UHGV virus genome: UHGV-0236300
Length of the DNA: 64,000 nucleotides
Reading direction: 5' to 3' (one strand)
Source: a virus
Shown here: piece by piece, positions 1 through 64,000 of the stretch
Layout of the letters: the number at the start of each line of letters is the position of its first letter
How positions within the stretch are numbered: position 1 is the stretch's first letter
The notes under the pieces: model-generated
Seen by the model: the letters and a program-made list of their open reading frames with translations, nothing else
What the model was told of the DNA's origin: nothing
Database searches by the model: none
Position numbers and translations under genes: made by a program

Positions 1-60
1 AAAGGGATCTTTATGTTCGACATGAAAGATTCTATCGTTGTTGATGTCTGGAGGTATTAA
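1..60 (+). CDS. 3' end of upstream gene (partial, runs off window start)
   Basis: Frame open from nt 1 to TAA at 58-60; stop overlaps ATG of next gene (TAATG). Confidence 0.3.
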   Translation, partial: KGIFMFDMKDSIVVDVWRY

Positions 61-3000
61 TGCCAATTGCAATGATTGATAACATCGTTGCTTCTGCAAG
101 ATCTTCGAGCTATGACTGGAACGCATCCAAGGCAGCTCTGGCTGACAGCCTGAACACTGTTACCACCAGAACCCTGGATAAGATTTTCGAAGGAAACAAA
201 TCTTACAGGAGTCAGCAAGATAGACAAAAACTTCTCAGATCTTCTGCTGCACCTTGCTCTGTAGTGTATGGGAAGACACGCACATCTGGGTTGCTTGCGT
301 TTTTGGAGCAGGACAGGGACAGAACCCTTCATTGTGCTATTGTTCTTGCCAATCATCCCTTGGAAGGTATAGAAGATATACTTATCGACGGTAATCCTAT
401 TTCCTCGTATGGGGATTTGGTATCGTGGGAGTTACATAACGACAGGAAAACCTCTGATCCTTTCATGGGAACACACTGCCCTTCGTGGTCACCAGACATG
501 ATAGGTAGAGGTATCAGTTGGCTACGTGCCAGCTTTAAGTTTGACCCTAACAAGTTTCCTTTTGGGTTGCCAAACGTTACACTTGTCAAGGTTGGTAAAA
601 AATGTTATGATCCTCGTATCAGTAAAGAGGTGTATACCAATAACGCTGCCTTGGTGATTCTGGACTATCTAAGAACGTACCTTAAATGTCCTGACGAAAC
701 CATCAACTGGGAGTCCTTCAAGGAAGCTGCCAACATATGCGACGAGGCTGTAAAAAACGCGGACGGAACCAGTGAGCGCCGTTACACCATTAATGGCGAG
801 TTCGACATGGACGAAGCACCAGCAAGTATTATGGCAGAGATGCTGAAGGCTTGTGGTGCAGACCTTAGCTATGTGGCTGGCAAATATGGTCTACTGGTAG
901 GTGCATACTATGGCCCGGCAACAATGACACTGAGTGAGGACTGTGTTTGCGGTGAGGTTAAGATCTATCCTGAAGCCTCCTTCGACAAAAGATCAAACAC
1001 AATAACCGGAAGATTCACCAGTCCAACCAAAGGGTATTCTGAAACAGACTTCCCGTCGGTGTTCGTACCTGAATGGGTAGAGAAGGACGGAGAAAGAAAG
1101 ATAATTGATATAGATTATCGTTTTGTTACCAGTCCTTATCAGGCTCAGCGTGTTTCCGCAATATTCTTAAGACGTGCCAGAGCTGGCAGGATTATTGAAG
1201 TAACCTGCAATATGCGGGGTTTTAAATTTAAGCCTGGGCGTTACGTTACGATGGACCTTCCAAGTATTGGTATAGTGGGCCAAGAAATGAGGGTTCTTGA
1301 ATGGGAGTTCACCAAAAAGGGCGGTGTCAAGGTAAAACTCCGTCAAGATGCTAAAGAGTGGAATGATGCCACAGGGCAACTTCCGGATTCTGGAGATGTG
1401 GATATTCCGATATCCCCGTCCGGCGTAGCTCAACCGCAAAACTTCAGATACTCTGTTCTTCAAGCTGGGGAAGTAACTCATGGTGTTTTGGCTTGGGACA
1501 ACGTTGGAACTTATGCTCAAAATATTGTGCAGGTAAGAAAGAACGGAGAGATTATTTGGACAGCACAAACAGTCGAGCAGTTTGTCCGCGTAGAAGGATT
1601 GACCAAAGGGTCATACACAGCAACCGTGGTTGCAACATCTTATAAAGGTGGTGTATCTCCAGAAGCCTACTGCGAGTTCAACATTCAAGCACCTGAAGCT
1701 CCTGTTTCTGTAGAAGTTAAGCAGGGATACTTTGCTATCACCTTGATTCCGCACAGCAGGGACTTAGCAAGTGTAAGCACCCAGTATGATTTTTGGACAT
1801 CTGGTATGACAAGGTTGCCGGACACAAGTGATGCAACCGTTACTTCAAAAGCCACCCGTATGGGTGTTGGTTCAACTTGGACATCTGAAGGTCTGCAGAA
1901 CGATAAGATTTATTATTGGTATATTCGAACCACAAACGCTTTTGGTAGTTCTCAGTTTGTAGAATGCGCTGCACGCTGCTACACCTCTATTGAAGATTTG
2001 ATGCCTCAGATAGATGCTGAATTTAAAAAGACAGAAACTTATAAAGAGTTGATGAGCACTTTAGATTCCTCTATCGAGGAGGTTGAAAATCGTGTCACAG
2101 AGCTTAACAAGTACATGGACGGAAGGGTAGATGAGGCATTCCAACAACTTGGAGATAGGATAGGTGCGGTAGTTACAGAGACAACTCAGAAGTTTGAGGA
2201 TGTCAATGGAAATATCACAGCTCTGGATAGGAAACTTGTTGCTGCACAGAACAAGTTCACCAACGATCTGAACACTGAAAGTGGAAGACTGGCATCCCTG
2301 ATCGAGACAACCAATAAAGCAACCACTGATCTTCTGAACAAAAAGACAGAGGCTTTAGACGAGAAATTGGTTGCAGCCAAAGGGGAGTTGGTAGAACAAA
2401 TAGATGGTGTGGAGAGCGGATACCTTGCCGGAGATAAAACTCTGGATGGCAAGATCAACACCCAGAGAACGGAACTTGATGCAAGCATCCTGAGCACCAA
2501 CAAAGCGACAGTGGATCTTTTGAACAAGACCTCTGAGACCCTGGATCAAAAGATTAGTCAGACAAACGCGACGGTATCTAAAAACTATACCACCCTTGAT
2601 GGTAAGATAACTACCGCAAAAACTGATCTCAATACCTTGATTGCCAATACCAACAAGGCCACCACCGATTTGTTGAATCAGAAAACCTCTGCACTGTCAG
2701 AGCAGATAACCTCTGCACGTGGGGAGATTTCTACCAACAAACAGGCGATTAAGGATTTAGATGGTAAACTGACCTCCACAAAGACAGCTCTGGATGCTAC
2801 AATTTCCGATACCAACAAAGCAACCGTGGATCTTATTAACGGCACAGCGTCAGCTATTCGTCAAGAACTTGCTGTTGCTAAGCAGGAGATCATTGATGAT
2901 GTTGGGGATGTGTCAGAGCTCAGAGCTGCAGTGGCTACAACATCTAAGGCTGTGACCGACTTAGAGGGCAAAGTAAATGCTCAATGGGGCACAAAAATAC

Positions 3001-3899
3001 AGGTAGACTCCGCAGGGAATAAGTATGTGGCAGGTATCCAGTTAGGCATGGAAGGCTCTGGAGGCCAAGTTCAGTCATATTTCATGGTTAGCGCAAACAA
3101 CTTTGCGGTATACAACCCAGGCAATGGGACAGCAACCCTTGCTTTCGCAATCAAGAACAACCAAGCGTTCTTGAAAGACGCTTTTATAGAGAACGGCACG
3201 ATCTCTTCTGCCAAGATCGCGCAAGAAATTTCGTCAAACAACTACGATGGCAATGGGTACCACAAATACGGTTGGTATATTAACAAGAACGGGCACGCCC
3301 AGTTTATGGATGTGTGGGTGAAAGGTAACATTAACGCTAGTGCAGGTAACTTCACAGGGGCAGTTAACGCCACCAGTGGTACCTTCCGTGGGGATGTTTA
3401 TGCCAACAATGGTAGCTTTAGAGGGACCATAGATGCAACAGGAGGTACATTCCGTGGACGTGTAGAAGCTTCCGTTATCCGTGCTAACCAGTTCGAAGGT
3501 GCAATCGTTGCACACAGGACTTACGGAGATTGTGCTCCAGTATATAACTCCCAGCAAAGGGTTTGCCGTTGGAGGTGGAGATACGTAGATAACGTTTCAG
3601 GTCAGGGTAAGAACGTAACATTCTTCTTTAAACTGAATGGTACTCTTGCCAGCTCCCAGCTGAATGCATGGATAGCTGGTCATCAGATCCTTGCTGGCAA
3701 GAAGTATTTTAACGACAACAACGGCATGTGTGCGGTAGGGATAACAGGTCTGGGTGAACAAACTATAGACATTGTTATCGAGATTTACACACCGTGGTCA
3801 ACGTCTAGCGTGACAGGTGTCACAATCTCCTGTCCCACTGTGATCGTTAGTCGTTCTAACTCAAGCTTCCAGGGACCTTGGAACGAGTCTCACGACTAA
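60..3899 (+). CDS. tail tip / central fiber protein, lambda J-like host specificity protein with coiled-coil repeat insert
   Basis: RBS GGAGG upstream of ATG; segments PEAPVSVEVKQGYFAITLIPH and YYWYIRTTNAFGSSQFVE resemble lambda J FN3 region as I recall it; C-terminal GxFRG repeats; terminator follows. Confidence 0.8.
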   Translation: MPIAMIDNIVASARSSSYDWNASKAALADSLNTVTTRTLDKIFEGNKSYRSQQDRQKLLRSSAAPCSVVYGKTRTSGLLAFLEQDRDRTLHCAIVLANHPLEGIEDILIDGNPISSYGDLVSWELHNDRKTSDPFMGTHCPSWSPDMIGRGISWLRASFKFDPNKFPFGLPNVTLVKVGKKCYDPRISKEVYTNNAALVILDYLRTYLKCPDETINWESFKEAANICDEAVKNADGTSERRYTINGEFDMDEAPASIMAEMLKACGADLSYVAGKYGLLVGAYYGPATMTLSEDCVCGEVKIYPEASFDKRSNTITGRFTSPTKGYSETDFPSVFVPEWVEKDGERKIIDIDYRFVTSPYQAQRVSAIFLRRARAGRIIEVTCNMRGFKFKPGRYVTMDLPSIGIVGQEMRVLEWEFTKKGGVKVKLRQDAKEWNDATGQLPDSGDVDIPISPSGVAQPQNFRYSVLQAGEVTHGVLAWDNVGTYAQNIVQVRKNGEIIWTAQTVEQFVRVEGLTKGSYTATVVATSYKGGVSPEAYCEFNIQAPEAPVSVEVKQGYFAITLIPHSRDLASVSTQYDFWTSGMTRLPDTSDATVTSKATRMGVGSTWTSEGLQNDKIYYWYIRTTNAFGSSQFVECAARCYTSIEDLMPQIDAEFKKTETYKELMSTLDSSIEEVENRVTELNKYMDGRVDEAFQQLGDRIGAVVTETTQKFEDVNGNITALDRKLVAAQNKFTNDLNTESGRLASLIETTNKATTDLLNKKTEALDEKLVAAKGELVEQIDGVESGYLAGDKTLDGKINTQRTELDASILSTNKATVDLLNKTSETLDQKISQTNATVSKNYTTLDGKITTAKTDLNTLIANTNKATTDLLNQKTSALSEQITSARGEISTNKQAIKDLDGKLTSTKTALDATISDTNKATVDLINGTASAIRQELAVAKQEIIDDVGDVSELRAAVATTSKAVTDLEGKVNAQWGTKIQVDSAGNKYVAGIQLGMEGSGGQVQSYFMVSANNFAVYNPGNGTATLAFAIKNNQAFLKDAFIENGTISSAKIAQEISSNNYDGNGYHKYGWYINKNGHAQFMDVWVKGNINASAGNFTGAVNATSGTFRGDVYANNGSFRGTIDATGGTFRGRVEASVIRANQFEGAIVAHRTYGDCAPVYNSQQRVCRWRWRYVDNVSGQGKNVTFFFKLNGTLASSQLNAWIAGHQILAGKKYFNDNNGMCAVGITGLGEQTIDIVIEIYTPWSTSSVTGVTISCPTVIVSRSNSSFQGPWNESHD
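2310..2880 (+). repeat. four in-frame tandem repeats (about 155-185 nt) encoding TNKATxDLLNxKT coiled-coil units
   Basis: ACCAA(T/C)AAAGC units at about 2310, 2496, 2649 and 2811. Confidence 0.7.
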
Positions 3900-3904
3900 C
3901 CTTT

Positions 3905-3935
3905 AAAGCCCCGCTTCGGCGGGGTTTATTTTTAT
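3905..3935 (+). terminator. rho-independent terminator
   Basis: GCCCCGC-TTCG-GCGGGG hairpin followed by T-run. Confidence 0.75.
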
Positions 3936-4004
3936 GCTCAGATTGACTATTGTTACAAAATTTGGTAAAATACCTTGTAGAGATTTTCATACCGGAGGAG
4001 TGAC

Positions 4005-5495
4005 GTGGCTAAGTATGGATTGACAGAGGCTGGTTTCGTTATACCAACCCTAAATGACCTAATCGTTGAAACTAAGCAAAGCCTGATCCGTGCTTTTGGC
4101 GAAAACTTCAACGTACAAAGTAACTCAGTTGCAGATAAGCTGACCACTATTTTCAACGAGCGAGAATATCAACTTATTCTTATGGCAGCATCTGTATACG
4201 CATCACAGACGCTATATGGGGCAGAAGGTATTTACCTGGATGAGCTTCTTGGAAGACAGGGTATTTACCGAAGAGGCCGTTCTAAATCATCAGGCACCTG
4301 CCAGTTGACAATCAATACAACTGTGCCGTACAATATGATTTATGATTCCAAAACTTATACGCTGGACAGTGGCAACTTTGTTCTTAGCAACGATGTGCAG
4401 GTGGCGGGAAATCTTATTGCTCACAGAATAAACGCTCCAGACCTAAGAATTGGGAAATACAACTTTCAAATTACCAACCAGACAGACGGAAGTATCAAAA
4501 CAAAAAGTCTGGTTTTAACAGATAAGGCTCTGGACTCTTCTGATTTGCCAAGCTTTTACGGCGAGATTAAGCAATTCATTGTCGATAATACAACCCTGCT
4601 GAATGATGATTTAATTCAGATAGATATGTTGACAGGGACGTTGTGGATAGGGTACAATTCGAATCTTGATCAAGTTGGACTTAATAGCAGGGTAGATTTC
4701 AGAGTATCCCCGATTGTAGGGGAAAGAACTATCACCCTAGATGTTATCGCTAACGAGGCGGGTGAGCTGTCAAGAGAGGCAGAAACCGTGACAACAATGT
4801 CACCTACTCCCAGTGGATTTATCAAGCTTACCAACCGAGAAAGATTCAATGAGGGCAGGGATGTTGAGAAAGACTCTGAGTATCGCCTAAGAGCTTCCAG
4901 CACTAAACAGTTGACATCTAAAGCTACCCGTCCTGCAATCCTTAGCGCTGTAAGCGAGGTGAAGGGTGTTGAGAAAGTAAGAGTGTTCTCTAACAACACC
5001 GATAAAACGGATGCGAAAGGTATACCACCTTATAAGTTTCAAGTGGTGGTGTTTGGTGGTGCAACAGAGGATATCTGTCAGGCGCTGTATCAAACCATAG
5101 CTTGCACAAACAGAACTTATGGGAATATCTTCTACGATATTACCACATCAGACGGTCAGACTGAAAGGATTTATTACTCCAAGGCAAATACCTACCGCCT
5201 AGATGTAAGAATTACCTACTCAGGTGCTGCGCTTTCTACAACCGAAAAAGATGCCATTGTAGAGGCTCTTTTGCAGGTTGTTAACGGACTGGATGTTGCA
5301 GATACATTGTACAATATCCAATTGGTTGGTGCTGCATCGGCTGCTGTGTCAATAGGCAGATTTAACAGACTTGTAATTCAAGTCAAACCTGTGGGGGCCT
5401 CTGATGAAGCTTACACCACAAACGATATTGTTGCAAACATGACTGAGGTGTTTGATCTAGACGAAAGTAATATAACTTTCCAACAAACTATTTAA
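4005..5495 (+). CDS. baseplate J-like (gpJ/gp47 family) protein
   Basis: GTG start 4 nt after GGAGGAG; N-terminal pattern typical of baseplate J family; position in tail module. Confidence 0.55.
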   Translation: MAKYGLTEAGFVIPTLNDLIVETKQSLIRAFGENFNVQSNSVADKLTTIFNEREYQLILMAASVYASQTLYGAEGIYLDELLGRQGIYRRGRSKSSGTCQLTINTTVPYNMIYDSKTYTLDSGNFVLSNDVQVAGNLIAHRINAPDLRIGKYNFQITNQTDGSIKTKSLVLTDKALDSSDLPSFYGEIKQFIVDNTTLLNDDLIQIDMLTGTLWIGYNSNLDQVGLNSRVDFRVSPIVGERTITLDVIANEAGELSREAETVTTMSPTPSGFIKLTNRERFNEGRDVEKDSEYRLRASSTKQLTSKATRPAILSAVSEVKGVEKVRVFSNNTDKTDAKGIPPYKFQVVVFGGATEDICQALYQTIACTNRTYGNIFYDITTSDGQTERIYYSKANTYRLDVRITYSGAALSTTEKDAIVEALLQVVNGLDVADTLYNIQLVGAASAAVSIGRFNRLVIQVKPVGASDEAYTTNDIVANMTEVFDLDESNITFQQTI

Positions 5496-5506
5496 GGCGG
5501 TGAGAT

Positions 5507-6193
5507 ATGGCAGAGATTAAGTCGGATGTCAACCACATCCACACTCTGCCAGATTTTGTTCAGGGAGGTCTTGATTACCTCCCTGGGGATTTTCTGGCTG
5601 AGAAGGTTAATTTAGTCACATTCTTAACCGTGTACCTTAAAAGGTTGGAGAATGTTGATAAAATGCTGGTAGGCTTGGCTGAAGGAAGATTGCTTAACAA
5701 TGCCAGCGGGAGATACCTTGACGAAGTTGGTAATCAACTTGGTATTCTTAGGAATGGTCTTTCAGACGCGGATTTTCGTGCTACGCTGATTATTCAGCAG
5801 GCAGCATCATCAAGAGGTGGTACTCGCGAAGATGTCATCTCCACCTTACGACAGTTGTTCGGAAGAGATAATTTCGATACGTGGAAAGGTGACAATTTCA
5901 GGTTTGACATAAACATTAGAAAAACTTGCTTTGACATATTGCAGTCTATCGACCAAATCTTAGATATGCTGCCATTGCCTTGTCATTTGCGTCTTACGGA
6001 GTCGCAAGGACAAGCTTTTGGTTTTGAAGGGGACTCTACAGCTCTCGGCTTTGGATCAGTGTGGGAAGAAAATCAGTTCGGGGTTGGTGGGCTGGCTACT
6101 TTGTTATATGTTCCTGACGTAAGACCTGATTGGGACACTACAACCATTTATTGTGAAAGTATTACAGTAAACGCAACTAGACAGGAGGGTTAA
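5507..6193 (+). CDS. hypothetical baseplate/tail-associated protein
   Basis: Tightly packed after baseplate J-like gene; stop overlaps next start. Confidence 0.55.
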   Translation: MAEIKSDVNHIHTLPDFVQGGLDYLPGDFLAEKVNLVTFLTVYLKRLENVDKMLVGLAEGRLLNNASGRYLDEVGNQLGILRNGLSDADFRATLIIQQAASSRGGTREDVISTLRQLFGRDNFDTWKGDNFRFDINIRKTCFDILQSIDQILDMLPLPCHLRLTESQGQAFGFEGDSTALGFGSVWEENQFGVGGLATLLYVPDVRPDWDTTTIYCESITVNATRQEG

Positions 6194-8265
6194 TGGCAAC
6201 AGCTGTTTTTAAACCTTACCGTGATTACTCTACAATGGCTGCACGGTTTCATTACCGCACAGTTCAGGATACTGCAGTTCCGGGTAGGGATTATGATCAT
6301 GTTGAGGGCGATGTAACTATCCCGGTTGGGGCAACCAGTATCGAGATCCCTGTAGAAATTGTTGACAAATTGCCAAACAGGTTGCCAAGGAGCTTCTTTA
6401 TGGAGTTTTCATCAAACTCCCAAGGGGTTATGATTGGAACACAAAGAGCGAAATGTACAATAGTTTCAGATGAGAATCTTGACAGAATATCTTGGGATAC
6501 AGTTGAGGAGAGAATGTTTCACCCAAGATACTGGGTTACAACCACACAGCAGACTGAAAGCACCTGTATTGTTGCGGATAATAACTGCTGTATTAACCGT
6601 TTAGTGTCAAGAACATATGGGGGCATGGCTGGGTGCATTTGGGAAACAGTTGACAAGTATGACCATTTCGGCATTGGATTTGATGATCACTACGAGATGA
6701 GAAACACCAAGCTTTGGTTCAGAATGTCAATAACCAATGCCAGCAACTTCTCCACCCCTGAAAAGATGATTATGACTGTAGACCTTGTTGATGGTACAAT
6801 CATCTATGTTCCTTTAGCTCAATATGCTGTCAGCATCTCAGAGGATAAGAATGTTGCAGAAATTCATATTGATTTCGAGGACTGCGTCGGGATGGACCAG
6901 AACAACAACATGATGGGTGTTGATCCTCGGCAGGTGAGAAGGATTCTAATACCACTTATGCCTAAAGATTGGGTAGGTAATAGCACAGACCCGAGAACGG
7001 AAAATGTAGAGTGTGAGTTGCGTCTAGATCTTCTTCAGCCGGACACAGGCTGGAAAATGATGCAACTTAACAATATTCAGGTGAAAGAACACGATGTTGG
7101 GATCTGCACAGCATATGACGATATGTGGAACGTATCCCCTTTAAGGGTGTTGAGCAATATCAAGCGTCTGGGCTATACAGGAACCATAAACCATTATGTT
7201 GGTATGAGCCATTATTATGACTACACATGGTCAGGAACCCAATGGTCTATAAACAAAACAGGAGCTCTAAACGCTGCAGCTTATAAATGGCATGATGATT
7301 TTATGTACAATGCCAAACGACATGACTTCGACGTTATGCAGTCTGTAAGCTTTGAGCTTTATAGCGATGCCTGTCCGTTGGAATGGACCCAGAGAGACTG
7401 GAACGATAACTATGCTAAAACAGGCTATACGCCTTGTAGTTACCTCCTGTCTCCAACCATTGAAGAGGGCATGAATTTCCTTACTGCAGTATTTAAGAAT
7501 TTTGCATCAGCCGCTATGAGAAACAACCTGCCAGTGATTATGCAGATTGGTGAACCGTGGTGGTGGTTCAATACCGATACTCGTAAGCCTTGTATTTATG
7601 ACTACCCTACAAAGCAGGCGTTTTATGATGAGACTGGTGAATATGCACTAGACATTGGGACTATTGACGATCCTAAAACTGGCGGTGTTTATGACAAGTA
7701 TGTAGCATTTTGTCGTGGTAAGCTTGGCGCTCGTATTGCAGCCATTTCAAAGGCAATAAAAGCACACGCTGCATCGGCTCAGATGACAGCTTTACTGTTT
7801 TTCCCCACTATTATGGAAACCGAGCTTACGCAAAAACTGAACCTTGCTGACCAATATAAAAAGGAAGCAGGTGCTCTTGATTTCTTCTGCACTGAGTGCT
7901 ACGATTGGGTGATGCAGGGAGGTATTGAAAAGGCAAAAGAGTCTGTAAACATACCTATCGTTAAGTTAGGTTGGAAACCGTCTGAAATACAATACCTTGC
8001 AGGGTTCGTTCCTAGCAAAGAGCTTGCTCCGGTATATGGCTACGACCCAACCAGGAATTACCAAGAATTTTTATGGAGATGTATTTGCGGAAACATGGCA
8101 ACCATAGAGTATAGATACCCTGAGGTAAAACAGTATGTGTGGGCATACCCGCAAGTAATGTCTGACAGCATCACTGTTACCGCCAGAGATTCTACTGTTC
8201 TGCATATGGGGCAGGTTGCTCTGAAAGGGTATGTAGAAGATGTTGTTCCGCCAGACTTCTCATAA
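6193..8265 (+). CDS. putative tail fiber / baseplate structural protein
   Basis: 690-aa ORF, ATG overlapping upstream stop (TAATG), RBS AGGAGGG. Confidence 0.6.
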   Translation: MATAVFKPYRDYSTMAARFHYRTVQDTAVPGRDYDHVEGDVTIPVGATSIEIPVEIVDKLPNRLPRSFFMEFSSNSQGVMIGTQRAKCTIVSDENLDRISWDTVEERMFHPRYWVTTTQQTESTCIVADNNCCINRLVSRTYGGMAGCIWETVDKYDHFGIGFDDHYEMRNTKLWFRMSITNASNFSTPEKMIMTVDLVDGTIIYVPLAQYAVSISEDKNVAEIHIDFEDCVGMDQNNNMMGVDPRQVRRILIPLMPKDWVGNSTDPRTENVECELRLDLLQPDTGWKMMQLNNIQVKEHDVGICTAYDDMWNVSPLRVLSNIKRLGYTGTINHYVGMSHYYDYTWSGTQWSINKTGALNAAAYKWHDDFMYNAKRHDFDVMQSVSFELYSDACPLEWTQRDWNDNYAKTGYTPCSYLLSPTIEEGMNFLTAVFKNFASAAMRNNLPVIMQIGEPWWWFNTDTRKPCIYDYPTKQAFYDETGEYALDIGTIDDPKTGGVYDKYVAFCRGKLGARIAAISKAIKAHAASAQMTALLFFPTIMETELTQKLNLADQYKKEAGALDFFCTECYDWVMQGGIEKAKESVNIPIVKLGWKPSEIQYLAGFVPSKELAPVYGYDPTRNYQEFLWRCICGNMATIEYRYPEVKQYVWAYPQVMSDSITVTARDSTVLHMGQVALKGYVEDVVPPDFS

Positions 8266-8277
8266 TCAGGAGATAAA

Positions 8278-9318
8278 ATGTCAAAACCTAGTTTTCCATT
8301 AGAGATTTGGGCAGAGGAGGATCAGGTTCTGCCTAACACCCACAGACAGAACAGGCTACGCCCGATTGATGATTTGTGGAGAAAAGGTTGGGATCTTGGT
8401 CAAAAGCCGTCATGTGAAGAACTTAACTATATTTTCAATATGCTCGGGACTTGGGCAAAATATATTGCTGACGAGCAGATCCCTGCCCAAGAGGGCCGTT
8501 ATCTGGTACGTGATAATAACCTGAGCGATCTTTTGAACATTCCTGTTGCCCGTAGAAACCTTGGGATTATCACTAAGGAAGAGGCAGACGCCAGGTATGT
8601 AAAAGTTACAGGCGATACAATGACAGGCCCCTTAGGTTTGCAGCGTATCAACTTTAAAGCTGCCGAGACAGATAAGGCTTGGATAGAGACAACTATTGGT
8701 CCAGATAAGACAACTCTCGACTTTGGGTTAAGTGATAACACTGGGGCGTTTGATGATGGTGGCACATCTACAGTAGATGCGTTTCGTTGGAGATTCCAGC
8801 CAACTCAGCCAGACATTAATCCAGAGTTCACTTTGATGTACCTGAACGCGATCACGGCTAACCGTGCGCTGTTGAAAGTGGTAGGTAATGTTGAAGTTGT
8901 CGATAACATGCGGTGTAACAACCTTACCATCAGCAGCACAGCAACATTCACCAACTGTAATGTGGCTAGTCAGTTGACAGCTGGGTCCGTATATGTTAAT
9001 GGCGGTGCAAGTTGTGACAGTATGGTTGTAAGAAGCCAGCATTGTGTTGTCGGTAACAGAAATGTGGTGCGCTCTGTGAATGGAGTGACGGCTAACGGTA
9101 ACGGAGATGTAACGATCACCATCCCGCAGACAGGGGTACAGGATATCAGAATCGGTGCAAGACTTGTTGATGGTGTTTCTGAATCTCCAGTTCGCAACGG
9201 CTACGTTGTCACAGGTTGGCATTTTGGTGATAAAAAAGAGATGCGTGGTTCAACCTACTGGGCAGGACCTTTACAAAAACTTGTAAATGGTCAATGGATC
9301 ACTGTTAATTATGCGTAG
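8278..9318 (+). CDS. tail fiber protein (paralog A)
   Basis: RBS AGGAG; N-terminus and C-terminus (LVNGQWITVNYA) shared with 10334-11377, central part divergent; followed by Tfa-like chaperone. Confidence 0.65.
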   Translation: MSKPSFPLEIWAEEDQVLPNTHRQNRLRPIDDLWRKGWDLGQKPSCEELNYIFNMLGTWAKYIADEQIPAQEGRYLVRDNNLSDLLNIPVARRNLGIITKEEADARYVKVTGDTMTGPLGLQRINFKAAETDKAWIETTIGPDKTTLDFGLSDNTGAFDDGGTSTVDAFRWRFQPTQPDINPEFTLMYLNAITANRALLKVVGNVEVVDNMRCNNLTISSTATFTNCNVASQLTAGSVYVNGGASCDSMVVRSQHCVVGNRNVVRSVNGVTANGNGDVTITIPQTGVQDIRIGARLVDGVSESPVRNGYVVTGWHFGDKKEMRGSTYWAGPLQKLVNGQWITVNYA

Positions 9319-9332
9319 ATCGGAGGACTAGC

Positions 9333-9917
9333 ATGAAAATACTTCAAGAGTTTAAACTTTACCAACCGGGATCTGGCGAATACTACACCAACAAGGAGAC
9401 CAAGGAGCTGACTCCTCAGGAGGTTGAGGATTACACAGCATACACTGGATATTTTTTACGTAATGATGATGGCGATTGGTATGTGCAATCACGAACACTG
9501 CGACAAGAAAATCCCGGCTGTATCTTCTTACTTGTTGACGAGAAGGGTATTCTTAAGACATCTACAGAAGAACCTGATGCCTTGTGGCCTGCTCCAGGTC
9601 TTCGTGTGGTTATCGCCAAAAAAGAAGAGGTACCAGAAAACATTATGCTCCACCACGACGCTTTGCGTTTAGTTGGTGATGAATTTGTCACAGACAATGA
9701 ATTCTTTGTTCAACAGGCAGAGGGTGTCATAGAGACAGAACTTGCTTGGGCTACTGCTAGAATTGGTGCCTATCAAGACATGATTGACCTTGAATACGAT
9801 CTTACTGATGACCAAAAACGCAACATCAGAGATTTGAAAATGTACAGGGTAAAACTTCTTGAAATAGATACATCTAAAGCCCCTGACATTTTCTTCCCGG
9901 AACGACCTACCCTCTAA
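9333..9917 (+). CDS. tail fiber assembly chaperone (Tfa-like)
   Basis: C-terminal LKMYRVKLLEIDTSKAPDIFFPERP matches the conserved Tfa C-terminal signature; immediately downstream of fiber gene. Confidence 0.6.
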   Translation: MKILQEFKLYQPGSGEYYTNKETKELTPQEVEDYTAYTGYFLRNDDGDWYVQSRTLRQENPGCIFLLVDEKGILKTSTEEPDALWPAPGLRVVIAKKEEVPENIMLHHDALRLVGDEFVTDNEFFVQQAEGVIETELAWATARIGAYQDMIDLEYDLTDDQKRNIRDLKMYRVKLLEIDTSKAPDIFFPERPTL

Positions 9918-9928
9918 GAGGAGGTGTT

Positions 9929-10243
9929 GTGGAGTTGGATTTGGCGGCATTGTACGGTATCTGCATGGGTACCGTTGTCCCGATCTGTGTATGGGCTTTC
10001 AACCAGTGGCACACCAAATGGAAAGGCATTTCCAAGAGGTTGGATGAGCTGGAGAAAGACCTCATTTTAGTGAAAAATAGCATGGTTACAAAAGATAGAC
10101 TTGATTCCATTATCGAGACCCGGTTAAGTAAGCTAGAGGCCGATATTAACGACCTTAAGCAAGATGTCAGGACAGATGTCTCCGGTATCCGAGCTGATGT
10201 ACAAAAGATTTTGCACATGCTTGTAGAGCATAGTAAAAGGTAA
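9929..10243 (+). CDS. hypothetical protein with N-terminal hydrophobic segment and coiled coil
   Basis: GTG start after AGAGGAGG; hydrophobic N-terminus then heptad-like region. Confidence 0.5.
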   Translation: MELDLAALYGICMGTVVPICVWAFNQWHTKWKGISKRLDELEKDLILVKNSMVTKDRLDSIIETRLSKLEADINDLKQDVRTDVSGIRADVQKILHMLVEHSKR

Positions 10244-10333
10244 ACAAAGGTAAGAACGGTAAGGATGCCGTTCTTGCATTTTGTTCTCTAAAGTGTTAAA
10301 ATAGTCCTTAAGGAATTTTCTCAGGAGAATGTG

Positions 10334-11377
10334 ATGACTAAACCAGTTATCCCTCTCGATATTTGGGCCAATCAGGATGTTGTGCTTGAAAATACAGGAG
10401 AGTTGAACAAGTCTCAACCGAACAAAGAAGAGAGATTGAAAGGTTGGGATATGACACAAAGGATAGCATGTGAAGTTGTTAACTTTGAACTCCACATGCT
10501 CTCTGCGTGGCTAAAGCATTTAACAGAAGATGTTGTCCCTGGATGGGATAATAGATTCTTAAGGGTCACTAATAATCTGGCAGACGTTCCAGACAAAGCT
10601 GCTGCACGTAAAGTCCTCAATGTATACTCGCCTGAAGAAATGGATGACCTGTATGTTGACAAGACTGGGGACACAATGACCCAGACTCAAACTTTGGGTC
10701 TTCAAAGAATCGAGTTTGCATCCGCGTCAACAGACAATGCAGCGATATACACCACCATAACTCCAGACAAAACGATGATGGATTTCTGGATTATGGACAA
10801 CATCGGCGGCGCTGACGGCACAGACCTTGATGATCCTTCTCACCAAATAGACGGTTTCCGTTGGAGATTTCAACCTTCTGGTGGGCAGCCTGTGTTTTCG
10901 GCTATGAAGCTTAATGCTATAACTGCCAACCGTGCAAGACTGGCTATCCAAGGGAATCTTGAATGCAATGATGCAAAAAGCTCCTCTGCAAATGCTAATG
11001 CGGTAACGATACCAAGAGCCACTGTTAATGGACAACAATCCTGCGGCAGCGCTCAAATAGGTGGAAGAGTGGATTGTAACGATAACACCGCCAGGGGTCA
11101 ATATGCAACAGTTGGTGGGAGAAACGTGGTCCGCAGGGTAAATGGTAGTAGCGCAGATAGCAGTGGTAACCTTACTATTCCTATGCCTAGTAGGGGTGTT
11201 GAAGATGTAAGGATAGCAAACCGTTTCAGAACCACCTACAGAGAATCAAGAGTATACCCTGGGCATGTAATGTGCTCCGGCAATTACGCCTATAAACACC
11301 CGTATCAAGGCGACTATTGGACTGGTGCCATTCAAAAATTTGTAAACGGTCAATGGATCACTATATCTTATGCTTAA
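10334..11377 (+). CDS. tail fiber protein (paralog B)
   Basis: ATG 6 nt after AGGAG (in-frame GTG at 10331 is too close to RBS); paralog of 8278-9318. Confidence 0.65.
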   Translation: MTKPVIPLDIWANQDVVLENTGELNKSQPNKEERLKGWDMTQRIACEVVNFELHMLSAWLKHLTEDVVPGWDNRFLRVTNNLADVPDKAAARKVLNVYSPEEMDDLYVDKTGDTMTQTQTLGLQRIEFASASTDNAAIYTTITPDKTMMDFWIMDNIGGADGTDLDDPSHQIDGFRWRFQPSGGQPVFSAMKLNAITANRARLAIQGNLECNDAKSSSANANAVTIPRATVNGQQSCGSAQIGGRVDCNDNTARGQYATVGGRNVVRRVNGSSADSSGNLTIPMPSRGVEDVRIANRFRTTYRESRVYPGHVMCSGNYAYKHPYQGDYWTGAIQKFVNGQWITISYA

Positions 11378-11386
11378 AGAGGGTAA

Positions 11387-11653
11387 ATGAAATTAACTCA
11401 GTTTTTATGGGGGTTGGTTGCGGCATCGGATGACCCTACGAAAGTGTCCCAATCTAAGCTATGGTCAAACATAGGCATGGCAGTGATGACTGGGGTGTTT
11501 ATTCATATGGGGTACAATGATACGCTTCCTGAATGGTATGCGTGGATATACGCACCTTCAGTAGCCTGCCCCCAGCTTATTAGCAAATTCATCTCGCTCC
11601 GGTGGGGTTGCCAGCACCCTGACCACGTTAAAAACGAAGAGCAAAAAGCTTAA
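11387..11653 (+). CDS. hypothetical protein
   Basis: RBS AGAGGG; co-directional packing between fiber genes. Confidence 0.5.
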   Translation: MKLTQFLWGLVAASDDPTKVSQSKLWSNIGMAVMTGVFIHMGYNDTLPEWYAWIYAPSVACPQLISKFISLRWGCQHPDHVKNEEQKA

Positions 11654-11662
11654 GGAGAAATC

Positions 11663-13408
11663 ATGGCGCAAGACATGACAAGCTTCGAGCAGGCGGTAGA
11701 TCAAGTAATTGTTGATTCTGAACGTTTGCACTTGGTTGTCAACGGTAACGCTGTGGATGAAGTTGTCGTAGAGGATGGGACCACTATCCCTACGGTACGA
11801 AAAGCCATGCTTGACAACCTTTATTTTAAAACGCCACCGATCCCTTGGGCGTATGGTGCATCCACAACAGTTTTTAACCAGCTGTATGAGTTTAAAGGAG
11901 ATACAGGCCCTCAGTGGTGGTACGCTCCAGCAGCGTCAAAATCTAACCCGGTTAGGATGCCAGCAGATCCTTCACAATCTCCGAACTGGAGATTATACAC
12001 CGACTCTGCAGTAATGGCAAAATACTACGCAAAACTTAACAGCCCAAGGTTCGAAGGTGACCCGAGAGTACCTACACCTCCAATGGATGATAAGTCCGAG
12101 TCTATAGCAAACACAGAGTTTGTTGTTGACTATGTGGATAGCATATTTAAAGCCATAGAGGGGATGAAAGTTACTGTAGGATCTTTGGTGGTAAAAGGTC
12201 TTACAGAACTTGCTAACACTATAGTTGGGGGTACCCTTACCTTACACGGACCTGTTAATGGAGCAGATTCTACTGCACGCTTCAGGAACCTAATCCTTAC
12301 GGCAAATACTTCTACACTGACTTTTGCGTGGAGCGATCCTAAGCATGCAGACTGGAGGAGCACAGAGCTGCAACCTCATGAAGTATCAACTCACAGAGTT
12401 ATAGCTGACACTATAACTTCTGGGAAACCAGTGGCTAATAACAACGATGTGCATTTTGATGGTCTAGGTAATAACTTTTTTGACTACGTGTACATTCGCG
12501 GTAATGCCATGAAGGCAGCCACCGAACCGACATTGCAGGTTGATGGGACCACTAGGGTTAAGAACCTTGAGGTGACAGGCACCGTTACAGGGATAACCTA
12601 CTCTGTAGATGGCACCATGATCTACCCTAGCTATATTGAAAGCACGGGAGATGCACTGATCAATGGAGATTTAGAGGTTGGAGGATCTATAGTCATTCGT
12701 GGCACAGCATCTGTCCAGAACATATCTTTAAATACTCTGAGGGTGAATGAGCGTGCCACTTTTGAAGGAGAAGGACTTACAGCCAACAAAGGTGTAATTA
12801 CCGAGCTGACAACCACCACTTTAACTGCAACAACTGCAAACTCTGAAAACTGCAACGTTACCAGAAACTTGCAGGTAAATGGAGATGTTAGTTTAAACGC
12901 AGCAGGGACTGGCACCACCCACCTTCACAACCTTGAAATATCAGGTACAGTGACTGGGTGGCTGCCAGACTTCTCTAATGTCAACTTTGTCTGTAATGGC
13001 ATTAACTCTAGTGGCAAGATAACCACCTCTCAAGAAATTGAAGCTGGTAAAACTATTACTGCCCCTGCTTTCCATGCAGGGAAGGTGGAGTTTGACTTAG
13101 AGGAGGCTGACGCATCTAGTGGGACATGGACACCTAACGGGCAGGCCAATATGTATGTTGTCCACGCGAAAGGGGATTTTACAATAGGGCAATGGCCTGG
13201 AACATCGGCTGAAGATAAACCTTACCCGTTCACTGCAATCATCTATGTCATTCAGGATGCTGTAGGCCACAACGTGACTTTACACGATAAATATGCCATA
13301 CTGTCGGCTACTCCTGTTATTAACAACAAAGCCAACAGTGTCACCTTGCTACAATTGACATATTGTGGTGTTGGTGATATTGTGGATGTGGTTATTGCAC
13401 AACGTTAA
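11663..13408 (+). CDS. tail fiber / virion structural protein
   Basis: RBS AAGGAG; Thr/Gly/Asn-rich beta-type composition typical of fibers; terminator follows. Confidence 0.6.
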   Translation: MAQDMTSFEQAVDQVIVDSERLHLVVNGNAVDEVVVEDGTTIPTVRKAMLDNLYFKTPPIPWAYGASTTVFNQLYEFKGDTGPQWWYAPAASKSNPVRMPADPSQSPNWRLYTDSAVMAKYYAKLNSPRFEGDPRVPTPPMDDKSESIANTEFVVDYVDSIFKAIEGMKVTVGSLVVKGLTELANTIVGGTLTLHGPVNGADSTARFRNLILTANTSTLTFAWSDPKHADWRSTELQPHEVSTHRVIADTITSGKPVANNNDVHFDGLGNNFFDYVYIRGNAMKAATEPTLQVDGTTRVKNLEVTGTVTGITYSVDGTMIYPSYIESTGDALINGDLEVGGSIVIRGTASVQNISLNTLRVNERATFEGEGLTANKGVITELTTTTLTATTANSENCNVTRNLQVNGDVSLNAAGTGTTHLHNLEISGTVTGWLPDFSNVNFVCNGINSSGKITTSQEIEAGKTITAPAFHAGKVEFDLEEADASSGTWTPNGQANMYVVHAKGDFTIGQWPGTSAEDKPYPFTAIIYVIQDAVGHNVTLHDKYAILSATPVINNKANSVTLLQLTYCGVGDIVDVVIAQR

Positions 13409-13413
13409 TATAT

Positions 13414-13445
13414 CTGACCGCTCCTGACGGGGCGGTTTTCTTATC
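13414..13445 (+). terminator. rho-independent terminator
   Basis: ACCGCTCC-TGAC-GGGGCGGT hairpin followed by TTTTCTT. Confidence 0.7.
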
Positions 13446-13456
13446 TGGAGAACACA

Positions 13457-16400
13457 ATGCTTCCAATCCCTTTGCTAAAACTTGGTCGTCATTTCCTCGA
13501 TAAGAGGGGTGGAGTTAAGGAACTTGCTGTTCTGTCATACCCAATAGACAACAGTGACGGTACAAGCACTACAGTAGCTTATGTAAATAGCTTAGCTATA
13601 CTTTTTGACGATGGTCAGCTTAATATTACTGGCTATAACAAGTTCGGGGAGTGTCGCACTGGGGATCGTAACCCTATAAACTACCCGAGCGAGACGGCCT
13701 GGAATGTTGATCATGTGTGGAGAGCAGACCGTGCGTTTGTGATCCGGACTTTTGATAACCAGTTTTTCTACATCGGCTGCACTGCAGGTCTTATCGGATC
13801 CACTGCGGCAGGTGGTAACGATGTTTGCGTAAACGAGTGGACACCTCTTCCGGAACAGATTGTTCAAGGATTGCACCTTGACACCCACCCAGAGCGCCTT
13901 ATCGAGGTAATGGGCGGTATTAACAACACTGTTTGGGTTATGGCAGAGGCTGAGGGTGACGGCATTTTACACCTGTACGGGTCTGGTAACAACACCTACG
14001 GATCTTTACATGTAGATAAGAACCAGCATGCAACCCCTGTAAAGATTGGTGAAACATCGGAAAATCCTGAAACAGGCCCTTGGAAAAACCCAAGTATCAA
14101 CTGCGAGGTGCATGACAACTCTGTTATTTTCGGTGGGCCCAGAGGTTTTTGGATTGCTGGATACGACTTTCTGAGAAACAACAGTAGAAACGACCTTGTT
14201 TGGCCCCCTGCTCAGATTACTCGCAACGATTTGAAAGGCATTCCTGCAGATGAGGAGTGGAAAGGATTCATGTGTGGTCCGAACGGGGCGATAATTGCAA
14301 CGCAGAGGATGCACAAGCCTAATGATCAGCAGCTTGTTAACGTATTCTACGGGCAAGATGTCTGGGGAGATGATACATGGCGTTCCTTAAATATTACCTA
14401 CACCCATGAAGTAATAATGGCTCGTGGGTACGGAACAAGTGGCATTTTCTTCAATAATGGCACTAAGCAGTATCGCGGATTCTCTCGCAACTTATGTAAT
14501 GATATTGGCGCACAATCTGCAAACAATAACCCTAGGGCCAATTTTATCCACTATCAAGCTCTTGCCACAGCCAAATACGTTGAGCAACGCCTCCCAGTTA
14601 GCTGGACAGAGAGTGTTTATTTCCAGGGCATTCACAGAGAAGGTTTTTTAGGTACCTTTACTGTTGTTAATGGTAAACTTTGGTGGTCAGGCATCCCAAG
14701 GGGAAGTTTTGCAGGCTCTAACAACCTGTTTGGCGGCAGACTTAATAGTCAGGGGTTCACAGAGGTTCCTGAGAATTGGTATAAAAATGTCCCAGTAGAC
14801 AGTTGGGGTGTTGATGATATTTTTGACGTTAACGGTGTTAGCAGTGTTAGCAATATTTACATTGGTGACACGGTCAAGATGAAATTGAAGCCTCAGCCAG
14901 AGGGGGCTACGTTCATTATTGACAAGATTGAACTGGTAAATGCTGCGGGTACGGTTGTTACAGATGCAAATTACCAATTCTCCACCAACTGGAACCACGG
15001 CGGGGCCAACGAAGTTGTTGTTACTCAGTATAACAGGAATGTTAACAGACGTGGCCTGTACTCTGTAAAAATAACCTATCATGACAAACATGGCACAGGA
15101 AGAACTCACACGACAAGGACTTTGAACTGGAACACCATAGTTCCTGCGTATCCTTCTGACGGTAAGTGGCATACCGTTGGTAGAAACAAGCAGTTCCATG
15201 TTAACGATACTGTATACTTCGGGCTGAATGGGACTCAGCCTGCGGTAGAAGGAGATACATCGTATATGGTCCGACTCCACAGAATGGATGCTGGATCAGT
15301 CACCTATGATGTTACCCAAGAGATTTATGATCAGAGACGAAATACCTACAACAACTTAGTGCAGACACAGGCCGTATGGGAGTTCAACCCTAACGGCAGA
15401 GGCGGTAAAATGTTGCAGGTTAACGAGCAAAACGGAACGTCGTTGACTGTCCACGAACACCCAGACCCTTGGCCTGATCCTGGAAAACCTCACCCAGGTG
15501 CTCGTACACTGAAAATTGTCAGCCATGATGCAGGATATTTCGGAATACGCTGGGAAGCCACAGTAAGATATGCCGACGGGACAACAAACAACATAGGGAT
15601 TACACTTGGAGGCACCAGTGAAGATAGCTCTCTGAAAATTGCCTACACCCCTAGGGGCATCTCTATTGATAATATGGATGTTGTTCGCAATGGTTACGGC
15701 GATGTGAATGTCAAAGTTACTCTTGGCGAACATCTTGGTGGGGAAAGGATCATCATGTATGCCTTTGATCATGACCCGCGAACCAATGGAACTTATGCAA
15801 ATCAGGCATGGAGTTACCTGATAAATGCACCTGAGCCGAATACTAAAGAATTCTACTACGGTATGAAGCGAGATGTATGCAAGAAAACAGGAACACATGA
15901 CTGGATTGCTATCTGCGTTAAAGATGAGCGCACAGCTTGGGATGAGCCTGTTAATAGATGGTTCATAGGTATTCCTACCAGAAGCGATAAGTATATCGCA
16001 GAATACATTGTGTGCATGGGCGGTACCAACCTAAATATGTGTTGGAACGAAGATGCAAACAAATACTCTGATTATGACTATATGAGAGATTACTCTTGTA
16101 ATCAGTGGTTTAACCAATCGACAGGGTACCCTCCACGTCAGGCGAGAGTAAATCCTGCAATCTTTACAGATACGCAGGTTTTCTTGACAAAACAGGCTAA
16201 CGAGGTTCAGACCTTCAAGAACAAATACGACCCTAACAAGTGGTTTTATAACTGTTATGGCGCATTTTTCTGGGGTCCTGGCGAACTGCCTAATGGAGGA
16301 TCTTGCTTTGAGGCTGCAACTTACGCCAGTGACAGGTTCATGGGGCAGGTTAAGAAGTACAAGATAATCCCAGGGCCTGAAACTTTAGGCAACGCTGTTG

Positions 16401-19093
16401 ACCCATATATCATCATGACAGCACTGAGATCGAACATGGACGGAACATCCATATCTATGCAAGTTCCAGTAACAAACGGGTACAAACGTGTTGTGATGAT
16501 CATTAAGTGCGACTTAATAGGTAAGCAAGTTCTTGCAGAAAACGGAACCTCAACACATCTATTCGAGACTGCTCTGCATTATCAGTTTGCTGATTCACCT
16601 TTTGCAGGGGATAAGAGAATATCTGATACAGACAATACTCGATGCAAGAAATTTATGCTTGGTGGTGGATGGTGGTGGTATGAATTTGATTTAACAGACA
16701 AATTCACTGACACGTCTAAAGTGGTGACAGGGCTTCGTCTAGATCTTGGCGAAAACATGCACAAAAGTGTTTGTGATGGCACCTACGGTGACCCAACAAT
16801 CTACTTAAAGTATGTCTCTTTTGAGCATCCGGAAGATGTTGTTTACGGTCCAAAACTGAGATTGTTTGGCAGTTGGATTGCAAAAGACAGGGTAGGCATG
16901 GGTAAAAAGGTAAGAGGGTTCTTGGTTGATGCAGGAACAGAAGACATGCTGGTTAATGCAGTGTGGCCTGAATTACCTGGGACTCAGTGGGATAACTCAG
17001 CCAAGTCCATAAACTGGTTCAACATTCACAGAGCTATGTGGACAACTAACTGCTACCTGTGGAAAGAGTTGAATGACGGCGCTTTCGGGTTTACAGGTGG
17101 CAGAAGAATGGCAATCATTTGCTGGACAACGCTGCAAAGATGTTATGACCATGACTACGAGATTGGGGGTAGGGCATGGAAAAATATTAGGGATAGAATC
17201 ATAACTAACTTCGCAGACCCTAATGGTGGTGGAGCGTATGGCTTCGACTGCAGCAGGCTCATCCATTTGAACGGGTCCTCTGCATATAAGAAAGAGGGTT
17301 ACTCTGGATCTATGATTGAGTGGGGCCTGGTGAAAGATGCTCGCGTATTGATGGGTCAACAACTTGCTGCTGCAATAGGACCTAACGCAGTGCAGTCTGT
17401 TAAACCAGCGTGGTTCGATATCCCAATATGGTCATCTGGAACACCAGGAACTGCGGCAATCAACCCTACCACTGGGGATCTGGAAATCTCTTGGGAGGAC
17501 TTGAAGCAGGTTGGTGGCTGGGATAAGACAGGCTACCAGGTACAATGGTGGAGATCTGACGGATCGTTAGCGGCTGATGAGTTTGTTAAGGACAATTTCT
17601 ACACTATGTCCTCTGCAAAAGCACAGCAATTGTTTGGTCAGGCAACTCCGTCAACGATCACCATGTCCATGTGCTGTAAAGACAACAGGACTGGAGCCCT
17701 GGGACCAAGGGTTGCTAAAGTTTTCTCAGGTATTAAATGGAATCTCCCTGTTCAAAGTGTTTCATGGAAGCAAATAGGTGATAACAAGCTGCTGGTTACC
17801 CCTGCTTGTCAGTTCAACGCAACTCTTAACGTTGATCCTGCTGTTGCGGCAAACTCAGCTAAAGCTTCTGACTTCTCTGTGTCTAACACTGCTATGGCAG
17901 ATGTGAGGAAGATTGACACACTGAACGCCAGAATTACCTGTAAAAACACTTATGGCACATTCCAGATCATCAACAACTTCACAGATGCTGATTCTAAGGT
18001 AGTGAGGACAGCAAGCCAGACTATGCAGTTGGGCACTCTGGCATACTCTGCCCTGATCACTGAACAATCTCCTACTCTTCAGGGTGGGGGTGTTGGTAAG
18101 TTGATCACAACACCTGTGTGGAAGCCAAATGAGTGGGTTGTGTTTGATTTGACCGTAGACTTCTCCAGTGACAATAACTGGACATGGGTAAGGAATTGCT
18201 TGTCACAACTGATGGGTGGTCCAAGCTCCGTTAGTGATAGCCACGACTCCACTGACCCGAGTGTGTTCCAGGTAGGTAAAACTCACCCAGAGACTGGAGA
18301 AACGTTGCCTGACAGGAAGTATGCTTTGGTTTGCATCTCTTACGGAAAAGCAGATGTCACCTTCTCAGGGACACACGCTTATAACGGAACTTACAACTTC
18401 TCAAGGAAGTACAGTCTCAAGGCAGGTAACATTATAGATGAAGTTGGTGCGTTGTATAACCCAGGTAACGGCATAGGGATTGTGGGTGGTAAACTGCAGA
18501 TGCAGGAACCTTCTATTACCCCTTCCAATGTGTCTGGGATTAGAAAGACTTGGGAAAGCAGTAATACCAACATTGCAACAGTGGATGCTACCACAGGGCT
18601 GGTAACATTTAAAGCTCCTGGTAATGTCACTATAAAGTTTGTAGCTACTGATGATGCAGGTCGCAAAACGTCTTCAACATCTTTTACTGTCAAACAGATG
18701 ACACCACAGTGGAGAATGTGGATAGGTACAGCAACAAACGGGGCATACCCTAATCCGGCAGGGACTTCTGGTATGAAGACTTTTGCTACAAGCAAGCCGA
18801 TGGAGTACGGCAGCGGTCCTAAGGTAGGGCAGATGGTGTACTTTGGTGCATATATTCCTGAAATTATAGGGCTTCCGAGAAGTCAGCTTCAGTTGCTGTT
18901 TGGGGCTGGTGTTGACGATCTTGCCACTTTCGGGTATAGCGACAACATCGATGCTGCAAGGAGTTCAGGATGGGTAGGGTTCAGAATGGAGTCTGGAAAG
19001 GAAGGCAGGATTCTAGGGACAGCCTCTATAGGTGTTATGTTCCCTGGTGACCAGCAGTATCGTCTGGGAGCCTACGCGACTTTCTCTCTTTAA
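13457..19093 (+). CDS. giant virion structural protein (1878 aa) with C-terminal Ig-like (Big_2-like) domain
   Basis: Single uninterrupted ORF; C-terminal segment NIATVDATTGLVTFKAPGNVTIKFVATDDAGRKTSSTSFTV resembles bacterial Ig-like group 2 domains; last gene of late module. Confidence 0.7.
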   Translation: MLPIPLLKLGRHFLDKRGGVKELAVLSYPIDNSDGTSTTVAYVNSLAILFDDGQLNITGYNKFGECRTGDRNPINYPSETAWNVDHVWRADRAFVIRTFDNQFFYIGCTAGLIGSTAAGGNDVCVNEWTPLPEQIVQGLHLDTHPERLIEVMGGINNTVWVMAEAEGDGILHLYGSGNNTYGSLHVDKNQHATPVKIGETSENPETGPWKNPSINCEVHDNSVIFGGPRGFWIAGYDFLRNNSRNDLVWPPAQITRNDLKGIPADEEWKGFMCGPNGAIIATQRMHKPNDQQLVNVFYGQDVWGDDTWRSLNITYTHEVIMARGYGTSGIFFNNGTKQYRGFSRNLCNDIGAQSANNNPRANFIHYQALATAKYVEQRLPVSWTESVYFQGIHREGFLGTFTVVNGKLWWSGIPRGSFAGSNNLFGGRLNSQGFTEVPENWYKNVPVDSWGVDDIFDVNGVSSVSNIYIGDTVKMKLKPQPEGATFIIDKIELVNAAGTVVTDANYQFSTNWNHGGANEVVVTQYNRNVNRRGLYSVKITYHDKHGTGRTHTTRTLNWNTIVPAYPSDGKWHTVGRNKQFHVNDTVYFGLNGTQPAVEGDTSYMVRLHRMDAGSVTYDVTQEIYDQRRNTYNNLVQTQAVWEFNPNGRGGKMLQVNEQNGTSLTVHEHPDPWPDPGKPHPGARTLKIVSHDAGYFGIRWEATVRYADGTTNNIGITLGGTSEDSSLKIAYTPRGISIDNMDVVRNGYGDVNVKVTLGEHLGGERIIMYAFDHDPRTNGTYANQAWSYLINAPEPNTKEFYYGMKRDVCKKTGTHDWIAICVKDERTAWDEPVNRWFIGIPTRSDKYIAEYIVCMGGTNLNMCWNEDANKYSDYDYMRDYSCNQWFNQSTGYPPRQARVNPAIFTDTQVFLTKQANEVQTFKNKYDPNKWFYNCYGAFFWGPGELPNGGSCFEAATYASDRFMGQVKKYKIIPGPETLGNAVDPYIIMTALRSNMDGTSISMQVPVTNGYKRVVMIIKCDLIGKQVLAENGTSTHLFETALHYQFADSPFAGDKRISDTDNTRCKKFMLGGGWWWYEFDLTDKFTDTSKVVTGLRLDLGENMHKSVCDGTYGDPTIYLKYVSFEHPEDVVYGPKLRLFGSWIAKDRVGMGKKVRGFLVDAGTEDMLVNAVWPELPGTQWDNSAKSINWFNIHRAMWTTNCYLWKELNDGAFGFTGGRRMAIICWTTLQRCYDHDYEIGGRAWKNIRDRIITNFADPNGGGAYGFDCSRLIHLNGSSAYKKEGYSGSMIEWGLVKDARVLMGQQLAAAIGPNAVQSVKPAWFDIPIWSSGTPGTAAINPTTGDLEISWEDLKQVGGWDKTGYQVQWWRSDGSLAADEFVKDNFYTMSSAKAQQLFGQATPSTITMSMCCKDNRTGALGPRVAKVFSGIKWNLPVQSVSWKQIGDNKLLVTPACQFNATLNVDPAVAANSAKASDFSVSNTAMADVRKIDTLNARITCKNTYGTFQIINNFTDADSKVVRTASQTMQLGTLAYSALITEQSPTLQGGGVGKLITTPVWKPNEWVVFDLTVDFSSDNNWTWVRNCLSQLMGGPSSVSDSHDSTDPSVFQVGKTHPETGETLPDRKYALVCISYGKADVTFSGTHAYNGTYNFSRKYSLKAGNIIDEVGALYNPGNGIGIVGGKLQMQEPSITPSNVSGIRKTWESSNTNIATVDATTGLVTFKAPGNVTIKFVATDDAGRKTSSTSFTVKQMTPQWRMWIGTATNGAYPNPAGTSGMKTFATSKPMEYGSGPKVGQMVYFGAYIPEIIGLPRSQLQLLFGAGVDDLATFGYSDNIDAARSSGWVGFRMESGKEGRILGTASIGVMFPGDQQYRLGAYATFSL

Positions 19094-19104
19094 CAAGTAG
19101 TAGA

Positions 19105-19139
19105 TAAAAAAGGGGGGCCAAATGGCCCCTTTCTTTTTA
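19105..19139. terminator. bidirectional rho-independent terminator between convergent gene blocks
   Basis: A-run, GGGGCC-AAAT-GGCCCC hairpin, T-run; sits between + gene ending 19093 and - gene ending 19143. Confidence 0.8.
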
Positions 19140-19142
19140 TAG

Positions 19143-19343
19143 TTAGTAATACTCCCAACATGCCCCATCTTCAGACGGCTTGACGCGCTTACCTTTATGG
19201 TCAACATAGGTATAGCCACAACCTTCACAAATAACAGGTGCTGCATAGCCTTCCTTCCACTGATCCTCAGTGATCAGACCTTCCAAATCTTTGCAGTCAA
19301 AGCCAAACAACTCTTCAGAGCAATCTTTACAAAAATCAGCCAT
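19143..19343 (-). CDS. small zinc-ribbon protein
   Basis: CxxC...CxxC pattern (CKDC...CEGC). Confidence 0.5.
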   Translation of the reverse strand: MADFCKDCSEELFGFDCKDLEGLITEDQWKEGYAAPVICEGCGYTYVDHKGKRVKPSEDGACWEYY

Positions 19344-19346
19344 TTC

Positions 19347-19829
19347 TCAGTCCTCGCATTTAACAAATTTTTCTACAGATCCACCAAGCACAGCTTGTTG
19401 TTTGATGGCACTTTCTTCTTCATAGTGGATAGACTTATGTTCCGTACCTCCGAACTTACCTGTGTGGAAGGTGTGCACCCAAATCTCTTTGGGAAGGGAT
19501 TTATTCTCTTCTTCCACCAATTCCCACATACCCCACAAGTGATCTGTGATATCTTTGATGAAATACCCCTCGCCGAGGTTTGTATTCACACTATAGGCCG
19601 ATTCGTGATCTCCACAAATATAACGGAAGGCAGTGTACTCTTTCCCAGGTGTGAAGTGGGTATCCATCAGTATAGCTGTTAGAGAATTAGGGTCTCGAAA
19701 GCCCAAGAACTTTAGTTTAACAATTTCGACGTTCACACTTGCAAGATTATCCATGACAATCTCCTCTGCTTGGTTGATGAGATAATCATATATAAATCTG
19801 GTGTTGATGTCAAGCTTAATTTTAAGCAA
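19347..19829 (-). CDS. hypothetical protein
   Basis: 160-aa ORF in co-directional minus-strand array. Confidence 0.55.
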   Translation of the reverse strand: MLKIKLDINTRFIYDYLINQAEEIVMDNLASVNVEIVKLKFLGFRDPNSLTAILMDTHFTPGKEYTAFRYICGDHESAYSVNTNLGEGYFIKDITDHLWGMWELVEEENKSLPKEIWVHTFHTGKFGGTEHKSIHYEEESAIKQQAVLGGSVEKFVKCED

Positions 19830-19917
19830 TTTGAGAGGGTATTTTATTTAGAGAGGTAATCACACAGAGGTAGGCAGTTTATGAAGGCACAGGCCTCGTT
19901 TGAGGCCTTAAAACAGA

Positions 19918-20298
19918 TTATGACGATTTGACGTAGCGCTCTGACAAAGCTGGGAAGCCAAAAGCAGCACCTACACTACCGTACGCTATCCACCATTGAA
20001 GTTCATCGTGACACCATTTTCCGATCAGAAAGGTGCTGGGGTAGCGAGTCAGTATTTTGGCATAAGCTTTAGGGTCTGCATCCTCTGGGATAATGATGCT
20101 TGGAACATCTTTGTTATGACCACAGCAGCAGTTTAGAGTTTTCAATCCTGCCGCCCATAGACTCATGATAGGTTTAGCCATGCACTTATCAAGGCACACA
20201 CGTTTTTTGCCGTCACGGAGCTTTTTAGGCACATCAACGATAACATTTGGATGCTTGGCACCTTTCACTTTCCAATTATAAGATTTACACTTGCACAT
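19918..20298 (-). CDS. hypothetical Cys-rich protein
   Basis: 126-aa ORF, multiple Cys/His (CKCK, CLDKC, CCCGH). Confidence 0.5.
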   Translation of the reverse strand: MCKCKSYNWKVKGAKHPNVIVDVPKKLRDGKKRVCLDKCMAKPIMSLWAAGLKTLNCCCGHNKDVPSIIIPEDADPKAYAKILTRYPSTFLIGKWCHDELQWWIAYGSVGAAFGFPALSERYVKSS

Positions 20299-20328
20299 TT
20301 AGTCAGTCTCCATCTAGAAAGCCATACT

Positions 20329-20499
20329 TTACTTAAAGTCTTTGTCACCTATTACGATTTCACGAATCCACTCATTGTGATGCTCAATGGATGTAAGGTG
20401 TAACATAATGCAGTGATTGTCATTACCAAACACGGCTCGATAAGCCTTAGCAGCACCATGATATAACTTCCACATCACGTAATGGTATCTTCGTTTCAT
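20329..20499 (-). CDS. small hypothetical protein (56 aa)
   Basis: Not in ORF track (below 60 aa); ATG overlaps stop of upstream gene (ATGA), suggesting translational coupling. Confidence 0.4.
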   Translation of the reverse strand: MKRRYHYVMWKLYHGAAKAYRAVFGNDNHCIMLHLTSIEHHNEWIREIVIGDKDFK

Positions 20500-20975
20500 G
20501 GTTCTTTCTCCGGTTCAGGATCTGGGTAATCTTCAATAATAAAGGGCCATCCGTTACGCTTAGCGTCAGACTTATACTCAATCTCCTTCATTGCAAACTC
20601 TAACTGATTCTTAGCCGGAATGCAAGCTGGAGAATCATCAACCCAGATGTCTGGGTAGATATCAAACTGCGCCAGATAAGCGGCCTTCTGAACGCCTCCA
20701 GTATAAAACACTCCAACATCGAGCTCCTTGCGCCAGTATTCGATGTCCACGTTGTCTTGAGTGATGAATCGGAAAGTCACAAGATAGACTGTCCACCCCT
20801 CCTTCTTCAGGTCCTTAATAAGGCGGGAGAAGATGAAAGGGCTCGCATTAAACGTTCCATCAAAGTCAATAGCAATGATATGCGTGCCGTGACGAGTCTC
20901 ATATGGATTGCTCGTGGTGAGATTGCTGTAGTTAAAAGGTACTTCTTCTCCGCAGTAGCTGTAGTCCATATTCAC
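20496..20975 (-). CDS. HAD-superfamily phosphatase-like protein
   Basis: Motif IAIDFDGTF (DxDGT) and later DIWVDD. Confidence 0.5.
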   Translation of the reverse strand: MNMDYSYCGEEVPFNYSNLTTSNPYETRHGTHIIAIDFDGTFNASPFIFSRLIKDLKKEGWTVYLVTFRFITQDNVDIEYWRKELDVGVFYTGGVQKAAYLAQFDIYPDIWVDDSPACIPAKNQLEFAMKEIEYKSDAKRNGWPFIIEDYPDPEPEKEP

Positions 20976-21247
20976 ACCTTCTCGTTGATAAATTTACGGG
21001 CGGTTTGGTGAGTTGTTTCTGCTGTCTTCAGAATGATATTAATTTTATTGTCAAGATCATTCATCTCAGCAGTTAATTCAGGAATCTCTCCAGCATGCAT
21101 GGTGAAATCATACATAGACATACCCAGGATCTCATTGATTCGGCGGTTGCATTCTGCAGCACGTTGGTTCATTTTCCAAGCTAACACTAGAGCCTCTTGC
21201 GTAGCCTCTAGTGCAAAGTCTAATACGTCAGCTTCTTCTTTCGTCAT
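20972..21247 (-). CDS. hypothetical protein
   Basis: Overlapping stop/start with neighbours. Confidence 0.5.
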   Translation of the reverse strand: MTKEEADVLDFALEATQEALVLAWKMNQRAAECNRRINEILGMSMYDFTMHAGEIPELTAEMNDLDNKINIILKTAETTHQTARKFINEKV

Positions 21248-21303
21248 CTCAGTCTCTCTTGTTGTATTGTTGATAGGTGTATGAATGCTTTATAACTCAC
21301 CTT

Positions 21304-21870
21304 TTATTCAAACTGCAATAGCAAATCCACCACCGCGCTAGGTCTGTCAACAAACTCACCGGGTCCACATGCCCACAGAGGGTATCCGTCTACATACCGC
21401 CAAATCCAACCTGCAGTGTGGAGTTCTAGCAGGGCAGTACCGTCCTTACTGTCAACCACTCTTTCCCACAGTGTTGGGCAGCGAAGCTTGAGGATCGGAT
21501 CCCCTCCCTTATACCCATCCATGTAGATACCCATTGCAAAGTTCAGCATCATCTTTTTGTGCACTGACCTCTTACTGAGGGTGCTCATCACTTCCTCTTT
21601 GTGGATGTTTGTAAGCTTCTCCTTGGCTACCTGCAGATCGTTGCAGCCATTGTTCAGAAGATCTTCCAGACACTTGACCCGAAGGTCGTGAATATCTTTG
21701 TCGTGCACCGTTGGTACAGGGTCGTAGCGATATAGCACTGTTGATACAAGGTTGCTCGGGTGTGGGTCTGACAGCAACCCATAACCCCAATACTCCTCTG
21801 TATCTGAAAGGACAAGACACCCAATGTCTCTGTCAAGCTTTCCTGTGTTGTAAGCCACATTGACCGCCAT
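21304..21870 (-). CDS. hypothetical protein
   Basis: 188-aa ORF in minus-strand array. Confidence 0.55.
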   Translation of the reverse strand: MAVNVAYNTGKLDRDIGCLVLSDTEEYWGYGLLSDPHPSNLVSTVLYRYDPVPTVHDKDIHDLRVKCLEDLLNNGCNDLQVAKEKLTNIHKEEVMSTLSKRSVHKKMMLNFAMGIYMDGYKGGDPILKLRCPTLWERVVDSKDGTALLELHTAGWIWRYVDGYPLWACGPGEFVDRPSAVVDLLLQFE

Positions 21871-21872
21871 AA

Positions 21873-22118
21873 TTATAGCTCCACTAGCAAAGTGCTCTCA
21901 AAATGCCTCTCATGCAGACCACTATAAGGAACCACTTCCACAACACCGTCGCGGATGTATGGAGTCATCATGGTGACATAATCACCGAACGGGTTGGCAT
22001 TATCACTAACCACGACCACATGCTGCCCCTCCTTGGCAGAGTGCCAGATAGATCTGCACTTCATCATGTGTTCGAGAGCGCCAGGTAAAATCTTGTTACG
22101 TTCTTTACGGGTCTTCAT
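21873..22118 (-). CDS. hypothetical protein
   Basis: Packed minus-strand ORF. Confidence 0.5.
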   Translation of the reverse strand: MKTRKERNKILPGALEHMMKCRSIWHSAKEGQHVVVVSDNANPFGDYVTMMTPYIRDGVVEVVPYSGLHERHFESTLLVEL

Positions 22119-22564
22119 AACAGATATAGCTCCTTATGAAAGTGGGCTTTCAATTTCTCACCGAGAAACTTCTTGATACCTTCCTCTAAAGTGTTTTCGA
22201 TGTAGTCCAGCTTAACTGCTTCGATAGACATATCATAGATCGCCAGCTCTAAGCTGTCAAGTCCCATCATAGCATGAACCATAAGATTTTCATCTTCAGA
22301 TACATTCAGGGGACTTCCTATAACATCTGGAGGCAGAATAGTTTCCCAATTATTCTGGGCGGTAGATCTCCCGCCATCCACCTTACGTCTCAGCTCGAAT
22401 GTATTCTTAGTGTAGAACACTTCATAAGAAACGATACGACTGTCACTCTCATAATAGACGAAGTTCAAGTAGGAGCCCAGCCGTAGTCGGCAAACTTCTA
22501 CCCCAAACCATTGTTTCTTATAAGAATTCAGGCTAATGCTGTCGCATTCACGTTTGCTCAACAC
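22115..22564 (-). CDS. hypothetical protein
   Basis: 149-aa ORF, stop overlaps downstream start. Confidence 0.55.
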   Translation of the reverse strand: MLSKRECDSISLNSYKKQWFGVEVCRLRLGSYLNFVYYESDSRIVSYEVFYTKNTFELRRKVDGGRSTAQNNWETILPPDVIGSPLNVSEDENLMVHAMMGLDSLELAIYDMSIEAVKLDYIENTLEEGIKKFLGEKLKAHFHKELYLL

Positions 22565-22580
22565 GGCCCTCTCCTTCTTG

Positions 22581-22814
22581 TTAATCTTCGTAAATAATGA
22601 TTTCTGCTTTAGGTTTTCGTGCTTTCAGGTCCAGCTCTATCCAGTGCACCATCGCTGTTTCAAGAAAAACAGCCTGGATGCATCCGTCTTCAGCGTGCCC
22701 TACCAGCATAACAAGATCTTCACATTCATCATCTGCATCACGGACATACAAGATCTCTCCAGATTCAAAGTCTTTCACAACCTGATTGCTGGATAATTTA
22801 CGAATTTTTGCCAT
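22581..22814 (-). CDS. small protein, member 4 of tandem paralog family
   Basis: 77 aa; shares MAK...GxxxxV...FxxxxxxL pattern with the three 87-aa genes upstream. Confidence 0.5.
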   Translation of the reverse strand: MAKIRKLSSNQVVKDFESGEILYVRDADDECEDLVMLVGHAEDGCIQAVFLETAMVHWIELDLKARKPKAEIIIYED

Positions 22815-22815
22815 A

Positions 22816-23079
22816 TCAGAAACCCTCTAAAAAGCTCTTGTAGAAAATAATCTCAGTATCCACACCAGTCACGATCTTGTCGTTCCTGATTTCATCTGTA
22901 AGATAGGTGTCAAAACGCAGCACCTGTGTGGTATTGTCACACATCCACTCGGCTGTTACCATGGCAAAAATCTTAGCATCTTCATTATCTGGTGTAAATG
23001 TTACCACCTCACCGCATTTAAACTTTTCGATAGGTTGCGTGTTAGCTTTTGGTTCTGCAATGGTGATTTTCGTGGTCAT
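22816..23079 (-). CDS. small protein, member 3 of tandem paralog family
   Basis: 87 aa; abuts neighbours with 1-nt overlaps. Confidence 0.55.
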   Translation of the reverse strand: MTTKITIAEPKANTQPIEKFKCGEVVTFTPDNEDAKIFAMVTAEWMCDNTTQVLRFDTYLTDEIRNDKIVTGVDTEIIFYKSFLEGF

Positions 23080-23342
23080 TATTCTCCTCCTTCTTTTGAA
23101 TAGCTTGTCTCTCCAAGGATGGTAATTTTGGTGTCAAGCTCTGTAACTTTCATGTTTGGTGGCAGATCGTACAACTCATTATTTTCTAAATCGAACCCCC
23201 ATACACAATGTTCCCCTGTTTTGACAATCATAACTATGTTTTGAATGCCGTCTCCGTCACAACTTACCACGGTCCCACATGGAAAACTGTCTGCACGCTT
23301 TTTGTTCTTCACTTTAGAATTGAATACAATGCTAGTAGCCAT
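23079..23342 (-). CDS. small protein, member 2 of tandem paralog family
   Basis: 87 aa; MATSIVF...GTVV...FDL motif shared. Confidence 0.55.
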   Translation of the reverse strand: MATSIVFNSKVKNKKRADSFPCGTVVSCDGDGIQNIVMIVKTGEHCVWGFDLENNELYDLPPNMKVTELDTKITILGETSYSKEGGE

Positions 23343-23605
23343 TATTGTTCCTCCACCATAACTTCGCCAAGAATTTCTATGCAGGCATCCATTTCTGTAA
23401 CAACCAAGGTGTGAGGTAGTTCTGCAAACACCTTTCTGAACAGGTCAAATACCCCAACATATATGTTTGCAGGATGTGATCTCACAACAAGTGCTGTATT
23501 CACATCTCCAAGTTCATCAACAAACATCACCACAGTACCTGGAGCTACTGAAGACAGATACTTCTTAGTTTTACGGTTGGATGCAAATTTTAACTCTGTT
23601 GCCAT
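23342..23605 (-). CDS. small protein, member 1 of tandem paralog family
   Basis: 87 aa; MATELKF...GTVV...FDLF motif shared. Confidence 0.55.
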   Translation of the reverse strand: MATELKFASNRKTKKYLSSVAPGTVVMFVDELGDVNTALVVRSHPANIYVGVFDLFRKVFAELPHTLVVTEMDACIEILGEVMVEEQ

Positions 23606-23620
23606 AAATAATCTCCTCCT

Positions 23621-25102
23621 TTATTTAACGTACTCGATTAATTCCACAGTTTTCCCAAAGCTCGGGATATAATTTTTATTATACCCTTCAGTGAGAACCC
23701 ATAAAGTATCGTACTTTTTCCACTTGTTGTCAACAGCCTTTTGTTCAAAGTTATGCTCAAAGTAGAGATCGGTAAGGACGATGACATCTTTTGCATTCGG
23801 TATGTTAGCATCCAGATACTCGAACACGCAGGCGGCTGTTGTGCCCCATGTTGAGTGGACCTCATAGTTGATCATCTCATCGATGTTACCGCGAGTGTAT
23901 ACTTTAACCTCTCCAACCTCGGTTGACCAACAGAACATCGTAACCTTAAACTCTTTATACAAATTGCACAACCCGGTGATCTCATTGAACATTTTCTTTA
24001 AAGTTCTTTGTGAGATCGATCCAGAAACGTCTAAAGCCACTACAATATCTATAGTGTTTTCCGGATTACGACCAGGAACAATAACGTGTTGATTCTTGTT
24101 TATAGCTCCAACTTTTCGCATTGTGGTGGTCAAAGACCCAGATCGGCGACCAGGTTTTCTGTAGGTTAACTCAGCCTTTCTTTTAGATAACATACGTTGC
24201 TTAATAATATCTATATAATTGATTACAGGCTTGCCTCTGTTTTTGACAAACTCGCGCACCGCCTCGGGGCAACGACCTCCTGAAGCTTGCATTGCTGCTT
24301 CCAACATGTCACCAGAGTCCTGCATGGCCTGATCTTTATCAGATTGACTGATTACTGGTTGCGGCTGATCATACCCCATAGCCTTTCCAAGATCATCACT
24401 GGTGCCACCGTTCCCACTCATGTGATCATCGGTTTGTCGTTTATCTCCTTGGGAGTTCTCACCTTTACCGTTCTTACTTTTACCGCTATTCTGATCTCTT
24501 TGTTTATCAAGAACTGCATAGACGTTCTCAGCAATCCATCCATGAAACTCCATGTCGCAGTAGCAACTGGCTAAGAAGCCAAAAGGCTTACCTTTTACGA
24601 ACTCAGTGCTTTTCCCCTTCGGGAAGAAAACACAAGGAGGCTTGCTAAAGTCAACCACAAGACCTGTGTTGATAACGTGATCACAAGCAATATTGAACAG
24701 TTCCGGCTCAAAGCTTTTACCACGGACCAGATGATCACAGATAATATGCCCCACCTCATGTGACAGAAGAAAGGCCACCTCTTTCACAGATTTTGGGGAA
24801 TAGAAAACTTCAGCCATCTCAAACTGCTTGTCAGTCAGAGATGCTTTAAGAATGGTTTTACGCTCATCTGCCAACCCCATAATGAACTCAGGACTGTAGT
24901 AGATGCGTTTATGGTCTGTTGCCATAGTGGAGCACCATGTGTGGTTTTCTACGAACTGCAACCCTGACAACAGTGTGCCATAAAACGGCAGCTTTTCAAG
25001 AAGGTACATGCGAGCGGCCTGCAGCATTCGCAAGGCATCATCTTTTTGTGCGGTAATGATTTCTGAACTTCTGCTATCCATTAAAACTCCAGAAGGGGCC
25101 AT
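23621..25102 (-). CDS. VWA-domain protein with N-terminal HExxH metallopeptidase-like domain
   Basis: HEVGH zinc-binding motif; VWA MIDAS-like DVSGSIS; alternative start at 25081 if hairpin 25095-25109 is terminator of upstream gene. Confidence 0.75.
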   Translation of the reverse strand: MAPSGVLMDSRSSEIITAQKDDALRMLQAARMYLLEKLPFYGTLLSGLQFVENHTWCSTMATDHKRIYYSPEFIMGLADERKTILKASLTDKQFEMAEVFYSPKSVKEVAFLLSHEVGHIICDHLVRGKSFEPELFNIACDHVINTGLVVDFSKPPCVFFPKGKSTEFVKGKPFGFLASCYCDMEFHGWIAENVYAVLDKQRDQNSGKSKNGKGENSQGDKRQTDDHMSGNGGTSDDLGKAMGYDQPQPVISQSDKDQAMQDSGDMLEAAMQASGGRCPEAVREFVKNRGKPVINYIDIIKQRMLSKRKAELTYRKPGRRSGSLTTTMRKVGAINKNQHVIVPGRNPENTIDIVVALDVSGSISQRTLKKMFNEITGLCNLYKEFKVTMFCWSTEVGEVKVYTRGNIDEMINYEVHSTWGTTAACVFEYLDANIPNAKDVIVLTDLYFEHNFEQKAVDNKWKKYDTLWVLTEGYNKNYIPSFGKTVELIEYVK

Positions 25103-25109
25103 TGGCCCC
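25083..25109 (-). terminator. putative terminator hairpin
   Basis: GGGGCC-ATT-GGCCCC hairpin followed on minus strand by U-rich tract; overlaps first codons of longest ORF. Confidence 0.45.
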
Positions 25110-25114
25110 TGTCA

Positions 25115-26164
25115 TTATTTAACGTGCTTGAAAATACCAGCCAACTCGGTCATTGTCATGCGAGTGGTCTTCATAAGGTCTGTCATAGCCTTCTCCATGA
25201 TTGGAGATACTACCATGAAGTTACCTTTGGTGAAACCTTTGTTCCAGTCGGTAACTAATAGGGGTTTAAGTCCGGCACCGAGACGTTCACCAGTTAAAGC
25301 ACAACATTTTCGAATGTATGTGCTCTTAAACTGGCTGAATGACAGATCAACTTTCATACCTGCATCGTAGAACGTCTGGCAATAGAAAGTGTAAGCTTTG
25401 GCAATCTCAACATCGTCAGGCAGTGCAGGAACCTCTTCTGTAAGCTCTTCTTCGACCCCTTGAGGCTCTTTTTCCTCTTCGTAAGCCTGTTGCGTCATCT
25501 CTTCAATCTCCTCTACTACAGGCTCGTTTACAATGTCAGAAATGTGCTTGTTGGCTCCACGATTAGCCATGAAGTTTTTAAAATCCTGCATTGGTGACAT
25601 ATCTTCCTCCCATTCTTCGTCAAAGAGTGCTAGTTTATCCTCTTCCGTTCCATATTGCAAGATGAAATCTTCAAAAGTGTAATCACCTTTCAATTTCTCC
25701 ATACGCTCTTCGCTCAGGTGGAGCATCATCTGCTGGACAATTTTTCGATCAGTTTTGTCTTTAATCAAGACTGCGGTCTTTTTATCTACCAGACAGTCCT
25801 TTAGAGAGTTGCATCTCAATCCTACCACACAACAGTTATCAACCGCATAAGGACCTTCATCATCTATCCGCTCTAGAGATGGGTAGAAAGGATTTCCCAG
25901 TCCGTTTTCATCTGTGTGCATGTCGAAAGGTATAAGGGTATAGTCGCATACTCCCTCTCCTAAAAGTTTTTTACCAAATAGGAGATATTCTTCCCATGAC
26001 AGGTTGAACTCTATATCCCGTTTCCGTGCGTTATTCTGTTTGCGTCTGTATTTTTTGAGCAAGCGCTCTAACTCTTCTGGTGTATAATATTTTTCAAGAT
26101 TCATGAGTTGTCTCTTGTTCTCTGTGGGTGGAGAAATCTTACCAAGTGCCTGAGAAGATGTCAA
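25115..26164 (-). CDS. hypothetical acidic protein, possible degenerate HNH/Zn-finger-like N-terminus
   Basis: 349-aa ORF; N-terminal ERIDDEGPY...NCCVVGLRCNSLK loosely HNH-like; Glu-rich C-terminal half. Confidence 0.55.
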   Translation of the reverse strand: MTSSQALGKISPPTENKRQLMNLEKYYTPEELERLLKKYRRKQNNARKRDIEFNLSWEEYLLFGKKLLGEGVCDYTLIPFDMHTDENGLGNPFYPSLERIDDEGPYAVDNCCVVGLRCNSLKDCLVDKKTAVLIKDKTDRKIVQQMMLHLSEERMEKLKGDYTFEDFILQYGTEEDKLALFDEEWEEDMSPMQDFKNFMANRGANKHISDIVNEPVVEEIEEMTQQAYEEEKEPQGVEEELTEEVPALPDDVEIAKAYTFYCQTFYDAGMKVDLSFSQFKSTYIRKCCALTGERLGAGLKPLLVTDWNKGFTKGNFMVVSPIMEKAMTDLMKTTRMTMTELAGIFKHVK

Positions 26165-26177
26165 CCTGAAAAACGTA

Positions 26178-26206
26178 TTGACTTTACTCTAAATCCACGA
26201 TATAGT
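26178..26206 (+). promoter_or_regulatory. sigma70-like promoter
   Basis: TTGACT-17-TATAGT upstream of 26247 in divergent intergenic region. Confidence 0.55.
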
Positions 26207-26246
26207 GCACCCATTCAAAAGAAAACTAACATAGGAGCACTTACTC

Positions 26247-27146
26247 ATGGCAAATCTTAACAGTTTTAGCACCAGGTGGAAACAAGATATCACAACCAAT
26301 CTCTCAGCAGGTGATATCCTTTCTGCAATTTACGAGGCTTTGGATGATAAAGCTACTTCAAAATCGGTTTGTACTAATCCGCTAATCCCTGTAGTGATGA
26401 AGGTAATTGAGCGGAGGTTGGTATCTGGGTCAGATAAGTGGACATACCTTGATAATGGAGGGCATACTTACTCCAACGGATATGTTGATATAAAAGTGGA
26501 ATACGCAGTATCATACCGCCGGAGCGGTTCTGTAACTTTCAACTTCTCTGGAGGTTTCCGATCTCTGGCAACTTCACCTTTTGTTTCCTCAGAGGAGAAG
26601 TATGAGCTGCCATTTCTTTGGATGATGGCTAACGCGACAGGAAAAACCCCCGTTAGCATCCGAGTAAAATACAACTACAACGGATCTAGTAAGATCTATG
26701 CCGAGAGTGTCTCAGCAAGTTTTTATTTTGTGATGGGGGATGGAATCCTCAAACATATAAAGATGTGCGATATGCATGATGTTATAAATGAAGTGACTGA
26801 TAAGAATGTCCTAGTGAAAGACCTCAATAATTTTTATACACCTGGAGACTATTACGTCAACCGCCCACTGTGCATCTTTAATGCCGCACACCCTTTAGGT
26901 GAGTATTTGATCGCCAATAGCGATATTGCCAATAATCGCTTCGAGGTAGCAAGAGTACAGAATGAGGTGTTGACATCTTGCAAGAGCGGTGATAAGTTTA
27001 CCGAAGAAGAGATGGGTGTTTTAGAGATGATGGGATATAAGTGTAGCCTTTGGGTAGATGAGGTGTTTAATGACGGCATCTATGGACAGGATATTTACCC
27101 ACTAAAGAAGTATACTGATTCCAGTTTAATTTACGCGGAGATTTGA
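26247..27146 (+). CDS. hypothetical protein
   Basis: RBS AGGAG; first gene of plus-strand block. Confidence 0.6.
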   Translation: MANLNSFSTRWKQDITTNLSAGDILSAIYEALDDKATSKSVCTNPLIPVVMKVIERRLVSGSDKWTYLDNGGHTYSNGYVDIKVEYAVSYRRSGSVTFNFSGGFRSLATSPFVSSEEKYELPFLWMMANATGKTPVSIRVKYNYNGSSKIYAESVSASFYFVMGDGILKHIKMCDMHDVINEVTDKNVLVKDLNNFYTPGDYYVNRPLCIFNAAHPLGEYLIANSDIANNRFEVARVQNEVLTSCKSGDKFTEEEMGVLEMMGYKCSLWVDEVFNDGIYGQDIYPLKKYTDSSLIYAEI

Positions 27147-27148
27147 CT

Positions 27149-27421
27149 ATGATGAAGTCATGTGGTAGTGTATATTATGTTGGTGAGAATGTTCAGGCAG
27201 ATAGTGTGTGGAAATCCATTAAGTCCACCACCGATGATGCCTTCTTGAGCGGGTTATGTTTCCCCAATCCTGGGGACATTCTCCCTCACCCTGGGGATTT
27301 TGTTGTCAACAAGACAGACGGTTATACCGTGTGCCTGATGGTTGAAAAAATCTTTTTAGACACTAGACACAATCACCGTCTTGTGCTAAAATTTCAAGAA
27401 TGTAAAATGACAGTTGCCTAA
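27149..27421 (+). CDS. hypothetical protein
   Basis: ATG at 27149 preferred over in-frame TTG at 27143. Confidence 0.5.
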   Translation: MMKSCGSVYYVGENVQADSVWKSIKSTTDDAFLSGLCFPNPGDILPHPGDFVVNKTDGYTVCLMVEKIFLDTRHNHRLVLKFQECKMTVA

Positions 27422-27433
27422 GGAGGCCTATCA

Positions 27434-27790
27434 ATGTCTAAAGTTACTTATCGTGCAGCTATTTACTGCAATGAGCAACCAATCAATAGTGATGGTCACT
27501 GCTTTTTTAAAGAAAATCAGTTGGGCTGTATTGCCCTCCCTGATGAAGGGGAAGGTTATATGATTGCATTGACAGGGTTTGAGCCTGAAGCCTTGGAAGC
27601 CAATCTGGACTACCTGGTAGAGAAGGGTGCTGCAGACTTGGTTGCCAATGGCCTCTCCATAAGCCTTGAAGAAGTGGAGCGCTTCATGGGCAATTACCGT
27701 GTAGTGCGTGAGTTTACTGTCGAGGTGGAAACTCCAGAGTGGGGTGGTACTGAAACTAATGCTGAAGAAAAAGAAGAGGAGGCAGAATAA
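27434..27790 (+). CDS. hypothetical protein
   Basis: RBS AAGGAGG; acidic C-terminus. Confidence 0.55.
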   Translation: MSKVTYRAAIYCNEQPINSDGHCFFKENQLGCIALPDEGEGYMIALTGFEPEALEANLDYLVEKGAADLVANGLSISLEEVERFMGNYRVVREFTVEVETPEWGGTETNAEEKEEEAE

Positions 27791-28047
27791 TGAAAGTGCA
27801 AATCTTAACTAATGCCGAGAAGATGTTTATCGAAGATACGCCTTTTGAAACTGGTGAGCTACAGTTTGTATATTTTGTTGACTTAGATAAGGTTTTTCCT
27901 GCGCTGAATCTGGGTTTGGAGAAAGTACCTTATAAAACTCTATGCCAGGTTGTCCGTGCCTTAGCGGCAGATGGAGAGTTCCACACCTTTGAAGATATCC
28001 AGACCTATGGGTATCTTGAACTGCAACGAGAAGAAGAGGTAGACTGA
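27790..28047 (+). CDS. hypothetical protein
   Basis: TAATG overlap with upstream gene. Confidence 0.5.
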   Translation: MKVQILTNAEKMFIEDTPFETGELQFVYFVDLDKVFPALNLGLEKVPYKTLCQVVRALAADGEFHTFEDIQTYGYLELQREEEVD

Positions 28048-28049
28048 TA

Positions 28050-28430
28050 ATGGCCCAGTGGAAGACAACAGTTGACCTTCATGATCAGTGGTTAGGACGC
28101 ATAACTGAAGACGGGAAACTGGTAGAGTGGGACAACAAACATGTTAGCGAGTTGGCAAGTATTGTGGCTGGCAAGTTACGCTCCAAGTTCCCTGAACGGC
28201 TGGATCCTGATAGTTCAAAGTTCGATCCTGAGTTGGAGGATGTTGTATACTACTTCGATACCGTTGATGACTACGACGCGTGGTTTGCAGCACGGGAGCT
28301 TTACCCACAAGGCTCTGCTATGCGCAAGATGGAAGAAGATTATCCTCCGTGTGAGCAATTCAATAGTGCAATGACTTGCCTCTATGATTGGGCAGATAAG
28401 AACCTTGTCTGGATTCGGACTGCATTTTAG
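28050..28430 (+). CDS. hypothetical protein
   Basis: 126-aa ORF tightly following. Confidence 0.55.
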   Translation: MAQWKTTVDLHDQWLGRITEDGKLVEWDNKHVSELASIVAGKLRSKFPERLDPDSSKFDPELEDVVYYFDTVDDYDAWFAARELYPQGSAMRKMEEDYPPCEQFNSAMTCLYDWADKNLVWIRTAF

Positions 28431-28474
28431 TGGGTAGGGATGGCGGCAAGGATGCTGCTTAAGGAGCAGTAGAG

Positions 28475-28744
28475 ATGTTATACCAGCAGTACGAACTTCG
28501 TGCAGAAAAAGAATTAAATTTTGACAAAGATATCCACAGATATTATTATGGGAAAGTTAGAGGGCAAGCAAGAAAGTGTACTCCAACACTCTTTTATGCC
28601 AGCAGACGACTAGCGCCAGAAGAGGCAACAGCAGAAAGGGTTGCATATGGCTGGAGAGTTGCGTATGATATTGACAGATCCGATGTGATGTCTGTTTTGG
28701 AAAACTTTGAAAACACTTACACACAAGTAGAGGACTTTTACTAA
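28475..28744 (+). CDS. hypothetical protein
   Basis: RBS AAGGAG; stop overlaps next start. Confidence 0.5.
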   Translation: MLYQQYELRAEKELNFDKDIHRYYYGKVRGQARKCTPTLFYASRRLAPEEATAERVAYGWRVAYDIDRSDVMSVLENFENTYTQVEDFY

Positions 28745-29928
28745 TGTCAAGAAACGTATTCGAAAGTGGTCAAATCACTGTCCGCGAGTTGCCAGCTATT
28801 ATTCAATTTGCCCAGCGTCATAACCGATCTGTCCTGATTTTAGGACCGATGGGCGTGGGGAAGAGCCAGGTGATGAAGCAGATTGCTGATAATATGTTCG
28901 GTGAGCGAGATGACAACCTGGTTGACGTGCGGTTGTCAGATAAAGATCCTGCTGACTTATCTGGGCTACCTATCCCTGTAGAGTCGGATGGGACTACACG
29001 CACAGTGTTTGCAATTCCAGAATTTTGGCCTGCAGATCCGGACTGGAGCGGAATTATCTTTCTAGATGAGCTTACTCATGCAGATAACTACCTGCAGAAG
29101 GTTGCAATGCAAATTATGCTCGACCACAAGTGCGGCACCTATGCATTTCCTAAGGGCTCTGTTTTTGTAGCTGCAGGTAACCGTGCTACAGACGGTGCTG
29201 TTCTTTCGGCGCTCGAAGCTCCTCTAGCTAACCGCTTTATCATTGTAGAAGTTACAAGCAGTGCAGAGGTGTTTATTGAGGACTATGCATTCCTTAATGG
29301 GGTGCACTCCTCGGTAATTGGATATCTGAAAAGAGTCCCATCAGCCATCGATAATTATGAGGCCATGGCTGAGATTAATTGTCCATCTTTTGCTACACCG
29401 CGATCTTGGGTTGCTGCATCTGACATCCTGCACGATTTTGACAGCGGTATTATTTCTGACGCTATGGCCCGTGTCCTTCTACAAGGTGCAATTGGTCACA
29501 CTGCAGCGGTAGAAATTTGGACCTACCACACCAAGAAACGAAACTTGCCAGAAATCGGTCGGATTATGGCAGGAGGCTGCAAAGAATATGTAGGTCCTAA
29601 GCAGCCAGACATCTTGTGGATTCTGGGGTCTGAAGGTTGTATCGCTATTCGTAATATGATGGAAAATGCAAGTATCTCCGACGAAGATCTCGTCAGCTGT
29701 GTGGCAAACTTCCTTGATTTCCTTTGGGAAAATTTCAAGGATGAGAACCGAGACTTTGTATTCTCAGTCTTTATGGCGATGATGAAACCTAACGCCTTAG
29801 GAAATGCCTTACTTATTGGTAAAGGCAGGGACAAGATCGTTGCTCAGCTGATCAAAGCATACCCAAACCTGATGAAGATTGTAAAAGAGTTTGGTGAAGA
29901 GTTTAGCGCCATTTTAGCTAAAGCTTGA
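28744..29928 (+). CDS. AAA+ ATPase, MoxR/CobS-like (AAA_5 type)
   Basis: Walker A GPMGVGKS, Walker B IIFLDELTHA, sensor region FVAAGNRATDG. Confidence 0.8.
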   Translation: MSRNVFESGQITVRELPAIIQFAQRHNRSVLILGPMGVGKSQVMKQIADNMFGERDDNLVDVRLSDKDPADLSGLPIPVESDGTTRTVFAIPEFWPADPDWSGIIFLDELTHADNYLQKVAMQIMLDHKCGTYAFPKGSVFVAAGNRATDGAVLSALEAPLANRFIIVEVTSSAEVFIEDYAFLNGVHSSVIGYLKRVPSAIDNYEAMAEINCPSFATPRSWVAASDILHDFDSGIISDAMARVLLQGAIGHTAAVEIWTYHTKKRNLPEIGRIMAGGCKEYVGPKQPDILWILGSEGCIAIRNMMENASISDEDLVSCVANFLDFLWENFKDENRDFVFSVFMAMMKPNALGNALLIGKGRDKIVAQLIKAYPNLMKIVKEFGEEFSAILAKA

Positions 29929-29937
29929 GGAGGTTGT

Positions 29938-30318
29938 ATGGCTAAAGTAGGTAAGCGGGGAAACTACCTAGTGGTATTGACCGAGGAGCCGGAGAAGGAG
30001 TACGAATGCAGCTCCACTTGTGTGATCGATATCCGAGAAAAAGATGTGGATGAAATCTGGTTTAAAATACTGGACGCTTGCGACAGCAGTGACTATTTCT
30101 TCATCTATGTCAACGATAAAGCGGGGTTCTTCCATGACGATGGGGAATTACCGTATGAAATCTATGAACTTGTAGAGGCTTGCCATCGTGGAGATGCGGA
30201 GTTGTTTGGTCTACGGCTGAAAAGCGGTAAATTCTTCTATCAAGATGAATGCATGAATCTTCACAACTTCGTAGAGGGGACTTGCAACGATGGAGAGATT
30301 TTGGCACACTACGATTAA
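29938..30318 (+). CDS. hypothetical protein
   Basis: RBS GAGGAGG; terminator follows. Confidence 0.55.
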   Translation: MAKVGKRGNYLVVLTEEPEKEYECSSTCVIDIREKDVDEIWFKILDACDSSDYFFIYVNDKAGFFHDDGELPYEIYELVEACHRGDAELFGLRLKSGKFFYQDECMNLHNFVEGTCNDGEILAHYD

Positions 30319-30329
30319 TTTCTAAGACA

Positions 30330-30358
30330 CACCCCGCTTCGGCGGGGATTTTCTATTT
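30330..30358 (+). terminator. rho-independent terminator
   Basis: CCCCGC-TTCG-GCGGGG hairpin (same 16-mer as at 3909-3924) followed by T-run. Confidence 0.75.
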
Positions 30359-30367
30359 GGAGCTATT

Positions 30368-30868
30368 GTGAAAATTAAAATCTTTGCTATTATTTTGAGC
30401 GCATTTTTATCGCTGCCTGTTGTTGCAGCACCAAAACAAAAAGTATATCACACTTGCAAGCCGTCGGATACTAAGGAAAACATTCTAGCATGCAATATCT
30501 ACAGGGAGGCTAGAGGGGATGGCACGATGGGGATGCTGGCATCCGGATTTGCCACACTAAACAGGAAATCTCACCCCAAATACCCAGACACTATAAGAAA
30601 GATTGTCTACCAACCTAACCAGTTTTCGTGGACAAACCACGGCAAAACTTTTAAGGTGACAGAAAAAGATTCATGGGATCACGCTAAAAGTCTTGCAAAG
30701 ATGCTTCTAAAGGTCTATAATAACAACCATGTTGCATACATGGCTATGGATATAACAGGTGGAGCAACACACTACCATACAACAAAAGTACGACCGAAAT
30801 GGGCAAAAAAGATGCAGAGGACAGCTCAATTCGGGAGTCATATCTACTACAAGGAGCGCAATAAATGA
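30368..30868 (+). CDS. secreted cell wall hydrolase, SleB-like
   Basis: GTG start; N-terminal signal peptide MKIKIFAIILSAFLSLPVVAAP; motif YREARGDG...ATLNRKSHPKYPDTIRKIVYQPNQFSW. Confidence 0.7.
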   Translation: MKIKIFAIILSAFLSLPVVAAPKQKVYHTCKPSDTKENILACNIYREARGDGTMGMLASGFATLNRKSHPKYPDTIRKIVYQPNQFSWTNHGKTFKVTEKDSWDHAKSLAKMLLKVYNNNHVAYMAMDITGGATHYHTTKVRPKWAKKMQRTAQFGSHIYYKERNK

Positions 30869-32847
30869 TTGTAAACAGCAATGAAACTAAAGCGGTGCTA
30901 ACTGGGAATATGGAGGTAACCAGGGGATCAATTTCTCTGAACAAAGAGACTTTTGGGCTAATCATCAAAGGGATTTATGAAGATAAGGTACTGGCAAGCT
31001 GCCGTGAACCGATCTTCAATGCTGTGGACTCCCATGTTGAGTCTGGACGGGGTGATGTTCCGATCATCATTCACTCTCCTACAGACCTTGAACCATACTT
31101 CTTTGTGCAGGACGTTGGATTAGGCATGTCAGAAGAGATGGTCCGTAACACTTTCATGAACCTCGGTGAGTCGACCAAGCGCAACAGCAACGCTCTGGTA
31201 GGCAATAAAGGTGTTGGTTCAAAGGCCCCGTTCAGCATGGTGGACACTTTCGATGTAATCAGTGTGCACAACGGTGTGGAAAGCACATACCTATTGTTCT
31301 TGGACCAGGGTATCCCAAATGTCACCAAGATCCGTGAGCGGAAGACTGAAGAGCACAACGGGGTAAAAGTTCAGTTTCATGTTAAGAAAGAGCATGTTCT
31401 GAAATATCGCACCGCTATTGCATCATGCCTGCGCTATGCAAAATTTCCGTTCACTGTCACCGACCCGATGACGAGCAAGATGCTGGAGGGAGACAAAGTA
31501 GAGGCGCAGTATTATTATGAAAAAGATGGTTGGAAGATGACCATCCTGAAGGGTTATACCAGCTCTGACGAGAGTCGTGTGGTAATGGGTCACCAACCTT
31601 ACCGTTCTAAGTTCCTGGAGACACTAATAGATTATCCTGCAATTTGTGTAGAGATCCCTATCGGAGATTGCAATATTAACCCAGGGCGTGAATGGACCAT
31701 AGAAGGTCACGACGATGGTGGATTCCAAGAGCGTTTGGAAGCTTTTGTCAAAGAAGGCATTCGCCTTCGTGGAGCAGAAGTTGTTGCAGAACTGGAGACA
31801 GCAAAAACATCCTCAGAAGCACGCGAGATGATGAAGAACAGTGGAGTGTTCGGGCACATCTTCGGTAAGAATTTTATGTATGACCGCTGGGAAGAAACAG
31901 GGCTAGGAAATTTGGGGGACTGCGAGATCTTCGCTGGCGGCTTAAATAAAGGCCGCATAGGTTACGCCTGCTACGGAAAGGTAGAATTCTTACGGGGAGT
32001 TTATTTAGTATTTAACGACGGAGACGGCAAATATAACCGGAATAAGTGTAACTACTTAAGCGAGATTACCGGACGCAACGTTTTCTATTGCCGTAACACG
32101 GATCTGGTGAAAGAGTTTAAAGAGGCGGCACACCATCCGTTTTTTGCAGATACGGTCAAATTGTTATCGGAGCTTCCACGCCGACCTACGAAGAAAGGTG
32201 AAACCAAAACCCGTTACGAACCAGGCTATTGGGTTAAAAAACTTGAGAAGGATGGTTACTTCCGGCGTGAGCGTATTACTAAGGCAGAGTTCAGGAAGAT
32301 TAAGCACTGCATACCGTATGAGGGGGATATCCAACGCGGAAGTTGTTGGCTAGGGCAGATGAGCAACATCTACCAGCAAGATTATGACCGTGTGCGTGCG
32401 GCACTCCAGATTCCTGAAGGGGAAGATCTGTACCTGGTGTCGGAATCTCGTCTGCTTTGGACTGATCCTGATTGCCAATATGTTACAGAGAAGAATGTGG
32501 AACATTTGTTGAAAGAGGATGCTTGGAAATTCTTACTAACTCGCGCAGCAAATGAAACTTCATATGACAGCCTGTACAGACAGTTAGGTAAAATTATCCC
32601 CATGCAGGATTTTGGAAGTTATCGGCCACATTTCCACAAGTGGGAAGGTAGCACCACGTGGAAGTACGGTGAGCTAAATCATCGTGCCAAAATCTTAATC
32701 GCCAACCGGGTTAAGTGCGGGAAGGCCTATATTGCAAGATTGGAAAAGAAATATCCACTTTTGAAGCATGTAGGCTTGAAATATTGGGATACTCCTGCTA
32801 TGATTGAATACCGTGAACTGATTGATACAAAGAATAACATCAAATAA
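30865..32847 (+). CDS. GHKL (Bergerat-fold) ATPase-domain protein, Hsp90/HtpG-like N-terminal domain
   Basis: N-box IFNAVDS, G1 box QDVGLGM, G2 box GNKGVGSKAPF with NLGESTKRN between, Hsp90-like; ATGA overlap with upstream gene. Confidence 0.7.
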   Translation: MIVNSNETKAVLTGNMEVTRGSISLNKETFGLIIKGIYEDKVLASCREPIFNAVDSHVESGRGDVPIIIHSPTDLEPYFFVQDVGLGMSEEMVRNTFMNLGESTKRNSNALVGNKGVGSKAPFSMVDTFDVISVHNGVESTYLLFLDQGIPNVTKIRERKTEEHNGVKVQFHVKKEHVLKYRTAIASCLRYAKFPFTVTDPMTSKMLEGDKVEAQYYYEKDGWKMTILKGYTSSDESRVVMGHQPYRSKFLETLIDYPAICVEIPIGDCNINPGREWTIEGHDDGGFQERLEAFVKEGIRLRGAEVVAELETAKTSSEAREMMKNSGVFGHIFGKNFMYDRWEETGLGNLGDCEIFAGGLNKGRIGYACYGKVEFLRGVYLVFNDGDGKYNRNKCNYLSEITGRNVFYCRNTDLVKEFKEAAHHPFFADTVKLLSELPRRPTKKGETKTRYEPGYWVKKLEKDGYFRRERITKAEFRKIKHCIPYEGDIQRGSCWLGQMSNIYQQDYDRVRAALQIPEGEDLYLVSESRLLWTDPDCQYVTEKNVEHLLKEDAWKFLLTRAANETSYDSLYRQLGKIIPMQDFGSYRPHFHKWEGSTTWKYGELNHRAKILIANRVKCGKAYIARLEKKYPLLKHVGLKYWDTPAMIEYRELIDTKNNIK

Positions 32848-32857
32848 GGAGACCAAG

Positions 32858-34063
32858 ATGATTTTCATCTACGAACATTTCAAAACTCGTAAAGAAGCAC
32901 GTGACCGCCGTGCAGAGCTTGAGAAGAAGGGTTTCACATGCGCTATTGAGAAAGGTAACACAACCTGGACACTGGCAGTAGGTGCCCCAGAGTTGTTCGA
33001 TCCTGACCGTGACAGCGTCTGCTACACCCGTGAGGATTTTGAAACCCGTGAAGAGGCCCGTTTATTTCGATATGGGCTGGAAGATAACGGTAAGTACGCC
33101 ATGATCTTAGACTTAGGCGAAGGTTCCGTTAAACGTTGGGGCGTGGTATATCCGCTGTGTGTTGTTCACGGTGTAGGGTTCACTGGGGTAGCAATCAAGT
33201 CAGAAGAACCTTTAGTAGAAGTCAAAGACCCGGTGCTGGAGGTGGTGAGCAGTGTGTCTCAGCAACAGACCCGAAGCATCGAGCCTTTGGTGGTTATTTG
33301 CGGGGAACTCCTCCAGATCACCTGCAACGAAGGTATTTTTGAAATTCGCCGCAGTGAAAGTGAGGAAGTTTACCAGAAAGTCTTCGACCATATCTCTGTT
33401 CAGGAATATGACGAGGCAATTGGTGAAATCCTTGTCTGGCTGGAACGCAAGAATGAGTTCACCACACTTGCAGACAACCTGATCATGAAAGATGGTAAGC
33501 TCTACTACTACGGTGTAGAGATGCGATCCACCATTGCAAAGAAAATTGAGAAAGATTATGCAGACGGAACACTGGATGACCGCTATGTGAAATTCCTCGT
33601 TCGCCTGCTACGCAATCCTTCTGCAAAATCTGTAAACATGCTCTACGATTTTATGCAGGCAAACGACATTCAGATTGCAGAAGATGGTCGAATCATTTGC
33701 TACAAAGGGGTTCAGTTTAACGGCGACAAGTGGGTGGATTGGCACAGTGGTAAAGTCCCACAATACCAGGGGGCTTTTGTATCCATGCCTCGTAACTTTG
33801 TAGAGGATGATCCGGAAGCTGCATGCTCTTATGGCCTGCACTGTGCCAGCAAAGAGTATGCAAAGAGCTACGGAACTGTGATGACGGTTATGGTTGACCC
33901 TGCTGATGTAGTTAGTGTACCTTACCGACACAACAGCGCCAAGTGCCGTGCATGCCGCTACGAAATCGTAGTAGCTCCAGAATCGCGCAAAGATGGCGAC
34001 CCAATTGAGTACGTGGTTGACCGCGACGGTAATACTATCGACATTATCTACGAGGAGGCGTAA
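32858..34063 (+). CDS. hypothetical protein
   Basis: ATG preceded by AAGGAG (track start 32822 overlaps upstream gene without RBS); Cys cluster CRACRYE near C-terminus. Confidence 0.6.
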   Translation: MIFIYEHFKTRKEARDRRAELEKKGFTCAIEKGNTTWTLAVGAPELFDPDRDSVCYTREDFETREEARLFRYGLEDNGKYAMILDLGEGSVKRWGVVYPLCVVHGVGFTGVAIKSEEPLVEVKDPVLEVVSSVSQQQTRSIEPLVVICGELLQITCNEGIFEIRRSESEEVYQKVFDHISVQEYDEAIGEILVWLERKNEFTTLADNLIMKDGKLYYYGVEMRSTIAKKIEKDYADGTLDDRYVKFLVRLLRNPSAKSVNMLYDFMQANDIQIAEDGRIICYKGVQFNGDKWVDWHSGKVPQYQGAFVSMPRNFVEDDPEAACSYGLHCASKEYAKSYGTVMTVMVDPADVVSVPYRHNSAKCRACRYEIVVAPESRKDGDPIEYVVDRDGNTIDIIYEEA

Positions 34064-35433
34064 TGGAAAAAGGGCAGTACGATGTAGGCACAGATGCTGC
34101 CCTTGTTGCAATCATGAGCGGTGAGAATGTCTTCGTAAGTGGACCTGGTGGAACCGGGAAGACATATCTTATCAACATGATCCAGTCCATGTATGGAGAC
34201 TCTTGCATAACGGTTGCCCCGACAGGGGTAGCCGCTTTAAACGTTAATGGAGCAACAGCGCACCGAACTTTCGATCTTGCCGCAGGTGTGAGCATGGAGT
34301 CAGACTGGACAGCAATAAGGGCAAAAACAGCAAAGCCTCTGAAAAGCAAGGCATTTACCATCCTGATTATCGATGAAATCTCTATGATCCGTGCTGACAA
34401 GTTCATAGAGATGGATAGAAAACTCCGCTTTCTTCGGAAAAATGACAAACCTTTCGGAGGCATTCAGGTGTTATTGTTTGGAGATTTCTACCAAGCACCT
34501 CCAGTTGTCTCTTCTATGGAGAAAGAAGCCTACTTCAACTTCTACCACACAGATCTGTGTTGCTATACAGAATCTTGGGAGGATCTTAATCTTCACAACA
34601 TAGCCTTGGTAGACCAGTTCCGTCAGGAATCTGTTCGCTTCGCCACAATGTTGAACTGTGTTCGTGAAGGTCGTCGCATAAAAGAGGTTGTAGCAGAGCT
34701 TAACACTCGTTGCTATCATGGTGGTGTCCCAACAGATGCCTTGACCATCTGTGCCACCAATAAGCAAGCAGAGGAGGTGAACAGACGTTTCTATGATGCC
34801 ATCAAGGCCCCAGAGAAGACCTACATTGGTAAAATGAAAGGTAAGTTCCCTTCCACACTACCTGTGGAGCAGGAAATGAGGCTGAAGATAGGGATGAAGG
34901 TTATGATAACCTCAAACGATGTTGACCCTACTCACAAAGTTCCGTATTATGTTAACGGGACACGTGCCACAGTGGTAAAATTCAAGACCAAATCCGTAGT
35001 AGTTGAGCTAGAAGACGGAACACAGGTTGAAATTGAGCCGAGATTGTGGGAGAATAACGAGTACAAACCTTCCCAGAGGTACAATATTGCCGAAAGGAAG
35101 ATGGAGAAGTTCATAGAGAGGGTTGTGATCGGGTCTTATGAGCAACTTCCTTTGAAATCTGGGTACGCAGTAACATCGCATAAAAGTCAAGGACTTACGT
35201 TAGATTGTTACAACCTAGACCTCGGAAAGAACGGAGCTTTCTCTCCCGGAATGACGTATGTTGCCTTGAGTCGGGTTAAGACGATACAAGGAATAAACTT
35301 GTTGCGTCCATTAAGAGAGGTGGATATTATTGTTGACCCGAGAGTCGTAGAGTTTTATAATACAACTTTCCCTGGCTTAGACGAGAAAGTCAGGAAAGAT
35401 TTTGAAACTAGAGCAGAAAAGGGGGACGTATGA
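34063..35433 (+). CDS. SF1 DNA helicase, RecD/Pif1/Dda-like
   Basis: Walker A GPGGTGKT, Walker B LIIDEISM, C-terminal TSHKSQGLT...YVALSRVK. Confidence 0.85.
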   Translation: MEKGQYDVGTDAALVAIMSGENVFVSGPGGTGKTYLINMIQSMYGDSCITVAPTGVAALNVNGATAHRTFDLAAGVSMESDWTAIRAKTAKPLKSKAFTILIIDEISMIRADKFIEMDRKLRFLRKNDKPFGGIQVLLFGDFYQAPPVVSSMEKEAYFNFYHTDLCCYTESWEDLNLHNIALVDQFRQESVRFATMLNCVREGRRIKEVVAELNTRCYHGGVPTDALTICATNKQAEEVNRRFYDAIKAPEKTYIGKMKGKFPSTLPVEQEMRLKIGMKVMITSNDVDPTHKVPYYVNGTRATVVKFKTKSVVVELEDGTQVEIEPRLWENNEYKPSQRYNIAERKMEKFIERVVIGSYEQLPLKSGYAVTSHKSQGLTLDCYNLDLGKNGAFSPGMTYVALSRVKTIQGINLLRPLREVDIIVDPRVVEFYNTTFPGLDEKVRKDFETRAEKGDV

Positions 35434-35771
35434 GTTTGTGGAGAAATATCGTTAACTACGTGTGTGGCAATCCGACTCCTGAAGAGAAGGATGTTGTGAT
35501 TCACGATTTTACTAAAAGATCTCGTGAAAAAGATCTACTGCTAACAAAGGTGACTGATAAAGATCCTGCAGTAGGGGACTGGGCAGGTTTTGCGTTTACA
35601 TCGGACAAATACACCTTTAACAAAGGTGACTACCTTGTTGTGGATTTTAACGAAGATATTGAGGGTGCTGAACCTTACTATCAAACCCTTATTGTTGCAG
35701 GGTGTGTTGATCTCTCTGCAGGCATGCACAGTTTGATTCTTTTTGAGCTTGACTCTGAAGACCTTGAGTAG
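35430..35771 (+). CDS. hypothetical protein
   Basis: ATGA overlap with helicase gene. Confidence 0.55.
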   Translation: MSLWRNIVNYVCGNPTPEEKDVVIHDFTKRSREKDLLLTKVTDKDPAVGDWAGFAFTSDKYTFNKGDYLVVDFNEDIEGAEPYYQTLIVAGCVDLSAGMHSLILFELDSEDLE

Positions 35772-35788
35772 TAAGATGTGAGTATAAA

Positions 35789-35806
35789 GGGGAGGCACTC
35801 CTCCCC
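35789..35806 (+). other. strong intergenic hairpin (GGGGAGG-CACT-CCTCCCC)
   Basis: Perfect 7-bp GC stem with tetraloop; no downstream T-run, so probably not a plus-strand intrinsic terminator. Confidence 0.5.
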
Positions 35807-35832
35807 ACAAAAACTAAGGAGAGCACCAAACG

Positions 35833-37176
35833 ATGAGTAAAACCAAATTAGAACTTACCTGGATAGGTAAGAACGAGCGCAAAAAGCTAGAGCCTCACAT
35901 TTTGTTAGAAGATTCGAGCAAGTCTTATTACGCCAGTAAAAAGGTGACCGAAAACGATATTTTTGATAATAAACTGATTTTTGGAGATAACTTACTGGCA
36001 TTGAAGGCACTAGAGCAAGAGTATGCAGGCAAAGTGAAGTGTGTTTACATAGACCCGCCATTCAATACCGGAAGGGATTTTGAGCACTACGATGATAGCC
36101 TGGAGCACTCCATTTGGCTGGGCTTAATGCGGGACAGATTAGAAATAATTCGTAATCTGCTAAGCGATGATGGAGTGATATTCGTTCACTTAGATGACTG
36201 CGAAATGGCTTATTTAAAAGTCTTGATGGACGAGATTTTTGGTCGTGCAAATCAGTTAAATACCATATCGATGACTACAAATTGCCCTTCAGGCTTTAAG
36301 GCAACAGGAACTACAGTTTTCTCCACAGCAAACTTTTTGCTTGTATATGCAAAAGATCGTACCAAGAAACCACTTAACAAAATCTATATACCTAAAGAGT
36401 ATGATACGGGATATAACAAATATCTATTAAACCCAGATGACCATTATAAAAGTTGGACGTGGTGCGGTATTGCCGATGCGTTTGCAAAGGCCAATGGCTA
36501 TAAAGATACAAAAGAAGCCAAGAAAAAACTGCCTGATACATTTGATGATGAATTAGCACAATTTGCAATTGATAATGCAGAACGTGTATTTCAATCCGTT
36601 GCAATTGGCGGTGGTGCCAAAATAAAGAGAAAAGAAACTATCGAGAAGTCAAAGAAAGATAGGGATAAGGTTTATGTACATCCAAATGAGGATGTCGAAG
36701 GCTTTTATATCGCAAATGGTAGGCAAATGGTCTTTTATTCCAATAGGCTTTTGGAAATTGACGGCAAGATGCAGCCTGCTGAACTAATAACTGATGTTTG
36801 GACTGACATTAGTTGGAATGGAATAGCAAATGAAGGCGGCGTTAGTTTCAAAAATGGAAAAAAGCCCGAAGCGCTTTTGAAGCGAATTTTCGAAATGTGT
36901 ACGCGAGAAGGAGATTTAGTCTTGGATTCATTCGGCGGTTCAGGAACTACTGCTGCCGTAGCTCACAAGATGAAAAGACGTTGGATCTCTGTCGAGTTAG
37001 GTGATCATTGTCATACCCATATCATCCCGCGCTTGCAAAAAGTGATCGATGGCAAAGATCAAAGTGGTATTTCTAAATCTGTAAACTGGCAAGGTGGCGG
37101 GGGCTTTCGCTATTACAAACTTGCCCCGAACTTAGTTATGAAAGATAAGCTTGACTCAGAAGAAGATTTAGAGTAA
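35833..37176 (+). CDS. DNA methyltransferase, N6-adenine/N4-cytosine class (DPPF motif)
   Basis: Motif IV VYIDPPFNTG; SAM-binding LDSFGGSGTTAAVA; RBS AAGGAGA. Confidence 0.85.
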   Translation: MSKTKLELTWIGKNERKKLEPHILLEDSSKSYYASKKVTENDIFDNKLIFGDNLLALKALEQEYAGKVKCVYIDPPFNTGRDFEHYDDSLEHSIWLGLMRDRLEIIRNLLSDDGVIFVHLDDCEMAYLKVLMDEIFGRANQLNTISMTTNCPSGFKATGTTVFSTANFLLVYAKDRTKKPLNKIYIPKEYDTGYNKYLLNPDDHYKSWTWCGIADAFAKANGYKDTKEAKKKLPDTFDDELAQFAIDNAERVFQSVAIGGGAKIKRKETIEKSKKDRDKVYVHPNEDVEGFYIANGRQMVFYSNRLLEIDGKMQPAELITDVWTDISWNGIANEGGVSFKNGKKPEALLKRIFEMCTREGDLVLDSFGGSGTTAAVAHKMKRRWISVELGDHCHTHIIPRLQKVIDGKDQSGISKSVNWQGGGGFRYYKLAPNLVMKDKLDSEEDLE

Positions 37177-37235
37177 TATTTAAAATATCTAAGGGTAGGT
37201 CTACTCTTCACACAAGATAAGGAGAACACCAAACG

Positions 37236-37478
37236 ATGAAGCGTTATAAACCATACACTTTTGAAATCGATTTCGAACTTGACGATATGCTCACTGTAGA
37301 AGCTCAGGCAGTTGTCCAGTTGCCAGATCCGGAGTGCCGTGATTCTGATGTTGATTATTATGGATTTAGACAGATTACTGATGTGCATGTTTACCACACA
37401 ACGGAGAAGAGGTGGATTTTCACCAGTTACCAAACGATCTGCGCCACTCGATTTACAAACGTGCAGCACGTGAACTAG
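37236..37478 (+). CDS. hypothetical protein
   Basis: 5' leader nearly identical to leader of methyltransferase gene. Confidence 0.5.
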   Translation: MKRYKPYTFEIDFELDDMLTVEAQAVVQLPDPECRDSDVDYYGFRQITDVHVYHTTEKRWIFTSYQTICATRFTNVQHVN

Positions 37479-37539
37479 AGTCCTATCTGGATGCAGCGAC
37501 GACAGCGGCAGCATTTGCTGAAGAAGTAGGAGGCTTCTA

Positions 37540-37938
37540 ATGATTACAGATGTGAAGATTATCCAATACCACCTAACCAAATTAGAAGATGCTGAAAAAG
37601 AGCTTGCAGAAGTTCTGAACAGTGGGTATACTTTACTGACATGCTCCTGCTCAGACACATACATTGTGTGGACACTTGCTAAGAAGGAAGAGCCTGCATG
37701 GATCTTGGTGCCAAACCCAGAGATCGCTAGTGAAGTTGATGGCTACTCCCAAGATAACGGCTTGCCAGAAGGTTGGGAAGTGTGGGAAGGTGGTGAAAAC
37801 CCTGCACCAGGTAAGTGGGTAAAATACAAACTACGTAGCGGTGCACAGTATGCTGACTACTCTGATGACCTAGACTGGAGTCACTCTTCACCAGGATCAT
37901 CTGCAAGTGCATATGATATTGTTGCTTTTCAGGAATAA
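37540..37938 (+). CDS. hypothetical protein
   Basis: RBS GGAGG; 132 aa. Confidence 0.55.
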   Translation: MITDVKIIQYHLTKLEDAEKELAEVLNSGYTLLTCSCSDTYIVWTLAKKEEPAWILVPNPEIASEVDGYSQDNGLPEGWEVWEGGENPAPGKWVKYKLRSGAQYADYSDDLDWSHSSPGSSASAYDIVAFQE

Positions 37939-37950
37939 GGAGAGGGTGTT

Positions 37951-38433
37951 ATGTCAGATTTTATGTGGAAGGTAGGTTATGCCTCTCCTGAAATGTGTGA
38001 GGCTTGTTTTGTGAAAATAGGCCGCGAGGATATTGACAAAGTGATCCTTAAGTTTCGTGATGTGTCTGTAATCGGCAACCGAGTTCTTAAGCACTTAAAG
38101 AATCTGAAGCTCACCAAGAAGAAGTTCTTCGGACTTTTCGAAGAGAAAGTTGATGCTTGGACCCATTGCATTCAGGAAGCTAAATCTCACTACAGTGCTA
38201 TCGTTACTCCGGAACGGGTAGCCAAGATGGAAGGATTCATCAACAGCACGGAGTTTGAGTGCCTAAAGGCTGCCCTTGATAGCTATCCAAAGTGCCTCAA
38301 ACACCTTGACAAGTATGTAGAAAAGGATGGTGAAATGTATCTCACCCTGGACGCATACTATGAGATGCAAGAAATTTTAAATTTAGATTTGACATTGGTA
38401 TCCACCGAGTATACAATAGGTATCCGGGTTTAA
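37951..38433 (+). CDS. hypothetical protein
   Basis: RBS AGGAGAGGG; terminator follows. Confidence 0.55.
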   Translation: MSDFMWKVGYASPEMCEACFVKIGREDIDKVILKFRDVSVIGNRVLKHLKNLKLTKKKFFGLFEEKVDAWTHCIQEAKSHYSAIVTPERVAKMEGFINSTEFECLKAALDSYPKCLKHLDKYVEKDGEMYLTLDAYYEMQEILNLDLTLVSTEYTIGIRV

Positions 38434-38439
38434 CACTAT

Positions 38440-38468
38440 GCCCTGCCCGAAAGGGTGGGGCTTTTTGC
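38440..38468 (+). terminator. rho-independent terminator
   Basis: GCCCTGCCC-GAAA-GGGTGGGGC hairpin plus T-run; near-identical copy at 49441. Confidence 0.7.
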
Positions 38469-38484
38469 ATTAGGAGACAGCAAA

Positions 38485-39249
38485 TTGAAATTTATCTACA
38501 AAGAACACTACCACAAAGGTGTCGTGTGGAGTCTATTTGACGGGTCTGGTGGTGCAGTTATTGACTGGGCAAAAGCTGGGTACCTGTGCCTGTGCTTTAA
38601 TGCAGAAGGTGCTGACCACGGTAGTTATGCAGAGGTGATAACCGATCATCCTAACATTCACTATGTGGATTATTGGATTGATCCATGGTTCCCTCAAGAA
38701 ACTTTTTGCATGTATCCAGCTCCAGACTTTATTCTTGCATTTCCTCCGTGCACGCATTTAGCAGTATCCGGAGCTGCACACTTTAAGAAAAAGCTGGCTA
38801 AGGACCCACTGATCCAAATTAATGCTGTGAAAGATGCTCGGGTTGCAGAAGAGTTGGGAGAGATTTATGATTGCCCGTGGCATGTAGAGAACCCTGTAGG
38901 AGTTATGTCAACACTGTGGCGAAAACCTGATTACCGTTTTCATCCTTCGGATTATGGTGGGTATCTACCAGAGGACGATGTAAACCCATGGTTTCCTGAA
39001 TTTATAGCTCCACGTGATGCCTACCCAAAAATAACTTGCGGTTGGATAGGCAATGGATTTATAATCCCCGCCACAAAACCTGTCCCGCAAATAGTTGATG
39101 TGGTTAGTGGTTATTCCATGCAACACGCTAAGCTAGGTGGAAAGAGTGCAAGGACGAAGATGATTCGAAGCCTTACACCACGTGGCTGGGCAAGAGCTGT
39201 ATTCTTAGCAAACGAGCCTGCAGTAAGGAGAAGAATTAATGGGCAGTAA
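38485..39249 (+). CDS. putative C5-cytosine DNA methyltransferase-like protein
   Basis: Motif I LFDGSGG, PC-type motif FPPCTH, ENV-like HVENPVG; TTG start 8 nt after AGGAG (track GTG 38455 lies inside terminator hairpin). Confidence 0.45.
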   Translation: MKFIYKEHYHKGVVWSLFDGSGGAVIDWAKAGYLCLCFNAEGADHGSYAEVITDHPNIHYVDYWIDPWFPQETFCMYPAPDFILAFPPCTHLAVSGAAHFKKKLAKDPLIQINAVKDARVAEELGEIYDCPWHVENPVGVMSTLWRKPDYRFHPSDYGGYLPEDDVNPWFPEFIAPRDAYPKITCGWIGNGFIIPATKPVPQIVDVVSGYSMQHAKLGGKSARTKMIRSLTPRGWARAVFLANEPAVRRRINGQ

Positions 39250-41317
39250 ATTCATGGCATCTGCATACAACCGTTTCGGTGAGCCAAACCCGAAAGCAAC
39301 TAAGTATAAAAGTGGGGGAAGTGTGAAACGAGACTATCGTGATGAAAAAGAAGTTGAAACTGTAGAGACTGTTTTAGAAAATACTAAAATTGTCCCTGTT
39401 CCACAACAAAATATTGGACTGATGGCTGCACAATATTTTGGTGTACGATCATCGCTATCCCAAGAGGATGGTGTAACTGTTACTGCCACCTACTTTCCGT
39501 ATTATGACCGCTACGGTAATCTATCTGGCTTTAAAAAGCGGGACTGGACAATCCCTAAAGAGCAAAGGGGCCATTTCTCGGTTGTTGGCATAGTAAAGGC
39601 CAACTCCCAGATGTTTGGTCAAAAGCTGTGTGCATCCTCCAACAACCGCAAGCAGATTAACGTTTGTGAGGGGGAAGGAGATGTTATTGCAGCGTGGCAG
39701 GCTGCATATCAGGTACAAGTAAAAGGAATTCTCACCAATACTAAAGCCCCGGCGAAGGTGAAGCAGTGGGCTAAAGAAGTCCAGGATGGGATTGATGCAG
39801 TTATCAACGGCGGTGATCTGGCAGGAAAACCATGCCTGCCTTTTGTCGGAATTAACTGCGGGTGTGCAAACGCCGTAGACACTTTTGCGAACAATGAGAA
39901 ATTTATCCGTAGCTACGGAACAGTAGTCCTTGCAATGGACAACGATGCAGCTAACGAGGTAGAGAAGCAAAAACACGTTATCAAAGGTGTTGAAGCTACG
40001 CATAATATCGCAGCATTTTTGATGGCTGACAACGTTTACCACGTGGAATACCCAGGTGAGGTAAACGACCCTGATGGTGTAAAAGATATTCGTGACATGC
40101 TGAAGGCTAAAAAGCTGGAAGATATTGTCAACATGTTCCGTCACCCAGTCAAATATGTGCCTGATGCTGTATCTGATTTAGAAGACTTCTCCATTGAATC
40201 TCTTCGTAAGAAGACTTCCAATGGCGTGGATATCAGTGCAGAGTTCCCTAAACTGCAGAAGATGCTGAAAGGACTCCACAAAGGCACCTTGATGATGCTG
40301 ACAGGCCCGTCTGGCGGTGGTAAAACAACTGTAGCCAAGAAGCTGGAACATTGCATTGCAAGATACTTGATGGACCCAACATGCCCTAAAGCTGATGATT
40401 ATGAAGAGGATGATCGCCTGTGCCTGATTCACCTTGAAGAGGATCCTGAGGAAGCAATCAACTCTCTGTACGCTAACCAGCTGGGGTTTGATGTTAAAGA
40501 GTTTGTTGAAGACCCCAGTCAGTTCCTGACCGATCAGGAGCACGCTGAGATTCATCAATCTTGGGCCAAGGCCGGAAAAATCAAAGTGTTCAAGCATTTC
40601 GGCTCCATCCCTGTAGATGAGCTGATCACTAAGCTTAAACAAATGGTGTGCCTGTATCACTGCCGTTACATTGTGCTGGATCACTTGTCTATGGTGATTT
40701 CAGGGCTTAATGTTAAGGATGAGCGTAAAGAGCTTGACATGGCTATGACTCAACTAGCCGCGTTCTGTAAGCAGTTTAATGTGTTTATCTTGGTGATTGC
40801 TCACCTGAAGCGCACAGAGATTGTACCTCCGAAGGATAAGGATGGAAATCCGTTACCTTTCTGGTACCCTGTACGAAAAGAGAACCTTCGCGGTAGTGCC
40901 GGATTGGAGCAACTTAGCTGGGTGGTTGTCGGGGTAGAGGCAGAGGAGATGGTGGATCGTTCCCGTGGGCGTGTCCGGCTGGTAGGTCTTAAAAACCGCC
41001 CAGCAAAAACCTTAGGTATTGCGGACACTCTAGTTATGGATCCCCACACAGGCAAGTTCCACGATGCCAGCAATTGGTATTGGGATAAAGAGATGCAGAT
41101 GTTTACAGACGGGGAAGGTGGAGAGGTTGTTTGGAGACCTCAAGCTATGTTTGAGGATCAGGAGCATGCAGTTGTAGAAACACCTGTGGGCAAGGTTGTG
41201 GCTGATAAGGTTATAACTCCTGCTGTTAACCCTGTTGACACACAGGAAGATCTTCAGTATGATGATCCGTCCTCTAACCACGTTCCTGGTTTTGAAGACG
41301 ACGAAACACCTTTTTAA
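39239..41317 (+). CDS. bifunctional primase-helicase (TOPRIM plus DnaB-like helicase, T7 gp4-like)
   Basis: TOPRIM-like EGEGD and VLAMDNDAANE; Walker A LTGPSGGGKTT; acidic C-terminal tail FEDDETPF. Confidence 0.85.
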   Translation: MGSKFMASAYNRFGEPNPKATKYKSGGSVKRDYRDEKEVETVETVLENTKIVPVPQQNIGLMAAQYFGVRSSLSQEDGVTVTATYFPYYDRYGNLSGFKKRDWTIPKEQRGHFSVVGIVKANSQMFGQKLCASSNNRKQINVCEGEGDVIAAWQAAYQVQVKGILTNTKAPAKVKQWAKEVQDGIDAVINGGDLAGKPCLPFVGINCGCANAVDTFANNEKFIRSYGTVVLAMDNDAANEVEKQKHVIKGVEATHNIAAFLMADNVYHVEYPGEVNDPDGVKDIRDMLKAKKLEDIVNMFRHPVKYVPDAVSDLEDFSIESLRKKTSNGVDISAEFPKLQKMLKGLHKGTLMMLTGPSGGGKTTVAKKLEHCIARYLMDPTCPKADDYEEDDRLCLIHLEEDPEEAINSLYANQLGFDVKEFVEDPSQFLTDQEHAEIHQSWAKAGKIKVFKHFGSIPVDELITKLKQMVCLYHCRYIVLDHLSMVISGLNVKDERKELDMAMTQLAAFCKQFNVFILVIAHLKRTEIVPPKDKDGNPLPFWYPVRKENLRGSAGLEQLSWVVVGVEAEEMVDRSRGRVRLVGLKNRPAKTLGIADTLVMDPHTGKFHDASNWYWDKEMQMFTDGEGGEVVWRPQAMFEDQEHAVVETPVGKVVADKVITPAVNPVDTQEDLQYDDPSSNHVPGFEDDETPF

Positions 41318-41332
41318 TGTTTAACCAAGAGT

Positions 41333-41360
41333 GGGAGGGGTAGTACAACCGCCTCCCCTT
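41333..41360 (+). terminator. weak stem-loop after primase-helicase gene
   Basis: GGGAGGGG...CCTCCCC imperfect hairpin followed by TTTAAGG. Confidence 0.3.
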
Positions 41361-41375
41361 TAAGGAGAACTGTAT

Positions 41376-43766
41376 ATGAGCATGTGGTCGTTCGATTTTG
41401 AGGCCTCTGGCTTGCTGGAAGACCCAGATCTTTATTATCACTGCGGTTTGTTTAAAGAGCTGAATAAGAACCGTTTTATGCTGTTCCTTCCCCTAAATGA
41501 CCGCACACACTACTCTGAAGAGGATGTGGAGAAAGCTAAGAACTTCATTCTGGCAAAGAAGACCCTTTATACAGATTTTGAGGCTCGCATAGCAGATTTT
41601 TCAGAGTTGGAAGGCTGGCTTACAGGCAATTCAGACTGGTCACCTACGGCTTTGAACTGTCATAACTGCTACAGTTACGACTTTATGCTGATGGAAAGAT
41701 TATCCGGTATTCATTTTGATATGTTCCGTGATCCTAAATGCATGGGAACTATCAACGACCACCAGGTTAATCTGTTTGATACGTTAGCGATGAGTCGAAT
41801 CTTGTGGCCTGACCGCCCTTTGCCAAAAGGTTGTCCAGACGCAGTATTCAATCCAGTTACCAAGAAAATGCAGCCTGTTGGACCTCATGGTCTTATGGCA
41901 TGGGGCTATGCCCTTGGTAACCAGAAAGTTCAAATCGATGACTGGCGGGAGCTTCCGCTGTGGAAGTATGTGGATCGTGTGTTCGAGGACGTTATCATTC
42001 AGGAGTTGCTCTGGAAGGAGTTGGTAGCGGAATCAAAAGGTGTATTCTACGGCAAATCTGACATGCAGAACTTTATGTACGATCCTGCCAAAGAGAAGCC
42101 GAAAGGCTTCAAGAAGATCACCTGGAAGAACGCATTACGCCGAGGCATGTTACAGCACTTCCTGATGGAGCTGCAGGCTCGACAGGGGGTGTATTTCGAC
42201 ATAGATGGGGCTATTGCTTTACGTGATCGTTGCGATGCGTGGATGAAAGAGATCGCTGATCGTGTTGAACCACAGCTTCCTTTAAAAGAGTTATCAATGT
42301 CTCAGCGGCCTAAGTTCCCTGAAAAGCCGTTTAACCAGGATGGGACAATCTCCAATAATGGTTGGAAATGGTTAAAAGACAAGCTTGGCTATCCTGTGGA
42401 CATGAGTGCTTTAGAATTTAAAGCCCCTCCTAAGCGAGCATTTACCTCCACAGGGGATGTAAGTAAGATGGGGATAAAATGGTGTGAAGAGATGGGCTGT
42501 AAAGACCCCGATAAGATGGCTGATTTCTTGAGGGGGTATATCAAAGGAACTTCTACACCACACCCTTTACCTAAAGAGCTGATGGATCAGGCGATAAGTG
42601 ACCTACAGCAGAAGCGAATGCCTGACTGCAAGATACCCATGAAAATCAGCAATCAGGACGACATCAAGCGATACCTGATCAGTGCTGGTTGGCTCCCAAC
42701 AATGTGGAGAACTAAGGATGTAACTAAGGATAGCAAGAAGAAAGCTTTACCTGATGCAGATGTTGATGCACGAGTATATGCATATATGGACGAGCTTTTG
42801 GAGTCAGAGTATTGTGACCTAATTATCAACTTCTGGAACAAAACTGATGCTAAGTTCCAGACAACTGTACATAAGTTCAGAAGCTTCCCTAACTCTGAAA
42901 GAATTAAAAAGGAAGTGTTCGGGAAAATACGTAGAAAAGCCAGAGCGCTTATTACTTCTCCGCAACTGAAAGATACGTTTGGGCACCTGTGCCCGAATCT
43001 TGAAAAATTGAACGGAGAGATGGCTAAAGATATCGTTTTGTGGTTATCATTGCGAAACCGTAGATCGGTCCTTGATCCAATCAAGGAAGATAAGGTTGAT
43101 ACTGGTCTTCTTAATCATCCACGTTTGAAGATTGACCACAAACTTCCTGCTAAAAGTTCTGGATTAACAAACACTTCCAGACAGAAACATAGTATTTGTG
43201 CAAACATGCCTAAACCATCTCCTAAAGTGGTTATGGGTAAAGAGATGCGTAGTCTGTGGGGTGTTCCTCCGGGATACTTTGAGATCGGTATTGACGGGTC
43301 CAACTTAGAGCAGCTCATCGGGGCCTGGGGTGCCTTTGAGTTTGACAACGGTCTGTATTATGATGTTGTAAGTAACGGGGACGCGCACCAAAACAATGCT
43401 GAGGCATATACAAAAGTAGCAGGTAGAGAGGTGTCCCGTAACGATGGTAAACCTATCACGTATGGGGTTATGTATGGGGCACAAAAAGATAAAGTTGCAG
43501 ATATGCTGGATATCTCTCCCGAACTGGGGCAGAGAGTAATCGATGCTCTCTGGGATGCCAACCCAGGTCTTAAGGGGCGCAAAGAGGATCTGGAGAAATT
43601 CTGGGAAGCAACAGGTAAGAAATTTATCTACTCTTTTGACGGGCATGCTATTTGGACACGCTCTAAACACTCTTTGCTTAATGCATATCAGCAAAATGGC
43701 GGTGCATCACTGTGTGACCTAGTTGGGATACTCATGCACCACCAGATGGTGAAGCGTGGATGGTAT
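41376..43766 (+). CDS. DNA polymerase, family A (exon 1, through motif C region)
   Basis: Motif A GIDGSNLEQL, motif B REVSRNDGKPITYGVMYG, pre-motif C YQQNGGASLCDL; contiguous ORF stops at 43805 shortly after WYDE, but splice donor proposed after 43766. Confidence 0.8.
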
Positions 43767-44641
43767 GATGAGGGTGTTCGTCGTATTATTTATTACCATA
43801 AATAACATTGTGGCTTCGTGCAGTGATGCACGTCGAAAACCTCTTTAATTGACGGGAAGGCTAAGTTGACTTTTACGCCTAAACATGGTAAAAGCTCAAT
43901 ATGCTAATCCGCAGCGAAGACTAAAGGGGTGTAGTTAAAATGGCTAGATCAGTTGATTATCACGGATATACCGTGTTTGATGATGGAACAATACCTTTAT
44001 CGAAACGTGATCATACAACAATGTTTTGTTTTGATAATGGTAGAGGTTACCTTTGCGTAACCATGCTCATCGAGGGGAAGCAGTGCACAAAAGGTGTCCA
44101 CCACTTGGTTGCTGAATGCTTTGTACCGAACCCTGATCCTGAAAAGCTCACATGGGTGAACCATAAGGATGGAAATAAGTACAACAATGCATACTGGAAC
44201 TTGGAATGGACTACCCCTGGCGGAAATATCAAACACGCCTACGATAATGAACTCAGAGTAAGGCCAGTCGGTGAGTATAATGCCAACGCTGTACTGACCG
44301 AGGATGAGGTAACGGAGATTTGTGAACTGTTGCAGAGTGGTCTACGACAATGCGAGATTAGGGATCTTGGGTATCCTTATGAGACGGTTAGGGCCATAAA
44401 GCAAAGAAGACAGTGGAAACATATCTCTAAAAACTACACCTGGTAGTAACGTTCAGAGACTATCGAAAGCATAGCTCCAACATAGTTTGGTGTGAAGAAG
44501 CGAGTAGAGTAGGCCAGCAAGTGCGGTCGAAATGAGAGGTGCCTTGGTGACAAGGCAGTGAGATAGTCCGATCCATACAGGAAACCGTATGGCTGTGCAC
44601 GTAATGGTGCGGGGTAGCTTAACGACCTACCTGAACTATTG
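43767..44641 (+). mobile_element. putative group I intron carrying HNH homing endonuclease ORF
   Basis: Core elements in canonical order: P-like AATTGACGGGAAGG (43847-43860), Q AATCCGCAGC (43906-43915), R GTTCAGAGACTATCG (44451-44465), S GAGATAGTCC (44560-44570); exon 1 ends in T, intron ends in G. Confidence 0.6.
43940..44446 (+). CDS. HNH homing endonuclease
   Basis: Motif VHHLVAECF...VNHKDGNKYNNAYWNLEWTT; RBS AAGGGG; located between intron Q and R elements. Confidence 0.85.
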   Translation: MARSVDYHGYTVFDDGTIPLSKRDHTTMFCFDNGRGYLCVTMLIEGKQCTKGVHHLVAECFVPNPDPEKLTWVNHKDGNKYNNAYWNLEWTTPGGNIKHAYDNELRVRPVGEYNANAVLTEDEVTEICELLQSGLRQCEIRDLGYPYETVRAIKQRRQWKHISKNYTW

Positions 44642-44995
44642 GATGAGTACCAACTTCAAGTGCCTGACACACCTAAGTATAAAACTGTATACACCTTCGA
44701 CACAATTGAAGAGCTGGAAACATTTAAAGCCCAACAAGAGGCTAAACTTCATGTGTTCGACGGTCATAAGTACAAAAAGGCACGCAAAGATGAGGACGGA
44801 AACGAAGTGGTTGACAAGGACGGAAATACGGTATACGATCCTATCTTGAACGATGACGGAAAGCTTGAACTTATCTGGAGCCCTGTGGGCGAAATGGTGG
44901 TGCATTGCTTCTGGCAGGCTTCTAAAATGATGGGCGTTCCGTTCCAGATCACAGGTGAATACTTGTGCGGTCGTAACTGGGGCGATTGTCACTAA
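44642..44995 (+). CDS. DNA polymerase, family A (exon 2, C-terminal segment)
   Basis: In-frame ORF ends GEYLCGRNWGDCH, resembling the conserved Pol A C-terminus; begins DEYQLQV, motif C-like when joined to exon 1; no RBS of its own. Confidence 0.6.
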   Translation, partial: DEYQLQVPDTPKYKTVYTFDTIEELETFKAQQEAKLHVFDGHKYKKARKDEDGNEVVDKDGNTVYDPILNDDGKLELIWSPVGEMVVHCFWQASKMMGVPFQITGEYLCGRNWGDCH

Positions 44996-45046
44996 TGTAA
45001 ACTATCAACACACGGAAGTGTTGTTAGACAAAGAGAGGAGACTTTT

Positions 45047-45331
45047 ATGGTAGTAGAACCAACAAAAACATTTACCTCCATGACTATCCCTGTCATTATG
45101 CAGGTAGAGTGCGTTCAGGTGTCCCAAGTGTGGCCCGGTACTAAAATTCCAACAGGGCCTGATTTCTTTCAGGTCGGCAAAGTGTATAATGTCTGGAAGG
45201 CACCGGATTGTTACCCTTTCATTAAAGATGACCGTGGAATGTTATGGTATCTGGGGAATGATTTGACACTGCATCTTGGAAATGCTATTATTGCAGTGTT
45301 CCGGCTCAACAAGAAGGAGACAGATCAATGA
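45047..45331 (+). CDS. small protein, paralog family B member 1
   Basis: RBS GAGAGGAG; shares FxxGKVY...DDxGxxWY core with next two genes. Confidence 0.55.
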   Translation: MVVEPTKTFTSMTIPVIMQVECVQVSQVWPGTKIPTGPDFFQVGKVYNVWKAPDCYPFIKDDRGMLWYLGNDLTLHLGNAIIAVFRLNKKETDQ

Positions 45332-45555
45332 CAACTTTGGTTAAAGCTACGTTTGTAGAAGAAAAGATGACAGACCTGTCATTCTTTGAAGAAGGTAAGG
45401 TCTACAAGGTTTATTACGATAAGGATCGCAGGAACAATATGATCGAAGACGAGGACGGTATCTCCTGGTATATCTCCCATCTGTCAAATGGTGAGTATCA
45501 TATCTATGGGACCACCCTACTTGCCAAGTTTGCAGTTGTTGAAGAGGATCTATGA
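45328..45555 (+). CDS. small protein, paralog family B member 2
   Basis: ATGA overlap; FFEEGKVYKVYYDKD...DEDGISWYI. Confidence 0.55.
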   Translation: MTTLVKATFVEEKMTDLSFFEEGKVYKVYYDKDRRNNMIEDEDGISWYISHLSNGEYHIYGTTLLAKFAVVEEDL

Positions 45556-45746
45556 AAGTAAAGTATCTGGCTGAAGGTATGAGTAGGTATTTTACCCTTG
45601 GGGAAGAGTATTGGCCCTTCACGGAAAATGGAGATGTATACGTGAAGGATGACCAAGGTGTGCCGTGGTTTCTGCACCCTAATGGGTTGGGATATTCCAT
45701 CTACTGCGGTGCGGTGAACAACACAACCCTTGCAGAGTTTGTATAG
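45552..45746 (+). CDS. small protein, paralog family B member 3
   Basis: ATGA overlap; FTLGEEYWPF...DDQGVPWFL. Confidence 0.5.
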   Translation: MKVKYLAEGMSRYFTLGEEYWPFTENGDVYVKDDQGVPWFLHPNGLGYSIYCGAVNNTTLAEFV

Positions 45747-45756
45747 AGGAGGTAGA

Positions 45757-46128
45757 ATGTTAGTAAAAGGTACCCACACAGTCAAGCAACGTATTGAAGT
45801 TGAGATTGATGATTGTGAGCTGAAGCATATTTTACGGTCATGCTCCAACGTTTTGCTCCTTAGTATTCTTCAGGAGCGAGCGGAGAACGAGTTCTTAAAT
45901 GCACTGGCAGGCCGTCCTGGGGACTTCTGTGTGCGTAAGCGTGAAGATCGTAAGTCATGGTTGTGGGAAATCGATGCCGACTGGGATTACCACAAAAATG
46001 AGGGTATAGATGAGCCTATTCGTGAATTGACAGACAAAGAGATTCAGATGTACAATGAAGTTTGTCATTGGGCAAAACGCCAACAAATTTACCTCGACCC
46101 TGTGTGGATGATTGAAAATAGTCATTGA
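45757..46128 (+). CDS. hypothetical protein
   Basis: ATG 6 nt after AGAGGAGG (track TTG 45730 overlaps upstream gene). Confidence 0.55.
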   Translation: MLVKGTHTVKQRIEVEIDDCELKHILRSCSNVLLLSILQERAENEFLNALAGRPGDFCVRKREDRKSWLWEIDADWDYHKNEGIDEPIRELTDKEIQMYNEVCHWAKRQQIYLDPVWMIENSH

Positions 46129-46204
46129 CAAGAGGTAAGATTGGATATAAGATTCTTCACACAAACAGAGATTTGATTTTTAAATAATTGAGGAGACTGC
46201 TAAG

Positions 46205-46459
46205 ATGCAAATCACTTTGAAGCCAGAATGCGTTGCAAATGACCGAGCTTTTAAAGATTGCACACTCGGTGCAATTTATGAAGCAGAATTTTGTGAGAAC
46301 CCTCTGGTAAAAGCCCTTCTGGAAGAAGGAACCTATTTATCACAAGAAGAGCTTGATGAGTTGGAAAACTCGGCCCAGTGTCTTACCTTTAAAGATGATG
46401 AAGGGGATTCTGTCTGGTGCACTGTTAACGAAGTAGTTTTTGTAAAACCTGAGCATTAA
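46205..46459 (+). CDS. small protein, paralog family C member 1
   Basis: RBS GAGGAG; KPECVANDRAFKDCT...FKDDEGDSVWCT. Confidence 0.55.
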   Translation: MQITLKPECVANDRAFKDCTLGAIYEAEFCENPLVKALLEEGTYLSQEELDELENSAQCLTFKDDEGDSVWCTVNEVVFVKPEH

Positions 46460-46463
46460 TACT

Positions 46464-46491
46464 TGACAATAGAGATGGGGTCTAATATAAT
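46464..46491 (+). promoter_or_regulatory. sigma70-like promoter
   Basis: TTGACA-16-TATAAT. Confidence 0.55.
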
Positions 46492-46522
46492 GGCCCTATC
46501 AAAACGAAAGGAGACCACAGCA

Positions 46523-46795
46523 ATGACCAAACAATATCAACGAATTAAAGCCAAGGTTAAGCCAGACTATCTGGAGAAGGACTCTGCTTTTCGGGACTGC
46601 ACAGCAGACAAAATTTACACAGGGGCCGTCCTGCTAAACGATGAATTTGAAGTGGATGTGCTAGGTAAGGAGGCTACTATCAAGGATGACCAGGGGGATT
46701 ATGTTTGTTGCACCACCAGAGAGCTGGAGGTATTAGAATACTTCGGTGAAATCTTCACCTCTCTTGATGATTACTTAGATGACGAGGAAGCGTGA
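46523..46795 (+). CDS. small protein, paralog family C member 2
   Basis: ATG after AAAGGAG; KPDYLEKDSAFRDCT...IKDDQGDYVCCT paralogous to 46205-46459. Confidence 0.55.
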   Translation: MTKQYQRIKAKVKPDYLEKDSAFRDCTADKIYTGAVLLNDEFEVDVLGKEATIKDDQGDYVCCTTRELEVLEYFGEIFTSLDDYLDDEEA

Positions 46796-47196
46796 TGAAA
46801 AACATTTGGGATATTAATATCTTTGAAGCCTCTGAGCTTGACGGTGCCGATGGAGTTATTATAGTCTCTGATGGAAAGGTAACATTGACCTCTGGACTGA
46901 CCTATGAGGACACTACCTACGCACTGGGAGATCTTGCCTTGTTGAAATCAACAGGTGACTCTCTGGAAGAACGTCTGCAAGGATTTGCCTTTAAAGAAGG
47001 CACAAGCACCACACTGATGTGCACTACACGCACTGTTCAGTTGGGCAACGGGGTCTATATGGTCATTGCAGTGTGCCCCAAATTCAGCAACATCAATAAA
47101 GATGATGCTGACGCTGTCAACGACGTGGTTGTCCTCTTCGTTGGTGACGCTATGGCAGATCTGATGAATGCAGGAGAAGCAGCAAATGAAGACTGA
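46792..47196 (+). CDS. hypothetical protein
   Basis: ATGA overlap with upstream gene. Confidence 0.55.
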   Translation: MMKNIWDINIFEASELDGADGVIIVSDGKVTLTSGLTYEDTTYALGDLALLKSTGDSLEERLQGFAFKEGTSTTLMCTTRTVQLGNGVYMVIAVCPKFSNINKDDADAVNDVVVLFVGDAMADLMNAGEAANED

Positions 47197-47488
47197 AAAC
47201 ATCAACCCAACAGGATTCTTGAAAGTATACCGTGAACTGCTATATACTACAGAGGACAGTGTTCTAGAGTACCCAGAATACCTTTTGCTGTATAAGTATC
47301 TACAAGAAGCTGGTGAAAATCTACCAGTTAGTGCAGAAGGCGGTCCGAACTGGATATACAGCGCATGGAGAAAGGTTGACATTCTCCCAGATCCAGGAAA
47401 AGATATGGTAGTTTGGCAGCTTATCAACAACATCGGGATTCCAATCTTTGATGAAGCTGTTAAAATCTATTTTGAACTTGACGATTAA
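47186..47488 (+). CDS. hypothetical protein
   Basis: ATG 9 nt after AGGAG; short overlap with upstream gene; track start 47168 lacks RBS. Confidence 0.5.
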   Translation: MKTENINPTGFLKVYRELLYTTEDSVLEYPEYLLLYKYLQEAGENLPVSAEGGPNWIYSAWRKVDILPDPGKDMVVWQLINNIGIPIFDEAVKIYFELDD

Positions 47489-47505
47489 TATCAGGAGACC
47501 TTAAG

Positions 47506-47751
47506 ATGGCTGGAGTAGTTGCTCGCGCAGGACAGAAAGTACGTTGTGTTGAAGTTGGTTTCGGCGGCAAAGGTTGCCAGAACCTAACACAAGGTAAGGA
47601 ATACGCTGTTATTTCTGGTGGTGGAGATAAGAGCATTGTGTTCGATGATCATATTCTGGATGCTGAAAACTTTGAAATATTTGACGATGATGGCGATCCG
47701 ATCACCTGCCTGCTGAACGGAAGCTGGGGCACTTTCGAAGTAATTGGCTAA
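47506..47751 (+). CDS. hypothetical protein
   Basis: RBS AGGAGA. Confidence 0.5.
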   Translation: MAGVVARAGQKVRCVEVGFGGKGCQNLTQGKEYAVISGGGDKSIVFDDHILDAENFEIFDDDGDPITCLLNGSWGTFEVIG

Positions 47752-47788
47752 CAAATAGCTGTTGTAATTTACAGAAGGAGATGCTAAA

Positions 47789-48199
47789 ATGGTGTCTCCT
47801 TTATGTTGTTCAAATAAAATCGGAGATTCCACAATGGAACAAATGAACGATCAAGCGTCGGTTGCGATGAACGAGCAAGAACAACCTCAAGAATTTTTCT
47901 TAGGGTTAAGCAAAGATCAAGTGTCTCTTCTGCTGGTACTTTCTTCTTTCATGGGGAGACTTCAGGAGCTCACACAACAACCAGAGGCTGAACAGTTATT
48001 CCAGGCTCTGCGAGAAGAAGAGAAATATCGTCGTTTGGATTATGCCTTAGGTTGGGTAGCTCAACAACGAGATATGCTAATGGCCCTTTCTGGGACGACG
48101 AGTTTTGCAATGGGCCTGTTAGCTCAAGTCCAGGACAAATTAATTCAAGCAGGGTTTGCACATACATCAACCACTAACGAAGAACAAGGAGATAAATAA
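47789..48199 (+). CDS. hypothetical protein
   Basis: RBS AAGGAG; stop overlaps next start. Confidence 0.55.
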   Translation: MVSPLCCSNKIGDSTMEQMNDQASVAMNEQEQPQEFFLGLSKDQVSLLLVLSSFMGRLQELTQQPEAEQLFQALREEEKYRRLDYALGWVAQQRDMLMALSGTTSFAMGLLAQVQDKLIQAGFAHTSTTNEEQGDK

Positions 48200-49425
48200 T
48201 GAGCGTTATCCAACAATTTGCTAACCCGATGAATCCGCGTGAAACTGTTTTACTGGCTCACGGTATGATTAAACGTGTCAGCATCAAGCCCATTAAAGGT
48301 GCTGATCCTACAACAGGTATTAAAACCACTGTGTGGCAAGGTAAGAAAATTGAATCCAGCCACACCATCTCTTTACTGATTTCTGAACTGGACTCCTCTG
48401 ATAACCTGCTCCAAGGTGGTGAAGAAGTTTGGATCAGCATGGGTGATAAGCTGCTTAAGCCTGGTCATCAAGACTCCGTCTCTGTTAAAATTGATGACAA
48501 GTGGGAAACAGTAACGCCAGGATGGATCGTAAATATCCCTTTAAAGGCAAATGAGCATAACGGTAAGACCTACTACAAAGGCTCACTGGCTAAAATGGTT
48601 AAGTTGGGGGCAGGAGAGGCTCCATCAGCTCCACAGCAACAAAAACAGCAACAAGGCACACAATCACAAGGCCAGAAGCAGAAACCTCAGCAGAATGCCA
48701 ATCAGGACGTTTTACGCATCTATGGTGATGTGACTCAGATTGTTGGTAACGTGGTTACTGTCAATGACCACAAGATTGGCGAAGGTGCTATGGTTGTCTC
48801 CGATGAGCAGCTTAAAGACCTGGTGGTTGGCGGTCGTGTTGCAGCTATTGTTGACAAAGACACCGGGAATATTATCAGCGGCTTCAAGGCCTACCCGCCT
48901 AAAGCAGAGAACGGTACACAAGGTTCTGGTGGTAAGCGTAAATCCTCTTACGACCCCATCGGTGTAGAGACAGGGCACAGTATCAATGCATTGCAGATCA
49001 TCCTGGATCGCGGGTTTAAGATTGACAGCCCTTTAGATGTGGCTAAAACACTGCACGTGGTCACCATCGAGCTTAAGAAAGAGTACGCTCAAGCCACTAA
49101 CCGAACTGAAGATGAAGTAGGTGCCAGTGTTGGTAATGCGGTATTGAACGCTTGTCGCCGTATTGACAAGAAAACGAAAGTTGATGATTTTGCAGTAGCA
49201 ATTACTGCAGAGGCAAAAGATGTCTTGACTAATCTTGCTGAACCGTTGTATGATTGGATCAAGAACGGTGCTGGAGCCACTGACCATCAAGAGCCTCAAG
49301 CTGCCAAACAGGAAGCCGCCCCACAGCAAAACACTGTAGACGCTCCTCCTGTAGATGATGCGGAAGACGACCCGATGGATCAGAATCCGGCACAGTACGC
49401 CTTTGATGATGACATACCTTTTTAA
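48199..49425 (+). CDS. SSB-like single-stranded DNA-binding protein with acidic C-terminal tail
   Basis: C-terminus ends DDDIPF (canonical SSB partner-binding tip); Q/G-rich linker; terminator follows. Confidence 0.5.
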   Translation: MSVIQQFANPMNPRETVLLAHGMIKRVSIKPIKGADPTTGIKTTVWQGKKIESSHTISLLISELDSSDNLLQGGEEVWISMGDKLLKPGHQDSVSVKIDDKWETVTPGWIVNIPLKANEHNGKTYYKGSLAKMVKLGAGEAPSAPQQQKQQQGTQSQGQKQKPQQNANQDVLRIYGDVTQIVGNVVTVNDHKIGEGAMVVSDEQLKDLVVGGRVAAIVDKDTGNIISGFKAYPPKAENGTQGSGGKRKSSYDPIGVETGHSINALQIILDRGFKIDSPLDVAKTLHVVTIELKKEYAQATNRTEDEVGASVGNAVLNACRRIDKKTKVDDFAVAITAEAKDVLTNLAEPLYDWIKNGAGATDHQEPQAAKQEAAPQQNTVDAPPVDDAEDDPMDQNPAQYAFDDDIPF

Positions 49426-49440
49426 CATCTAGTTAACATA

Positions 49441-49470
49441 GCCCTACCCGAAAGGGTGGGGCATTTTTGT
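49441..49470 (+). terminator. rho-independent terminator
   Basis: GCCCTACCC-GAAA-GGGTGGGGC hairpin plus T-run. Confidence 0.7.
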
Positions 49471-49487
49471 ATAGAGAGGACTGAAAA

Positions 49488-49904
49488 ATGACATTAGAAG
49501 ATATCATTGTTAAACCTGAGAACTATGACCAATACAATCTATCAACCCAATCTGTGGACCTTGGATGCGCCACTGTCAGTGCGTGGCTGGTTAACGGAAA
49601 AGAGTTGGATAAATGCTTAGAAGCTCACATGACTGTGAACAAGTTCCTTGATGAAAATACTCACTGGCTGGAAGGTGCAGGTGTATACGCTTCGTGGCTA
49701 GAGAGTATGGGATTTGACTACCAATCTGAAGAGGGGTGGTGGAGCTATCTGGCTATCTGTCCAGAGACATTGCAATGCTTCATGAAATATTCTGAAGATT
49801 TGGAGTACCGGGCGGTGGTTGACAGTGCTATTGCTCGTTATAGCCGTAAACCTTTTTCCCACGACATTAAAACTGTGGAAGAATTTGTTGAAGTTTTCTG
49901 TTGA
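49488..49904 (+). CDS. hypothetical protein
   Basis: RBS GAGAGGA. Confidence 0.55.
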   Translation: MTLEDIIVKPENYDQYNLSTQSVDLGCATVSAWLVNGKELDKCLEAHMTVNKFLDENTHWLEGAGVYASWLESMGFDYQSEEGWWSYLAICPETLQCFMKYSEDLEYRAVVDSAIARYSRKPFSHDIKTVEEFVEVFC

Positions 49905-50000
49905 CACAGGTTGTAAGGTGTGCAATTATAACCTTGTAGAGCTGGAGGATGTGATGAACGAAGAAAACTGGGATGTGTAACTAACAGGAGGCCACTGCCC

Positions 50001-50198
50001 ATGATTTATCGAATCCGTGTGAGAGAAGATGCACCAGGTTGTTACTTTGACTGGCGTGGGTGGTGGTTTCTCCACCCAATGGATGGACTCACAGATAGAA
50101 TGCTGGATGCTGCCCTTTACACAGATACCGACATAGAGTATAATCTTTACTTGAAAGATGGTATCGATAACGGCCTGTTTGAAGCAATTCCTGCGTAA
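50001..50198 (+). CDS. hypothetical small protein
   Basis: RBS CAGGAGG. Confidence 0.5.
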   Translation: MIYRIRVREDAPGCYFDWRGWWFLHPMDGLTDRMLDAALYTDTDIEYNLYLKDGIDNGLFEAIPA

Positions 50199-50263
50199 GA
50201 GAATGTGATCGCCATGTTTTATGATCTTCCTGTAGCACCACCTATTGATCCTGGAGAACTACG

Positions 50264-50689
50264 ATGATTTATGAAATGCCAAAACTGATTCGTGACGATG
50301 CACGAAACGCCCACACCTTTATTATGGGCAAGCGCATGGATATTATTTGTCACAAAGACTTCTGGGAAGGGAGCTACTTCACAGAATATTTTGGAAAAAT
50401 GGATGATGGCCTACTGATCCAGTTTTACACCGATGCGGAAAACAACATTAGTTGGGAGTTCGAGACCGAAGATATCCATAAACTTTTCACCTTCCTTGGT
50501 ATTAAGATTAAGGCCAAGTTTGAAGAGGGAGAGTGCGACGATTGTGGATTTTATGAGGTAACAGATTTCTATCTTCCGAGCGGTAAAAACCTTTACTATG
50601 AAAGCCACTTCGGTAACTCCAATATGCCACAGTGCTGGACTGAGTTTTTTGAAATTGTGGAAGAGGAGCTGGAATATCGTGATTATTGA
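50264..50689 (+). CDS. hypothetical protein, translationally coupled to macro-domain gene
   Basis: RBS GGAGAA; stop overlaps GTG start of next gene. Confidence 0.55.
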   Translation: MIYEMPKLIRDDARNAHTFIMGKRMDIICHKDFWEGSYFTEYFGKMDDGLLIQFYTDAENNISWEFETEDIHKLFTFLGIKIKAKFEEGECDDCGFYEVTDFYLPSGKNLYYESHFGNSNMPQCWTEFFEIVEEELEYRDY

Positions 50690-51137
50690 TACTGTAGAGG
50701 GAGATTTAATCTCCCTTTTTAAGAGCGGTGCTGGTCACCTGATCCACGGTTGTAACTGCTTCCACACAATGGGTAAGGGTGTAGCAAAACAGATTGCCCG
50801 TGAGTTCCCTCAAGCATTGGAAGCTGATAAAATGACTATGCACGGTTGCCTAAGTAAACTGGGCGCGTTCTCCCGCTGGGAGCACTTATCTCCGAGAGGT
50901 ATTGTCTACGGAATAAATCTGTATACTCAGTTCTACCCAGGGCCTAATGCTGAATATTTCTCAATACTGAAAGGATTTGAGCGAGTCAATGAAGTATTTG
51001 AGGGGTCGATTTTACCATTCTACATCCCTAAGATCGGGTGCGGCATAGGCGGTTTGAAGTGGGAACATGTAGAGGACATTATTAACCTTGCCACTTTTGA
51101 TATAGATATTATCGTGGTGGAGTACAAAGAGTGTTGA
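50679..51137 (+). CDS. macro-domain protein (Poa1p-like ADP-ribose processing family)
   Basis: Motif LIHGCNCFHTMGKGVAKQIAREFP resembles Poa1p-type macro domains as I recall them; GTG start 10 nt after GAGGAG. Confidence 0.5.
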   Translation: MIIDTVEGDLISLFKSGAGHLIHGCNCFHTMGKGVAKQIAREFPQALEADKMTMHGCLSKLGAFSRWEHLSPRGIVYGINLYTQFYPGPNAEYFSILKGFERVNEVFEGSILPFYIPKIGCGIGGLKWEHVEDIINLATFDIDIIVVEYKEC

Positions 51138-51162
51138 CAGCTATATTTTAAGGTGGTATAGT
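51134..51162 (+). promoter_or_regulatory. sigma70-like promoter
   Basis: TTGACA-17-TATAGT. Confidence 0.55.
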
Positions 51163-51191
51163 CACCACAACGATTAAGACAGGGGAGCACT

Positions 51192-51386
51192 ATGGAGACT
51201 AAAATCTTAATTCTAGCTGTGATAGATACAACAGAAGGAGCCATGTTTGAATCTGCAGGAGGGTATTTCTACCTGCCCTACGGAAAAAGAACTTCCGAGC
51301 CGAGTAAAGATTCAATCCTCAAAGTGTTCCCGTGTGCTTTCTGGCTGGAGATTCTGGTAGAAGATTGCAGAGGCTTGGGGAGATAA
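51192..51386 (+). CDS. hypothetical small protein
   Basis: RBS AGGGGAG. Confidence 0.5.
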   Translation: METKILILAVIDTTEGAMFESAGGYFYLPYGKRTSEPSKDSILKVFPCAFWLEILVEDCRGLGR

Positions 51387-51388
51387 TT

Positions 51389-51583
51389 ATGAGAAACAAG
51401 AAAGAGCTTTACTCTGGCGAGTGGATAAACGATCAACAGGTAGGAGAGGTAACCTGCTTCCGTTGCTTTACTCGGTACAATCTTAAAACTGCACCAAAAA
51501 GTGTTCCAAAGACTGACGGTTATTACATAAAAGAACCTCATTGCCCGAAGTGTAAATGCCGAGTATACTGGAGTAACCTGTAA
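51389..51583 (+). CDS. small zinc-ribbon protein
   Basis: ATG after GGGGAG; CFRC...CPKCKC. Confidence 0.5.
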   Translation: MRNKKELYSGEWINDQQVGEVTCFRCFTRYNLKTAPKSVPKTDGYYIKEPHCPKCKCRVYWSNL

Positions 51584-51587
51584 AAGG

Positions 51588-51615
51588 TTGACATCTGAAA
51601 ACTGCGGTATATAAT
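51588..51615 (+). promoter_or_regulatory. sigma70-like promoter
   Basis: TTGACA-16-TATAAT. Confidence 0.55.
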
Positions 51616-51646
51616 ATAAACATAAACTAGCAGAGAGGGATAAATT

Positions 51647-51838
51647 ATGGTAATTTTTAATCGAGACGGTATCATAGTTAGACAGCACCCATTCCTTGAA
51701 TACTATCAGGTTGAGCAATGGTGTTACGGTGATTGCAGTCATTCCTATGGGCAAAGTTGGGGATATCGCACAGTTTTTGAATCAACAGATCTTGATAAAG
51801 TAAAACAGAAAGTCTTAGAACTTCTTAACAACAAGTGA
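51647..51838 (+). CDS. hypothetical small protein
   Basis: RBS GAGAGGGA. Confidence 0.5.
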   Translation: MVIFNRDGIIVRQHPFLEYYQVEQWCYGDCSHSYGQSWGYRTVFESTDLDKVKQKVLELLNNK

Positions 51839-51848
51839 GTATTATACT

Positions 51849-52181
51849 ATGGTAACATTAGAAAGACGTAAAGCTATCGCCGCCACACTGGCAGACATCT
51901 TTTGGGATTGCAATTTAAAAGATACCCGATATTGCGGCGCATCTGTAGATGTATTATTCCCACGGCCCACCATTGTTGCAATGGGTAGCCTGCTGGGTGT
52001 AGTTGCAGGTGCATGGGATAAGGAAGGTGGTTTCTATATCTGGCAGCCTGACTACGGGACCTGGAAAGAAGTAAGGGGTGCTGATGACTTTGGGCCTGCA
52101 GTTGCTAAGATGGATGGCTGGGAAATTTATGTTGGAAACGACATGAAGCTGAAAGGTGAGATTGTTTACTGGTTACCTTAA
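51849..52181 (+). CDS. hypothetical protein
   Basis: 110-aa ORF in co-directional array. Confidence 0.5.
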   Translation: MVTLERRKAIAATLADIFWDCNLKDTRYCGASVDVLFPRPTIVAMGSLLGVVAGAWDKEGGFYIWQPDYGTWKEVRGADDFGPAVAKMDGWEIYVGNDMKLKGEIVYWLP

Positions 52182-52201
52182 TAAAACGCAGGAGATAAAG
52201 T

Positions 52202-52447
52202 ATGAACAAAGGGTGGACATTTGTAGACGGCGTTAAAAACATGCCTCTAGGAAAGTATATTGTAGCCATGGCAGATGAGAATGGCAAGGTGGATTTCGGA
52301 GTTTGCGAGATTGTTCTTGCAGGATCTGGTGACTATGCCCACAAAACTGGGATAATTAACGGTCATTTCTACTTTGATTACAACCCTGTTGTGGCGTATA
52401 TGGCTATGCCAGAGTTAGAGCTCCCAAAGGAGGGTGCAGATGTTTAA
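52202..52447 (+). CDS. hypothetical protein
   Basis: RBS AGGAGA. Confidence 0.5.
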   Translation: MNKGWTFVDGVKNMPLGKYIVAMADENGKVDFGVCEIVLAGSGDYAHKTGIINGHFYFDYNPVVAYMAMPELELPKEGADV

Positions 52448-52637
52448 GCTTAAATCTGCATGGAACATTGCTGTGGGTGATGAGATCCGCATCCCTGGTG
52501 GGAAGACCGTTATGAAGATATCTCGTATTGAATACGAAGGCGACCGTGTATTCCACATCTTTGCAGAAGATGGTCGGGAAATTTATGTACAAGCGGGCTC
52601 TCACATCTATATCCGTAAGAAAGGGGATGACAAATGA
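52434..52637 (+). CDS. hypothetical protein
   Basis: RBS AAGGAGGG; short overlap with upstream gene. Confidence 0.5.
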   Translation: MQMFKLKSAWNIAVGDEIRIPGGKTVMKISRIEYEGDRVFHIFAEDGREIYVQAGSHIYIRKKGDDK

Positions 52638-52963
52638 CAGAGATCATTATTTCAACTGCAGGGTATGTATTCCTGACAATCATTGCTCTGACCATTTTGG
52701 TGGCGGTATATGGATTTGTTATTCTACCTATTCTTGAGACAATTAGTTTGTGTCGGTGTTGGAGAAAGGCTTACGGTCCACAGCCGTGGAGGGACTGGCC
52801 CCACCTGGTTCGCATAGCGTTCTCTTATGCTTATGATCACGCCAGCAGTGCATGCATAACCGGGTATCACGCTCACAATTGGAACTGGGAGGGGTTGGGT
52901 AGATGGAATGTTATAAAGACCATACCTCTACGTATGCACAAGCCTAAAAACAAAGACAGTTGA
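52634..52963 (+). CDS. hypothetical membrane protein
   Basis: ATGA overlap; hydrophobic N-terminal segment. Confidence 0.5.
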   Translation: MTEIIISTAGYVFLTIIALTILVAVYGFVILPILETISLCRCWRKAYGPQPWRDWPHLVRIAFSYAYDHASSACITGYHAHNWNWEGLGRWNVIKTIPLRMHKPKNKDS

Positions 52964-53008
52964 TACTTGAAAATCCCTGGCACATCAAGTATAAGGAGGA
53001 TTTCTAAA

Positions 53009-53116
53009 ATGGACTTCCTCCTTTTGATATTTTACCTGGCCGGATATTTTAAAATTCTTAGAAAATCAGAAAATGGATCGAAAACTAAAATGGATTTTTC
53101 AAGACAGGCGCGATAA
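53009..53116 (+). CDS. small hydrophobic peptide (35 aa)
   Basis: Not in ORF track; ATG 7 nt after AAGGAGGA; RBS lies in GGAGGA...TCCTCC inverted repeat. Confidence 0.35.
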   Translation: MDFLLLIFYLAGYFKILRKSENGSKTKMDFSRQAR

Positions 53117-53274
53117 GATGTGCTGCTCATTCTATCGTTCGCACCGTACTTTAAGTTACTATTCCAGATTTTCCGCACATACTCTCACCCTTCTACCAGA
53201 ACTTTCCCAGCTTACCTTTGACCCTTTATAACAATAAACCCATTATTCTCAGTAGGTTTTGATACATCTCTCTC

Positions 53275-53440
53275 AGTACTCGATCTGTTTTTCGTTTCAA
53301 AGATTGAATTTTCTGAAAATTTTTCTCGATAAATTTCTTAGTACTCGATCTGTTTTTCGTTTTCTGAATCAGATTTTCTGGAAATCGTTCCGGAGCTCGA
53401 CCTGAAATTTTTGGGGACGAAATCGATTTTTCGTTTTCGG
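53275..53440. repeat. direct repeats (23-bp iterons, each with a GATC site) in non-coding DNA
   Basis: AGTACTCGATCTGTTTTTCGTTT at 53275 and 53340; degenerate copies at 53392-53440. Confidence 0.6.
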
Positions 53441-53565
53441 AAATGGATTTTTAAAATTTGTATATGGAAATACTTAAGGAGGTATTATTTTATATAGAAT
53501 TGTCACGGTAGGTAATTAGCATGCTAACTAAATTTATGAAATGCGAAAAGTTCTCATTTAGAATT

Positions 53566-53584
53566 TTGAATGATAATCATTCTC
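53566..53584 (+). promoter_or_regulatory. Fur-box-like operator (copy 1)
   Basis: TTGAATGATAATCATTCTC matches 16 of 19 positions of Fur consensus GATAATGATAATCATTATC. Confidence 0.45.
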
Positions 53585-53698
53585 GTTTGCAGAATAACGG
53601 GCACCCCCGGTGATTGTCTCCCGGCCCCTGTTGCCCCGGCTTGTTATTATAGTATCACACAGGACAAAGAAAGCAAGGATTTTTTGCATAAATTTTTA

Positions 53699-53720
53699 AA
53701 TGATAATGATAACCGTTCTC
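53699..53720 (+). promoter_or_regulatory. Fur-box-like operator (copy 2)
   Basis: GATAATGATAACCGTTCTC matches 16 of 19 Fur consensus positions. Confidence 0.4.
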
Positions 53721-53941
53721 ATTTTATGCAGCGCCCATCCCCGGTGGTTGTCTCCCCCGTCACCGGTGCCTGCCGTCCTTTCGATAGGTATATTGTGCCA
53801 CCTGGCGGGGCCGCTGTCAACACTTTTCAAAAAAATTCTAACCTGATGCGCTAACCGTTGCAACCTGGCGGGGCCAGCCTGGCAGGGCTATGCTATAGGG
53901 TAGGCAACAACTGAAGAGGAGGTACAAAAATAAAAGGTAAT

Positions 53942-54103
53942 ATGATCCCTGGAAATGTAGCGATTAATGACGCTGAGGCTATCGCCCTGGTTGAAAAGGC
54001 TATGGCGGGAGCGTTGGAACATAAAGAAGAGTACGAAAAAATGATGGTTAACCTGGCAGGGGCGGCGGCTGGAGAATTCTGCCCAAAAAATAATTCTAAC
54101 TAA
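53942..54103 (+). CDS. small hypothetical protein (53 aa)
   Basis: Not in ORF track; ATG after GAAGAGGAGG. Confidence 0.45.
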   Translation: MIPGNVAINDAEAIALVEKAMAGALEHKEEYEKMMVNLAGAAAGEFCPKNNSN

Positions 54104-54186
54104 TGGTTGACAGCTCGGATAGTTCTGTTATTCTTATCCTCGCAAGGTGAACAACACCACACTAATTAACAGAGAGGATAAAAATC

Positions 54187-54384
54187 ATGAACGCCTACGG
54201 AATTAAAGTACGTCGCAACACTCGCCAGGCCGTCACCGATCAAATGATTTGCCAGGTGGACGTAACCATCAACAACGGGCAAGGCCTTTATAAATTCCGT
54301 CGCGGTCAGAGCTACACCCGGCAACAGCTTAATCGTTGCGCCCTGACAAAAGGCCAGATCAACCACTGGTTTAATAAAAAATAA
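54187..54384 (+). CDS. hypothetical small basic protein
   Basis: RBS GAGAGGA. Confidence 0.5.
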   Translation: MNAYGIKVRRNTRQAVTDQMICQVDVTINNGQGLYKFRRGQSYTRQQLNRCALTKGQINHWFNKK

Positions 54385-54387
54385 GTA

Positions 54388-54416
54388 TTGACATACAGTC
54401 TGACACCAAATACACT
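54388..54416 (+). promoter_or_regulatory. sigma70-like promoter
   Basis: TTGACA-17-TACACT. Confidence 0.45.
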
Positions 54417-54448
54417 AAAAGCACAAAAGACACTAAGAGGATAAAATC

Positions 54449-54847
54449 ATGAAAACCACTACCTTTAATTTTGATAATGCGGACTTTTCTTTTTCTGATG
54501 TCAAGAACTGCCGCCGTGATCGTGGATTTTACAAGGCCTATAATCTGGTGGGCCTGGACGATGACAATAATTTGCACGAAGTAGCTGAGATCCGGTATTA
54601 TGCCGCCGCCAGCGGGAACACTCAATACTGCGTTTTTTGGATTCACGACAACAAGAACAATAAGTACGGTTATACTGGCGGGAAGGCGAGCGGTCACGGT
54701 TACGATAAAGCTAATGCAGCACTTGAGAGCGCATTAAATGCTATGGGGATCACTGCCAACGGCTGGATCTATGAAGAAGAGTTTTTGTCGGCACTTGCTA
54801 ACCACCTGGGCTATAAAAAGCACATTGTAACATGCGCCCACGAATAA
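54449..54847 (+). CDS. hypothetical protein
   Basis: RBS AAGAGGA. Confidence 0.55.
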   Translation: MKTTTFNFDNADFSFSDVKNCRRDRGFYKAYNLVGLDDDNNLHEVAEIRYYAAASGNTQYCVFWIHDNKNNKYGYTGGKASGHGYDKANAALESALNAMGITANGWIYEEEFLSALANHLGYKKHIVTCAHE

Positions 54848-54853
54848 AAATTG

Positions 54854-54881
54854 TTGACACGCTGCAAAATTCAAGTAAACT
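54854..54881 (+). promoter_or_regulatory. sigma70-like promoter
   Basis: TTGACA-16-TAAACT. Confidence 0.45.
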
Positions 54882-54929
54882 AATCACAAAAGGCGGGAAT
54901 GTTTCCCGCCAACACAAAGGAAAAAGATC

Positions 54930-55334
54930 ATGAATAAGAACGTACGCCGCATCATGAATGAACTGGCAAACGATGAAAAAATTATTGATATGCATTTGGT
55001 GAACATTTGCCGCCGTTGTGTAACATATAACAACCGCGCCGCAAAAGCGCGTGAGATGAACGCAAAAGGCACCTTAAAGCCCTTCCAGGTGGTGGTAAAG
55101 GCCATCAAAGATGTAACTAATACGGCAAACCAGGTACAGGGGAACACCAACGAGAGTACCGATATTGATCCGGCTTACATCATGAAACGGATCCGGACCT
55201 GCAAGAACAAAGAGCAAGTGTATAACGTCATAGACTGGTTGGATTCTATGGGCGACGTGGTGTACAATAGGTTTTCTGCAGCTATCGAGATCCAGCTTGA
55301 CAGGTTGGACGGGAAAGTACTGAAAACTTATTAA
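54930..55334 (+). CDS. hypothetical protein
   Basis: RBS AAGGAAA. Confidence 0.55.
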   Translation: MNKNVRRIMNELANDEKIIDMHLVNICRRCVTYNNRAAKAREMNAKGTLKPFQVVVKAIKDVTNTANQVQGNTNESTDIDPAYIMKRIRTCKNKEQVYNVIDWLDSMGDVVYNRFSAAIEIQLDRLDGKVLKTY

Positions 55335-55335
55335 G

Positions 55336-55381
55336 TTTATTTTTAGATGGCCTTGACTCCAGGGCCATCAATAAAGTAAAC
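55336..55381 (+). repeat. conserved intergenic cassette copy 1 (T-run plus GATGGCC...GGCCATC hairpin with embedded TTGACT)
   Basis: 46-bp sequence identical to 55957-56002. Confidence 0.7.
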
Positions 55382-55414
55382 TAGTCTCAACTAAGCGAAA
55401 AAGGGGGCTTTAAG

Positions 55415-55534
55415 ATGAGCACTACACGCCAATACACAAAGGTAACTATTATCGTTTGCGTTGTCGGTTACATCCTGGCGCAAATGTTAATGAGTAGCGC
55501 CAACAGTTTTGCAAAATTTTTCTTAAATTTTTAA
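55415..55534 (+). CDS. small hydrophobic peptide (39 aa)
   Basis: Not in ORF track; ATG after AAGGGGG. Confidence 0.35.
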   Translation: MSTTRQYTKVTIIVCVVGYILAQMLMSSANSFAKFFLNF

Positions 55535-55562
55535 TTGACAAGCTAACCCAAATCAGTATACT
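55535..55562 (+). promoter_or_regulatory. sigma70-like promoter followed by conserved ACGTAAACGGGAAAACTTCCC element
   Basis: TTGACA-16-TATACT; downstream 22-bp element 55567-55588 duplicated at 57426-57447. Confidence 0.6.
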
Positions 55563-55613
55563 TAAGCACGTAAACGGGAAAACTTCCCAGAACACACAAA
55601 AGGAGAAAACACC

Positions 55614-55946
55614 ATGACTACTATGACCGCCGCAGAAAAAGCTATTCAGGTTGCCGCACTGAAAAAACAGATCGCAGACCTTGAGAACAAGATCGATAAC
55701 TTTGAAATCGACGAGGACAAGTACGACGAAAACTATGATGAATGGTTAGACGAGGTCTACGGCGAAATCATGATCGGAAACATTTCTTTTCTTCCGTCGC
55801 GTATCCTCAAGGAGCTAGATCCTATCGCTTACCGCTGCGGATTTAGCGACTACATCGACAGCCTGGATATTGAGGACGATGAAGAGTACCAAGAATTGCA
55901 AACAGAGTTGGAAGAAGCAAAAGAAGAGCTTGCAGAACTGGAATAA
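55614..55946 (+). CDS. hypothetical acidic coiled-coil protein
   Basis: RBS AAGGAGAA. Confidence 0.55.
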   Translation: MTTMTAAEKAIQVAALKKQIADLENKIDNFEIDEDKYDENYDEWLDEVYGEIMIGNISFLPSRILKELDPIAYRCGFSDYIDSLDIEDDEEYQELQTELEEAKEELAELE

Positions 55947-55956
55947 AACGAGTAAA

Positions 55957-56002
55957 TTTATTTTTAGATGGCCTTGACTCCAGGGCCATCAATAAAGTAA
56001 AC
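55957..56002 (+). repeat. conserved intergenic cassette copy 2
   Basis: Identical to 55336-55381. Confidence 0.7.
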
Positions 56003-56041
56003 TTTACACTGTTAACACTGAACTAATGAGGAGTTAAAACC

Positions 56042-56287
56042 ATGGCAGCACTAATCACCAAATATTATGCGCCTACCAACACCAAAAGCGCCCGTATCAT
56101 GGTAAAAGGCTTCGGACGTAAAAAGGTCTACACCTGGGATTATGCCTTAGATATGGAAGACAACTACACCAACGCAATGACCGATTTTATTAATGATCTG
56201 AATAAACAGATCTTAACCGACTACAAAGTGACCGATATTGCCTACGTCGGGGAAGGCGGGATCTGTTTTGTGGGCATTGTGAAATAG
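56042..56287 (+). CDS. hypothetical protein
   Basis: RBS GAGGAG. Confidence 0.5.
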   Translation: MAALITKYYAPTNTKSARIMVKGFGRKKVYTWDYALDMEDNYTNAMTDFINDLNKQILTDYKVTDIAYVGEGGICFVGIVK

Positions 56288-56330
56288 TTATTTTTTCGGT
56301 GGTCCTGGCTGCAGGGCCATCTATAAAGAT
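56288..56330 (+). repeat. conserved intergenic cassette copy 3 (diverged)
   Basis: TTATTTTTTCGGTGGTCCTGGCTGCAGGGCCATCTATAAAG, variant of the 55336 and 55957 cassette. Confidence 0.55.
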
Positions 56331-56362
56331 AATTTATTAACACCATGAAAGGAGAAAGTAAC

Positions 56363-56716
56363 ATGATCAGCGGTGCAAGTTTTATCATTGGCGCTATTGC
56401 TACGGCTTTAATTGTAAACAAGATCCAGGATAAAAAGGAAAGAGGAAGCACCGCCCTTGCAGAATATCCATTTTGGGCATTCAACGATAACGAAGATTAT
56501 ATTATAAAGTATAAAAATAAAGAAGGTGACCAAGTAACACCGCGACCGATCCCGGCTTACAAGATGCAGGAAACACTATACCGCCTGGAGGCGGGGGGCG
56601 CAAAAATTGTGGACTTTTGGGGATACGATCACACAGATCAGGAAGTTATAAAGCGCCGTATCCGGGCTATTCAGGCCAATATTGAAGTTAGCAAGGGGGG
56701 AATATATGAAGATTAA
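56363..56716 (+). CDS. hypothetical protein
   Basis: ATG after AAAGGAGAA (track start 56345 contains the RBS). Confidence 0.5.
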   Translation: MISGASFIIGAIATALIVNKIQDKKERGSTALAEYPFWAFNDNEDYIIKYKNKEGDQVTPRPIPAYKMQETLYRLEAGGAKIVDFWGYDHTDQEVIKRRIRAIQANIEVSKGGIYED

Positions 56717-56903
56717 TTTTGAGAAGATTGTAAAGCGATCTCATGATTCCGAAGAGTTGCCGGAACGCCGCCAGCGTAACAATAAACTGAATAAGCCAAA
56801 AAGATTTGGAAAGATCTGGCGAAATCATTATGATCGTAAATTGCCTGGCCTACTTTTGGAACGTGAACGACAGGCAGAACGATACCGCCATAAAGACAAA
56901 TAA
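56706..56903 (+). CDS. hypothetical small basic protein
   Basis: ATG after AAGGGGGG; overlaps upstream stop; terminator follows. Confidence 0.5.
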   Translation: MKINFEKIVKRSHDSEELPERRQRNNKLNKPKRFGKIWRNHYDRKLPGLLLERERQAERYRHKDK

Positions 56904-56911
56904 CAACCAAC

Positions 56912-56940
56912 GCCCCGCCATTGTGCGGGGCTTTTTATTT
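56912..56940 (+). terminator. rho-independent terminator
   Basis: GCCCCGC-CATTGT-GCGGGGC hairpin plus TTTTTATTT. Confidence 0.75.
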
Positions 56941-57083
56941 CTATTCTACGAATAGCGCCCCTGGTTGGCCCTGTAAGCGCCAAAAAGGCCCCCACCTATG
57001 CAATCGCCCCTTTAACCTGAAAACATCGCCCAGGGCCGTTTTATGGCGTTAAAAATATTATTGGCAGTGATTTTATTTAAAGC

Positions 57084-57111
57084 TTGACATCTTAAACAGG
57101 TTAGCTATACT
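57084..57111 (+). promoter_or_regulatory. sigma70-like promoter
   Basis: TTGACA-16-TATACT. Confidence 0.6.
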
Positions 57112-57143
57112 AACCACATCAAAGAGAGAAAGGAGTAAACGCC

Positions 57144-57404
57144 ATGCGTAAATTAAAAAATTTTGATAAAGTTGATGTTATCCTGAATAATTTTTACTAC
57201 TGCAACAACAAGGCCATTTGGTGGCGTGATAGTTCCACCGATAAAGTCAAGGCGCGCTTTCTCCAGGGGCACTGGCAAGGCCGTCCAGTGATTAAAATCA
57301 TGGGGCAATTGGTAGCGTTTAAAAATTGCCGCCGTGTTGATGACGTTGAAGAGATTTTAAACATTTTGCGCCACAATAATTTAAAAAATAGTGTTGACAA
57401 GTAA
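57144..57404 (+). CDS. hypothetical protein
   Basis: RBS AAAGGAG. Confidence 0.55.
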   Translation: MRKLKNFDKVDVILNNFYYCNNKAIWWRDSSTDKVKARFLQGHWQGRPVIKIMGQLVAFKNCRRVDDVEEILNILRHNNLKNSVDK

Positions 57405-57421
57405 ATCTCGATAAGTATACT
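57394..57421 (+). promoter_or_regulatory. sigma70-like promoter followed by conserved ACGTAAACGGGAAAACTTCCC element
   Basis: TTGACA-16-TATACT overlapping end of upstream gene; element at 57426-57447. Confidence 0.6.
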
Positions 57422-57478
57422 TAAACACGTAAACGGGAAAACTTCCCGCCACTAACAAAGAAAATAGGAGAAAATATC

Positions 57479-58102
57479 ATGACCACCGTTAACATTACCA
57501 CAGGTTGCAATTTATCTTTCGACGTGCTGACCGACGAACAAAAAGAAAAAGCTATTGAAATGGTCCGCGAAAGAGAAGAACACAGCGGAGAGGATTTTTT
57601 CGCAGAAAGTGTAATTGAATATTATAAAGAACAAGTTTTTCCAGAGTACGGCCTTGAAGATACCGAAGTACATTGGTCCGGCTTTTGGTGCCAGGGTGAC
57701 GGCGCGTCAATCAGTGCTGAAAACGTGGATTTAGAAAAATTCTTGCGTAAAGTAAAGGCCCTGACCAAGTTCCGATCAATTCGTCACTTGTTCGGCACAA
57801 TGCACGATGGCGAGTTATCAGCCAGTATTGAACGCGACAAGTACAGCCATTACAGCCATGAAAACACTGTAAGCGGATACATTGATACCACCTGGCTAGA
57901 TCTGACCGCCAAACAAGAAAACAAAGTGGAAGACCTGGAAGAGCTGATCACCGAGACGGTACGGGAGCTATCCCGCAAGGTTTATGTAGACCTGGAGGAG
58001 TCCTATCTTGAACAGTTTACTACCGAAAACCTGATCGGCCTTATTGAAGCCAATGATTGGCGGTTTGATGTGGATGAATATGGTGAGATGAGTTTTTCAT
58101 AA
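57479..58102 (+). CDS. hypothetical protein
   Basis: RBS AATAGGAGAAAA. Confidence 0.55.
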   Translation: MTTVNITTGCNLSFDVLTDEQKEKAIEMVREREEHSGEDFFAESVIEYYKEQVFPEYGLEDTEVHWSGFWCQGDGASISAENVDLEKFLRKVKALTKFRSIRHLFGTMHDGELSASIERDKYSHYSHENTVSGYIDTTWLDLTAKQENKVEDLEELITETVRELSRKVYVDLEESYLEQFTTENLIGLIEANDWRFDVDEYGEMSFS

Positions 58103-58110
58103 ATAAAGTG

Positions 58111-58138
58111 TTGCAATAATCTAAAAACCTGCTATATT
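58111..58138 (+). promoter_or_regulatory. sigma70-like promoter
   Basis: TTGCAA-16-TATATT. Confidence 0.4.
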
Positions 58139-58157
58139 TAAAACTCAAGGGGGTGAG

Positions 58158-58457
58158 ATGACTTGCCTCCCACAAAACAAAGAGGAAAACATCATGAAAC
58201 GTCTTGACCAGCTCAAACTAGTTCAGTACATGGCTTACAGAATTCTTGAAGTCCAAAAAGGTAGCAAAAAAGAAGTTTGCGAGAAAGCGTACAAGATCTT
58301 TACTCGCAAAAAAGACGATTGGATGTTACGCCAGACCAAAAAAGCCGATATCTTGGGGTACCTGGAAGAAGAGATCCGGCTTGAAGAACAAGAAGAGATC
58401 CGCCGTAGTGAGGCAGATTATCAGGCAGCTTGGGAAAACTGGATGAGCAACAAATAA
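58158..58457 (+). CDS. hypothetical protein
   Basis: ATG after AGGGGGTGAG; alternative in-frame start at 58194 after AGAGGAAAA. Confidence 0.5.
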   Translation: MTCLPQNKEENIMKRLDQLKLVQYMAYRILEVQKGSKKEVCEKAYKIFTRKKDDWMLRQTKKADILGYLEEEIRLEEQEEIRRSEADYQAAWENWMSNK

Positions 58458-58522
58458 TACAACAGGTTGCATGGTCAGGGGCGATAAAGCCCCTTGATCA
58501 CATAAAAATTATGCTATCCCTT

Positions 58523-58551
58523 GTTGACAGGGATCGGCAGTTTTGCTATAT
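58523..58551 (+). promoter_or_regulatory. sigma70-like promoter
   Basis: TTGACA-17-TATATT. Confidence 0.55.
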
Positions 58552-58601
58552 TCTTTTTTGAAGGGAAGTTGTAAGAAAATTAACTAAGAGGTAAAAACAC
58601 C

Positions 58602-59021
58602 ATGAACATTAAATCTGATAATCCGGCATATAGCTTTGATAACGCTTTTTGTCACGGTCCGGCGGCGAAAGGATTCGAAATCGATGGTAAACTAATTATT
58701 GTCAATGTTGACGGGGAAGAGGTTGCAGTATATCCGGTGGCAGACGTTAAAAGCCGTCTACAATGCCGCATAGATGTTACCGCCTATCAGCTTGATCCGG
58801 TCCGGGTAGTTGCCCTGGTCCTGGAAGAAGAAATTAAAGCAATGCACCACAGCAACAAGTTTATTGGTGACGCTCAAGATAATATGCAGGTATGCCGCTA
58901 TAAAGTTAATGAAGTGCTTAAAGAGTACGGCTATAAGGATTTAATGATCAAGCGCGATGAAAAATTCCGCTACCGTAACGACCTGGCAAATCGGATTTTT
59001 GAAATATACGAATCATTATAA
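58602..59021 (+). CDS. hypothetical protein
   Basis: RBS AAGAGGTAAAAA; terminator follows. Confidence 0.55.
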   Translation: MNIKSDNPAYSFDNAFCHGPAAKGFEIDGKLIIVNVDGEEVAVYPVADVKSRLQCRIDVTAYQLDPVRVVALVLEEEIKAMHHSNKFIGDAQDNMQVCRYKVNEVLKEYGYKDLMIKRDEKFRYRNDLANRIFEIYESL

Positions 59022-59040
59022 TTTCTTAACTGAATTATCA

Positions 59041-59067
59041 AGGGGCTTAAAGGCCCCTTTCTTTTTG
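59041..59067 (+). terminator. rho-independent terminator
   Basis: AGGGGC-TTAAAG-GCCCCT hairpin plus TTCTTTTTG. Confidence 0.75.
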
Positions 59068-59929
59068 TCTGCTCTTCTCCTACCATAAACGGCCCTACCT
59101 GGCAAGTGGAATAATTGACTAGCCATCAATCCCACATACTGTACAAATATACATGGAAAATAACTATTGCATAATCTTTCATTGTGTGGTAGCAGGGCCA
59201 TTTTTACCCGTTTTCTCTCCCAAAAGTGCACGTAATGCCGCTATTGCACAAATTTTAACCTGATGCACATCTCCAATATCTTGTCAACAACTAAAAATCT
59301 TTATAAGTCATACACTTACACAGCATCGAAAGCGTGTTCTACGCGAAAAATCGAGTATAACTATAGCCGCCAGATCTCAGAATTCACGTACGCACGCCAT
59401 TCTATAGTCTGCAAAGTATTTATTCCAACCACAGAATAACGGAATAGTCAATACCTGCATAAAATAATTATTCGTGTAAACTGCATAACATAAATCAGCT
59501 CAGGTGTCAACATTTTTCGTAAACAGTTCGAAATTGTCACGATAAGTTATTATACACAGAGAAATCTTTAGTCGTCTAATGTTTACTGTACATTACTATA
59601 CTGACTGGAATCATTAGATGACTAAGAGAAAGATAAGAAATAATTAATAATGTAATTGTTTTACCTGTAACAATAAGGCAACTATGCAAACGAATGGCAT
59701 GGCGCGACGGAGTCGCGACATAATATAAAAGCAGTAACAATCACCCCCGTGATAGTTTTTCTGCAATCTATTATTCAGATCATAGTTGCCTTGTATTTAG
59801 TTAATCATGACATAACAAGCAAGGCAACTATAGATCTTCTAATAGTTGCCCTGCTTTTATATTATGTCATAGATTGTTATCTTGTTAATTGTTTTCATGC
59901 AAACGAATGTCATGGCTTATCATCTCTGT

Positions 59930-60100
59930 GTAAACAATTTGGGCGTAAACTATTCAGATGAAAACTATTCAGGCGTAAACAGTCTATGCGTAAACAGTGA
60001 GATATGGAATAGTAACAGCCGTTATTGTGTCATATTGTGTCATTGTGTCAAAGGTAAAAGTGTCAAAAGTGACAATTTTGTCACATTGTGTCAGACAAGT
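59930..60100. repeat. iteron array: GCGTAAAC direct repeats, then TGTCA/TGACA repeat cluster
   Basis: GCGTAAAC at 59943, 59973, 59988 (and 60310); AAACTATTCAG x2; ATTGTGTCA x3 and TGTCAAAAGTGACAATTTTGTCACATTGTGTCA at 60024-60096. Confidence 0.65.
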
Positions 60101-60622
60101 TTTTCTCCTCTTTGTCAAGTGCCGCATGAAAAATTTACAAACTGGTATGGTAGCATTTTTGCGGCCCTGTTTACATTCAGGAATGTATGTATAATCCTTG
60201 CTGTGTGGGCGTTTAGACGTCTGGACGGTCAGAAGTCAGCAGGTCAATATCTAATCTATTGGTTGCTAACTATATCCCACACAAATAGTAAGAAATATAA
60301 TTGTTATGTGCGTAAACAGTAACTCATGTTATCAATCCCTGTATGTATCGCCAGTGGTGCGCATAATGGGTATTATGTTAAATTGCCCGTAATGATAACC
60401 ATTCTCACAATGATAGGTATTCTCATTCATCCCCACAAGATAGATTGCAAATGTTGTGCCACTGTGTGAACGGCCTCACCTATTAATTTGCCTCACTGCC
60501 TCGATATTTGAGAATTATTATAAAAAATGAGAAGTATTCCCATTCCGTCCGCCTGGCAGCACTCCTGTAGGACAAGCACAACATCGGGGTATAACTGGAC
60601 CTGTTCAGATATTTCTGGCTGA

Positions 60623-61163
60623 CTCTTCAGGCCTGTGTGGGAAAAGCCAACCTCTCCGGCGGCGGGGAGGGGGGTCAATTAAAAAATTTACGTGGTGTAT
60701 GAAGCGCTCTTCAGGCAAGGTGTGTATTATGGGATGAAACCCTCTTCAGGTGATGATATTTGTGGGGGGATATTTGCTGGAAAGCCAGATATGACGGGGC
60801 TCCCGGCGGGGATGGGGTAGTACAGACAGGGAAAATGTGGGGATGTGGTGGGAGTAAATTGATCAAGTAGGTAGGATATGGAATATGTTACAAGTATGTT
60901 AAATATAGAGGTAGGATATTTGTGAGATTTGTGTGTAAAATCAAAGACTTAGGTGGTGTTGTGGTATTTTCTATAAATAATTCAAGTTTAATAGGTGATA
61001 TTTGTCTCCATCCACTTTGTGTGGTAAACAGCTCCTAATTGAATTGGTTTACAAGTGTATATAAAGTATACAAATTAAAGATATAAGAAACCCCCCTCCC
61101 CCTTCGGCTACCATTCACCTTTTCCTCTGACTGGTACTTAAACACTTATTCAGACTCTTCAGG
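60623..61163. repeat. dispersed CTCTTCAGG motif copies in G/T-rich non-coding DNA
   Basis: CTCTTCAGG at 60623, 60708, 60742 and 61155 (fifth at 61815), each followed by GT-rich tract. Confidence 0.55.
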
Positions 61164-61526
61164 TTATCACCCCTATACTATATGGCAGTGACTGGTGTCC
61201 TCCGGCCCCTCTTTCGCCACCCGTCCGCTTCGCCATGCTAATGCCATAGCCAAAGGTTCGGTTGTTCACCCTGTTCACTCAGGTGTATCTCCATACCCCT
61301 TCAAACCGAAGAGAACAGAAAACCCGAATTACTCGGTAAAAGAAAAGAGAAGAACTTAATTTTATCAAGATAGGCAAGAATGTCAAGGGATGACTGCTCA
61401 CTAAACAAGCAAACAGTCATGTGTGGTAGGTAAGTAACTGGGTTGGTAGGAAATTTAGTTGGAAGATGTTATAGGTGCCTCCAGAACCTTAGCTGGGCAG
61501 CTAAACCTGCAAAGCAGACTTGTGTG

Positions 61527-61742
61527 TCAGTCCAAAGGTTCATCTACTACTTCACTGAAATCAATGTTCAGGGTCTCTTCCCAACCATCAATCTCAGCAC
61601 CAGAGTAGAGATCTTTAGGGTCTACATCAAGGGCTTCCGCAACAGCATCTATATTTAACACTTCTGGCAGGTAAGATTCATCGAATTCAAGGTAAATCAG
61701 GCCACGAGTGTTGTCAGTCCCACCAAATATTTCTATTTTCAT
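61527..61742 (-). CDS. hypothetical small acidic protein
   Basis: ATG 5 nt after AGAGGAG (track start 61808 lacks RBS). Confidence 0.5.
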   Translation of the reverse strand: MKIEIFGGTDNTRGLIYLEFDESYLPEVLNIDAVAEALDVDPKDLYSGAEIDGWEETLNIDFSEVVDEPLD

Positions 61743-61862
61743 GAAATCTCCTCTGGAAATGAGAGTGTGAACAGGGTTTATACGTTCCAATACGCTGGAA
61801 TTATGCACGTTTGCCTCTTCAGGCCATGCTTTAGCATGATAAACTTATGTGGGCTCGGTGCT

Positions 61863-62048
61863 TCATAGTCTCCCACCTCTGAACTCTTCGTGCTCGGGCA
61901 TAATAGAGAACCAGATGGCTATGATATCTTCCCACGTTAGGTCATCAGCCTCAGGATCCACCTGGGACGGAGATAGAGAATCCTCAGAATTGAAGTTTTC
62001 CTCTATCACTCCTTCAGATGTCTCTGTAGATGCATGTGTGTTGGTCAT
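61863..62048 (-). CDS. hypothetical small acidic protein
   Basis: Minus-strand ORF consistent with neighbours. Confidence 0.35.
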   Translation of the reverse strand: MTNTHASTETSEGVIEENFNSEDSLSPSQVDPEADDLTWEDIIAIWFSIMPEHEEFRGGRL

Positions 62049-62546
62049 GTTCCACCCGTGAGTATTCCGGCAACATGTTTAAAAAATAAGACTTTATCAA
62101 CATATGGCCGGAACGTGTCGATGCCATAAGCATATTCCTGCAACAGCCGCTATGGACGTAATGATCATCAGGATCACCACTAAAACCTCTGACAATGTTT
62201 TCATTGTGTATTCCATATTATCCAAACAATGTGTGGATACTATCACAGGGGCGGTAATGTGTCAACAGAAGCGCCGCGAGGGTTTGGTTAAAATCCGAGC
62301 GTATGGTGATTTGGGTCAAAACGGGCGTGCGTTCTCGCTACGCTCGAAATAGAGAGTTGTTTGTAGGATGACTTTAAACGCTCTGTAAGGAGATTAATTG
62401 TCTAAGGTATGGAATCGTGCACCAGATAAAGAAAAGGACGCCACAGAGCGTCCTAGGTGCCTTAAATTTGATATTTTGCTATACCCATGAGGGCTTGTCT
62501 AGGTTGGAGTAACTGAAGGGGGTCAAAAGGTGACTGTCAAAATCTT

Positions 62547-62789
62547 TCAAACTGTCCAAGTCTTTTCCTCGTCCTGACACCATCTGTGCCTGCATTTATT
62601 GTTGTAGTGCATGGAATGCATAGCGTTCTGCAACTTAATAGGTACAAGTGATTCAGGAGTAGATAGAATTGTTGGGTATGCCAGGACTATCTCGAACAAT
62701 GGAAACACATCGAAACTGAAGTCTATTTCTGCTGAGGTTGCTGGCATATAGGAGTATTTAGCTGTCGTTGTAGACATAATCCACCTCAC
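62547..62789 (-). CDS. hypothetical protein
   Basis: GTG start overlapping stop of upstream gene (GTGA); alternative ATG at 62777. Confidence 0.45.
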   Translation of the reverse strand: MRWIMSTTTAKYSYMPATSAEIDFSFDVFPLFEIVLAYPTILSTPESLVPIKLQNAMHSMHYNNKCRHRWCQDEEKTWTV

Positions 62790-63112
62790 ACAGGCTTGAT
62801 AATACCTTCACCGAATAACTCTTCATATTTAATCTTATCAGGATCCCACTCCTGGATAATTTCGAAGACAATATCCAGCCCAGGGATAATCACTTCTCCG
62901 GTATCAAGTCTGGCAAGAACAAAACCGGAAGGTTGAATGGTTTCCCAGTTGCGACGATTAGAATAGAGAACTTCGAAAATATCGCCAACCGCAATCTGCT
63001 GATCAAGGTGCTCAAGATTCTCTTTCATATAAACGCAGCGTATTTTCCGTGCAGGCCACAGGCCCCCTGCATCACGTTCATTTAGCTCTTTTACAGTAAT
63101 CGGCATTAGCAT
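62786..63112 (-). CDS. hypothetical protein
   Basis: 108-aa minus-strand ORF. Confidence 0.5.
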   Translation of the reverse strand: MLMPITVKELNERDAGGLWPARKIRCVYMKENLEHLDQQIAVGDIFEVLYSNRRNWETIQPSGFVLARLDTGEVIIPGLDIVFEIIQEWDPDKIKYEELFGEGIIKPV

Positions 63113-63165
63113 TTCTGATCTTCTCCATAGATAGTAAAAAGAGGGGCCAAGACCCCTCCTCGTTG

Positions 63166-63471
63166 TTATTCTGCAGAGCGTTTGAACAGAATGTCTGCTT
63201 CAGACATGTGCTCAACCTCTTCTTCGATTTTAGCTCGACGTTTTTCAGCTTCGTAGCGGATATCGAATTCGGTAGCCACCAATGACTTGATAAACTTAGG
63301 AGAATACAGGTGATCCTGTTTCTCGACAAGAATAATATCCTTGATAGCGTCTTTCAGATCTTTAATCTGAAGCTGAAGTTCCACCAGCTCTTCAATTGTT
63401 TTACGGAGGCGATCACGCTCTGCAGTGTCAGAAGGCAGAGAGGTGAACAGTTCAACTTTAGATTTAGCCAT
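63166..63471 (-). CDS. hypothetical coiled-coil protein
   Basis: ATG after AAGGAGAC; charged heptad-like sequence. Confidence 0.55.
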   Translation of the reverse strand: MAKSKVELFTSLPSDTAERDRLRKTIEELVELQLQIKDLKDAIKDIILVEKQDHLYSPKFIKSLVATEFDIRYEAEKRRAKIEEEVEHMSEADILFKRSAE

Positions 63472-63499
63472 AGTAAGAGTCTCCTTATATTGTTTTAAA

Positions 63500-63751
63500 T
63501 TAACGTTCTACAAAAATACCGTTCAGTTCAATAACCAGGAATTTCTGGTCTTCACTATCGTCACGTGCCAGCACCTCACAGACGTAACGGTCATCTCCGT
63601 CATCATCACAGTCAAACACAAGGCTGAGGACTTTATCATGATAAACCTTCGCCACTACCGCCTCGTAAGTGTTGCCGATTGTGAATCCAAGATAATCCCC
63701 GATGCATTTGACAACAACATGGTCGCCAGCATTTAAGTCAATCTTCGTCAT
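63500..63751 (-). CDS. hypothetical protein
   Basis: ATG 8 nt after AAGGAG (track start 63817 lacks RBS). Confidence 0.5.
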   Translation of the reverse strand: MTKIDLNAGDHVVVKCIGDYLGFTIGNTYEAVVAKVYHDKVLSLVFDCDDDGDDRYVCEVLARDDSEDQKFLVIELNGIFVER

Positions 63752-63878
63752 TACTGTGCTCCTTGGGTGATAATACGGTATGTAAAACTCTAACCAGAGA
63801 TGTGAATAACGCCCCAAAACACACCGATAGCGCTAAAACAGATAAGGCCATCATTAAAGCTTCAGTAAAATCAGTCAT
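63738..63878 (-). CDS. small hydrophobic protein (46 aa)
   Basis: Not in ORF track; ATG after AAGAGGTGAGGA; single hydrophobic helix; stop overlaps downstream start. Confidence 0.4.
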   Translation of the reverse strand: MTDFTEALMMALSVLALSVCFGALFTSLVRVLHTVLSPKEHSNDED

Positions 63879-64000
63879 TCCTCACCTCTTGTTAGTCACT
63901 ATACTATTATTTATCTTTGCCGTCAAGAACTTTTTTAAATCTCTCAGGAATATCTCCTGTTCTTAGATAGTTCATGACCTCACAAGGTTCCCACTTAAAC

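Follow-up and report, generated by a model that had tools for sequence, protein, structure and literature searches.

The 64,000-nucleotide stretch of DNA analyzed here (the window) comes from an rV5/FV3-like myophage of E. coli in the genus Vequintavirus and is 99.9% identical to phage ECP26; the fiber locus studied in it is, taken as a whole, best explained (at a probability of roughly 0.85) by the gp33/gp30 pair of paralogous short fibers of this genus together with its single Mu GpU-type chaperone, gp32. We refer to the homologs of rV5 gp33, gp32, and gp30 (gene numbers were checked against rV5) as STF1, Tfa, and STF2. The combination of a fiber pair and a single chaperone is ordinary in rV5-like E. 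coli phages and has already been published: Kropinski et al. (2013; PMC3606486) reported 42.3% identity between rV5 gp33 and gp30 and wrote of "two chemotypes of LPS," and Maffei et al. (2021; PMC8594841, S5C-D Fig) described two paralogous short tail fibers and a chaperone in the BASEL Vequintavirus phages and linked them to Mu GpS/GpU. At the gene level, the window does not differ from the rV5 gp33/gp32/gp30 locus or the BASEL locus (identical genes in identical order), and rV5 gp33 is 98.8% identical to STF1. What is new is incremental, namely the slot that STF2 occupies, its own hairpin and promoter motif, purifying selection combined with a faster rate, and a tip exchange in the metagenomic lineage L011; in the published rV5 and BASEL accounts, we found no statement of the replacement of the gene m157 (see below), of a dedicated STF2 terminator and promoter, of the region-by-region divergence of STF1 and STF2, or of the tip exchange in the metagenomic lineage.

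Results

The locus shares 90%–99% identity with over 110 Vequintavirus genomes (99.9% in the case of ECP26), and its gene order (gp34-like fiber, STF1, Tfa, m104, STF2, m88, gp28-like fiber) is that of WalterGehring, ECP26, and rV5. The ORFs listed in the first-pass annotation (8278–9318, 9333–9917, 10334–11377, 11387–11653, 11663–13408, and 13457–19093) are all present as claimed on the plus strand, on which all other features described below are also located. Upstream of the short-fiber genes lie a gene for a J-like baseplate wedge protein (the rV5 gp36 homolog; 4005..5495; Pfam Baseplate_J, E = 4e-9), which the records of relatives name a baseplate wedge subunit and whose gene length is unchanged in single-fiber genera, and a gene for a 690-aa lateral fiber with an N4 gp65-like TIM barrel (rV5 gp34; 6193..8265), assigned by its Pfam matches to TIM-barrel_NCTSP (E = 6.7e-80) and NCTSP_N (E = 1e-12); the gp34-type fiber is the NGR-glycan-binding fiber (PMC8594841; bioRxiv 10.64898/2026.04.02.716166). 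Downstream, the third fiber and the 1878-aa ORF that had been proposed are both present. The former, of 581 aa (rV5 gp28; 11663..13408; phrog_4549, E = 5.2e-251), is phiTE gp241-like, and its orthologs in L011 and in a second divergent lineage, L013, match Pfam Phage_phiTE_241_N/C; the latter (rV5 gp27; 13457..19093) is assigned from the ORF and the annotation of relatives, in whose records the homolog is an Ig-like/intimin-domain lateral fiber.

STF1 (346 aa; 8278..9318) and STF2 (347 aa; 10334..11377, with a GTG at 10331, one codon 5' of the annotated ATG at 10334) both match the phrog_4465 profile over its whole length (residues 1–346 against positions 1–342 of 342, E = 4.5e-171, and residues 1–347 against the same positions, E = 1.8e-163, respectively). 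Their mutual alignment spans both proteins entirely, with 153/356 positions identical (43%; E = 1e-94), and bears out the proposed duplication; rather than being unrelated outside short motifs, the two proteins are similar over their full length, far beyond chance. The pattern that had been ascribed to them, conserved termini around a divergent center, is not what the alignment gives: identity is 43% over positions 1–60, 41% over 61–130, 53% over 131–205, 27% over 206–265, and 46% from 266 to the end, with the central shaft the most conserved part and only ~50 residues (~205–255) markedly divergent. The proteins are most alike over residues 96–205 (the shaft is 56% identical) and nearly alike at the extreme C terminus, QK(L/F)VNGQWIT(V/I)(N/S)YA. 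Their N-terminal domains are 38%–39% identical, according to the alignment used, and their tips 44%, and in both of these regions the gap between STF1 and STF2 is wider than that between STF1 and the single-copy fibers of other genera. Each protein is 95%–100% identical in 116 phage records, and STF2 is kept in both of the further divergent lineages, L011 and L013. With dN/dS values against WalterGehring of 0.017 for STF1 and 0.070 for STF2, both genes are under strong purifying selection, STF2 evolving ∼5 times faster.

STF1 residues 1–108 and STF2 residues 1–82 match the phiTE short tail fiber by phmmer (PDB 9CUY, chain 9CUY_c; E = 1.5e-19 and E = 2.3e-8, respectively), and residues 3–92 of the phiTE fiber contact Wedge 1 (PMC11972413). 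The wedge protein holds the short fiber in both phiTE and phi92, at six sites each (PMC11972413, PMC13450770), the phi92 fibers being six downward-pointing gp147 fibers on wedge protein gp145 (PMC13450770). By analogy, the short fibers of the window probably dock on its J-like wedge protein. The STF1 N-terminal domain is 54%–59% identical to the single-copy fibers of other genera. Two motifs that do not vary among STF1 and the single-copy fibers, the solved phiTE fiber included, namely P-I-D-D-L and G-x-K-P, are missing from STF2, and a tree of the N-terminal domain recovers an STF2-type clade in 199/200 bootstraps and a grouping with STF1 in 0/200. The "common attachment scaffold" of the first-pass annotation is accordingly not supported: few regions of the two proteins are as paralog-specific as the N-terminal domain, and STF2 represents a distinct N-terminal domain class.

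In five other Vequintavirinae genera, the gene order is STF-Tfa-m104-m157-m88-fiber, and STF2 occupies the slot that in those genera holds m157, the gene for a 157-aa membrane protein. The window contains no m157 homolog, and among the 107 phage records with m157 there is apparently no Vequintavirus. Because STF2 sits in the m157 slot, m88 (rV5 gp29, an 88-aa putative membrane protein; 11387..11653; phrog_1322, E = 2.7e-32) is an ancestral neighbor and not the partner of STF2, as the annotation had implied: it closes an ancestral membrane-protein cassette that starts with m104 and is shared by all single-fiber genera examined, and its homologs precede the phiTE-gp241-like fiber gene in all of them. 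In the tree of the fibers, STF1 forms a clade in 200/200 bootstraps and STF2 in 184/200; all six proteins unite in 124/200, so that the monophyly of STF1 and STF2 has moderate support (124/200, with 0/200 for the N-terminal domain alone). We infer that STF1-Tfa is the ancestral pair, common to all single-fiber relatives, and that STF2 is most likely the product of a duplication on the stem of Vequintavirus. Given these two bootstrap values, STF2, or its N terminus, may instead have been acquired from an unsampled lineage, a long-branch artifact being an equally good reason for the 0/200; neither the phage collection nor 5.8 billion proteins yielded a closer STF2 donor.

At the other end of the fiber, STF1 residues 286–343 match the Mu tail fiber S by phmmer (PDB 5YVQ, 5YVQ_A; E = 1.4e-6), and the predicted fold of STF1 matches the same chain by Foldseek (E = 6.5e-7, probability 1.00), the homologous part of Mu S being residues ~440–501. 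For STF2, there is no significant match to Mu S 5YVQ by phmmer and no significant Foldseek match with its low-confidence monomer model (pLDDT 59), and a homology of its tip to Mu S is suggested solely by the alignment with the STF1 tip (one gap, 44% identity). The STF2 tip, though only 44% identical to that of STF1, is 89% identical between the window and L013 lineages; the STF1 tip is 54%–56% identical to the single-fiber tips of Av-05-like, phi92-like, and Seunavirus phages, the value for the phi92-like tip being also given as 56%–61%. The STF1 and STF2 tips of the metagenomic lineage L011 are 81% identical and pair in 200/200 bootstraps, and the N termini are 37% identical, which indicates that a tip exchange has left both L011 paralogs with one tip. 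Since the STF2 tip is a distinct type, far from STF1 yet well kept between lineages, two receptor specificities are plausible in the lineage of the window. Against this count the near-identity of the L011 tips and K-12 genetics, by which all tested Vequintavirinae need the identical LPS outer-core glucose (waaG) (PMC8594841, PMC7229145).

Tfa, the tail fiber assembly chaperone (194 aa; 9333..9917), starts 14 nt after STF1 and is of the Mu GpU type; its residues 121–192 match Pfam PF02413 Caudo_TAP with 45.5 bits (gathering cut-off 22.1; E = 1e-11), and it also matches phrog_136 (E = 9.7e-37). That only STF1 is trailed by a Tfa-like chaperone holds good: STF2 is followed by m88, no second Tfa homolog exists within the 64-kb window, and among the genomes listed there is exactly one matching place for Tfa per Vequintavirus genome. 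The 88-aa protein is indeed unrelated to Tfa (BLASTP, E = 16), and we rejected m88 as a chaperone, given this lack of similarity and its homologs in genera without STF2. Tfa is closest to the Tfas of W22, SEW6S, and Av-05, phages whose tips are 54%–56% identical to that of STF1, and so co-varies with the STF1-type tip. The text on rV5 asserts virion incorporation of gp30, gp33, and gp32 (PMC3606486); the rV5 MS table lists neither these three loci (30, 32, and 33) nor peptides that match them.

Between Tfa and STF2 lies m104 (rV5 gp31; 104 aa; 9929..10243; phrog_5345, E = 1.1e-48), a membrane-anchored coiled-coil protein with one N-terminal hydrophobic helix (hydropathy peak at residues 5–23), whose gene directly follows Tfa in every Vequintavirinae genus examined. 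This ORF had been missed in the first-pass annotation, as had the 90-bp intergenic region after it, with its hairpin and promoter-like motif. The terminator-like hairpin with T-run in the m104-STF2 interval (10250..10277; 12 pairs, tail ATTTTGTTCT) has an RNA fold of -22.3 kcal/mol (z = -5.9, with 0/200 shuffles equally stable), and its stem pairing is kept by compensatory changes across four lineages. It is followed, 31 nt before the STF2 start codon, by the late-promoter-like motif TGTTAAAATA (10294..10303), which is invariant as TG(T/C)TAAAATA in the window, WalterGehring, L013, and L011. TGKTAAAATA occurs only twice in the 64 kb, the other occurrence being TGGTAAAATA (3963..3972), upstream of the J-like wedge gene; both fit the rV5 late motif TggTAaAAtA (PMC3606486), and we infer a late-promoter function for both. 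Transcription of the unit to which STF1, Tfa, and m104 belong probably starts at the 3963..3972 site, and a second terminator-like hairpin with T-run (13416..13437; 9 pairs, 6 of them G-C) closes the STF2-m88-gp28 unit. Judged from these conserved elements, STF2 has its own terminator-like hairpin and late-promoter-like motif.

Discussion

In phiTE (a Certrevirus; fiber gp236, Tfa gp237) and phi92 (a Justusliebigvirus; fiber gp147, chaperone gp148), as in the window, baseplate genes, fiber, and Tfa follow one another in order, the N-terminal wedge-docking domain of phiTE gp236 is homologous to that of STF1, and the downward-pointing fibers of both phages have the same proposed role in irreversible adsorption as is proposed here. 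Each of them has one short-fiber gene, whereas the window has two. Unlike the fibers of the window, that of phiTE is flagellotropic and, at 554 aa, contains a coiled coil along with Ig-like domains; phi92-like fibers can be aligned with STF1 only at the two ends (38% coverage). Mu GpS shares its C-terminal tip with STF1 by homology, and GpU is a Caudo_TAP chaperone encoded immediately downstream of its fiber, as Tfa is of STF1; the N terminus and shaft of Mu S, however, differ from those of STF1. In Mu, DNA inversion switches between two alternative fiber/chaperone sets, S/U and S'/U', whereas the window co-encodes two fibers with one chaperone and has no invertible segment. T4 gp12, which forms short baseplate fibers that bind the LPS core irreversibly, has the same proposed role. 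It uses the gp57A chaperone, not Tfa, and is folded under the baseplate, whereas the phiTE and phi92 homologs are pre-deployed and point downward. HHpred similarity of rV5 gp30 and gp33 to T4 gp12 has been reported (PMC3606486) and was not reproduced here; because no gp12 chain is found among the phmmer (E ≤ 1) or Foldseek matches of STF1 and STF2, we regard the relation to T4 gp12 as a functional analogy only.

Judging from the homologs, each short fiber would be a trimer held on the J-like wedge protein by its first ~95 residues, an arrangement solved in phiTE and fitted in the case of phi92 gp147. Its last ~60 residues would make up a Mu GpS-like tip, folded with the help of Tfa, which in Mu binds the distal tip and remains on the virion (PMC9608196); the folded tip would then bind the LPS core, leading to irreversible adsorption. 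The one chaperone most likely serves both STF1 and STF2, and the two fibers most likely differ in docking mode or site and, in this lineage, most likely also bind different LPS-core variants. Counting against this are the mere six short-fiber sites in phiTE and phi92, a wedge protein that is no longer here than theirs, the single short-fiber density in low-resolution cryo-EM of two Vequintaviruses, the absence of both fibers and Tfa from the rV5 MS table, and the lack of a direct STF2 match to Mu S.

A bolder reading, less likely than not, is that STF1 and STF2 are two anchors rather than two heads on a common anchor: the STF2-type N terminus would be an old, conserved, separate docking class that puts a second short-fiber set either on another fiber or in a baseplate position not equivalent to the first, with one chaperone for both sets and tips exchangeable by recombination, as in L011. 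If so, rV5-like phages would carry two distinct LPS-binding short-fiber sets that share a chaperone. It is also possible, at odds well below even, that both fibers recognize one LPS-core receptor from two non-equivalent (or alternating) baseplate positions set by their N termini, with tip differences being secondary. That the N terminus is the most consistently paralog-specific region (STF2-type 199/200, with STF1 0/200), that STF2 is without P-I-D-D-L and G-x-K-P, that the L011 paralogs are 81% identical in the tip and 37% in the N terminus, that all tested Vequintavirinae need one outer-core glucose, and that the two proteins are nearly equal in length (346 and 347 aa) all speak for such a positional role, but the distinct STF2 tip, 89% kept between the window and L013, argues for a selected, different binding surface, and the wedge protein shows no additional docking module. 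Moreover, cryo-EM of Bas49 and Bas54 (at 7–9.5 Å, where the paralogs are not separable) shows one short-fiber density per wedge region. That single density, the presence of only six short-fiber sites in phiTE and phi92, a wedge protein as long as in single-fiber genera, the distinct STF1 and STF2 tips of this lineage, and a separate STF2 promoter, which would permit a different dosage, would suit a model that we consider doubtful, namely that homotrimers of the two proteins vie for the same six wedge sites and yield mosaic virions or sub-populations with wider LPS-core recognition (bet-hedging). For one identical site, however, a strongly diverged yet conserved STF2-type N terminus is unexpected, and L011 keeps both genes despite having the same tips.

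Mixed trimers of STF1 and STF2, a single chaperone then working on the C-terminal strand that they have in common, would sit well with the nearly identical lengths, the 56% identical shaft, the near-same extreme C terminus, and the single Tfa, but are very improbable: we know of no precedent for heterotrimeric Mu-type fibers, the two genes lie in separate transcription units, a regular threefold fiber would not accommodate such different N termini (39%) and segments 206–282 (32%), and a 5 times faster rate in STF2 than in STF1 is not expected of obligate partners. The least probable alternative is that STF2 is a duplicate in decay or without a structural role, or resembles STF1 in short motifs only, to which its missing adjoining chaperone, the lack of peptides in the rV5 MS table, and its faster evolutionary rate could be taken to point. 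The full-length alignment (E = 1e-94), the intact ORF, conserved at 95%–100% in 116 genomes, and the conserved dedicated promoter motif all stand against it, as do the dN/dS of 0.070 and the retention of STF2 in two further divergent lineages; these conservation and selection data effectively refute it.

A Second Full-Length Short Fibre at the rV5 gp33-gp28 Locus

The window comes from a Vequintavirus, an rV5/FV3-like E. coli myophage, and over bases 8000-13500 it shares 99.9% identity with phage vB_EcoM-ECP26; sequenced relatives, more than 110 in number, match the same stretch at 90-99%. Matched to rV5 numbering through the rV5 reference record, the genes on the + strand are the short tail fibre STF1 (gp33; 8278-9318), the chaperone gene Tfa (gp32; 9333-9917), m104 (gp31, 104 aa; 9929-10243), the second short tail fibre STF2 (gp30; 10334-11377), m88 (gp29; 11387-11653), a 581-aa fibre (gp28; 11663-13408), and a 1878-aa Ig-like fibre (gp27; 13457-19093). 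Every open reading frame named in the first-pass annotation was found, all on the + strand; m104 was missing from it. It should be noted that 16-21 GenBank entries of the MG0656xx series (e.g., MG065635 and MG065662), labeled "Campylobacter phage" with C. jejuni as host, share ∼94.5% identity with the present locus of an E. coli Vequintavirus (8000-13500); probably either the host is mislabeled or contaminating E. coli were the source of these phages.

STF1 and STF2 are paralogs, as had been proposed: their alignment spans both proteins end to end at 43% identity (E = 1e-94), and both match phrog_4465 over its full length, that is, their likeness is not limited to short motifs. The description of conserved termini and divergent centers does not hold, since conservation peaks in the central shaft and strong divergence is confined to ∼aa 205-255 (identity by alignment columns: 1-60, 43%; 61-130, 41%; 131-205, 53%; 206-265, 27%; 266-end, 46%). 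Recent gene conversion between the two genes in the window was considered and rejected, because third-position identity is low except over the last ∼20 codons (0.58). Two STF places are found in every listed Vequintavirus and one in every other genus, and no Pfam domain is assigned to STF1, STF2, m88, or m157 (a 157-aa putative membrane protein of those other genera).

STF2 Occupies the Slot of m157 behind a Putative Late Promoter

The genera Avunavirus, Seunavirus, Mydovirus, Henunavirus, and Certrevirus share one gene order, namely a single STF, Tfa, m104, m157, m88, and a gp28-like fibre; in the window it is STF1, Tfa, m104, STF2, m88, and the fibre. Comparison of these gene orders therefore puts STF2 exactly in the m157 slot, and the 88-aa m88, which indeed shows no relation to Tfa, is reread as an ancestral neighbor rather than a partner of STF2. 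A tblastn search of the window recovered no remnant of m157 (the best hit, E = 0.04, falls elsewhere and is unrelated in position), and the 107 phage records that match m157 are, judged by host and organism counts, apparently all from other genera (no rV5-like "Campylobacter" and only 16 Escherichia records, versus ∼98 Vequintavirus records).

In every Vequintavirinae genus examined, a set of three small putative membrane proteins separates the STF/Tfa pair from the fibre gene that follows, the middle one being missing from Vequintavirus (window 9929-10243 and 11387-11653; compared loci L003 5638-6701, L005 5650-6719, and L010 6728-7805). The 104-aa protein has one transmembrane helix and a coiled coil, the 157-aa protein is polytopic, and the third is ∼88 aa long; family searches return only PHROGs of unknown function (phrog_5345, phrog_7451, and phrog_1322). 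We weighed a function in lysis or as a holin and set it aside, having no evidence for it.

Where there is a single fibre gene, m104 runs 4 bases into m157; in the window, m104 is followed on its 3' side by a 90-bp spacer. The spacer holds a hairpin (10250-10277; −22.3 kcal/mol, z = −5.9) followed by a T-run, and further on the motif TGTTAAAATA (10294-10303), which matches TggTAaAAtA, the motif given for late genes of rV5 (PMC3606486). Only two copies of the motif occur in the 64 kb, the other (3963-3972) standing before the J-like wedge gene (4005-5495). Across the four lineages compared, the hairpin stem carries compensatory substitutions and TG(T/C)TAAAATA is invariant, and we infer a putative terminator and a putative late promoter for STF2.

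Two Types of Docking Domain

The first ∼100 residues of both proteins are homologous to the N terminus of the phiTE short tail fibre (PDB: 9CUY; E = 1.5e-19 for STF1 and 2.3e-8 for STF2), in which the joint to the Wedge 1 protein is made by residues 3-92, with one trimer per wedge (PMC11972413). In phi92, the homologue gp147 ("fiber III") makes up six fibres that sit on the C-terminal domain of the wedge protein gp145 and point downward; it has been proposed to mediate irreversible adsorption (PMC13450770); phi92 has this single homologue, whereas the window has two paralogs. The STF1 docking domain is 54-59% identical to those of the single-copy fibres of other genera and only 38-39% identical, depending on the alignment, to that of STF2. 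STF2 lacks P-I-D-D-L and G-x-K-P, two motifs that do not vary in STF1 or in any of the single-copy fibres, that of phiTE among them. In neighbor-joining (NJ) trees of this domain, the STF2 type forms its own clade in 199 of 200 bootstrap replicates and groups with STF1 in none. Long-branch attraction could explain this topology; whatever its explanation, it is a fact at the level of sequence that the STF2-type N terminus is conserved and distinct.

Two Tip Types and One Chaperone

The 194-aa protein encoded after STF1 scores above the Pfam gathering threshold as a Caudo_TAP tail fibre assembly protein, in line with the first-pass annotation, and it adjoins the first fibre only, there being no second copy within the window; each listed Vequintavirus genome likewise has exactly one matching place. 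Tfa proteins of the Mu type bind the distal fibre tip through a variable N-terminal domain and trimerize through a conserved C-terminal helical domain, and that of Mu remains on the virion (PMC9608196). Over its last ∼60 residues, STF1 matches the tip of Mu tail fibre S (PDB: 5YVQ) both in sequence (E = 1.4e-6) and by Foldseek (E = 6.5e-7), Mu S being the sole match recovered with the AlphaFold2 model of STF1. The monomer models are of low confidence (pLDDT 60.5 for STF1 and 59.0 for STF2), as expected of trimeric fibres, and that of STF2 has no significant match in the PDB (best 9cuy_a, E = 0.44); because of this, a Mu-like tip in STF2 is suggested only via the alignment with STF1.

The tip of STF1 shares 54-56% identity with those of Av-05, SEW6S, and the phi92-like phage W22 (W22 61% by BLAST), and the closest relatives of the window Tfa are the Tfas of the same three phages; STF1 and Tfa thus appear to be the ancestral cognate pair. 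Between STF2 and STF1, tip identity is no more than 44%, but the STF2 tip is 89% identical between the window and the metagenome lineage L013, with its own motif SGNYAYKHPYQGDYW kept in both, and is thus a distinct tip type under selection. Both tips end in a nearly identical strand, QK(L/F)VNGQWIT(V/I)(N/S)YA.

Origin of STF2

The two-fibre architecture is also kept in two metagenome lineages. Relative to the window, STF1 and STF2 are 88-89% and 77.5% identical, respectively, in L013-L016, and 73% and 47% in L011. The latter (116-3254 of ENA metagenome contig ERZ15185469 NODE_327) is an uncultured rV5-like lineage in which the m88 homologue is lengthened to 117-131 aa; a search of the phage collection for an isolate of it found none (best 45.7%). 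With all three lineages included, NJ bootstraps recover an STF1 clade in 200, an STF2 clade in 184, and all six sequences together in 124 of 200 replicates, and no outside donor closer to STF2 was found (best non-Vequintavirus match 39% in the phage collection and ≤44% in a large protein database). Duplication in the stem of the group has moderate support from these bootstraps as the origin of STF2.

In L011, the STF2 tip is 81% identical to the STF1 tip of the same genome, the remainder of the two proteins being 37-48% identical, and the two tips pair in 200 of 200 NJ replicates. The paralogs have thus exchanged tips, and not recently, as third-position identity of 45-55% shows. The retention of two genes in L011, where the tips are the same, is an argument that the differing N termini and shafts are important independently of the tips. 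Among the sequenced members of the genus, the comparison of relatives suggested in the first-pass annotation revealed no module swapping.

How Two Short Fibres May Share One Baseplate

From homology, we regard it as established that the locus encodes two predicted Mu-type, wedge-docked short fibres and one Tfa. STF1 and STF2 would both be virion components, the single Tfa would fold both tips, and the two fibres may have different docking and, in this lineage, different specificities for the LPS core. According to the text of the rV5 paper, gp30, gp32, and gp33 were among the proteins detected by proteomics; their loci and matching peptides are absent from the 19 loci of its mass spectrometry table (Additional file 5; PMC3606486).

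Several other arrangements have to be weighed. Positional paralogs that bind one receptor would suit L011, with its matching tips, and fit less well the STF2 tip kept apart in the window and L013 lineages; we give this a modest probability. Slightly less probable are competing isoforms that share one docking site: low-resolution maps (7-9.5 Å) of two Vequintaviruses contain a single short-fibre density (PMC12143355), and the wedge protein in the window is no longer than in relatives, which have six short-fibre sites, points that are also weak spots of the reading we prefer; on the other side stand the two separately conserved docking types. STF1/STF2 heterotrimers, in which both chains would enter one fibre, might draw on the well-conserved shaft and are unlikely given the divergent N termini and the faster evolution of STF2. 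It is likewise unlikely that STF2 is a decaying duplicate: measured against phage WalterGehring, it has accumulated ∼5 times as much non-synonymous change as STF1, but its dN/dS (0.070, versus 0.017 for STF1) is strongly purifying, as is that of STF1, and 116 records for each gene show 95-100% identity. The reading with two fibre species differing in docking and tip is the one we prefer.

The gene pair is not new. Kropinski et al. (2013; PMC3606486) put the identity of rV5 gp30 (347 aa) with gp33, which they called "similarly sized," at 42.3%. Maffei et al. (2021; PMC8594841) recognized homology of these genes with the locus of phi92-like phages and, ultimately, with Mu GpS/GpU, and did not see considerable allelic variation in either paralog. 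RBPseg (PMC12143355) modeled the fibre class as TC1, noted its Mu-like C terminus and that it probably needs a Tfa, and placed a single model in the 7-9.5 Å maps of the two Vequintaviruses. The first-pass observation is thus real and imprecisely described, its interpretation is right in part and was already in print in 2013 and 2021, and the finding as stated therefore brings nothing new. The synteny, promoter, selection, and tip-exchange data sharpen the question of two fibre species, an incremental gain; what remains of interest is how short fibres with two docking-domain types share one baseplate and one chaperone. Phages of the rV5 type are isolated widely, have a broad host range, and form part of therapeutic and biocontrol cocktails, and their short fibres would set the irreversible adsorption step.

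Neighboring Fibre Genes

The 1878-aa Ig-like fibre gene (13457-19093) is a single intact open reading frame in the window; in the 99.9% identical ECP26 record (14457-20093) the same gene is split into two CDS (617 and 1227 aa), which points to a sequencing error or frameshift there. Upstream of STF1, a 690-aa protein (6193-8265) has Calx-beta, NCTSP_N, and TIM-barrel_NCTSP domains (N4 gp65-like) and corresponds to a fibre tied in the literature to the N4 glycan receptor; its gene is present in Avunavirus and not at the corresponding position in Seunavirus, Mydovirus, and Certrevirus.

What the first reader, a model, noticed from the sequence alone, without database searches (positions are those of the whole stretch)
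22581..23605. Tandem array of four small paralogous genes
Four consecutive minus-strand genes (87, 87, 87 and 77 aa) share a recognisable scaffold (MAT..KF.S..K.KK...GTVV...V.FDL...LP...E.D..I.ILGE) but are otherwise diverged, and abut with 1-nt overlaps. Such arrays are typical of fast-evolving host-interaction or anti-defence factors, and the array sits in the accessory minus-strand arm.
Basis: seen in the sequence. Interest (0 to 1): 0.5.

Follow-up and report, generated by a model that had tools for sequence, protein, structure and literature searches.

The report
Four-gene array of small phage paralogues
Four adjacent small early genes of an rV5-like E. coli phage are ancient, much-diverged copies of one gene for a tiny acidic beta-barrel protein. 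The first two form a swappable cassette and the last two are tightly conserved, so this is an ordinary but previously unlinked orphan phage family whose function is unknown.

Summary
The window is a Vequintavirus, 99.9% identical to phage vB_EcoM-ECP26. The four minus-strand ORFs exist exactly as described: A 23342-23605, B 23079-23342, C 22816-23079 and D 22581-22814.

**Paralogy.** A and B are clear paralogues (38% identity, E 4e-12). C and D show no pairwise BLAST similarity to anything. Profile searches still pick them out as the only other family members among 721 ORFs of the window (E about 2e-4 each; hhalign E 2e-6 and 3e-5).

**Fold.** Independent AlphaFold models of A and D both give SH3/Tudor-like small beta-barrels.

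**Distribution.** The family is confined to rV5-like phages and has no Pfam, NCBIfam, PDB-sequence or E. coli-genome match.

**Evolution.** The genes are not fast-evolving. dN/dS is 0.00-0.23, and C has no amino-acid change against rV5 although 47% of synonymous sites differ.

**Cassette.** A+B form a gene-precise exchangeable cassette. 44 phages carry A+B and 74 carry a single third variant, E (rV5 gp014). A sibling phage mostly 99-100% identical in the flanks carries E.

**Function.** They are most likely non-virion early proteins that bind host proteins. An anti-defence role is untested.

The parts
23342..23605 (-). Gene A (87 aa), first member of the exchangeable A+B cassette; PHROG 10698
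   Evidence: ORF. PHROG 10698 E 1.4e-41. AlphaFold model has pLDDT 81 and is an all-beta SH3/Tudor-like barrel. dN/dS is 0.12 against Murica. Present in 44 of 118 Vequintavirus records.
23079..23342 (-). Gene B (87 aa), second member of the cassette, paralogue of A; PHROG 10698
   Evidence: BLASTP against A gives 38% identity, E 4e-12. PHROG 10698 E 4.8e-41. Present in the same 44 records. Identical in protein to the Murica copy, dN/dS 0.00.
22816..23079 (-). Gene C (87 aa), distant paralogue, core to the genus and extremely conserved; PHROG 12861
   Evidence: hhalign against the A/B/E profile gives probability 89%, E 2.4e-6. HMM score is 18 bits, reached by 0 of 5000 shuffles. Present in 118 of 118 records at 94% identity or more. 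dN/dS is 0.00-0.03.
22581..22814 (-). Gene D (77 aa), most distant paralogue, core to the genus; PHROG 12046
23082..23628 (-). Exchangeable slot: [A+B] here, replaced by the single 85-aa gene E (rV5 gp014) in 74 other phages
   Evidence: Alignments to rV5 and to the near-identical sibling ECP32 lose identity exactly between the end of gp012 and its RBS and the TAATG at the start of C. A 17-nt identical island spans the start codon.
23613..23620 (-). Shine-Dalgarno sequence (AGGAGGAG) of gene A. Equivalent sites precede B, C and D inside the 3' ends of the preceding genes.
   Evidence: Read directly. The repeat D1 is this Shine-Dalgarno motif upstream of A and of C.
23621..25102 (-). Upstream neighbour, rV5 gp012 homologue: DUF2201 metallopeptidase-like plus VWA-like protein (context, same operon)
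   Evidence: Pfam DUF2201_N E 2.2e-28 and DUF2201 E 3.6e-11. In sister genera this gene is followed directly by the gp017 homologue, without the array.
25115..26104 (-). First gene of the operon, rV5 gp011 homologue: Srd-like putative anti-sigma factor (context)
   Evidence: PHROG 1400 Srd and PHROG 4592 hits. Annotated start taken from ECP26. Srd homology is stated in PMC3606486.
26136..26164 (-). Sigma70-like promoter (TTGACA-17-TAAGAT with extended -10 TG) at the head of the minus-strand arm
   Evidence: Consensus scan. [quoted passage not shown] Function is not shown.
19111..19132 (.). Bidirectional intrinsic terminator that ends the arm
   Evidence: both strands. Matches the rV5 and Murica annotations and PMC3606486. 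No terminator-like site lies inside the array on the minus strand.

Best explanation
The four ORFs are real genes that are co-transcribed and translationally coupled, and presumably expressed early. They encode one orphan family of 77-87-aa acidic proteins (pI 4.4-5.7). Each has a short basic N-terminal beta-hairpin followed by an SH3/Tudor-like small beta-barrel.

**Origin (inferred).** The array arose by old tandem duplications within the rV5-like lineage. It was inserted between the DUF2201 gene (gp012) and gp017.

**Two parts (shown).**
- C and D are fixed, single-copy and under very strong purifying selection.
- The first position is an exchangeable slot. It holds either A+B or one gene of a third subtype, E. 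Homologous recombination in the flanks moves these cassettes between otherwise near-identical phages.

**Mechanism (inferred, not shown).** The proteins are non-enzymatic, non-virion binders made from the first transcripts of infection, together with the Srd-like anti-sigma factor. Each uses its acidic barrel to bind a host protein, or possibly a phage protein.
- C and D probably address invariant targets.
- The slot alleles probably offer alternative specificities.
- A target in the transcription or translation machinery is a reasonable guess. Bacterial Tudor/KOW-like barrels bind the RNA polymerase beta lobe or ribosomal proteins, and the neighbouring gene is RNA-polymerase-directed. This remains only a guess.
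For: **Genes are real.** Each has an RBS, a conserved TAATG junction and dN/dS of 0.00-0.23.

**One family.** A-B E 4e-12. Profile links to C and D.

**Composition.** Acidic barrel and basic N-terminus in all eight variants.

**Restricted to the lineage.**
- An exhaustive HMM search of 1.84 billion representatives finds only three real clusters.
- Sister genera lack the array.
- There is no match in 5,426 E. coli genomes.

**Slot exchange.**
- 44 records carry A+B and 74 carry E.
- Boundaries are gene-precise.
- ECP32 is 96-100% identical in the flanks, mostly 99-100%, but carries E. Murica flanks are 84-98% identical while its A/B is 96-98% identical.
- A solitary E-like copy sits in another context.

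**Early operon.** Promoter and terminator layout and the rV5 transcription unit of genes 11-26.

**Not virion.** No peptides of rV5 gp014-016 appear in the virion MS table.

Against: - No experiment or homology points to any target or activity.
- D's link to the family is transitive. The direct A/B/E profile against D gives only 4.9 bits (40 of 5000 shuffles reach it) and hhalign probability 1.2%.
- Early expression is inferred from promoter consensus and gene layout, not from RNA data.
- Translational coupling would fit subunits of one complex as well as independent binders.
- Tandem duplication in place cannot be separated from stepwise insertion of related cassettes.
Confidence: 0.5

Rival explanations
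1. Counter-defence array. Each paralogue inhibits a different bacterial immune system. The A+B and E alleles are alternative anti-defence specificities that are exchanged between phages as host immunity varies.
For: - The A/B slot behaves like an 'accessory region': variable content between conserved flanks, exchanged horizontally (concept in bioRxiv 10.1101/2023.04.06.535777).
- The proteins are small, acidic, early and orphan.
Against: - Only two allelic states occur in 118 phages, each 95% or more conserved and under purifying selection. This is not the open-ended diversity typical of anti-defence hotspots.
- C and D are invariant core genes.
- Both alleles occur in phages isolated on defence-poor K-12 and on the same STEC strain.
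- BASEL Vequintavirinae are reported as exceptionally sensitive to restriction-modification systems, with only minor differences from phage to phage (PMC8594841).
- There is no match in the supplements of the accessory-gene screen.
Confidence: 0.2
2. The paralogues are subunits of one hetero-oligomeric assembly, made in fixed stoichiometry by translational coupling. For example, a ring or stack of SH3/Sm-like barrels in which A+B or E fills one position. It might work with the neighbouring DUF2201/VWA protein and the MoxR ATPase.
For: - The TAATG stop/start overlaps are conserved whatever the cassette type.
- C and D always co-occur.
- SH3/Sm-like barrels often oligomerise (general knowledge), and Hfq appears among D's fold hits.
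Against: - No multimer prediction could be run.
- An E-like copy exists alone in another genomic context, without C or D.
- One gene (E) substitutes for two (A+B), which is awkward for a fixed-stoichiometry complex.
- Stop/start overlaps are common in phage operons generally.
Confidence: 0.12
3. Only A and B (with E) are paralogues. C and D are unrelated small genes that share size, position and a very common small-barrel fold by chance or convergence.
For: - There is no BLASTP alignment for any pair involving C or D.
- PHROGs places them in three separate families.
- The direct A/B/E profile against D is weak.
- The fold is generic.
Against: - The profile hits are end-to-end and in register, with E about 1e-4 to 1e-6.
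- 0 of 5000 shuffles reach the observed scores.
- C and D are the top-ranked non-self ORFs of 721 in the window, and they are the immediate neighbours.
- 16 control small proteins score 3 bits or less.
- Strand order is colinear in independent models.
Confidence: 0.1
4. They are minor virion or assembly proteins.
For: Some database annotations call the neighbouring gp017 homologue a 'tail protein'.
Against: - The genes lie in the sigma70-promoter arm with the Srd-like gene, far from the morphogenesis genes.
- No peptides of rV5 gp014-016 are in the virion MS data.
- The identified virion proteins are gp52, 53, 60, 61, 64 and 133, plus tail and tail-fibre proteins.
Confidence: 0.03

Closest known systems
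PHROG families 10698 (A, B, E), 12861 (C) and 12046 (D), all 'unknown function'
   Same: The four proteins match these profiles end to end (E 1e-41 to 1e-62). All orthologues in GenBank are annotated as hypothetical proteins.
   Different: PHROGs keeps them as three unrelated families. Here they are linked into one superfamily by profile-profile comparison and by fold.
SH3-like / Tudor / KOW small beta-barrel domains, for example the SMN and TDRD3 Tudor domains, Spt5 KOW, the ribosomal L2 SH3-like domain, and the UvrD/PcrA C-terminal Tudor-like domain that binds the RNA polymerase beta lobe
   Different: - There is no sequence similarity: Pfam and PDB profile searches are negative.
- The phage proteins are stand-alone, acidic, and carry an extra basic N-terminal hairpin.
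- An aromatic cage or an RNA-polymerase-binding surface was not examined.
Phage accessory regions and accessory genes (Silas et al., bioRxiv 10.1101/2023.04.06.535777)
   Same: The A+B/E slot has variable content between conserved flanking genes in closely related genomes and is moved by recombination.
   Different: - There are only two alleles, both conserved.
- C and D are core genes.
- No phenotype is known, and the family is not among the tested accessory genes.
Recent tandem amplification of anti-defence genes (T4 tifA, eLife 2022, PMC9391042; SegB-driven amplification, PMC13096335)
   Same: Tandem same-strand copies of a small phage gene.
   Different: As I understand those cases from their abstracts, they are recent segmental amplifications selected under defence pressure. 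Here the copies are 12-40% identical, are fixed across a genus, and are each under purifying selection.
Small uncharacterised phage proteins of 70-90 aa with the same predicted fold in BFVD (for example Serratia phage Hera, Vibrio phage Thalassa, Klebsiella phage Seu621)
   Same: Foldseek E 7e-4 to 2e-2 and TM 0.55-0.7 over nearly the full length.
   Different: Sequence identity is 10-24% and there is no detectable sequence homology. None has a known function. I did not examine whether they also sit in arrays.

Membership tests
One paralogous family comprising A, B, C and D | Statistically significant sequence similarity between members | tested here: met
   A-B BLASTP E 4e-12. A/B/E profile against C: hhalign E 2.4e-6. 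A/B/E/C profile against D: hhalign E 3.3e-5. HMM scores of 17-18 bits are reached by 0 of 5000 shuffles. These are the only hits among 721 window ORFs. Caveat: five of the six direct pairwise BLASTP comparisons are negative.
One paralogous family comprising A, B, C and D | Same three-dimensional fold | tested here: met
PHROG 10698 / 12861 / 12046 | Full-length match to the family profile | tested here: met
   E 1.4e-41 (A), 4.8e-41 (B), 8.5e-62 (C) and 1.6e-53 (D), each covering the whole profile.
Tudor / SH3-like small beta-barrel superfold | Five-stranded, strongly bent antiparallel barrel | tested here: met
Tudor domain family proper (methyl-lysine/arginine readers) or bacterial RNA-polymerase-binding Tudor-like domains | Sequence membership (Pfam), and an aromatic cage or RNA-polymerase-binding surface | tested here: not met
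   No Pfam, NCBIfam or PDB-sequence hit. I therefore do not file these proteins as Tudor-family members.
Sm/Hfq-like proteins | N-terminal alpha-helix followed by the Sm1/Sm2 barrel; ring oligomer | tested here: inconclusive
Phage accessory-region genes | Variable gene content between conserved flanks among close relatives, with horizontal exchange | tested here: met
   This holds for the A+B/E slot only: 44 against 74 phages, gene-precise boundaries, and a cassette type decoupled from the backbone. It does not hold for C and D, which are present in 118 of 118 records.
Fast-evolving arms-race genes | Elevated dN/dS or diversifying divergence relative to neighbours | tested here: not met
   dN/dS is 0.00-0.23 for all four, and C and D are the most conserved genes of the arm.
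Anti-defence proteins | Homology to a known inhibitor, or demonstrated inhibition of a defence system | not testable with these tools
   There is no homology to any Pfam, NCBIfam or PDB entry. No dedicated anti-defence library is available here. The papers searched hold no phenotype data.
Recent gene amplification ('accordion') | Near-identical tandem copies with DNA-level repeats | tested here: not met
   The copies are 12-40% identical. The only DNA repeats are the Shine-Dalgarno motifs.

The most novel reading that the evidence does not exclude
The array is a modular specificity system. C and D are constant partners of a hetero-oligomeric SH3/Sm-like assembly. The exchangeable first position (A+B or E) retargets that assembly to different host factors, for example strain-variable immune proteins or alternative forms of a transcription or translation component. 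This would be a recombination-swappable 'specificity subunit' for an early host-takeover complex.
Probability: 0.1. Interest if true: 0.6.

Novelty: new member of a known kind. Interest (0 to 1): 0.3.

Why it matters
Small orphan early genes make up much of the unknown coding capacity of large lytic phages, and rV5-like phages are widely used for biocontrol and therapy.

This case offers three things:
- Three 'unrelated' orphan families collapse into one ancient family with a defined fold.
- The strength of constraint on C and D argues that they do something important for every member of the genus.
- Nature has supplied a near-isogenic pair, ECP26 with A+B and ECP32 with E. That pair makes the role of the exchangeable slot directly testable.

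The finding does not in itself reveal a new mechanism.

Tried and rejected
1. **E as an A-N-terminus/B-C-terminus chimera made by unequal crossover.** Rejected. E is equidistant from A and B in both halves (17/43 against 15/41, and 16/42 against 18/42).
2. **Direct repeats flanking A+B as recombination sites.** The 18-nt repeat is only the Shine-Dalgarno motif and is not conserved in rV5.
3. **Relatives in sister genera at the same slot.** Mydovirus Seu621 and Seunavirus SSE121 have none. gp012 is followed directly by the gp017 homologue, and 15 nearby proteins (52-208 aa) there score about 1 bit or less against the A/B/E and A/B/E/C profiles.
4. **Further paralogues elsewhere in the window.** None. 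gp018 and gp020 are unrelated.
5. **Wider homologues.**
   - The word-index protein searches returned only close relatives.
   - The exhaustive HMM search found three real clusters plus three spurious long repetitive proteins.
   - IMG/VR held two loci, both E-type.
   - E. coli complete genomes gave no match.
6. **Family and structure libraries.** Pfam, NCBIfam, PADLOC, PDB sequences and Rfam gave nothing significant.
7. **Literature.**
   - The rV5 genome paper does not discuss these genes, and its virion MS table has no peptides from them.
   - CRISPRi-ART tested only the major capsid protein and rII in the rV5-like phage EdH4.
   - The accessory-gene screen has no matching sequence.
   - The BASEL paper reports no informative differences.
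   - There is no comparative ECP26/ECP32 paper.
8. **Not done.** I did not try to correlate cassette type with BASEL plating data. There are too few phages, and both alleles plate on K-12.

Full report
**What the window is.** The 5.5 kb around the finding is 99.9% identical to Escherichia phage vB_EcoM-ECP26. It is 93-95% identical to more than 100 other Vequintavirus (rV5-like) genomes. The finding lies in a minus-strand arm with negative GC skew between about 20 and 26 kb. The arm runs from a sigma70-like promoter at 26164-26136 to a bidirectional terminator at 19111-19132. [quoted passage not shown] The gene order is: Srd-like putative anti-sigma factor (gp011), DUF2201 metallopeptidase/VWA-like protein (gp012), the four small genes, then gp017-gp026, all of unknown function.

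**Checking the observation.** The four ORFs are exactly where stated:
- A: 23342-23605, 87 aa
- B: 23079-23342, 87 aa
- C: 22816-23079, 87 aa
- D: 22581-22814, 77 aa

The junctions A/B and B/C are TAATG, a 1-nt overlap. C/D is TGAtATG, a 1-nt spacer. Each start is preceded by a Shine-Dalgarno sequence that is encoded in the acidic C-terminus of the gene before it. The same junctions are kept in rV5 and in a divergent relative.

**Are they paralogues?**
- *Pairwise BLASTP.* A and B align at 38% identity over 81 residues, E 4e-12. None of the other five pairs gives any BLASTP alignment. PHROGs files the proteins in three families: 10698 for A and B, 12861 for C, and 12046 for D.
- *The A/B/E profile.* I built it from A, B and a third subtype, E (rV5 gp014), using homologues found (alignment A4).
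- *hhalign.* The A/B/E profile matches C end to end with probability 89% and E 2.4e-6. D alone is not matched by that profile (E 0.043). Adding C to the profile brings D in at probability 72%, E 3.3e-5, over 68 columns.
- *HMMER with shuffling.* C scores 18.1 bits against the A/B/E profile. D scores 17.1 bits against the A/B/E/C profile. None of 5000 composition-preserving shuffles reaches either score. The neighbouring small proteins gp018 and gp020 score 4.4 bits or less.
- *All window ORFs.* Against all 721 six-frame ORFs of at least 40 aa, the iterated profile recovers exactly the four adjacent genes: C at E 1.5e-4, D at E 2e-4, and the next score is 5.7 bits. Fifteen proteins of 52-208 aa encoded near gp012 in sister genera score about 1 bit or less.

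I conclude that all four descend from one gene. Confidence is high for A, B and C, and moderate for D.

**Distribution and evolution.**
- *A very narrow family.* An exhaustive HMM search of 1.84 billion representative proteins finds only three real clusters. tblastn finds members only in the 118 Vequintavirus records of the phage collection. IMG/VR adds two loci. Complete E. coli genomes hold none.
- *Absent from sister genera.* In Mydovirus and Seunavirus, gp012 is followed directly by the gp017 homologue. The array is therefore an insertion specific to the rV5-like lineage.
- *Core genes and a dimorphic slot.* C and D are present once in every one of the 118 records, at 94% and 80% identity or more. 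The first position is dimorphic. 44 records carry A+B, and 74 carry the single 85-aa gene E, which is about 39% identical to both A and B.
- *Gene-precise boundaries.* Identity to rV5 is about 93% up to the start codon of A and again from the start of C. Between those points the DNA is unalignable.
- *A recent swap.* The sibling phage ECP32 was isolated on the same strain. It is 96-100% identical to the window, mostly 99-100%, across the whole 8-kb arm, yet carries E. Murica has A+B at 96-98% identity in flanks that are only 84-98% identical. The cassette type is therefore decoupled from the backbone and moves by recombination.
- *Older states.* A more divergent relative, seen in E. coli assembly contigs, also has a four-gene array of 88/85/87/77 aa. 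Its A and B are 56% and 70% identical to the window's by BLASTP, and its C and D are 97% and 92% identical. The A/B duplication is therefore old. A further E-like variant occurs alone in a different context on a metagenomic contig.
- *Chimera idea rejected.* E is not an A/B chimera.

**Selection.** Nei-Gojobori estimates show purifying selection everywhere:

| Gene | dN/dS | Note |
|---|---|---|
| C | 0.00-0.03 | no amino-acid change against rV5 although pS is 0.47 |
| D | 0.06-0.07 | |
| B | 0.00 | against Murica |
| A | 0.12-0.23 | |

'Fast-evolving' is therefore wrong. The variation is allelic replacement, not rapid divergence.

**What the proteins look like.** All eight variants examined are acidic, with pI 4.4-5.7. 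The first 20 residues are net basic and the barrel carries a net charge of -4 to -12. Within the A/B/E subtypes the conserved positions include K14-K15, G23-T24, V26, D54-L55, T70-E71, D73, I76 and G80-E81. There is no Pfam, NCBIfam, PADLOC or PDB-sequence match. Foldseek against viral models finds many 70-90-aa uncharacterised phage proteins with the same fold, and none has a known function.

**Function.**
- *What the evidence shows.* The genes sit in a sigma70-promoter operon next to an Srd-like gene. Their products are absent from the rV5 virion mass-spectrometry data. They are small acidic stand-alone barrels with no catalytic motifs.
- *What I infer.* They are early, non-structural proteins that act by binding other macromolecules. 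Given the acidic surface, the targets are most probably host proteins.
- *What is only a lead.* Bacterial Tudor/KOW-like barrels that bind RNA polymerase or ribosomal proteins are among the fold hits (7egs_B, 5dma_A, 5ohq_A). The neighbouring gene is RNA-polymerase-directed. The transcription or translation machinery is therefore a plausible target.
- *Anti-defence.* This is possible for the exchangeable slot but is not supported by any test. Both alleles occur in phages isolated on K-12 MG1655 and on the same STEC strain. BASEL Vequintavirinae are described as exceptionally sensitive to restriction-modification systems (PMC8594841).
- *Experimental data.* I found none for these genes.

**Verdict.** This is an uncharacterised but ordinary kind of phage feature, an orphan early-gene family. 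It comes with a useful natural experiment, the ECP26/ECP32 pair.

Noticed in passing
window 23621-25102 (-), with the MoxR ATPase gene near 28744 (+): The DUF2201 metallopeptidase-like/VWA-like protein (Pfam E 2e-28 and 4e-11) is annotated in GenBank and RefSeq variously as 'anti-sigma factor', 'HNH endonuclease' and 'metallopeptidase'. The first two look like propagated mis-annotations. It probably pairs with the MoxR-type ATPase on the divergent arm. Homologues occur in 493 phage records across many genera.
   Followed up: partly
phage collection, GenBank MG0656xx records: Sixteen records named 'Campylobacter phage' (host C. jejuni) are about 93% identical to E. coli rV5-like phages across this region and carry the same array. 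This looks like mislabelling or contamination of Campylobacter phage preparations by coliphages.
   Followed up: no
window 26104-26164 (-): The longest ORF for the Srd-like gene starts at a TTG at 26164. That start overlaps the promoter-like TTGACA-17-TAAGAT at 26164-26136. The annotated start at 26104 (ECP26) is more plausible.
   Followed up: partly
L003 (rV5, NC_011041) 2257-3718: The rV5 reference splits the gp012 homologue into gp012 (441 aa) and an overlapping gp013 (81 aa). The window and most relatives have one ORF of 486-493 aa. This is a probable frameshift or sequencing error in the reference.
   Followed up: no
L006 6258-6756 compared with window 22581-23079: In the divergent relative, C and D have dS of about 0.6, while every flanking gene is saturated or nearly so. 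The C-D segment may have been exchanged more recently than its surroundings, in addition to being strongly constrained.
   Followed up: partly
window 21873-22118 (-), gp018 homologue: This 81-aa gene is a local divergence spot: 87% nucleotide identity against rV5 and Murica, where neighbours are 96%. It hits a second PHROG (12865) at E 4e-6, so it may be another variable position in the arm. It is not related to the A-D family.
   Followed up: partly
L008 5406-5792 (Salmonella phage SSE121 gp113, gp017 homologue): The C-family HMM gives a weak hit of 7.8 bits, E 0.003 among 15 sequences. It is probably chance. The N-terminal half of gp017-like proteins might also be a small beta domain.
   Followed up: no
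OQ420740.1 (phage B9-1) 79963-80223: The orthologue of gene A is annotated there as 'excinuclease ATPase subunit'. This is an evident annotation error for an 87-aa protein.
   Followed up: no
L009 1621-2052 compared with window 19951-20298 (-): The metagenomic contig that carries the solitary E-like gene encodes, immediately downstream, a Cys-rich 143-aa protein. It is 54% identical to a window protein from the same arm. That phage is therefore a distant rV5 relative with a rearranged early region.
   Followed up: no

Follow-up and report, generated by a model that had tools for sequence, protein, structure and literature searches.

A MoxR-class ATPase and a DUF2201 zincin/VWA protein encoded on opposite strands of an rV5-like coliphage as probable halves of one ATP-dependent metalloprotease

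Do a MoxR-type ATPase and a VWA-metallopeptidase protein that are encoded on opposite strands of a phage genome still belong together, and if so, what might they do? The window considered here (the whole stretch of 64,000 nucleotides analysed) is from Escherichia phage vB_EcoM-ECP26 (Vequintavirus), an rV5-like coliphage of 137 kb. Both open reading frames named by the initial annotation, 23621-25102 on the minus strand and 28744-29928 on the plus strand, are present, and the separation of about 3.6 kb and the divergent orientation that it described are equally clear, with a gap of 3,641 nt between two genes that occupy different strands and whose transcription runs apart.

The minus-strand gene (23621-25081), evidenced through its open reading frame, Pfam matches, a GenBank CDS and an AF2 model, is the ortholog of rV5 gp12 and a member of the DUF2201 family, with a zincin domain (HExxH) at the N-terminus, a VWA/MIDAS domain at the C-terminus and a disordered linker between them. 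The HExxH and VWA domains had been claimed from the sequence, and HMM searches of the protein from 23621-25102 bear them out, with DUF2201_N (PF13203; E-value 2.2e-28, 100.1 bits against a cutoff of 23.2) followed in N-to-C order by the VWA-like DUF2201 (PF09967; 3.6e-11, 43.7 bits against 26.4), both above the gathering threshold, as befits the DUF2201 family (COG3864-type). The model has a pLDDT of 82.6, and a Rossmann-like VWA fold is present. Residue numbers given here follow the 493-aa frame of the longest ORF, which starts at 25102. The true start is probably the ATG at 25081, giving 486 aa, because of a GGAG Shine-Dalgarno sequence, the GenBank start and the agreement with the N-termini of homologs, while the ATG at 25102 is located in the loop of a GC-rich palindromic hairpin, GGGGCCAATGGCCCC in the minus-strand reading (25094-25110), in the spacer between gp11 and gp12. 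The ECP26 annotation labels this gene 'anti-sigma factor', which is a mislabel.

The motifs originally pointed out, HEVGH and DVSGSIS, are at residues 115-119 and 358-364. The first is part of a putative zinc site, HEVGHIICDH, which follows the pattern HExxHxxxxH (H115, E116, H119, H124; 24731-24760, minus strand), and these four residues together with D141 are invariant among 39 phage and bacterial homologs. The second belongs to a VWA domain (23639-24046, minus strand) with a complete MIDAS, made up of D358-x-S360-x-S362 (24017-24031), T421 (within 23837-23848) and D445 (within 23765-23776), all invariant across the same number of sequences. Between the two domains is a low-complexity linker rich in G, S, D, K and Q (residues 212-235; 24398-24469, minus strand), predicted to be disordered (pLDDT <50), and the homologs have a similar stretch. 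The similarity of DUF2201_N to named peptidase families was sub-threshold throughout, with M48 at E 0.025 and minigluzincin, BepA and HtpX at E 0.006-0.15 in the profile search, and with no solved structural relative of the N-terminal domain among the matches listed. The literature search turned up nothing on the activity of DUF2201 proteins, including any on peptidase activity of DUF2201_N.

The plus-strand gene (28744-29928) is the ortholog of rV5 gp4 and encodes a MoxR-like AAA+ ATPase of 394 aa. It carries the MoxR-type Walker motifs that had been noticed, Walker A as GPMGVGKS (residues 34-41; 28843-28866) and Walker B as IIFLDE (104-109; 29053-29070). In the AF2 model (pLDDT 85.5), a helix at 69-73 is followed by strands at 75-81 and 84-90, which would form the helix-2 insert beta-hairpin (residues 75-90; 28966-29013), and a short pre-sensor-1 hairpin (~128-136, with its strands modelled at ~129-134) precedes a strand at 138-146. 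This second hairpin, sensor 1 (AAGNR, 143-147) and the conserved arginine R164 of LANRF together span 29125-29238, and further along is ATPRSW with a sensor-2-like arginine, R220 (29392-29409). Across 50 ATPase sequences, G37, G39, K40, S41, D108, E109, N146, R147, R164, P219 and R220 are invariant. The AAA_5 search proposed as a check on this protein did not succeed directly, its 16.9 bits falling short of the cutoff of 22, and bpMoxR was also sub-threshold (15.7 against 27), with no AAA_3 match in the direct Pfam search. Homologs at an E-value of ~1e-45 bear precomputed AAA_3/AAA_5 matches, a bacterial ortholog is above the AAA_5 threshold (43.9 bits), and the closest solved structures are CbbQ and NorQ (18-19% identity). 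Because the direct Pfam matches are sub-threshold, the assignment to the MoxR class and its helix-2-insert clade is one supported by the predicted structure and transitive homology. Direct sequence searches of the PDB returned nothing beyond P-loop-level matches to Clp proteins for the ATPase and zero matches for the DUF2201 protein, and as these were uninformative for both proteins, profile searches were needed.

The genes lying between the two were all taken to be unknown at first, which holds for six of them, but not for the gene at 25115-26104 (minus strand), an Srd-like gene orthologous to rV5 gp11 (PHROG 3118; GenBank CDS; PMC3606486), with weaker matches to the Srd and sigma-70-decoy families. 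This gene is the first in the leftward unit, immediately 5' of the DUF2201 gene, and the neighbourhood is kept in the lineages L009 and PVP-SE1. The six function-unknown genes (299, 90, 118, 85, 126 and 89 aa; 26247-28744, plus strand) come before the ATPase gene in the unit read rightward, and the last of them shares 1 nt with the ATPase start (TAATG). Back-to-back sigma-70-like promoters are predicted between the units at 26136-26206, from a consensus scan and the sequence, with TTGACA-17-TAAGAT on the minus strand (26164-26136) and TTGACT-17-TATAGT on the plus strand (26178-26206); in rV5, bidirectional promoters have been reported between genes 10 and 11 (PMC3606486). A terminator-like hairpin, CCCCGCTTCGGCGGGG, is found one gene past the ATPase (30332-30347, plus strand), and the leftward unit, to which the DUF2201 gene belongs, ends in a bidirectional terminator at 19111-19132. 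Bidirectional terminators of rV5 were reported in the stretch separating gene 26 from gene 27, and its late genes are 27-66 (PMC3606486). The late-promoter motif TggTAaAAtA has 15 matches in the window, where 6.2 are expected, and the scan placed none directly upstream of either the ATPase or the DUF2201 gene. The genes rIIA and rIIB are found a short way downstream.

That the two genes are a cognate MoxR/VWA pair, now separated, had been claimed from the window, and comparative genomics supports it. Both orthologs are adjacent and co-directional in N4-like phages (gp24/gp25) and phage W70, and likewise in every distant phage locus but one, counting those that had room downstream. In one lineage they are adjacent with the order reversed; this is the locus of P0145, an 819-aa protein considered as a possible fusion of the two and found not to be one. 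In bacteria, the pair is adjacent and co-directional in 68 of 75 loci, and the ATPase is upstream of the DUF2201 gene in 75 of 80, a sample that is biased towards relatives of the Sulfurivermis protein because it came from a search with a smaller alignment. An apparent insert gene of 600-850 nt between the bacterial ATPase and DUF2201 genes proved to be artefactual, arising from tblastn HSPs that were split, and the ferrochelatase and thioredoxin neighbours of Sulfurivermis were discarded as conserved partners, being present in 3 and 10 of the 80 loci. Among 50,697 phage records searched by tblastn, the DUF2201 protein was found in 675 and the ATPase in 813, with a near-identical taxon distribution, although such co-occurrence within genomes is equally expected from shared ancestry alone. 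Jumbo-phage homologs exist for both proteins (24-30% identity). In related phage loci, the pair has a 5'-3' exonuclease and a thymidylate synthase as neighbours, and in PVP-SE1 a thymidylate kinase and an HD hydrolase.

The separated arrangement is limited to the Vequintavirus/Seunavirus lineage, and the comparison of loci shows the split to be a derived state, with an ATPase-then-DUF2201 operon as the apparent ancestral arrangement. It is explained by an inversion in the ancestor shared by Vequintavirus and Seunavirus, one of whose breakpoints fell between the pair, so that the ATPase was carried across the divergent promoter region. As the inversion was across back-to-back promoters, both genes remain in non-late units, and as both are read outward from these promoters, their co-production early or in the middle of infection would still be possible.

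Taken together, the two genes are most readily understood as halves of one machine, an ATP-dependent metalloprotease of two polypeptides that was split by inversion, and we would put the probability of this at roughly 0.6. This reading builds on the domain identities, motif conservation, conserved linkage, derived split and promoter/terminator layout, and would entail physical interaction, proteolytic activity, a particular timing and a target. The MoxR-class ATPase would presumably form a hexameric ring, and its dedicated partner would carry VWA/MIDAS and zincin (HExxH) on a single chain. On the model of CbbQ/CbbO, NorQ/NorD and midasin, the MIDAS would hold a target protein by an acidic group, and that protein would then be pulled or remodelled through ATP hydrolysis and cleaved by the zinc peptidase domain attached. 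Given the non-late context of both genes, a target that belongs to the host or to the replication phase of the phage is more likely than a virion protein. The role in chaperoning or remodelling for assembly or host takeover proposed in the initial annotation is reasonable, and the transcription context argues more for action before assembly than in it. More tentatively, MoxR ATPase and DUF2201 may constitute an uncharacterised two-component ATP-dependent metalloprotease with a core early or middle function in N4-like phages, rV5-like phages, many jumbo phages and some bacteria, in which the MIDAS selects a host or phage protein that is then unfolded and cleaved, switching the phase of infection. 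If true, the Vequintavirus split would show that the two halves need no co-translation. No experimental study of MoxR or DUF2201 in rV5, Vequintavirus, EdH4 or N4 was found, nor any transcriptome data for the rV5-like group.

An unlikely reading, but the one that fares best among the alternatives, is that the pair serves as a virion-assembly chaperone and maturation peptidase, aiding tail or head assembly while the peptidase processes structural proteins. Such a role was proposed by Iyer et al. for the pair in jumbo phages of group 2.2, with ATV p618/p892 as the analogue (PMC7824862), the jumbo-phage homologs noted above fit with it, and roseophage RPP1 has some virion-protein genes near its gp24/gp25 homologs (PMC4193335). 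Both genes are in the non-late units behind sigma-70-like promoters and outside late genes 27-66, however, with the late-type motif absent directly upstream. Moreover, N4 gp24/gp25 are middle transcripts alongside dCTP deaminase and ThyX, the exonuclease and thymidylate synthase neighbours in related loci point the same way, and the pair is also present in bacterial chromosomes without phage context. Neither protein is named among the rV5 virion proteins in the published main text, though a chaperone need not be packaged.

A slightly less probable reading is that of a conflict system, acting in counter-defence, superinfection exclusion or host takeover through the destruction of a host immune or housekeeping protein. 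It overlaps with the metalloprotease reading, because it names a class of target and not a different mechanism. The non-late units, the adjoining Srd-like host-takeover gene and rIIA/rIIB downstream are consistent with it, as is the use of MoxR-vWA modules by bacterial conflict systems (PMC7159879). On the other hand, PADLOC gave no meaningful match, the pair is core in N4-like phages, whereas accessory anti-defence genes usually vary, and the bacterial homologs sit in ordinary chromosomal surroundings. Membership of a defence system was itself rejected, PADLOC giving P-loop noise only and NCBIfam nothing useful.

It is improbable that the pair is a chaperone for cofactor insertion or enzyme maturation, like NorQ/NorD, CoxD/E, CobS/T and CbbQ/O, activating a specific metalloenzyme, perhaps one of nucleotide metabolism, while the HExxH binds metal without cutting. 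This would agree with CbbQ and NorQ being structurally nearest to the ATPase and with the recurrent nucleotide-metabolism neighbours (thymidylate synthase; dCTP deaminase and ThyX; thymidylate kinase and HD hydrolase), but that neighbourhood may reflect only placement in a replication or middle-gene module, the pair is not linked to any one enzyme gene consistently from lineage to lineage, and the invariant glutamate E116 is a catalytic signature of zincins, more than a metal ligand. Least probable by our estimate is that the genes became uncoupled after the split, acting independently or with other partners so that the pairing is historical, for although they are in separate transcription units 3.6 kb apart and the sequence itself gives no sign of interaction, both are intact in ~119 records of Vequintavirus, as they are in L009 and PVP-SE1, more distant lineages with the split whose proteins share 43-54% identity with those of the window, their catalytic and MIDAS residues are unaltered, no second VWA or MoxR gene was seen among the ORFs scanned at 20-33 kb, and a common bidirectional promoter region starts both units.

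Annotations of the pair exist already, an in silico description from jumbo phages dates from 2021, and phages and bacteria commonly have it; the separation of its genes is in itself a minor evolutionary detail. The split does indicate that the pair can do without operon adjacency, and that annotation based on neighbourhood would miss the pairing. Among the gene sets of large lytic phages that are neither structural nor for replication, this pair is one of the most widely conserved. BASEL phages Bas49-52 and EdH4, which are rV5-like, grow on E. coli K-12 and are amenable to CRISPRi-ART and Cas13 editing, and with rV5-like phages tractable on this host, the window points to a practical system for working out the function of the pair.

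Among known systems, N4 gp24 (AAA ATPase) and gp25 (vWFA protein) of the Schitoviridae belong to the same two families as the window pair, as evidenced by G7C, whose gp25 matches DUF2201_N (1.3e-54) and DUF2201 (2.9e-34) and whose gp24 shares 24% identity with the window ATPase (E 9e-22). N4-like phages have a core of 14 genes to which both belong, and the two are middle transcripts (PMC4193335). Unlike in the window, they are adjacent and co-directional, with a homing HNH gene between them in G7C, and the window proteins are longer, the zincin domain having inserts and the ATPase being extended at its C-terminus. The MoxR-vWA pair with an N-terminal metallopeptidase described in silico by Iyer et al. 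(2021, PMC7824862) from jumbo phages of group 2.2 matches in domain architecture and proposed chaperone/co-chaperone logic, and differs in that virion assembly was proposed there, whereas the genes here are in a 137 kb phage, on opposite strands and in non-late units. The bacterial AAA_5 and DUF2201 (COG3864-type) operons are orthologous, with an ATPase 32% identical (E 4e-37) and DUF2201 proteins that align with every motif invariant, but they are chromosomal and co-directional, and in the sample retrieved their hosts are sulfur-oxidising Gamma- and Betaproteobacteria. CbbO and NorD, the VWA partners of the CGN-type MoxR ATPases CbbQ and NorQ, lack a peptidase domain and fall outside the DUF2201 family, the identity of the ATPase to CbbQ and NorQ is low, and their targets, Rubisco and NO reductase, have no counterpart in this phage. 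Midasin/Rea1 differs in being a eukaryotic protein that has six AAA modules on one giant polypeptide and lacks a peptidase. In the AAA+ zinc metalloproteases of the FtsH type, an AAA+ motor feeds an HExxH zinc peptidase, much as the mechanism proposed here would have it.

The region at 23000-30500 is 100% identical, in reverse orientation, to Escherichia phage vB_EcoM-ECP26 (MK883717.1, Vequintavirus, rV5-like), and 93–99% identical to more than 110 further rV5-like genomes. Both ORFs of the initial annotation are present as described, apart from the start of the minus-strand gene (the ortholog of rV5 gp12, here the DUF2201 gene), which is corrected from 25102 to 25081. The first ATG of this ORF, at 25102, falls inside a GC-hairpin loop. 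GenBank places the start at 25081; the ATG there follows a GGAG Shine-Dalgarno sequence and agrees with the N-termini of homologs, which makes a protein of 486 aa probable. The hairpin itself (25094-25110, GGGGCCAATGGCCCC on the minus strand) is perfect, with that in-frame upstream ATG in the loop, and occupies the spacer between the DUF2201 gene and the Srd-like gene (25115-26104, minus strand), where it might serve as an attenuator or RNA-stability element. Directly downstream of the DUF2201 gene are four small minus-strand genes in tandem (22581-23605; 77, 87, 87, and 87 aa) that share length and pattern. Identity is 38% between the first two and 14–21% for the others; judged from the sequences, this looks like a tandem paralog array.

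Database labels for these genes vary. The gene at 28744-29928 (plus strand) is labeled “MoxR ATPase” in GenBank, and that at 23621-25081 (minus strand) is an “anti-sigma factor” in the ECP26 record, a name apparently carried over from the adjoining gp11; sister phages label it “putative metallopeptidase” or “VWA-like domain containing protein,” and PHROG 1314 and several RefSeq records “HNH endonuclease.” Pfam searches of the DUF2201 protein back neither the anti-sigma factor nor the HNH endonuclease label. In addition, 16 records of “Campylobacter phage,” with Campylobacter jejuni as stated host, match this E. coli rV5-like phage, and those listed as A147 and A112b are 98–99% identical to it at the protein level; the Campylobacter host labels of these records look doubtful.

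All direct Pfam matches of the ATPase (AAA_14, AAA, AAA_5, and bpMoxR) were below threshold. AAA_5, for which the initial annotation had proposed an HMM search, reached 16.9 bits, short of its cutoff of 22. Database homologs (31–36% identity, E ∼1e-45) carry matches to AAA_5 and to AAA_3, the latter being the MoxR Pfam family. Every AAA+ motif is invariant across 50 ATPase sequences, and the predicted structure (pLDDT 85.5) has a beta-hairpin inserted after helix 2 as well as a pre-sensor-1 hairpin, which together mark the MoxR/dynein/McrB clade. A Sulfurivermis ATPase (32% identity, E 4e-37) passes AAA_5 with 43.9 bits and adjoins a DUF2201 gene. Taken together, these homologs, motifs, modeled hairpins and the Sulfurivermis protein give good support for assigning the ATPase to the MoxR class despite its sub-threshold scores. 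Its start overlaps by 1 nt (TAATG) an 89-aa ORF at 28475-28744 (plus strand), which suggests that the two are translationally coupled. PHROG 13164 and some records give this small ORF itself the name “ATPase,” which no domain match supports, and no homolog of it was detected in two related contigs of 147 and 146 kb (L009 and L007).

The proposal that the two proteins form a cognate MoxR/VWA pair is borne out by comparative genomics. Three distantly related ATPases (35% identity) are each followed immediately, in the same orientation, by a gene for a DUF2201_N+DUF2201 protein. Among 80 IMG/VR loci fetched through the ATPase, and scored only where enough downstream sequence was present, a DUF2201 homolog lies directly downstream on the same strand in all but one (L053), and the exceptions to adjacency in the set are the Vequintavirus-type loci and L009. 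N4-like phages carry the pair as gp24/gp25. Phage G7C has an insertion exactly at the junction of the pair: gp24.1 (3534-4010 of that locus), which encodes an HNH homing endonuclease, separates the gp24 ATPase from the gp25 VWA protein, another case in which the pair is interrupted and not lost. Bacterial loci fetched through DUF2201 have the ATPase upstream in 75 of 80, within 600 nt in 68, and with one to three genes between in six; one lineage has the opposite gene order with adjacency kept. Across 50,697 phage records, taxon counts for the two genes are near-equal (Escherichia 214/214, Pectobacterium 26/26, Cronobacter 17/17, Pseudomonas 108/104). A linkage that outlasts rearranged gene order, gene insertions and the step from phage to bacterium argues strongly, on comparative grounds, for a functional pair, physical interaction being a separate matter that linkage does not prove. 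The bacterial loci are a query-biased sample, namely the 80 cellular loci whose DUF2201 protein is nearest to that of Sulfurivermis, and almost all of them come from sulfur-oxidizing Gamma- and Betaproteobacteria (SUP05, Thiotrichales, Bathymodiolus symbionts, Thiobacillaceae, and others). In 36 of these 80 loci, DUF2201 is followed by a 370-aa gene without a Pfam match, which may be a third component.

The split layout is common to Vequintavirus, L009 (ATPase 54% and DUF2201 43% identical to those of the window) and Salmonella phage PVP-SE1 (gp225 and gp216). The adjacent layout is kept in phage W70, labeled Vequintavirinae (ATPase 36% identical), and in L007. Comparison of gene order shows that in L007 the ATPase-DUF2201 unit is divergent from a unit with a SleB-like hydrolase and a PIF1-like helicase; in the window, the ATPase sits within the hydrolase-rIIA-rIIB-helicase unit and DUF2201 alone is left in the opposite one. 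This gene order is most simply explained by an inversion, one of whose breakpoints fell between the ATPase and DUF2201; a single event is predicted, at the base of Vequintavirus + Seunavirus. As every outgroup is adjacent, the split is, on these comparisons, the derived state, and we found no earlier report of this lineage-specific arrangement.

Despite the split, the two genes may still be expressed together. The 82-nt spacer between the two units holds back-to-back sigma-70-like promoters (26164-26136, minus strand; 26178-26206, plus strand), the leftward unit with the DUF2201 gene ends at a bidirectional terminator (19111-19132), and a terminator-like hairpin (30332-30347) comes one gene beyond the ATPase. 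With up to one mismatch, the rV5 late-type motif TGGTAAAATA has 15 occurrences in the whole window, where 6.2 are expected. Most are plus-strand hits within the structural-gene part (593-17186) and at 34827-40327, and the scan found none immediately upstream of the ATPase or DUF2201 gene. N4 gp24/gp25 are middle transcripts (PMC4193335), and gp4 and gp12, the rV5 orthologs of the ATPase and DUF2201 protein, are absent from the virion proteins given in the main text of the rV5 paper (PMC3606486). From these observations we infer non-late co-expression; a literature search found no transcriptome confirming it. Both GC skew and AT skew switch sign across the minus-strand block 19100-26200 (about -0.1 to -0.18, against about +0.1 elsewhere), following transcription direction as already noted for rV5 (PMC3606486). 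The gene at 26247-27146 (plus strand) is named “putative alpha 1-3 fucosyltransferase,” a name that appears unsupported, as its product has no match in Pfam or NCBIfam and matches only PHROG 12338 (unknown function).

MoxR/VWA systems with established mechanisms include CbbQ/O, NorQ/D, RavA/ViaA, the Mg- and Co-chelatases and midasin. By analogy, the ATPase ring would dock onto the VWA domain, a contact of the kind found in the NorQ-NorD structures 9qh6 and 9qhe, the MIDAS site would grip an acidic group of a target protein, and ATP hydrolysis would then remodel the bound target. The invariant glutamate of the attached HExxH domain favors subsequent cleavage of the target by that domain, in which case the pair would be a two-chain ATP-dependent metalloprotease. 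PADLOC gave no support for a known defense system. Srd-like and rII genes neighbor the pair in the window, and in other phages it recurs beside nucleotide-metabolism genes; together with the non-late context, this makes a replication-phase or host-takeover protein a more likely target than a structural one.

A MoxR-vWA pair carrying an N-terminal metallopeptidase has been described in silico for group 2.2 jumbo phages, with a proposed role in virion assembly (Iyer et al., 2021, PMC7824862). Chan et al. (2014, PMC4193335) count N4 genes 24 (unknown) and 25 (vWFA) in the 14-gene core of N4-like phages. No literature was found on MoxR together with rV5 or Vequintavirus, and the two genes were not among the targets of a CRISPRi-ART study with the rV5-like phage EdH4. 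Both genes are already annotated in this phage, and the main interest of the pair lies in its very wide conservation. The pair adds one more member to a phage module already described in silico, here with a lineage-specific split.
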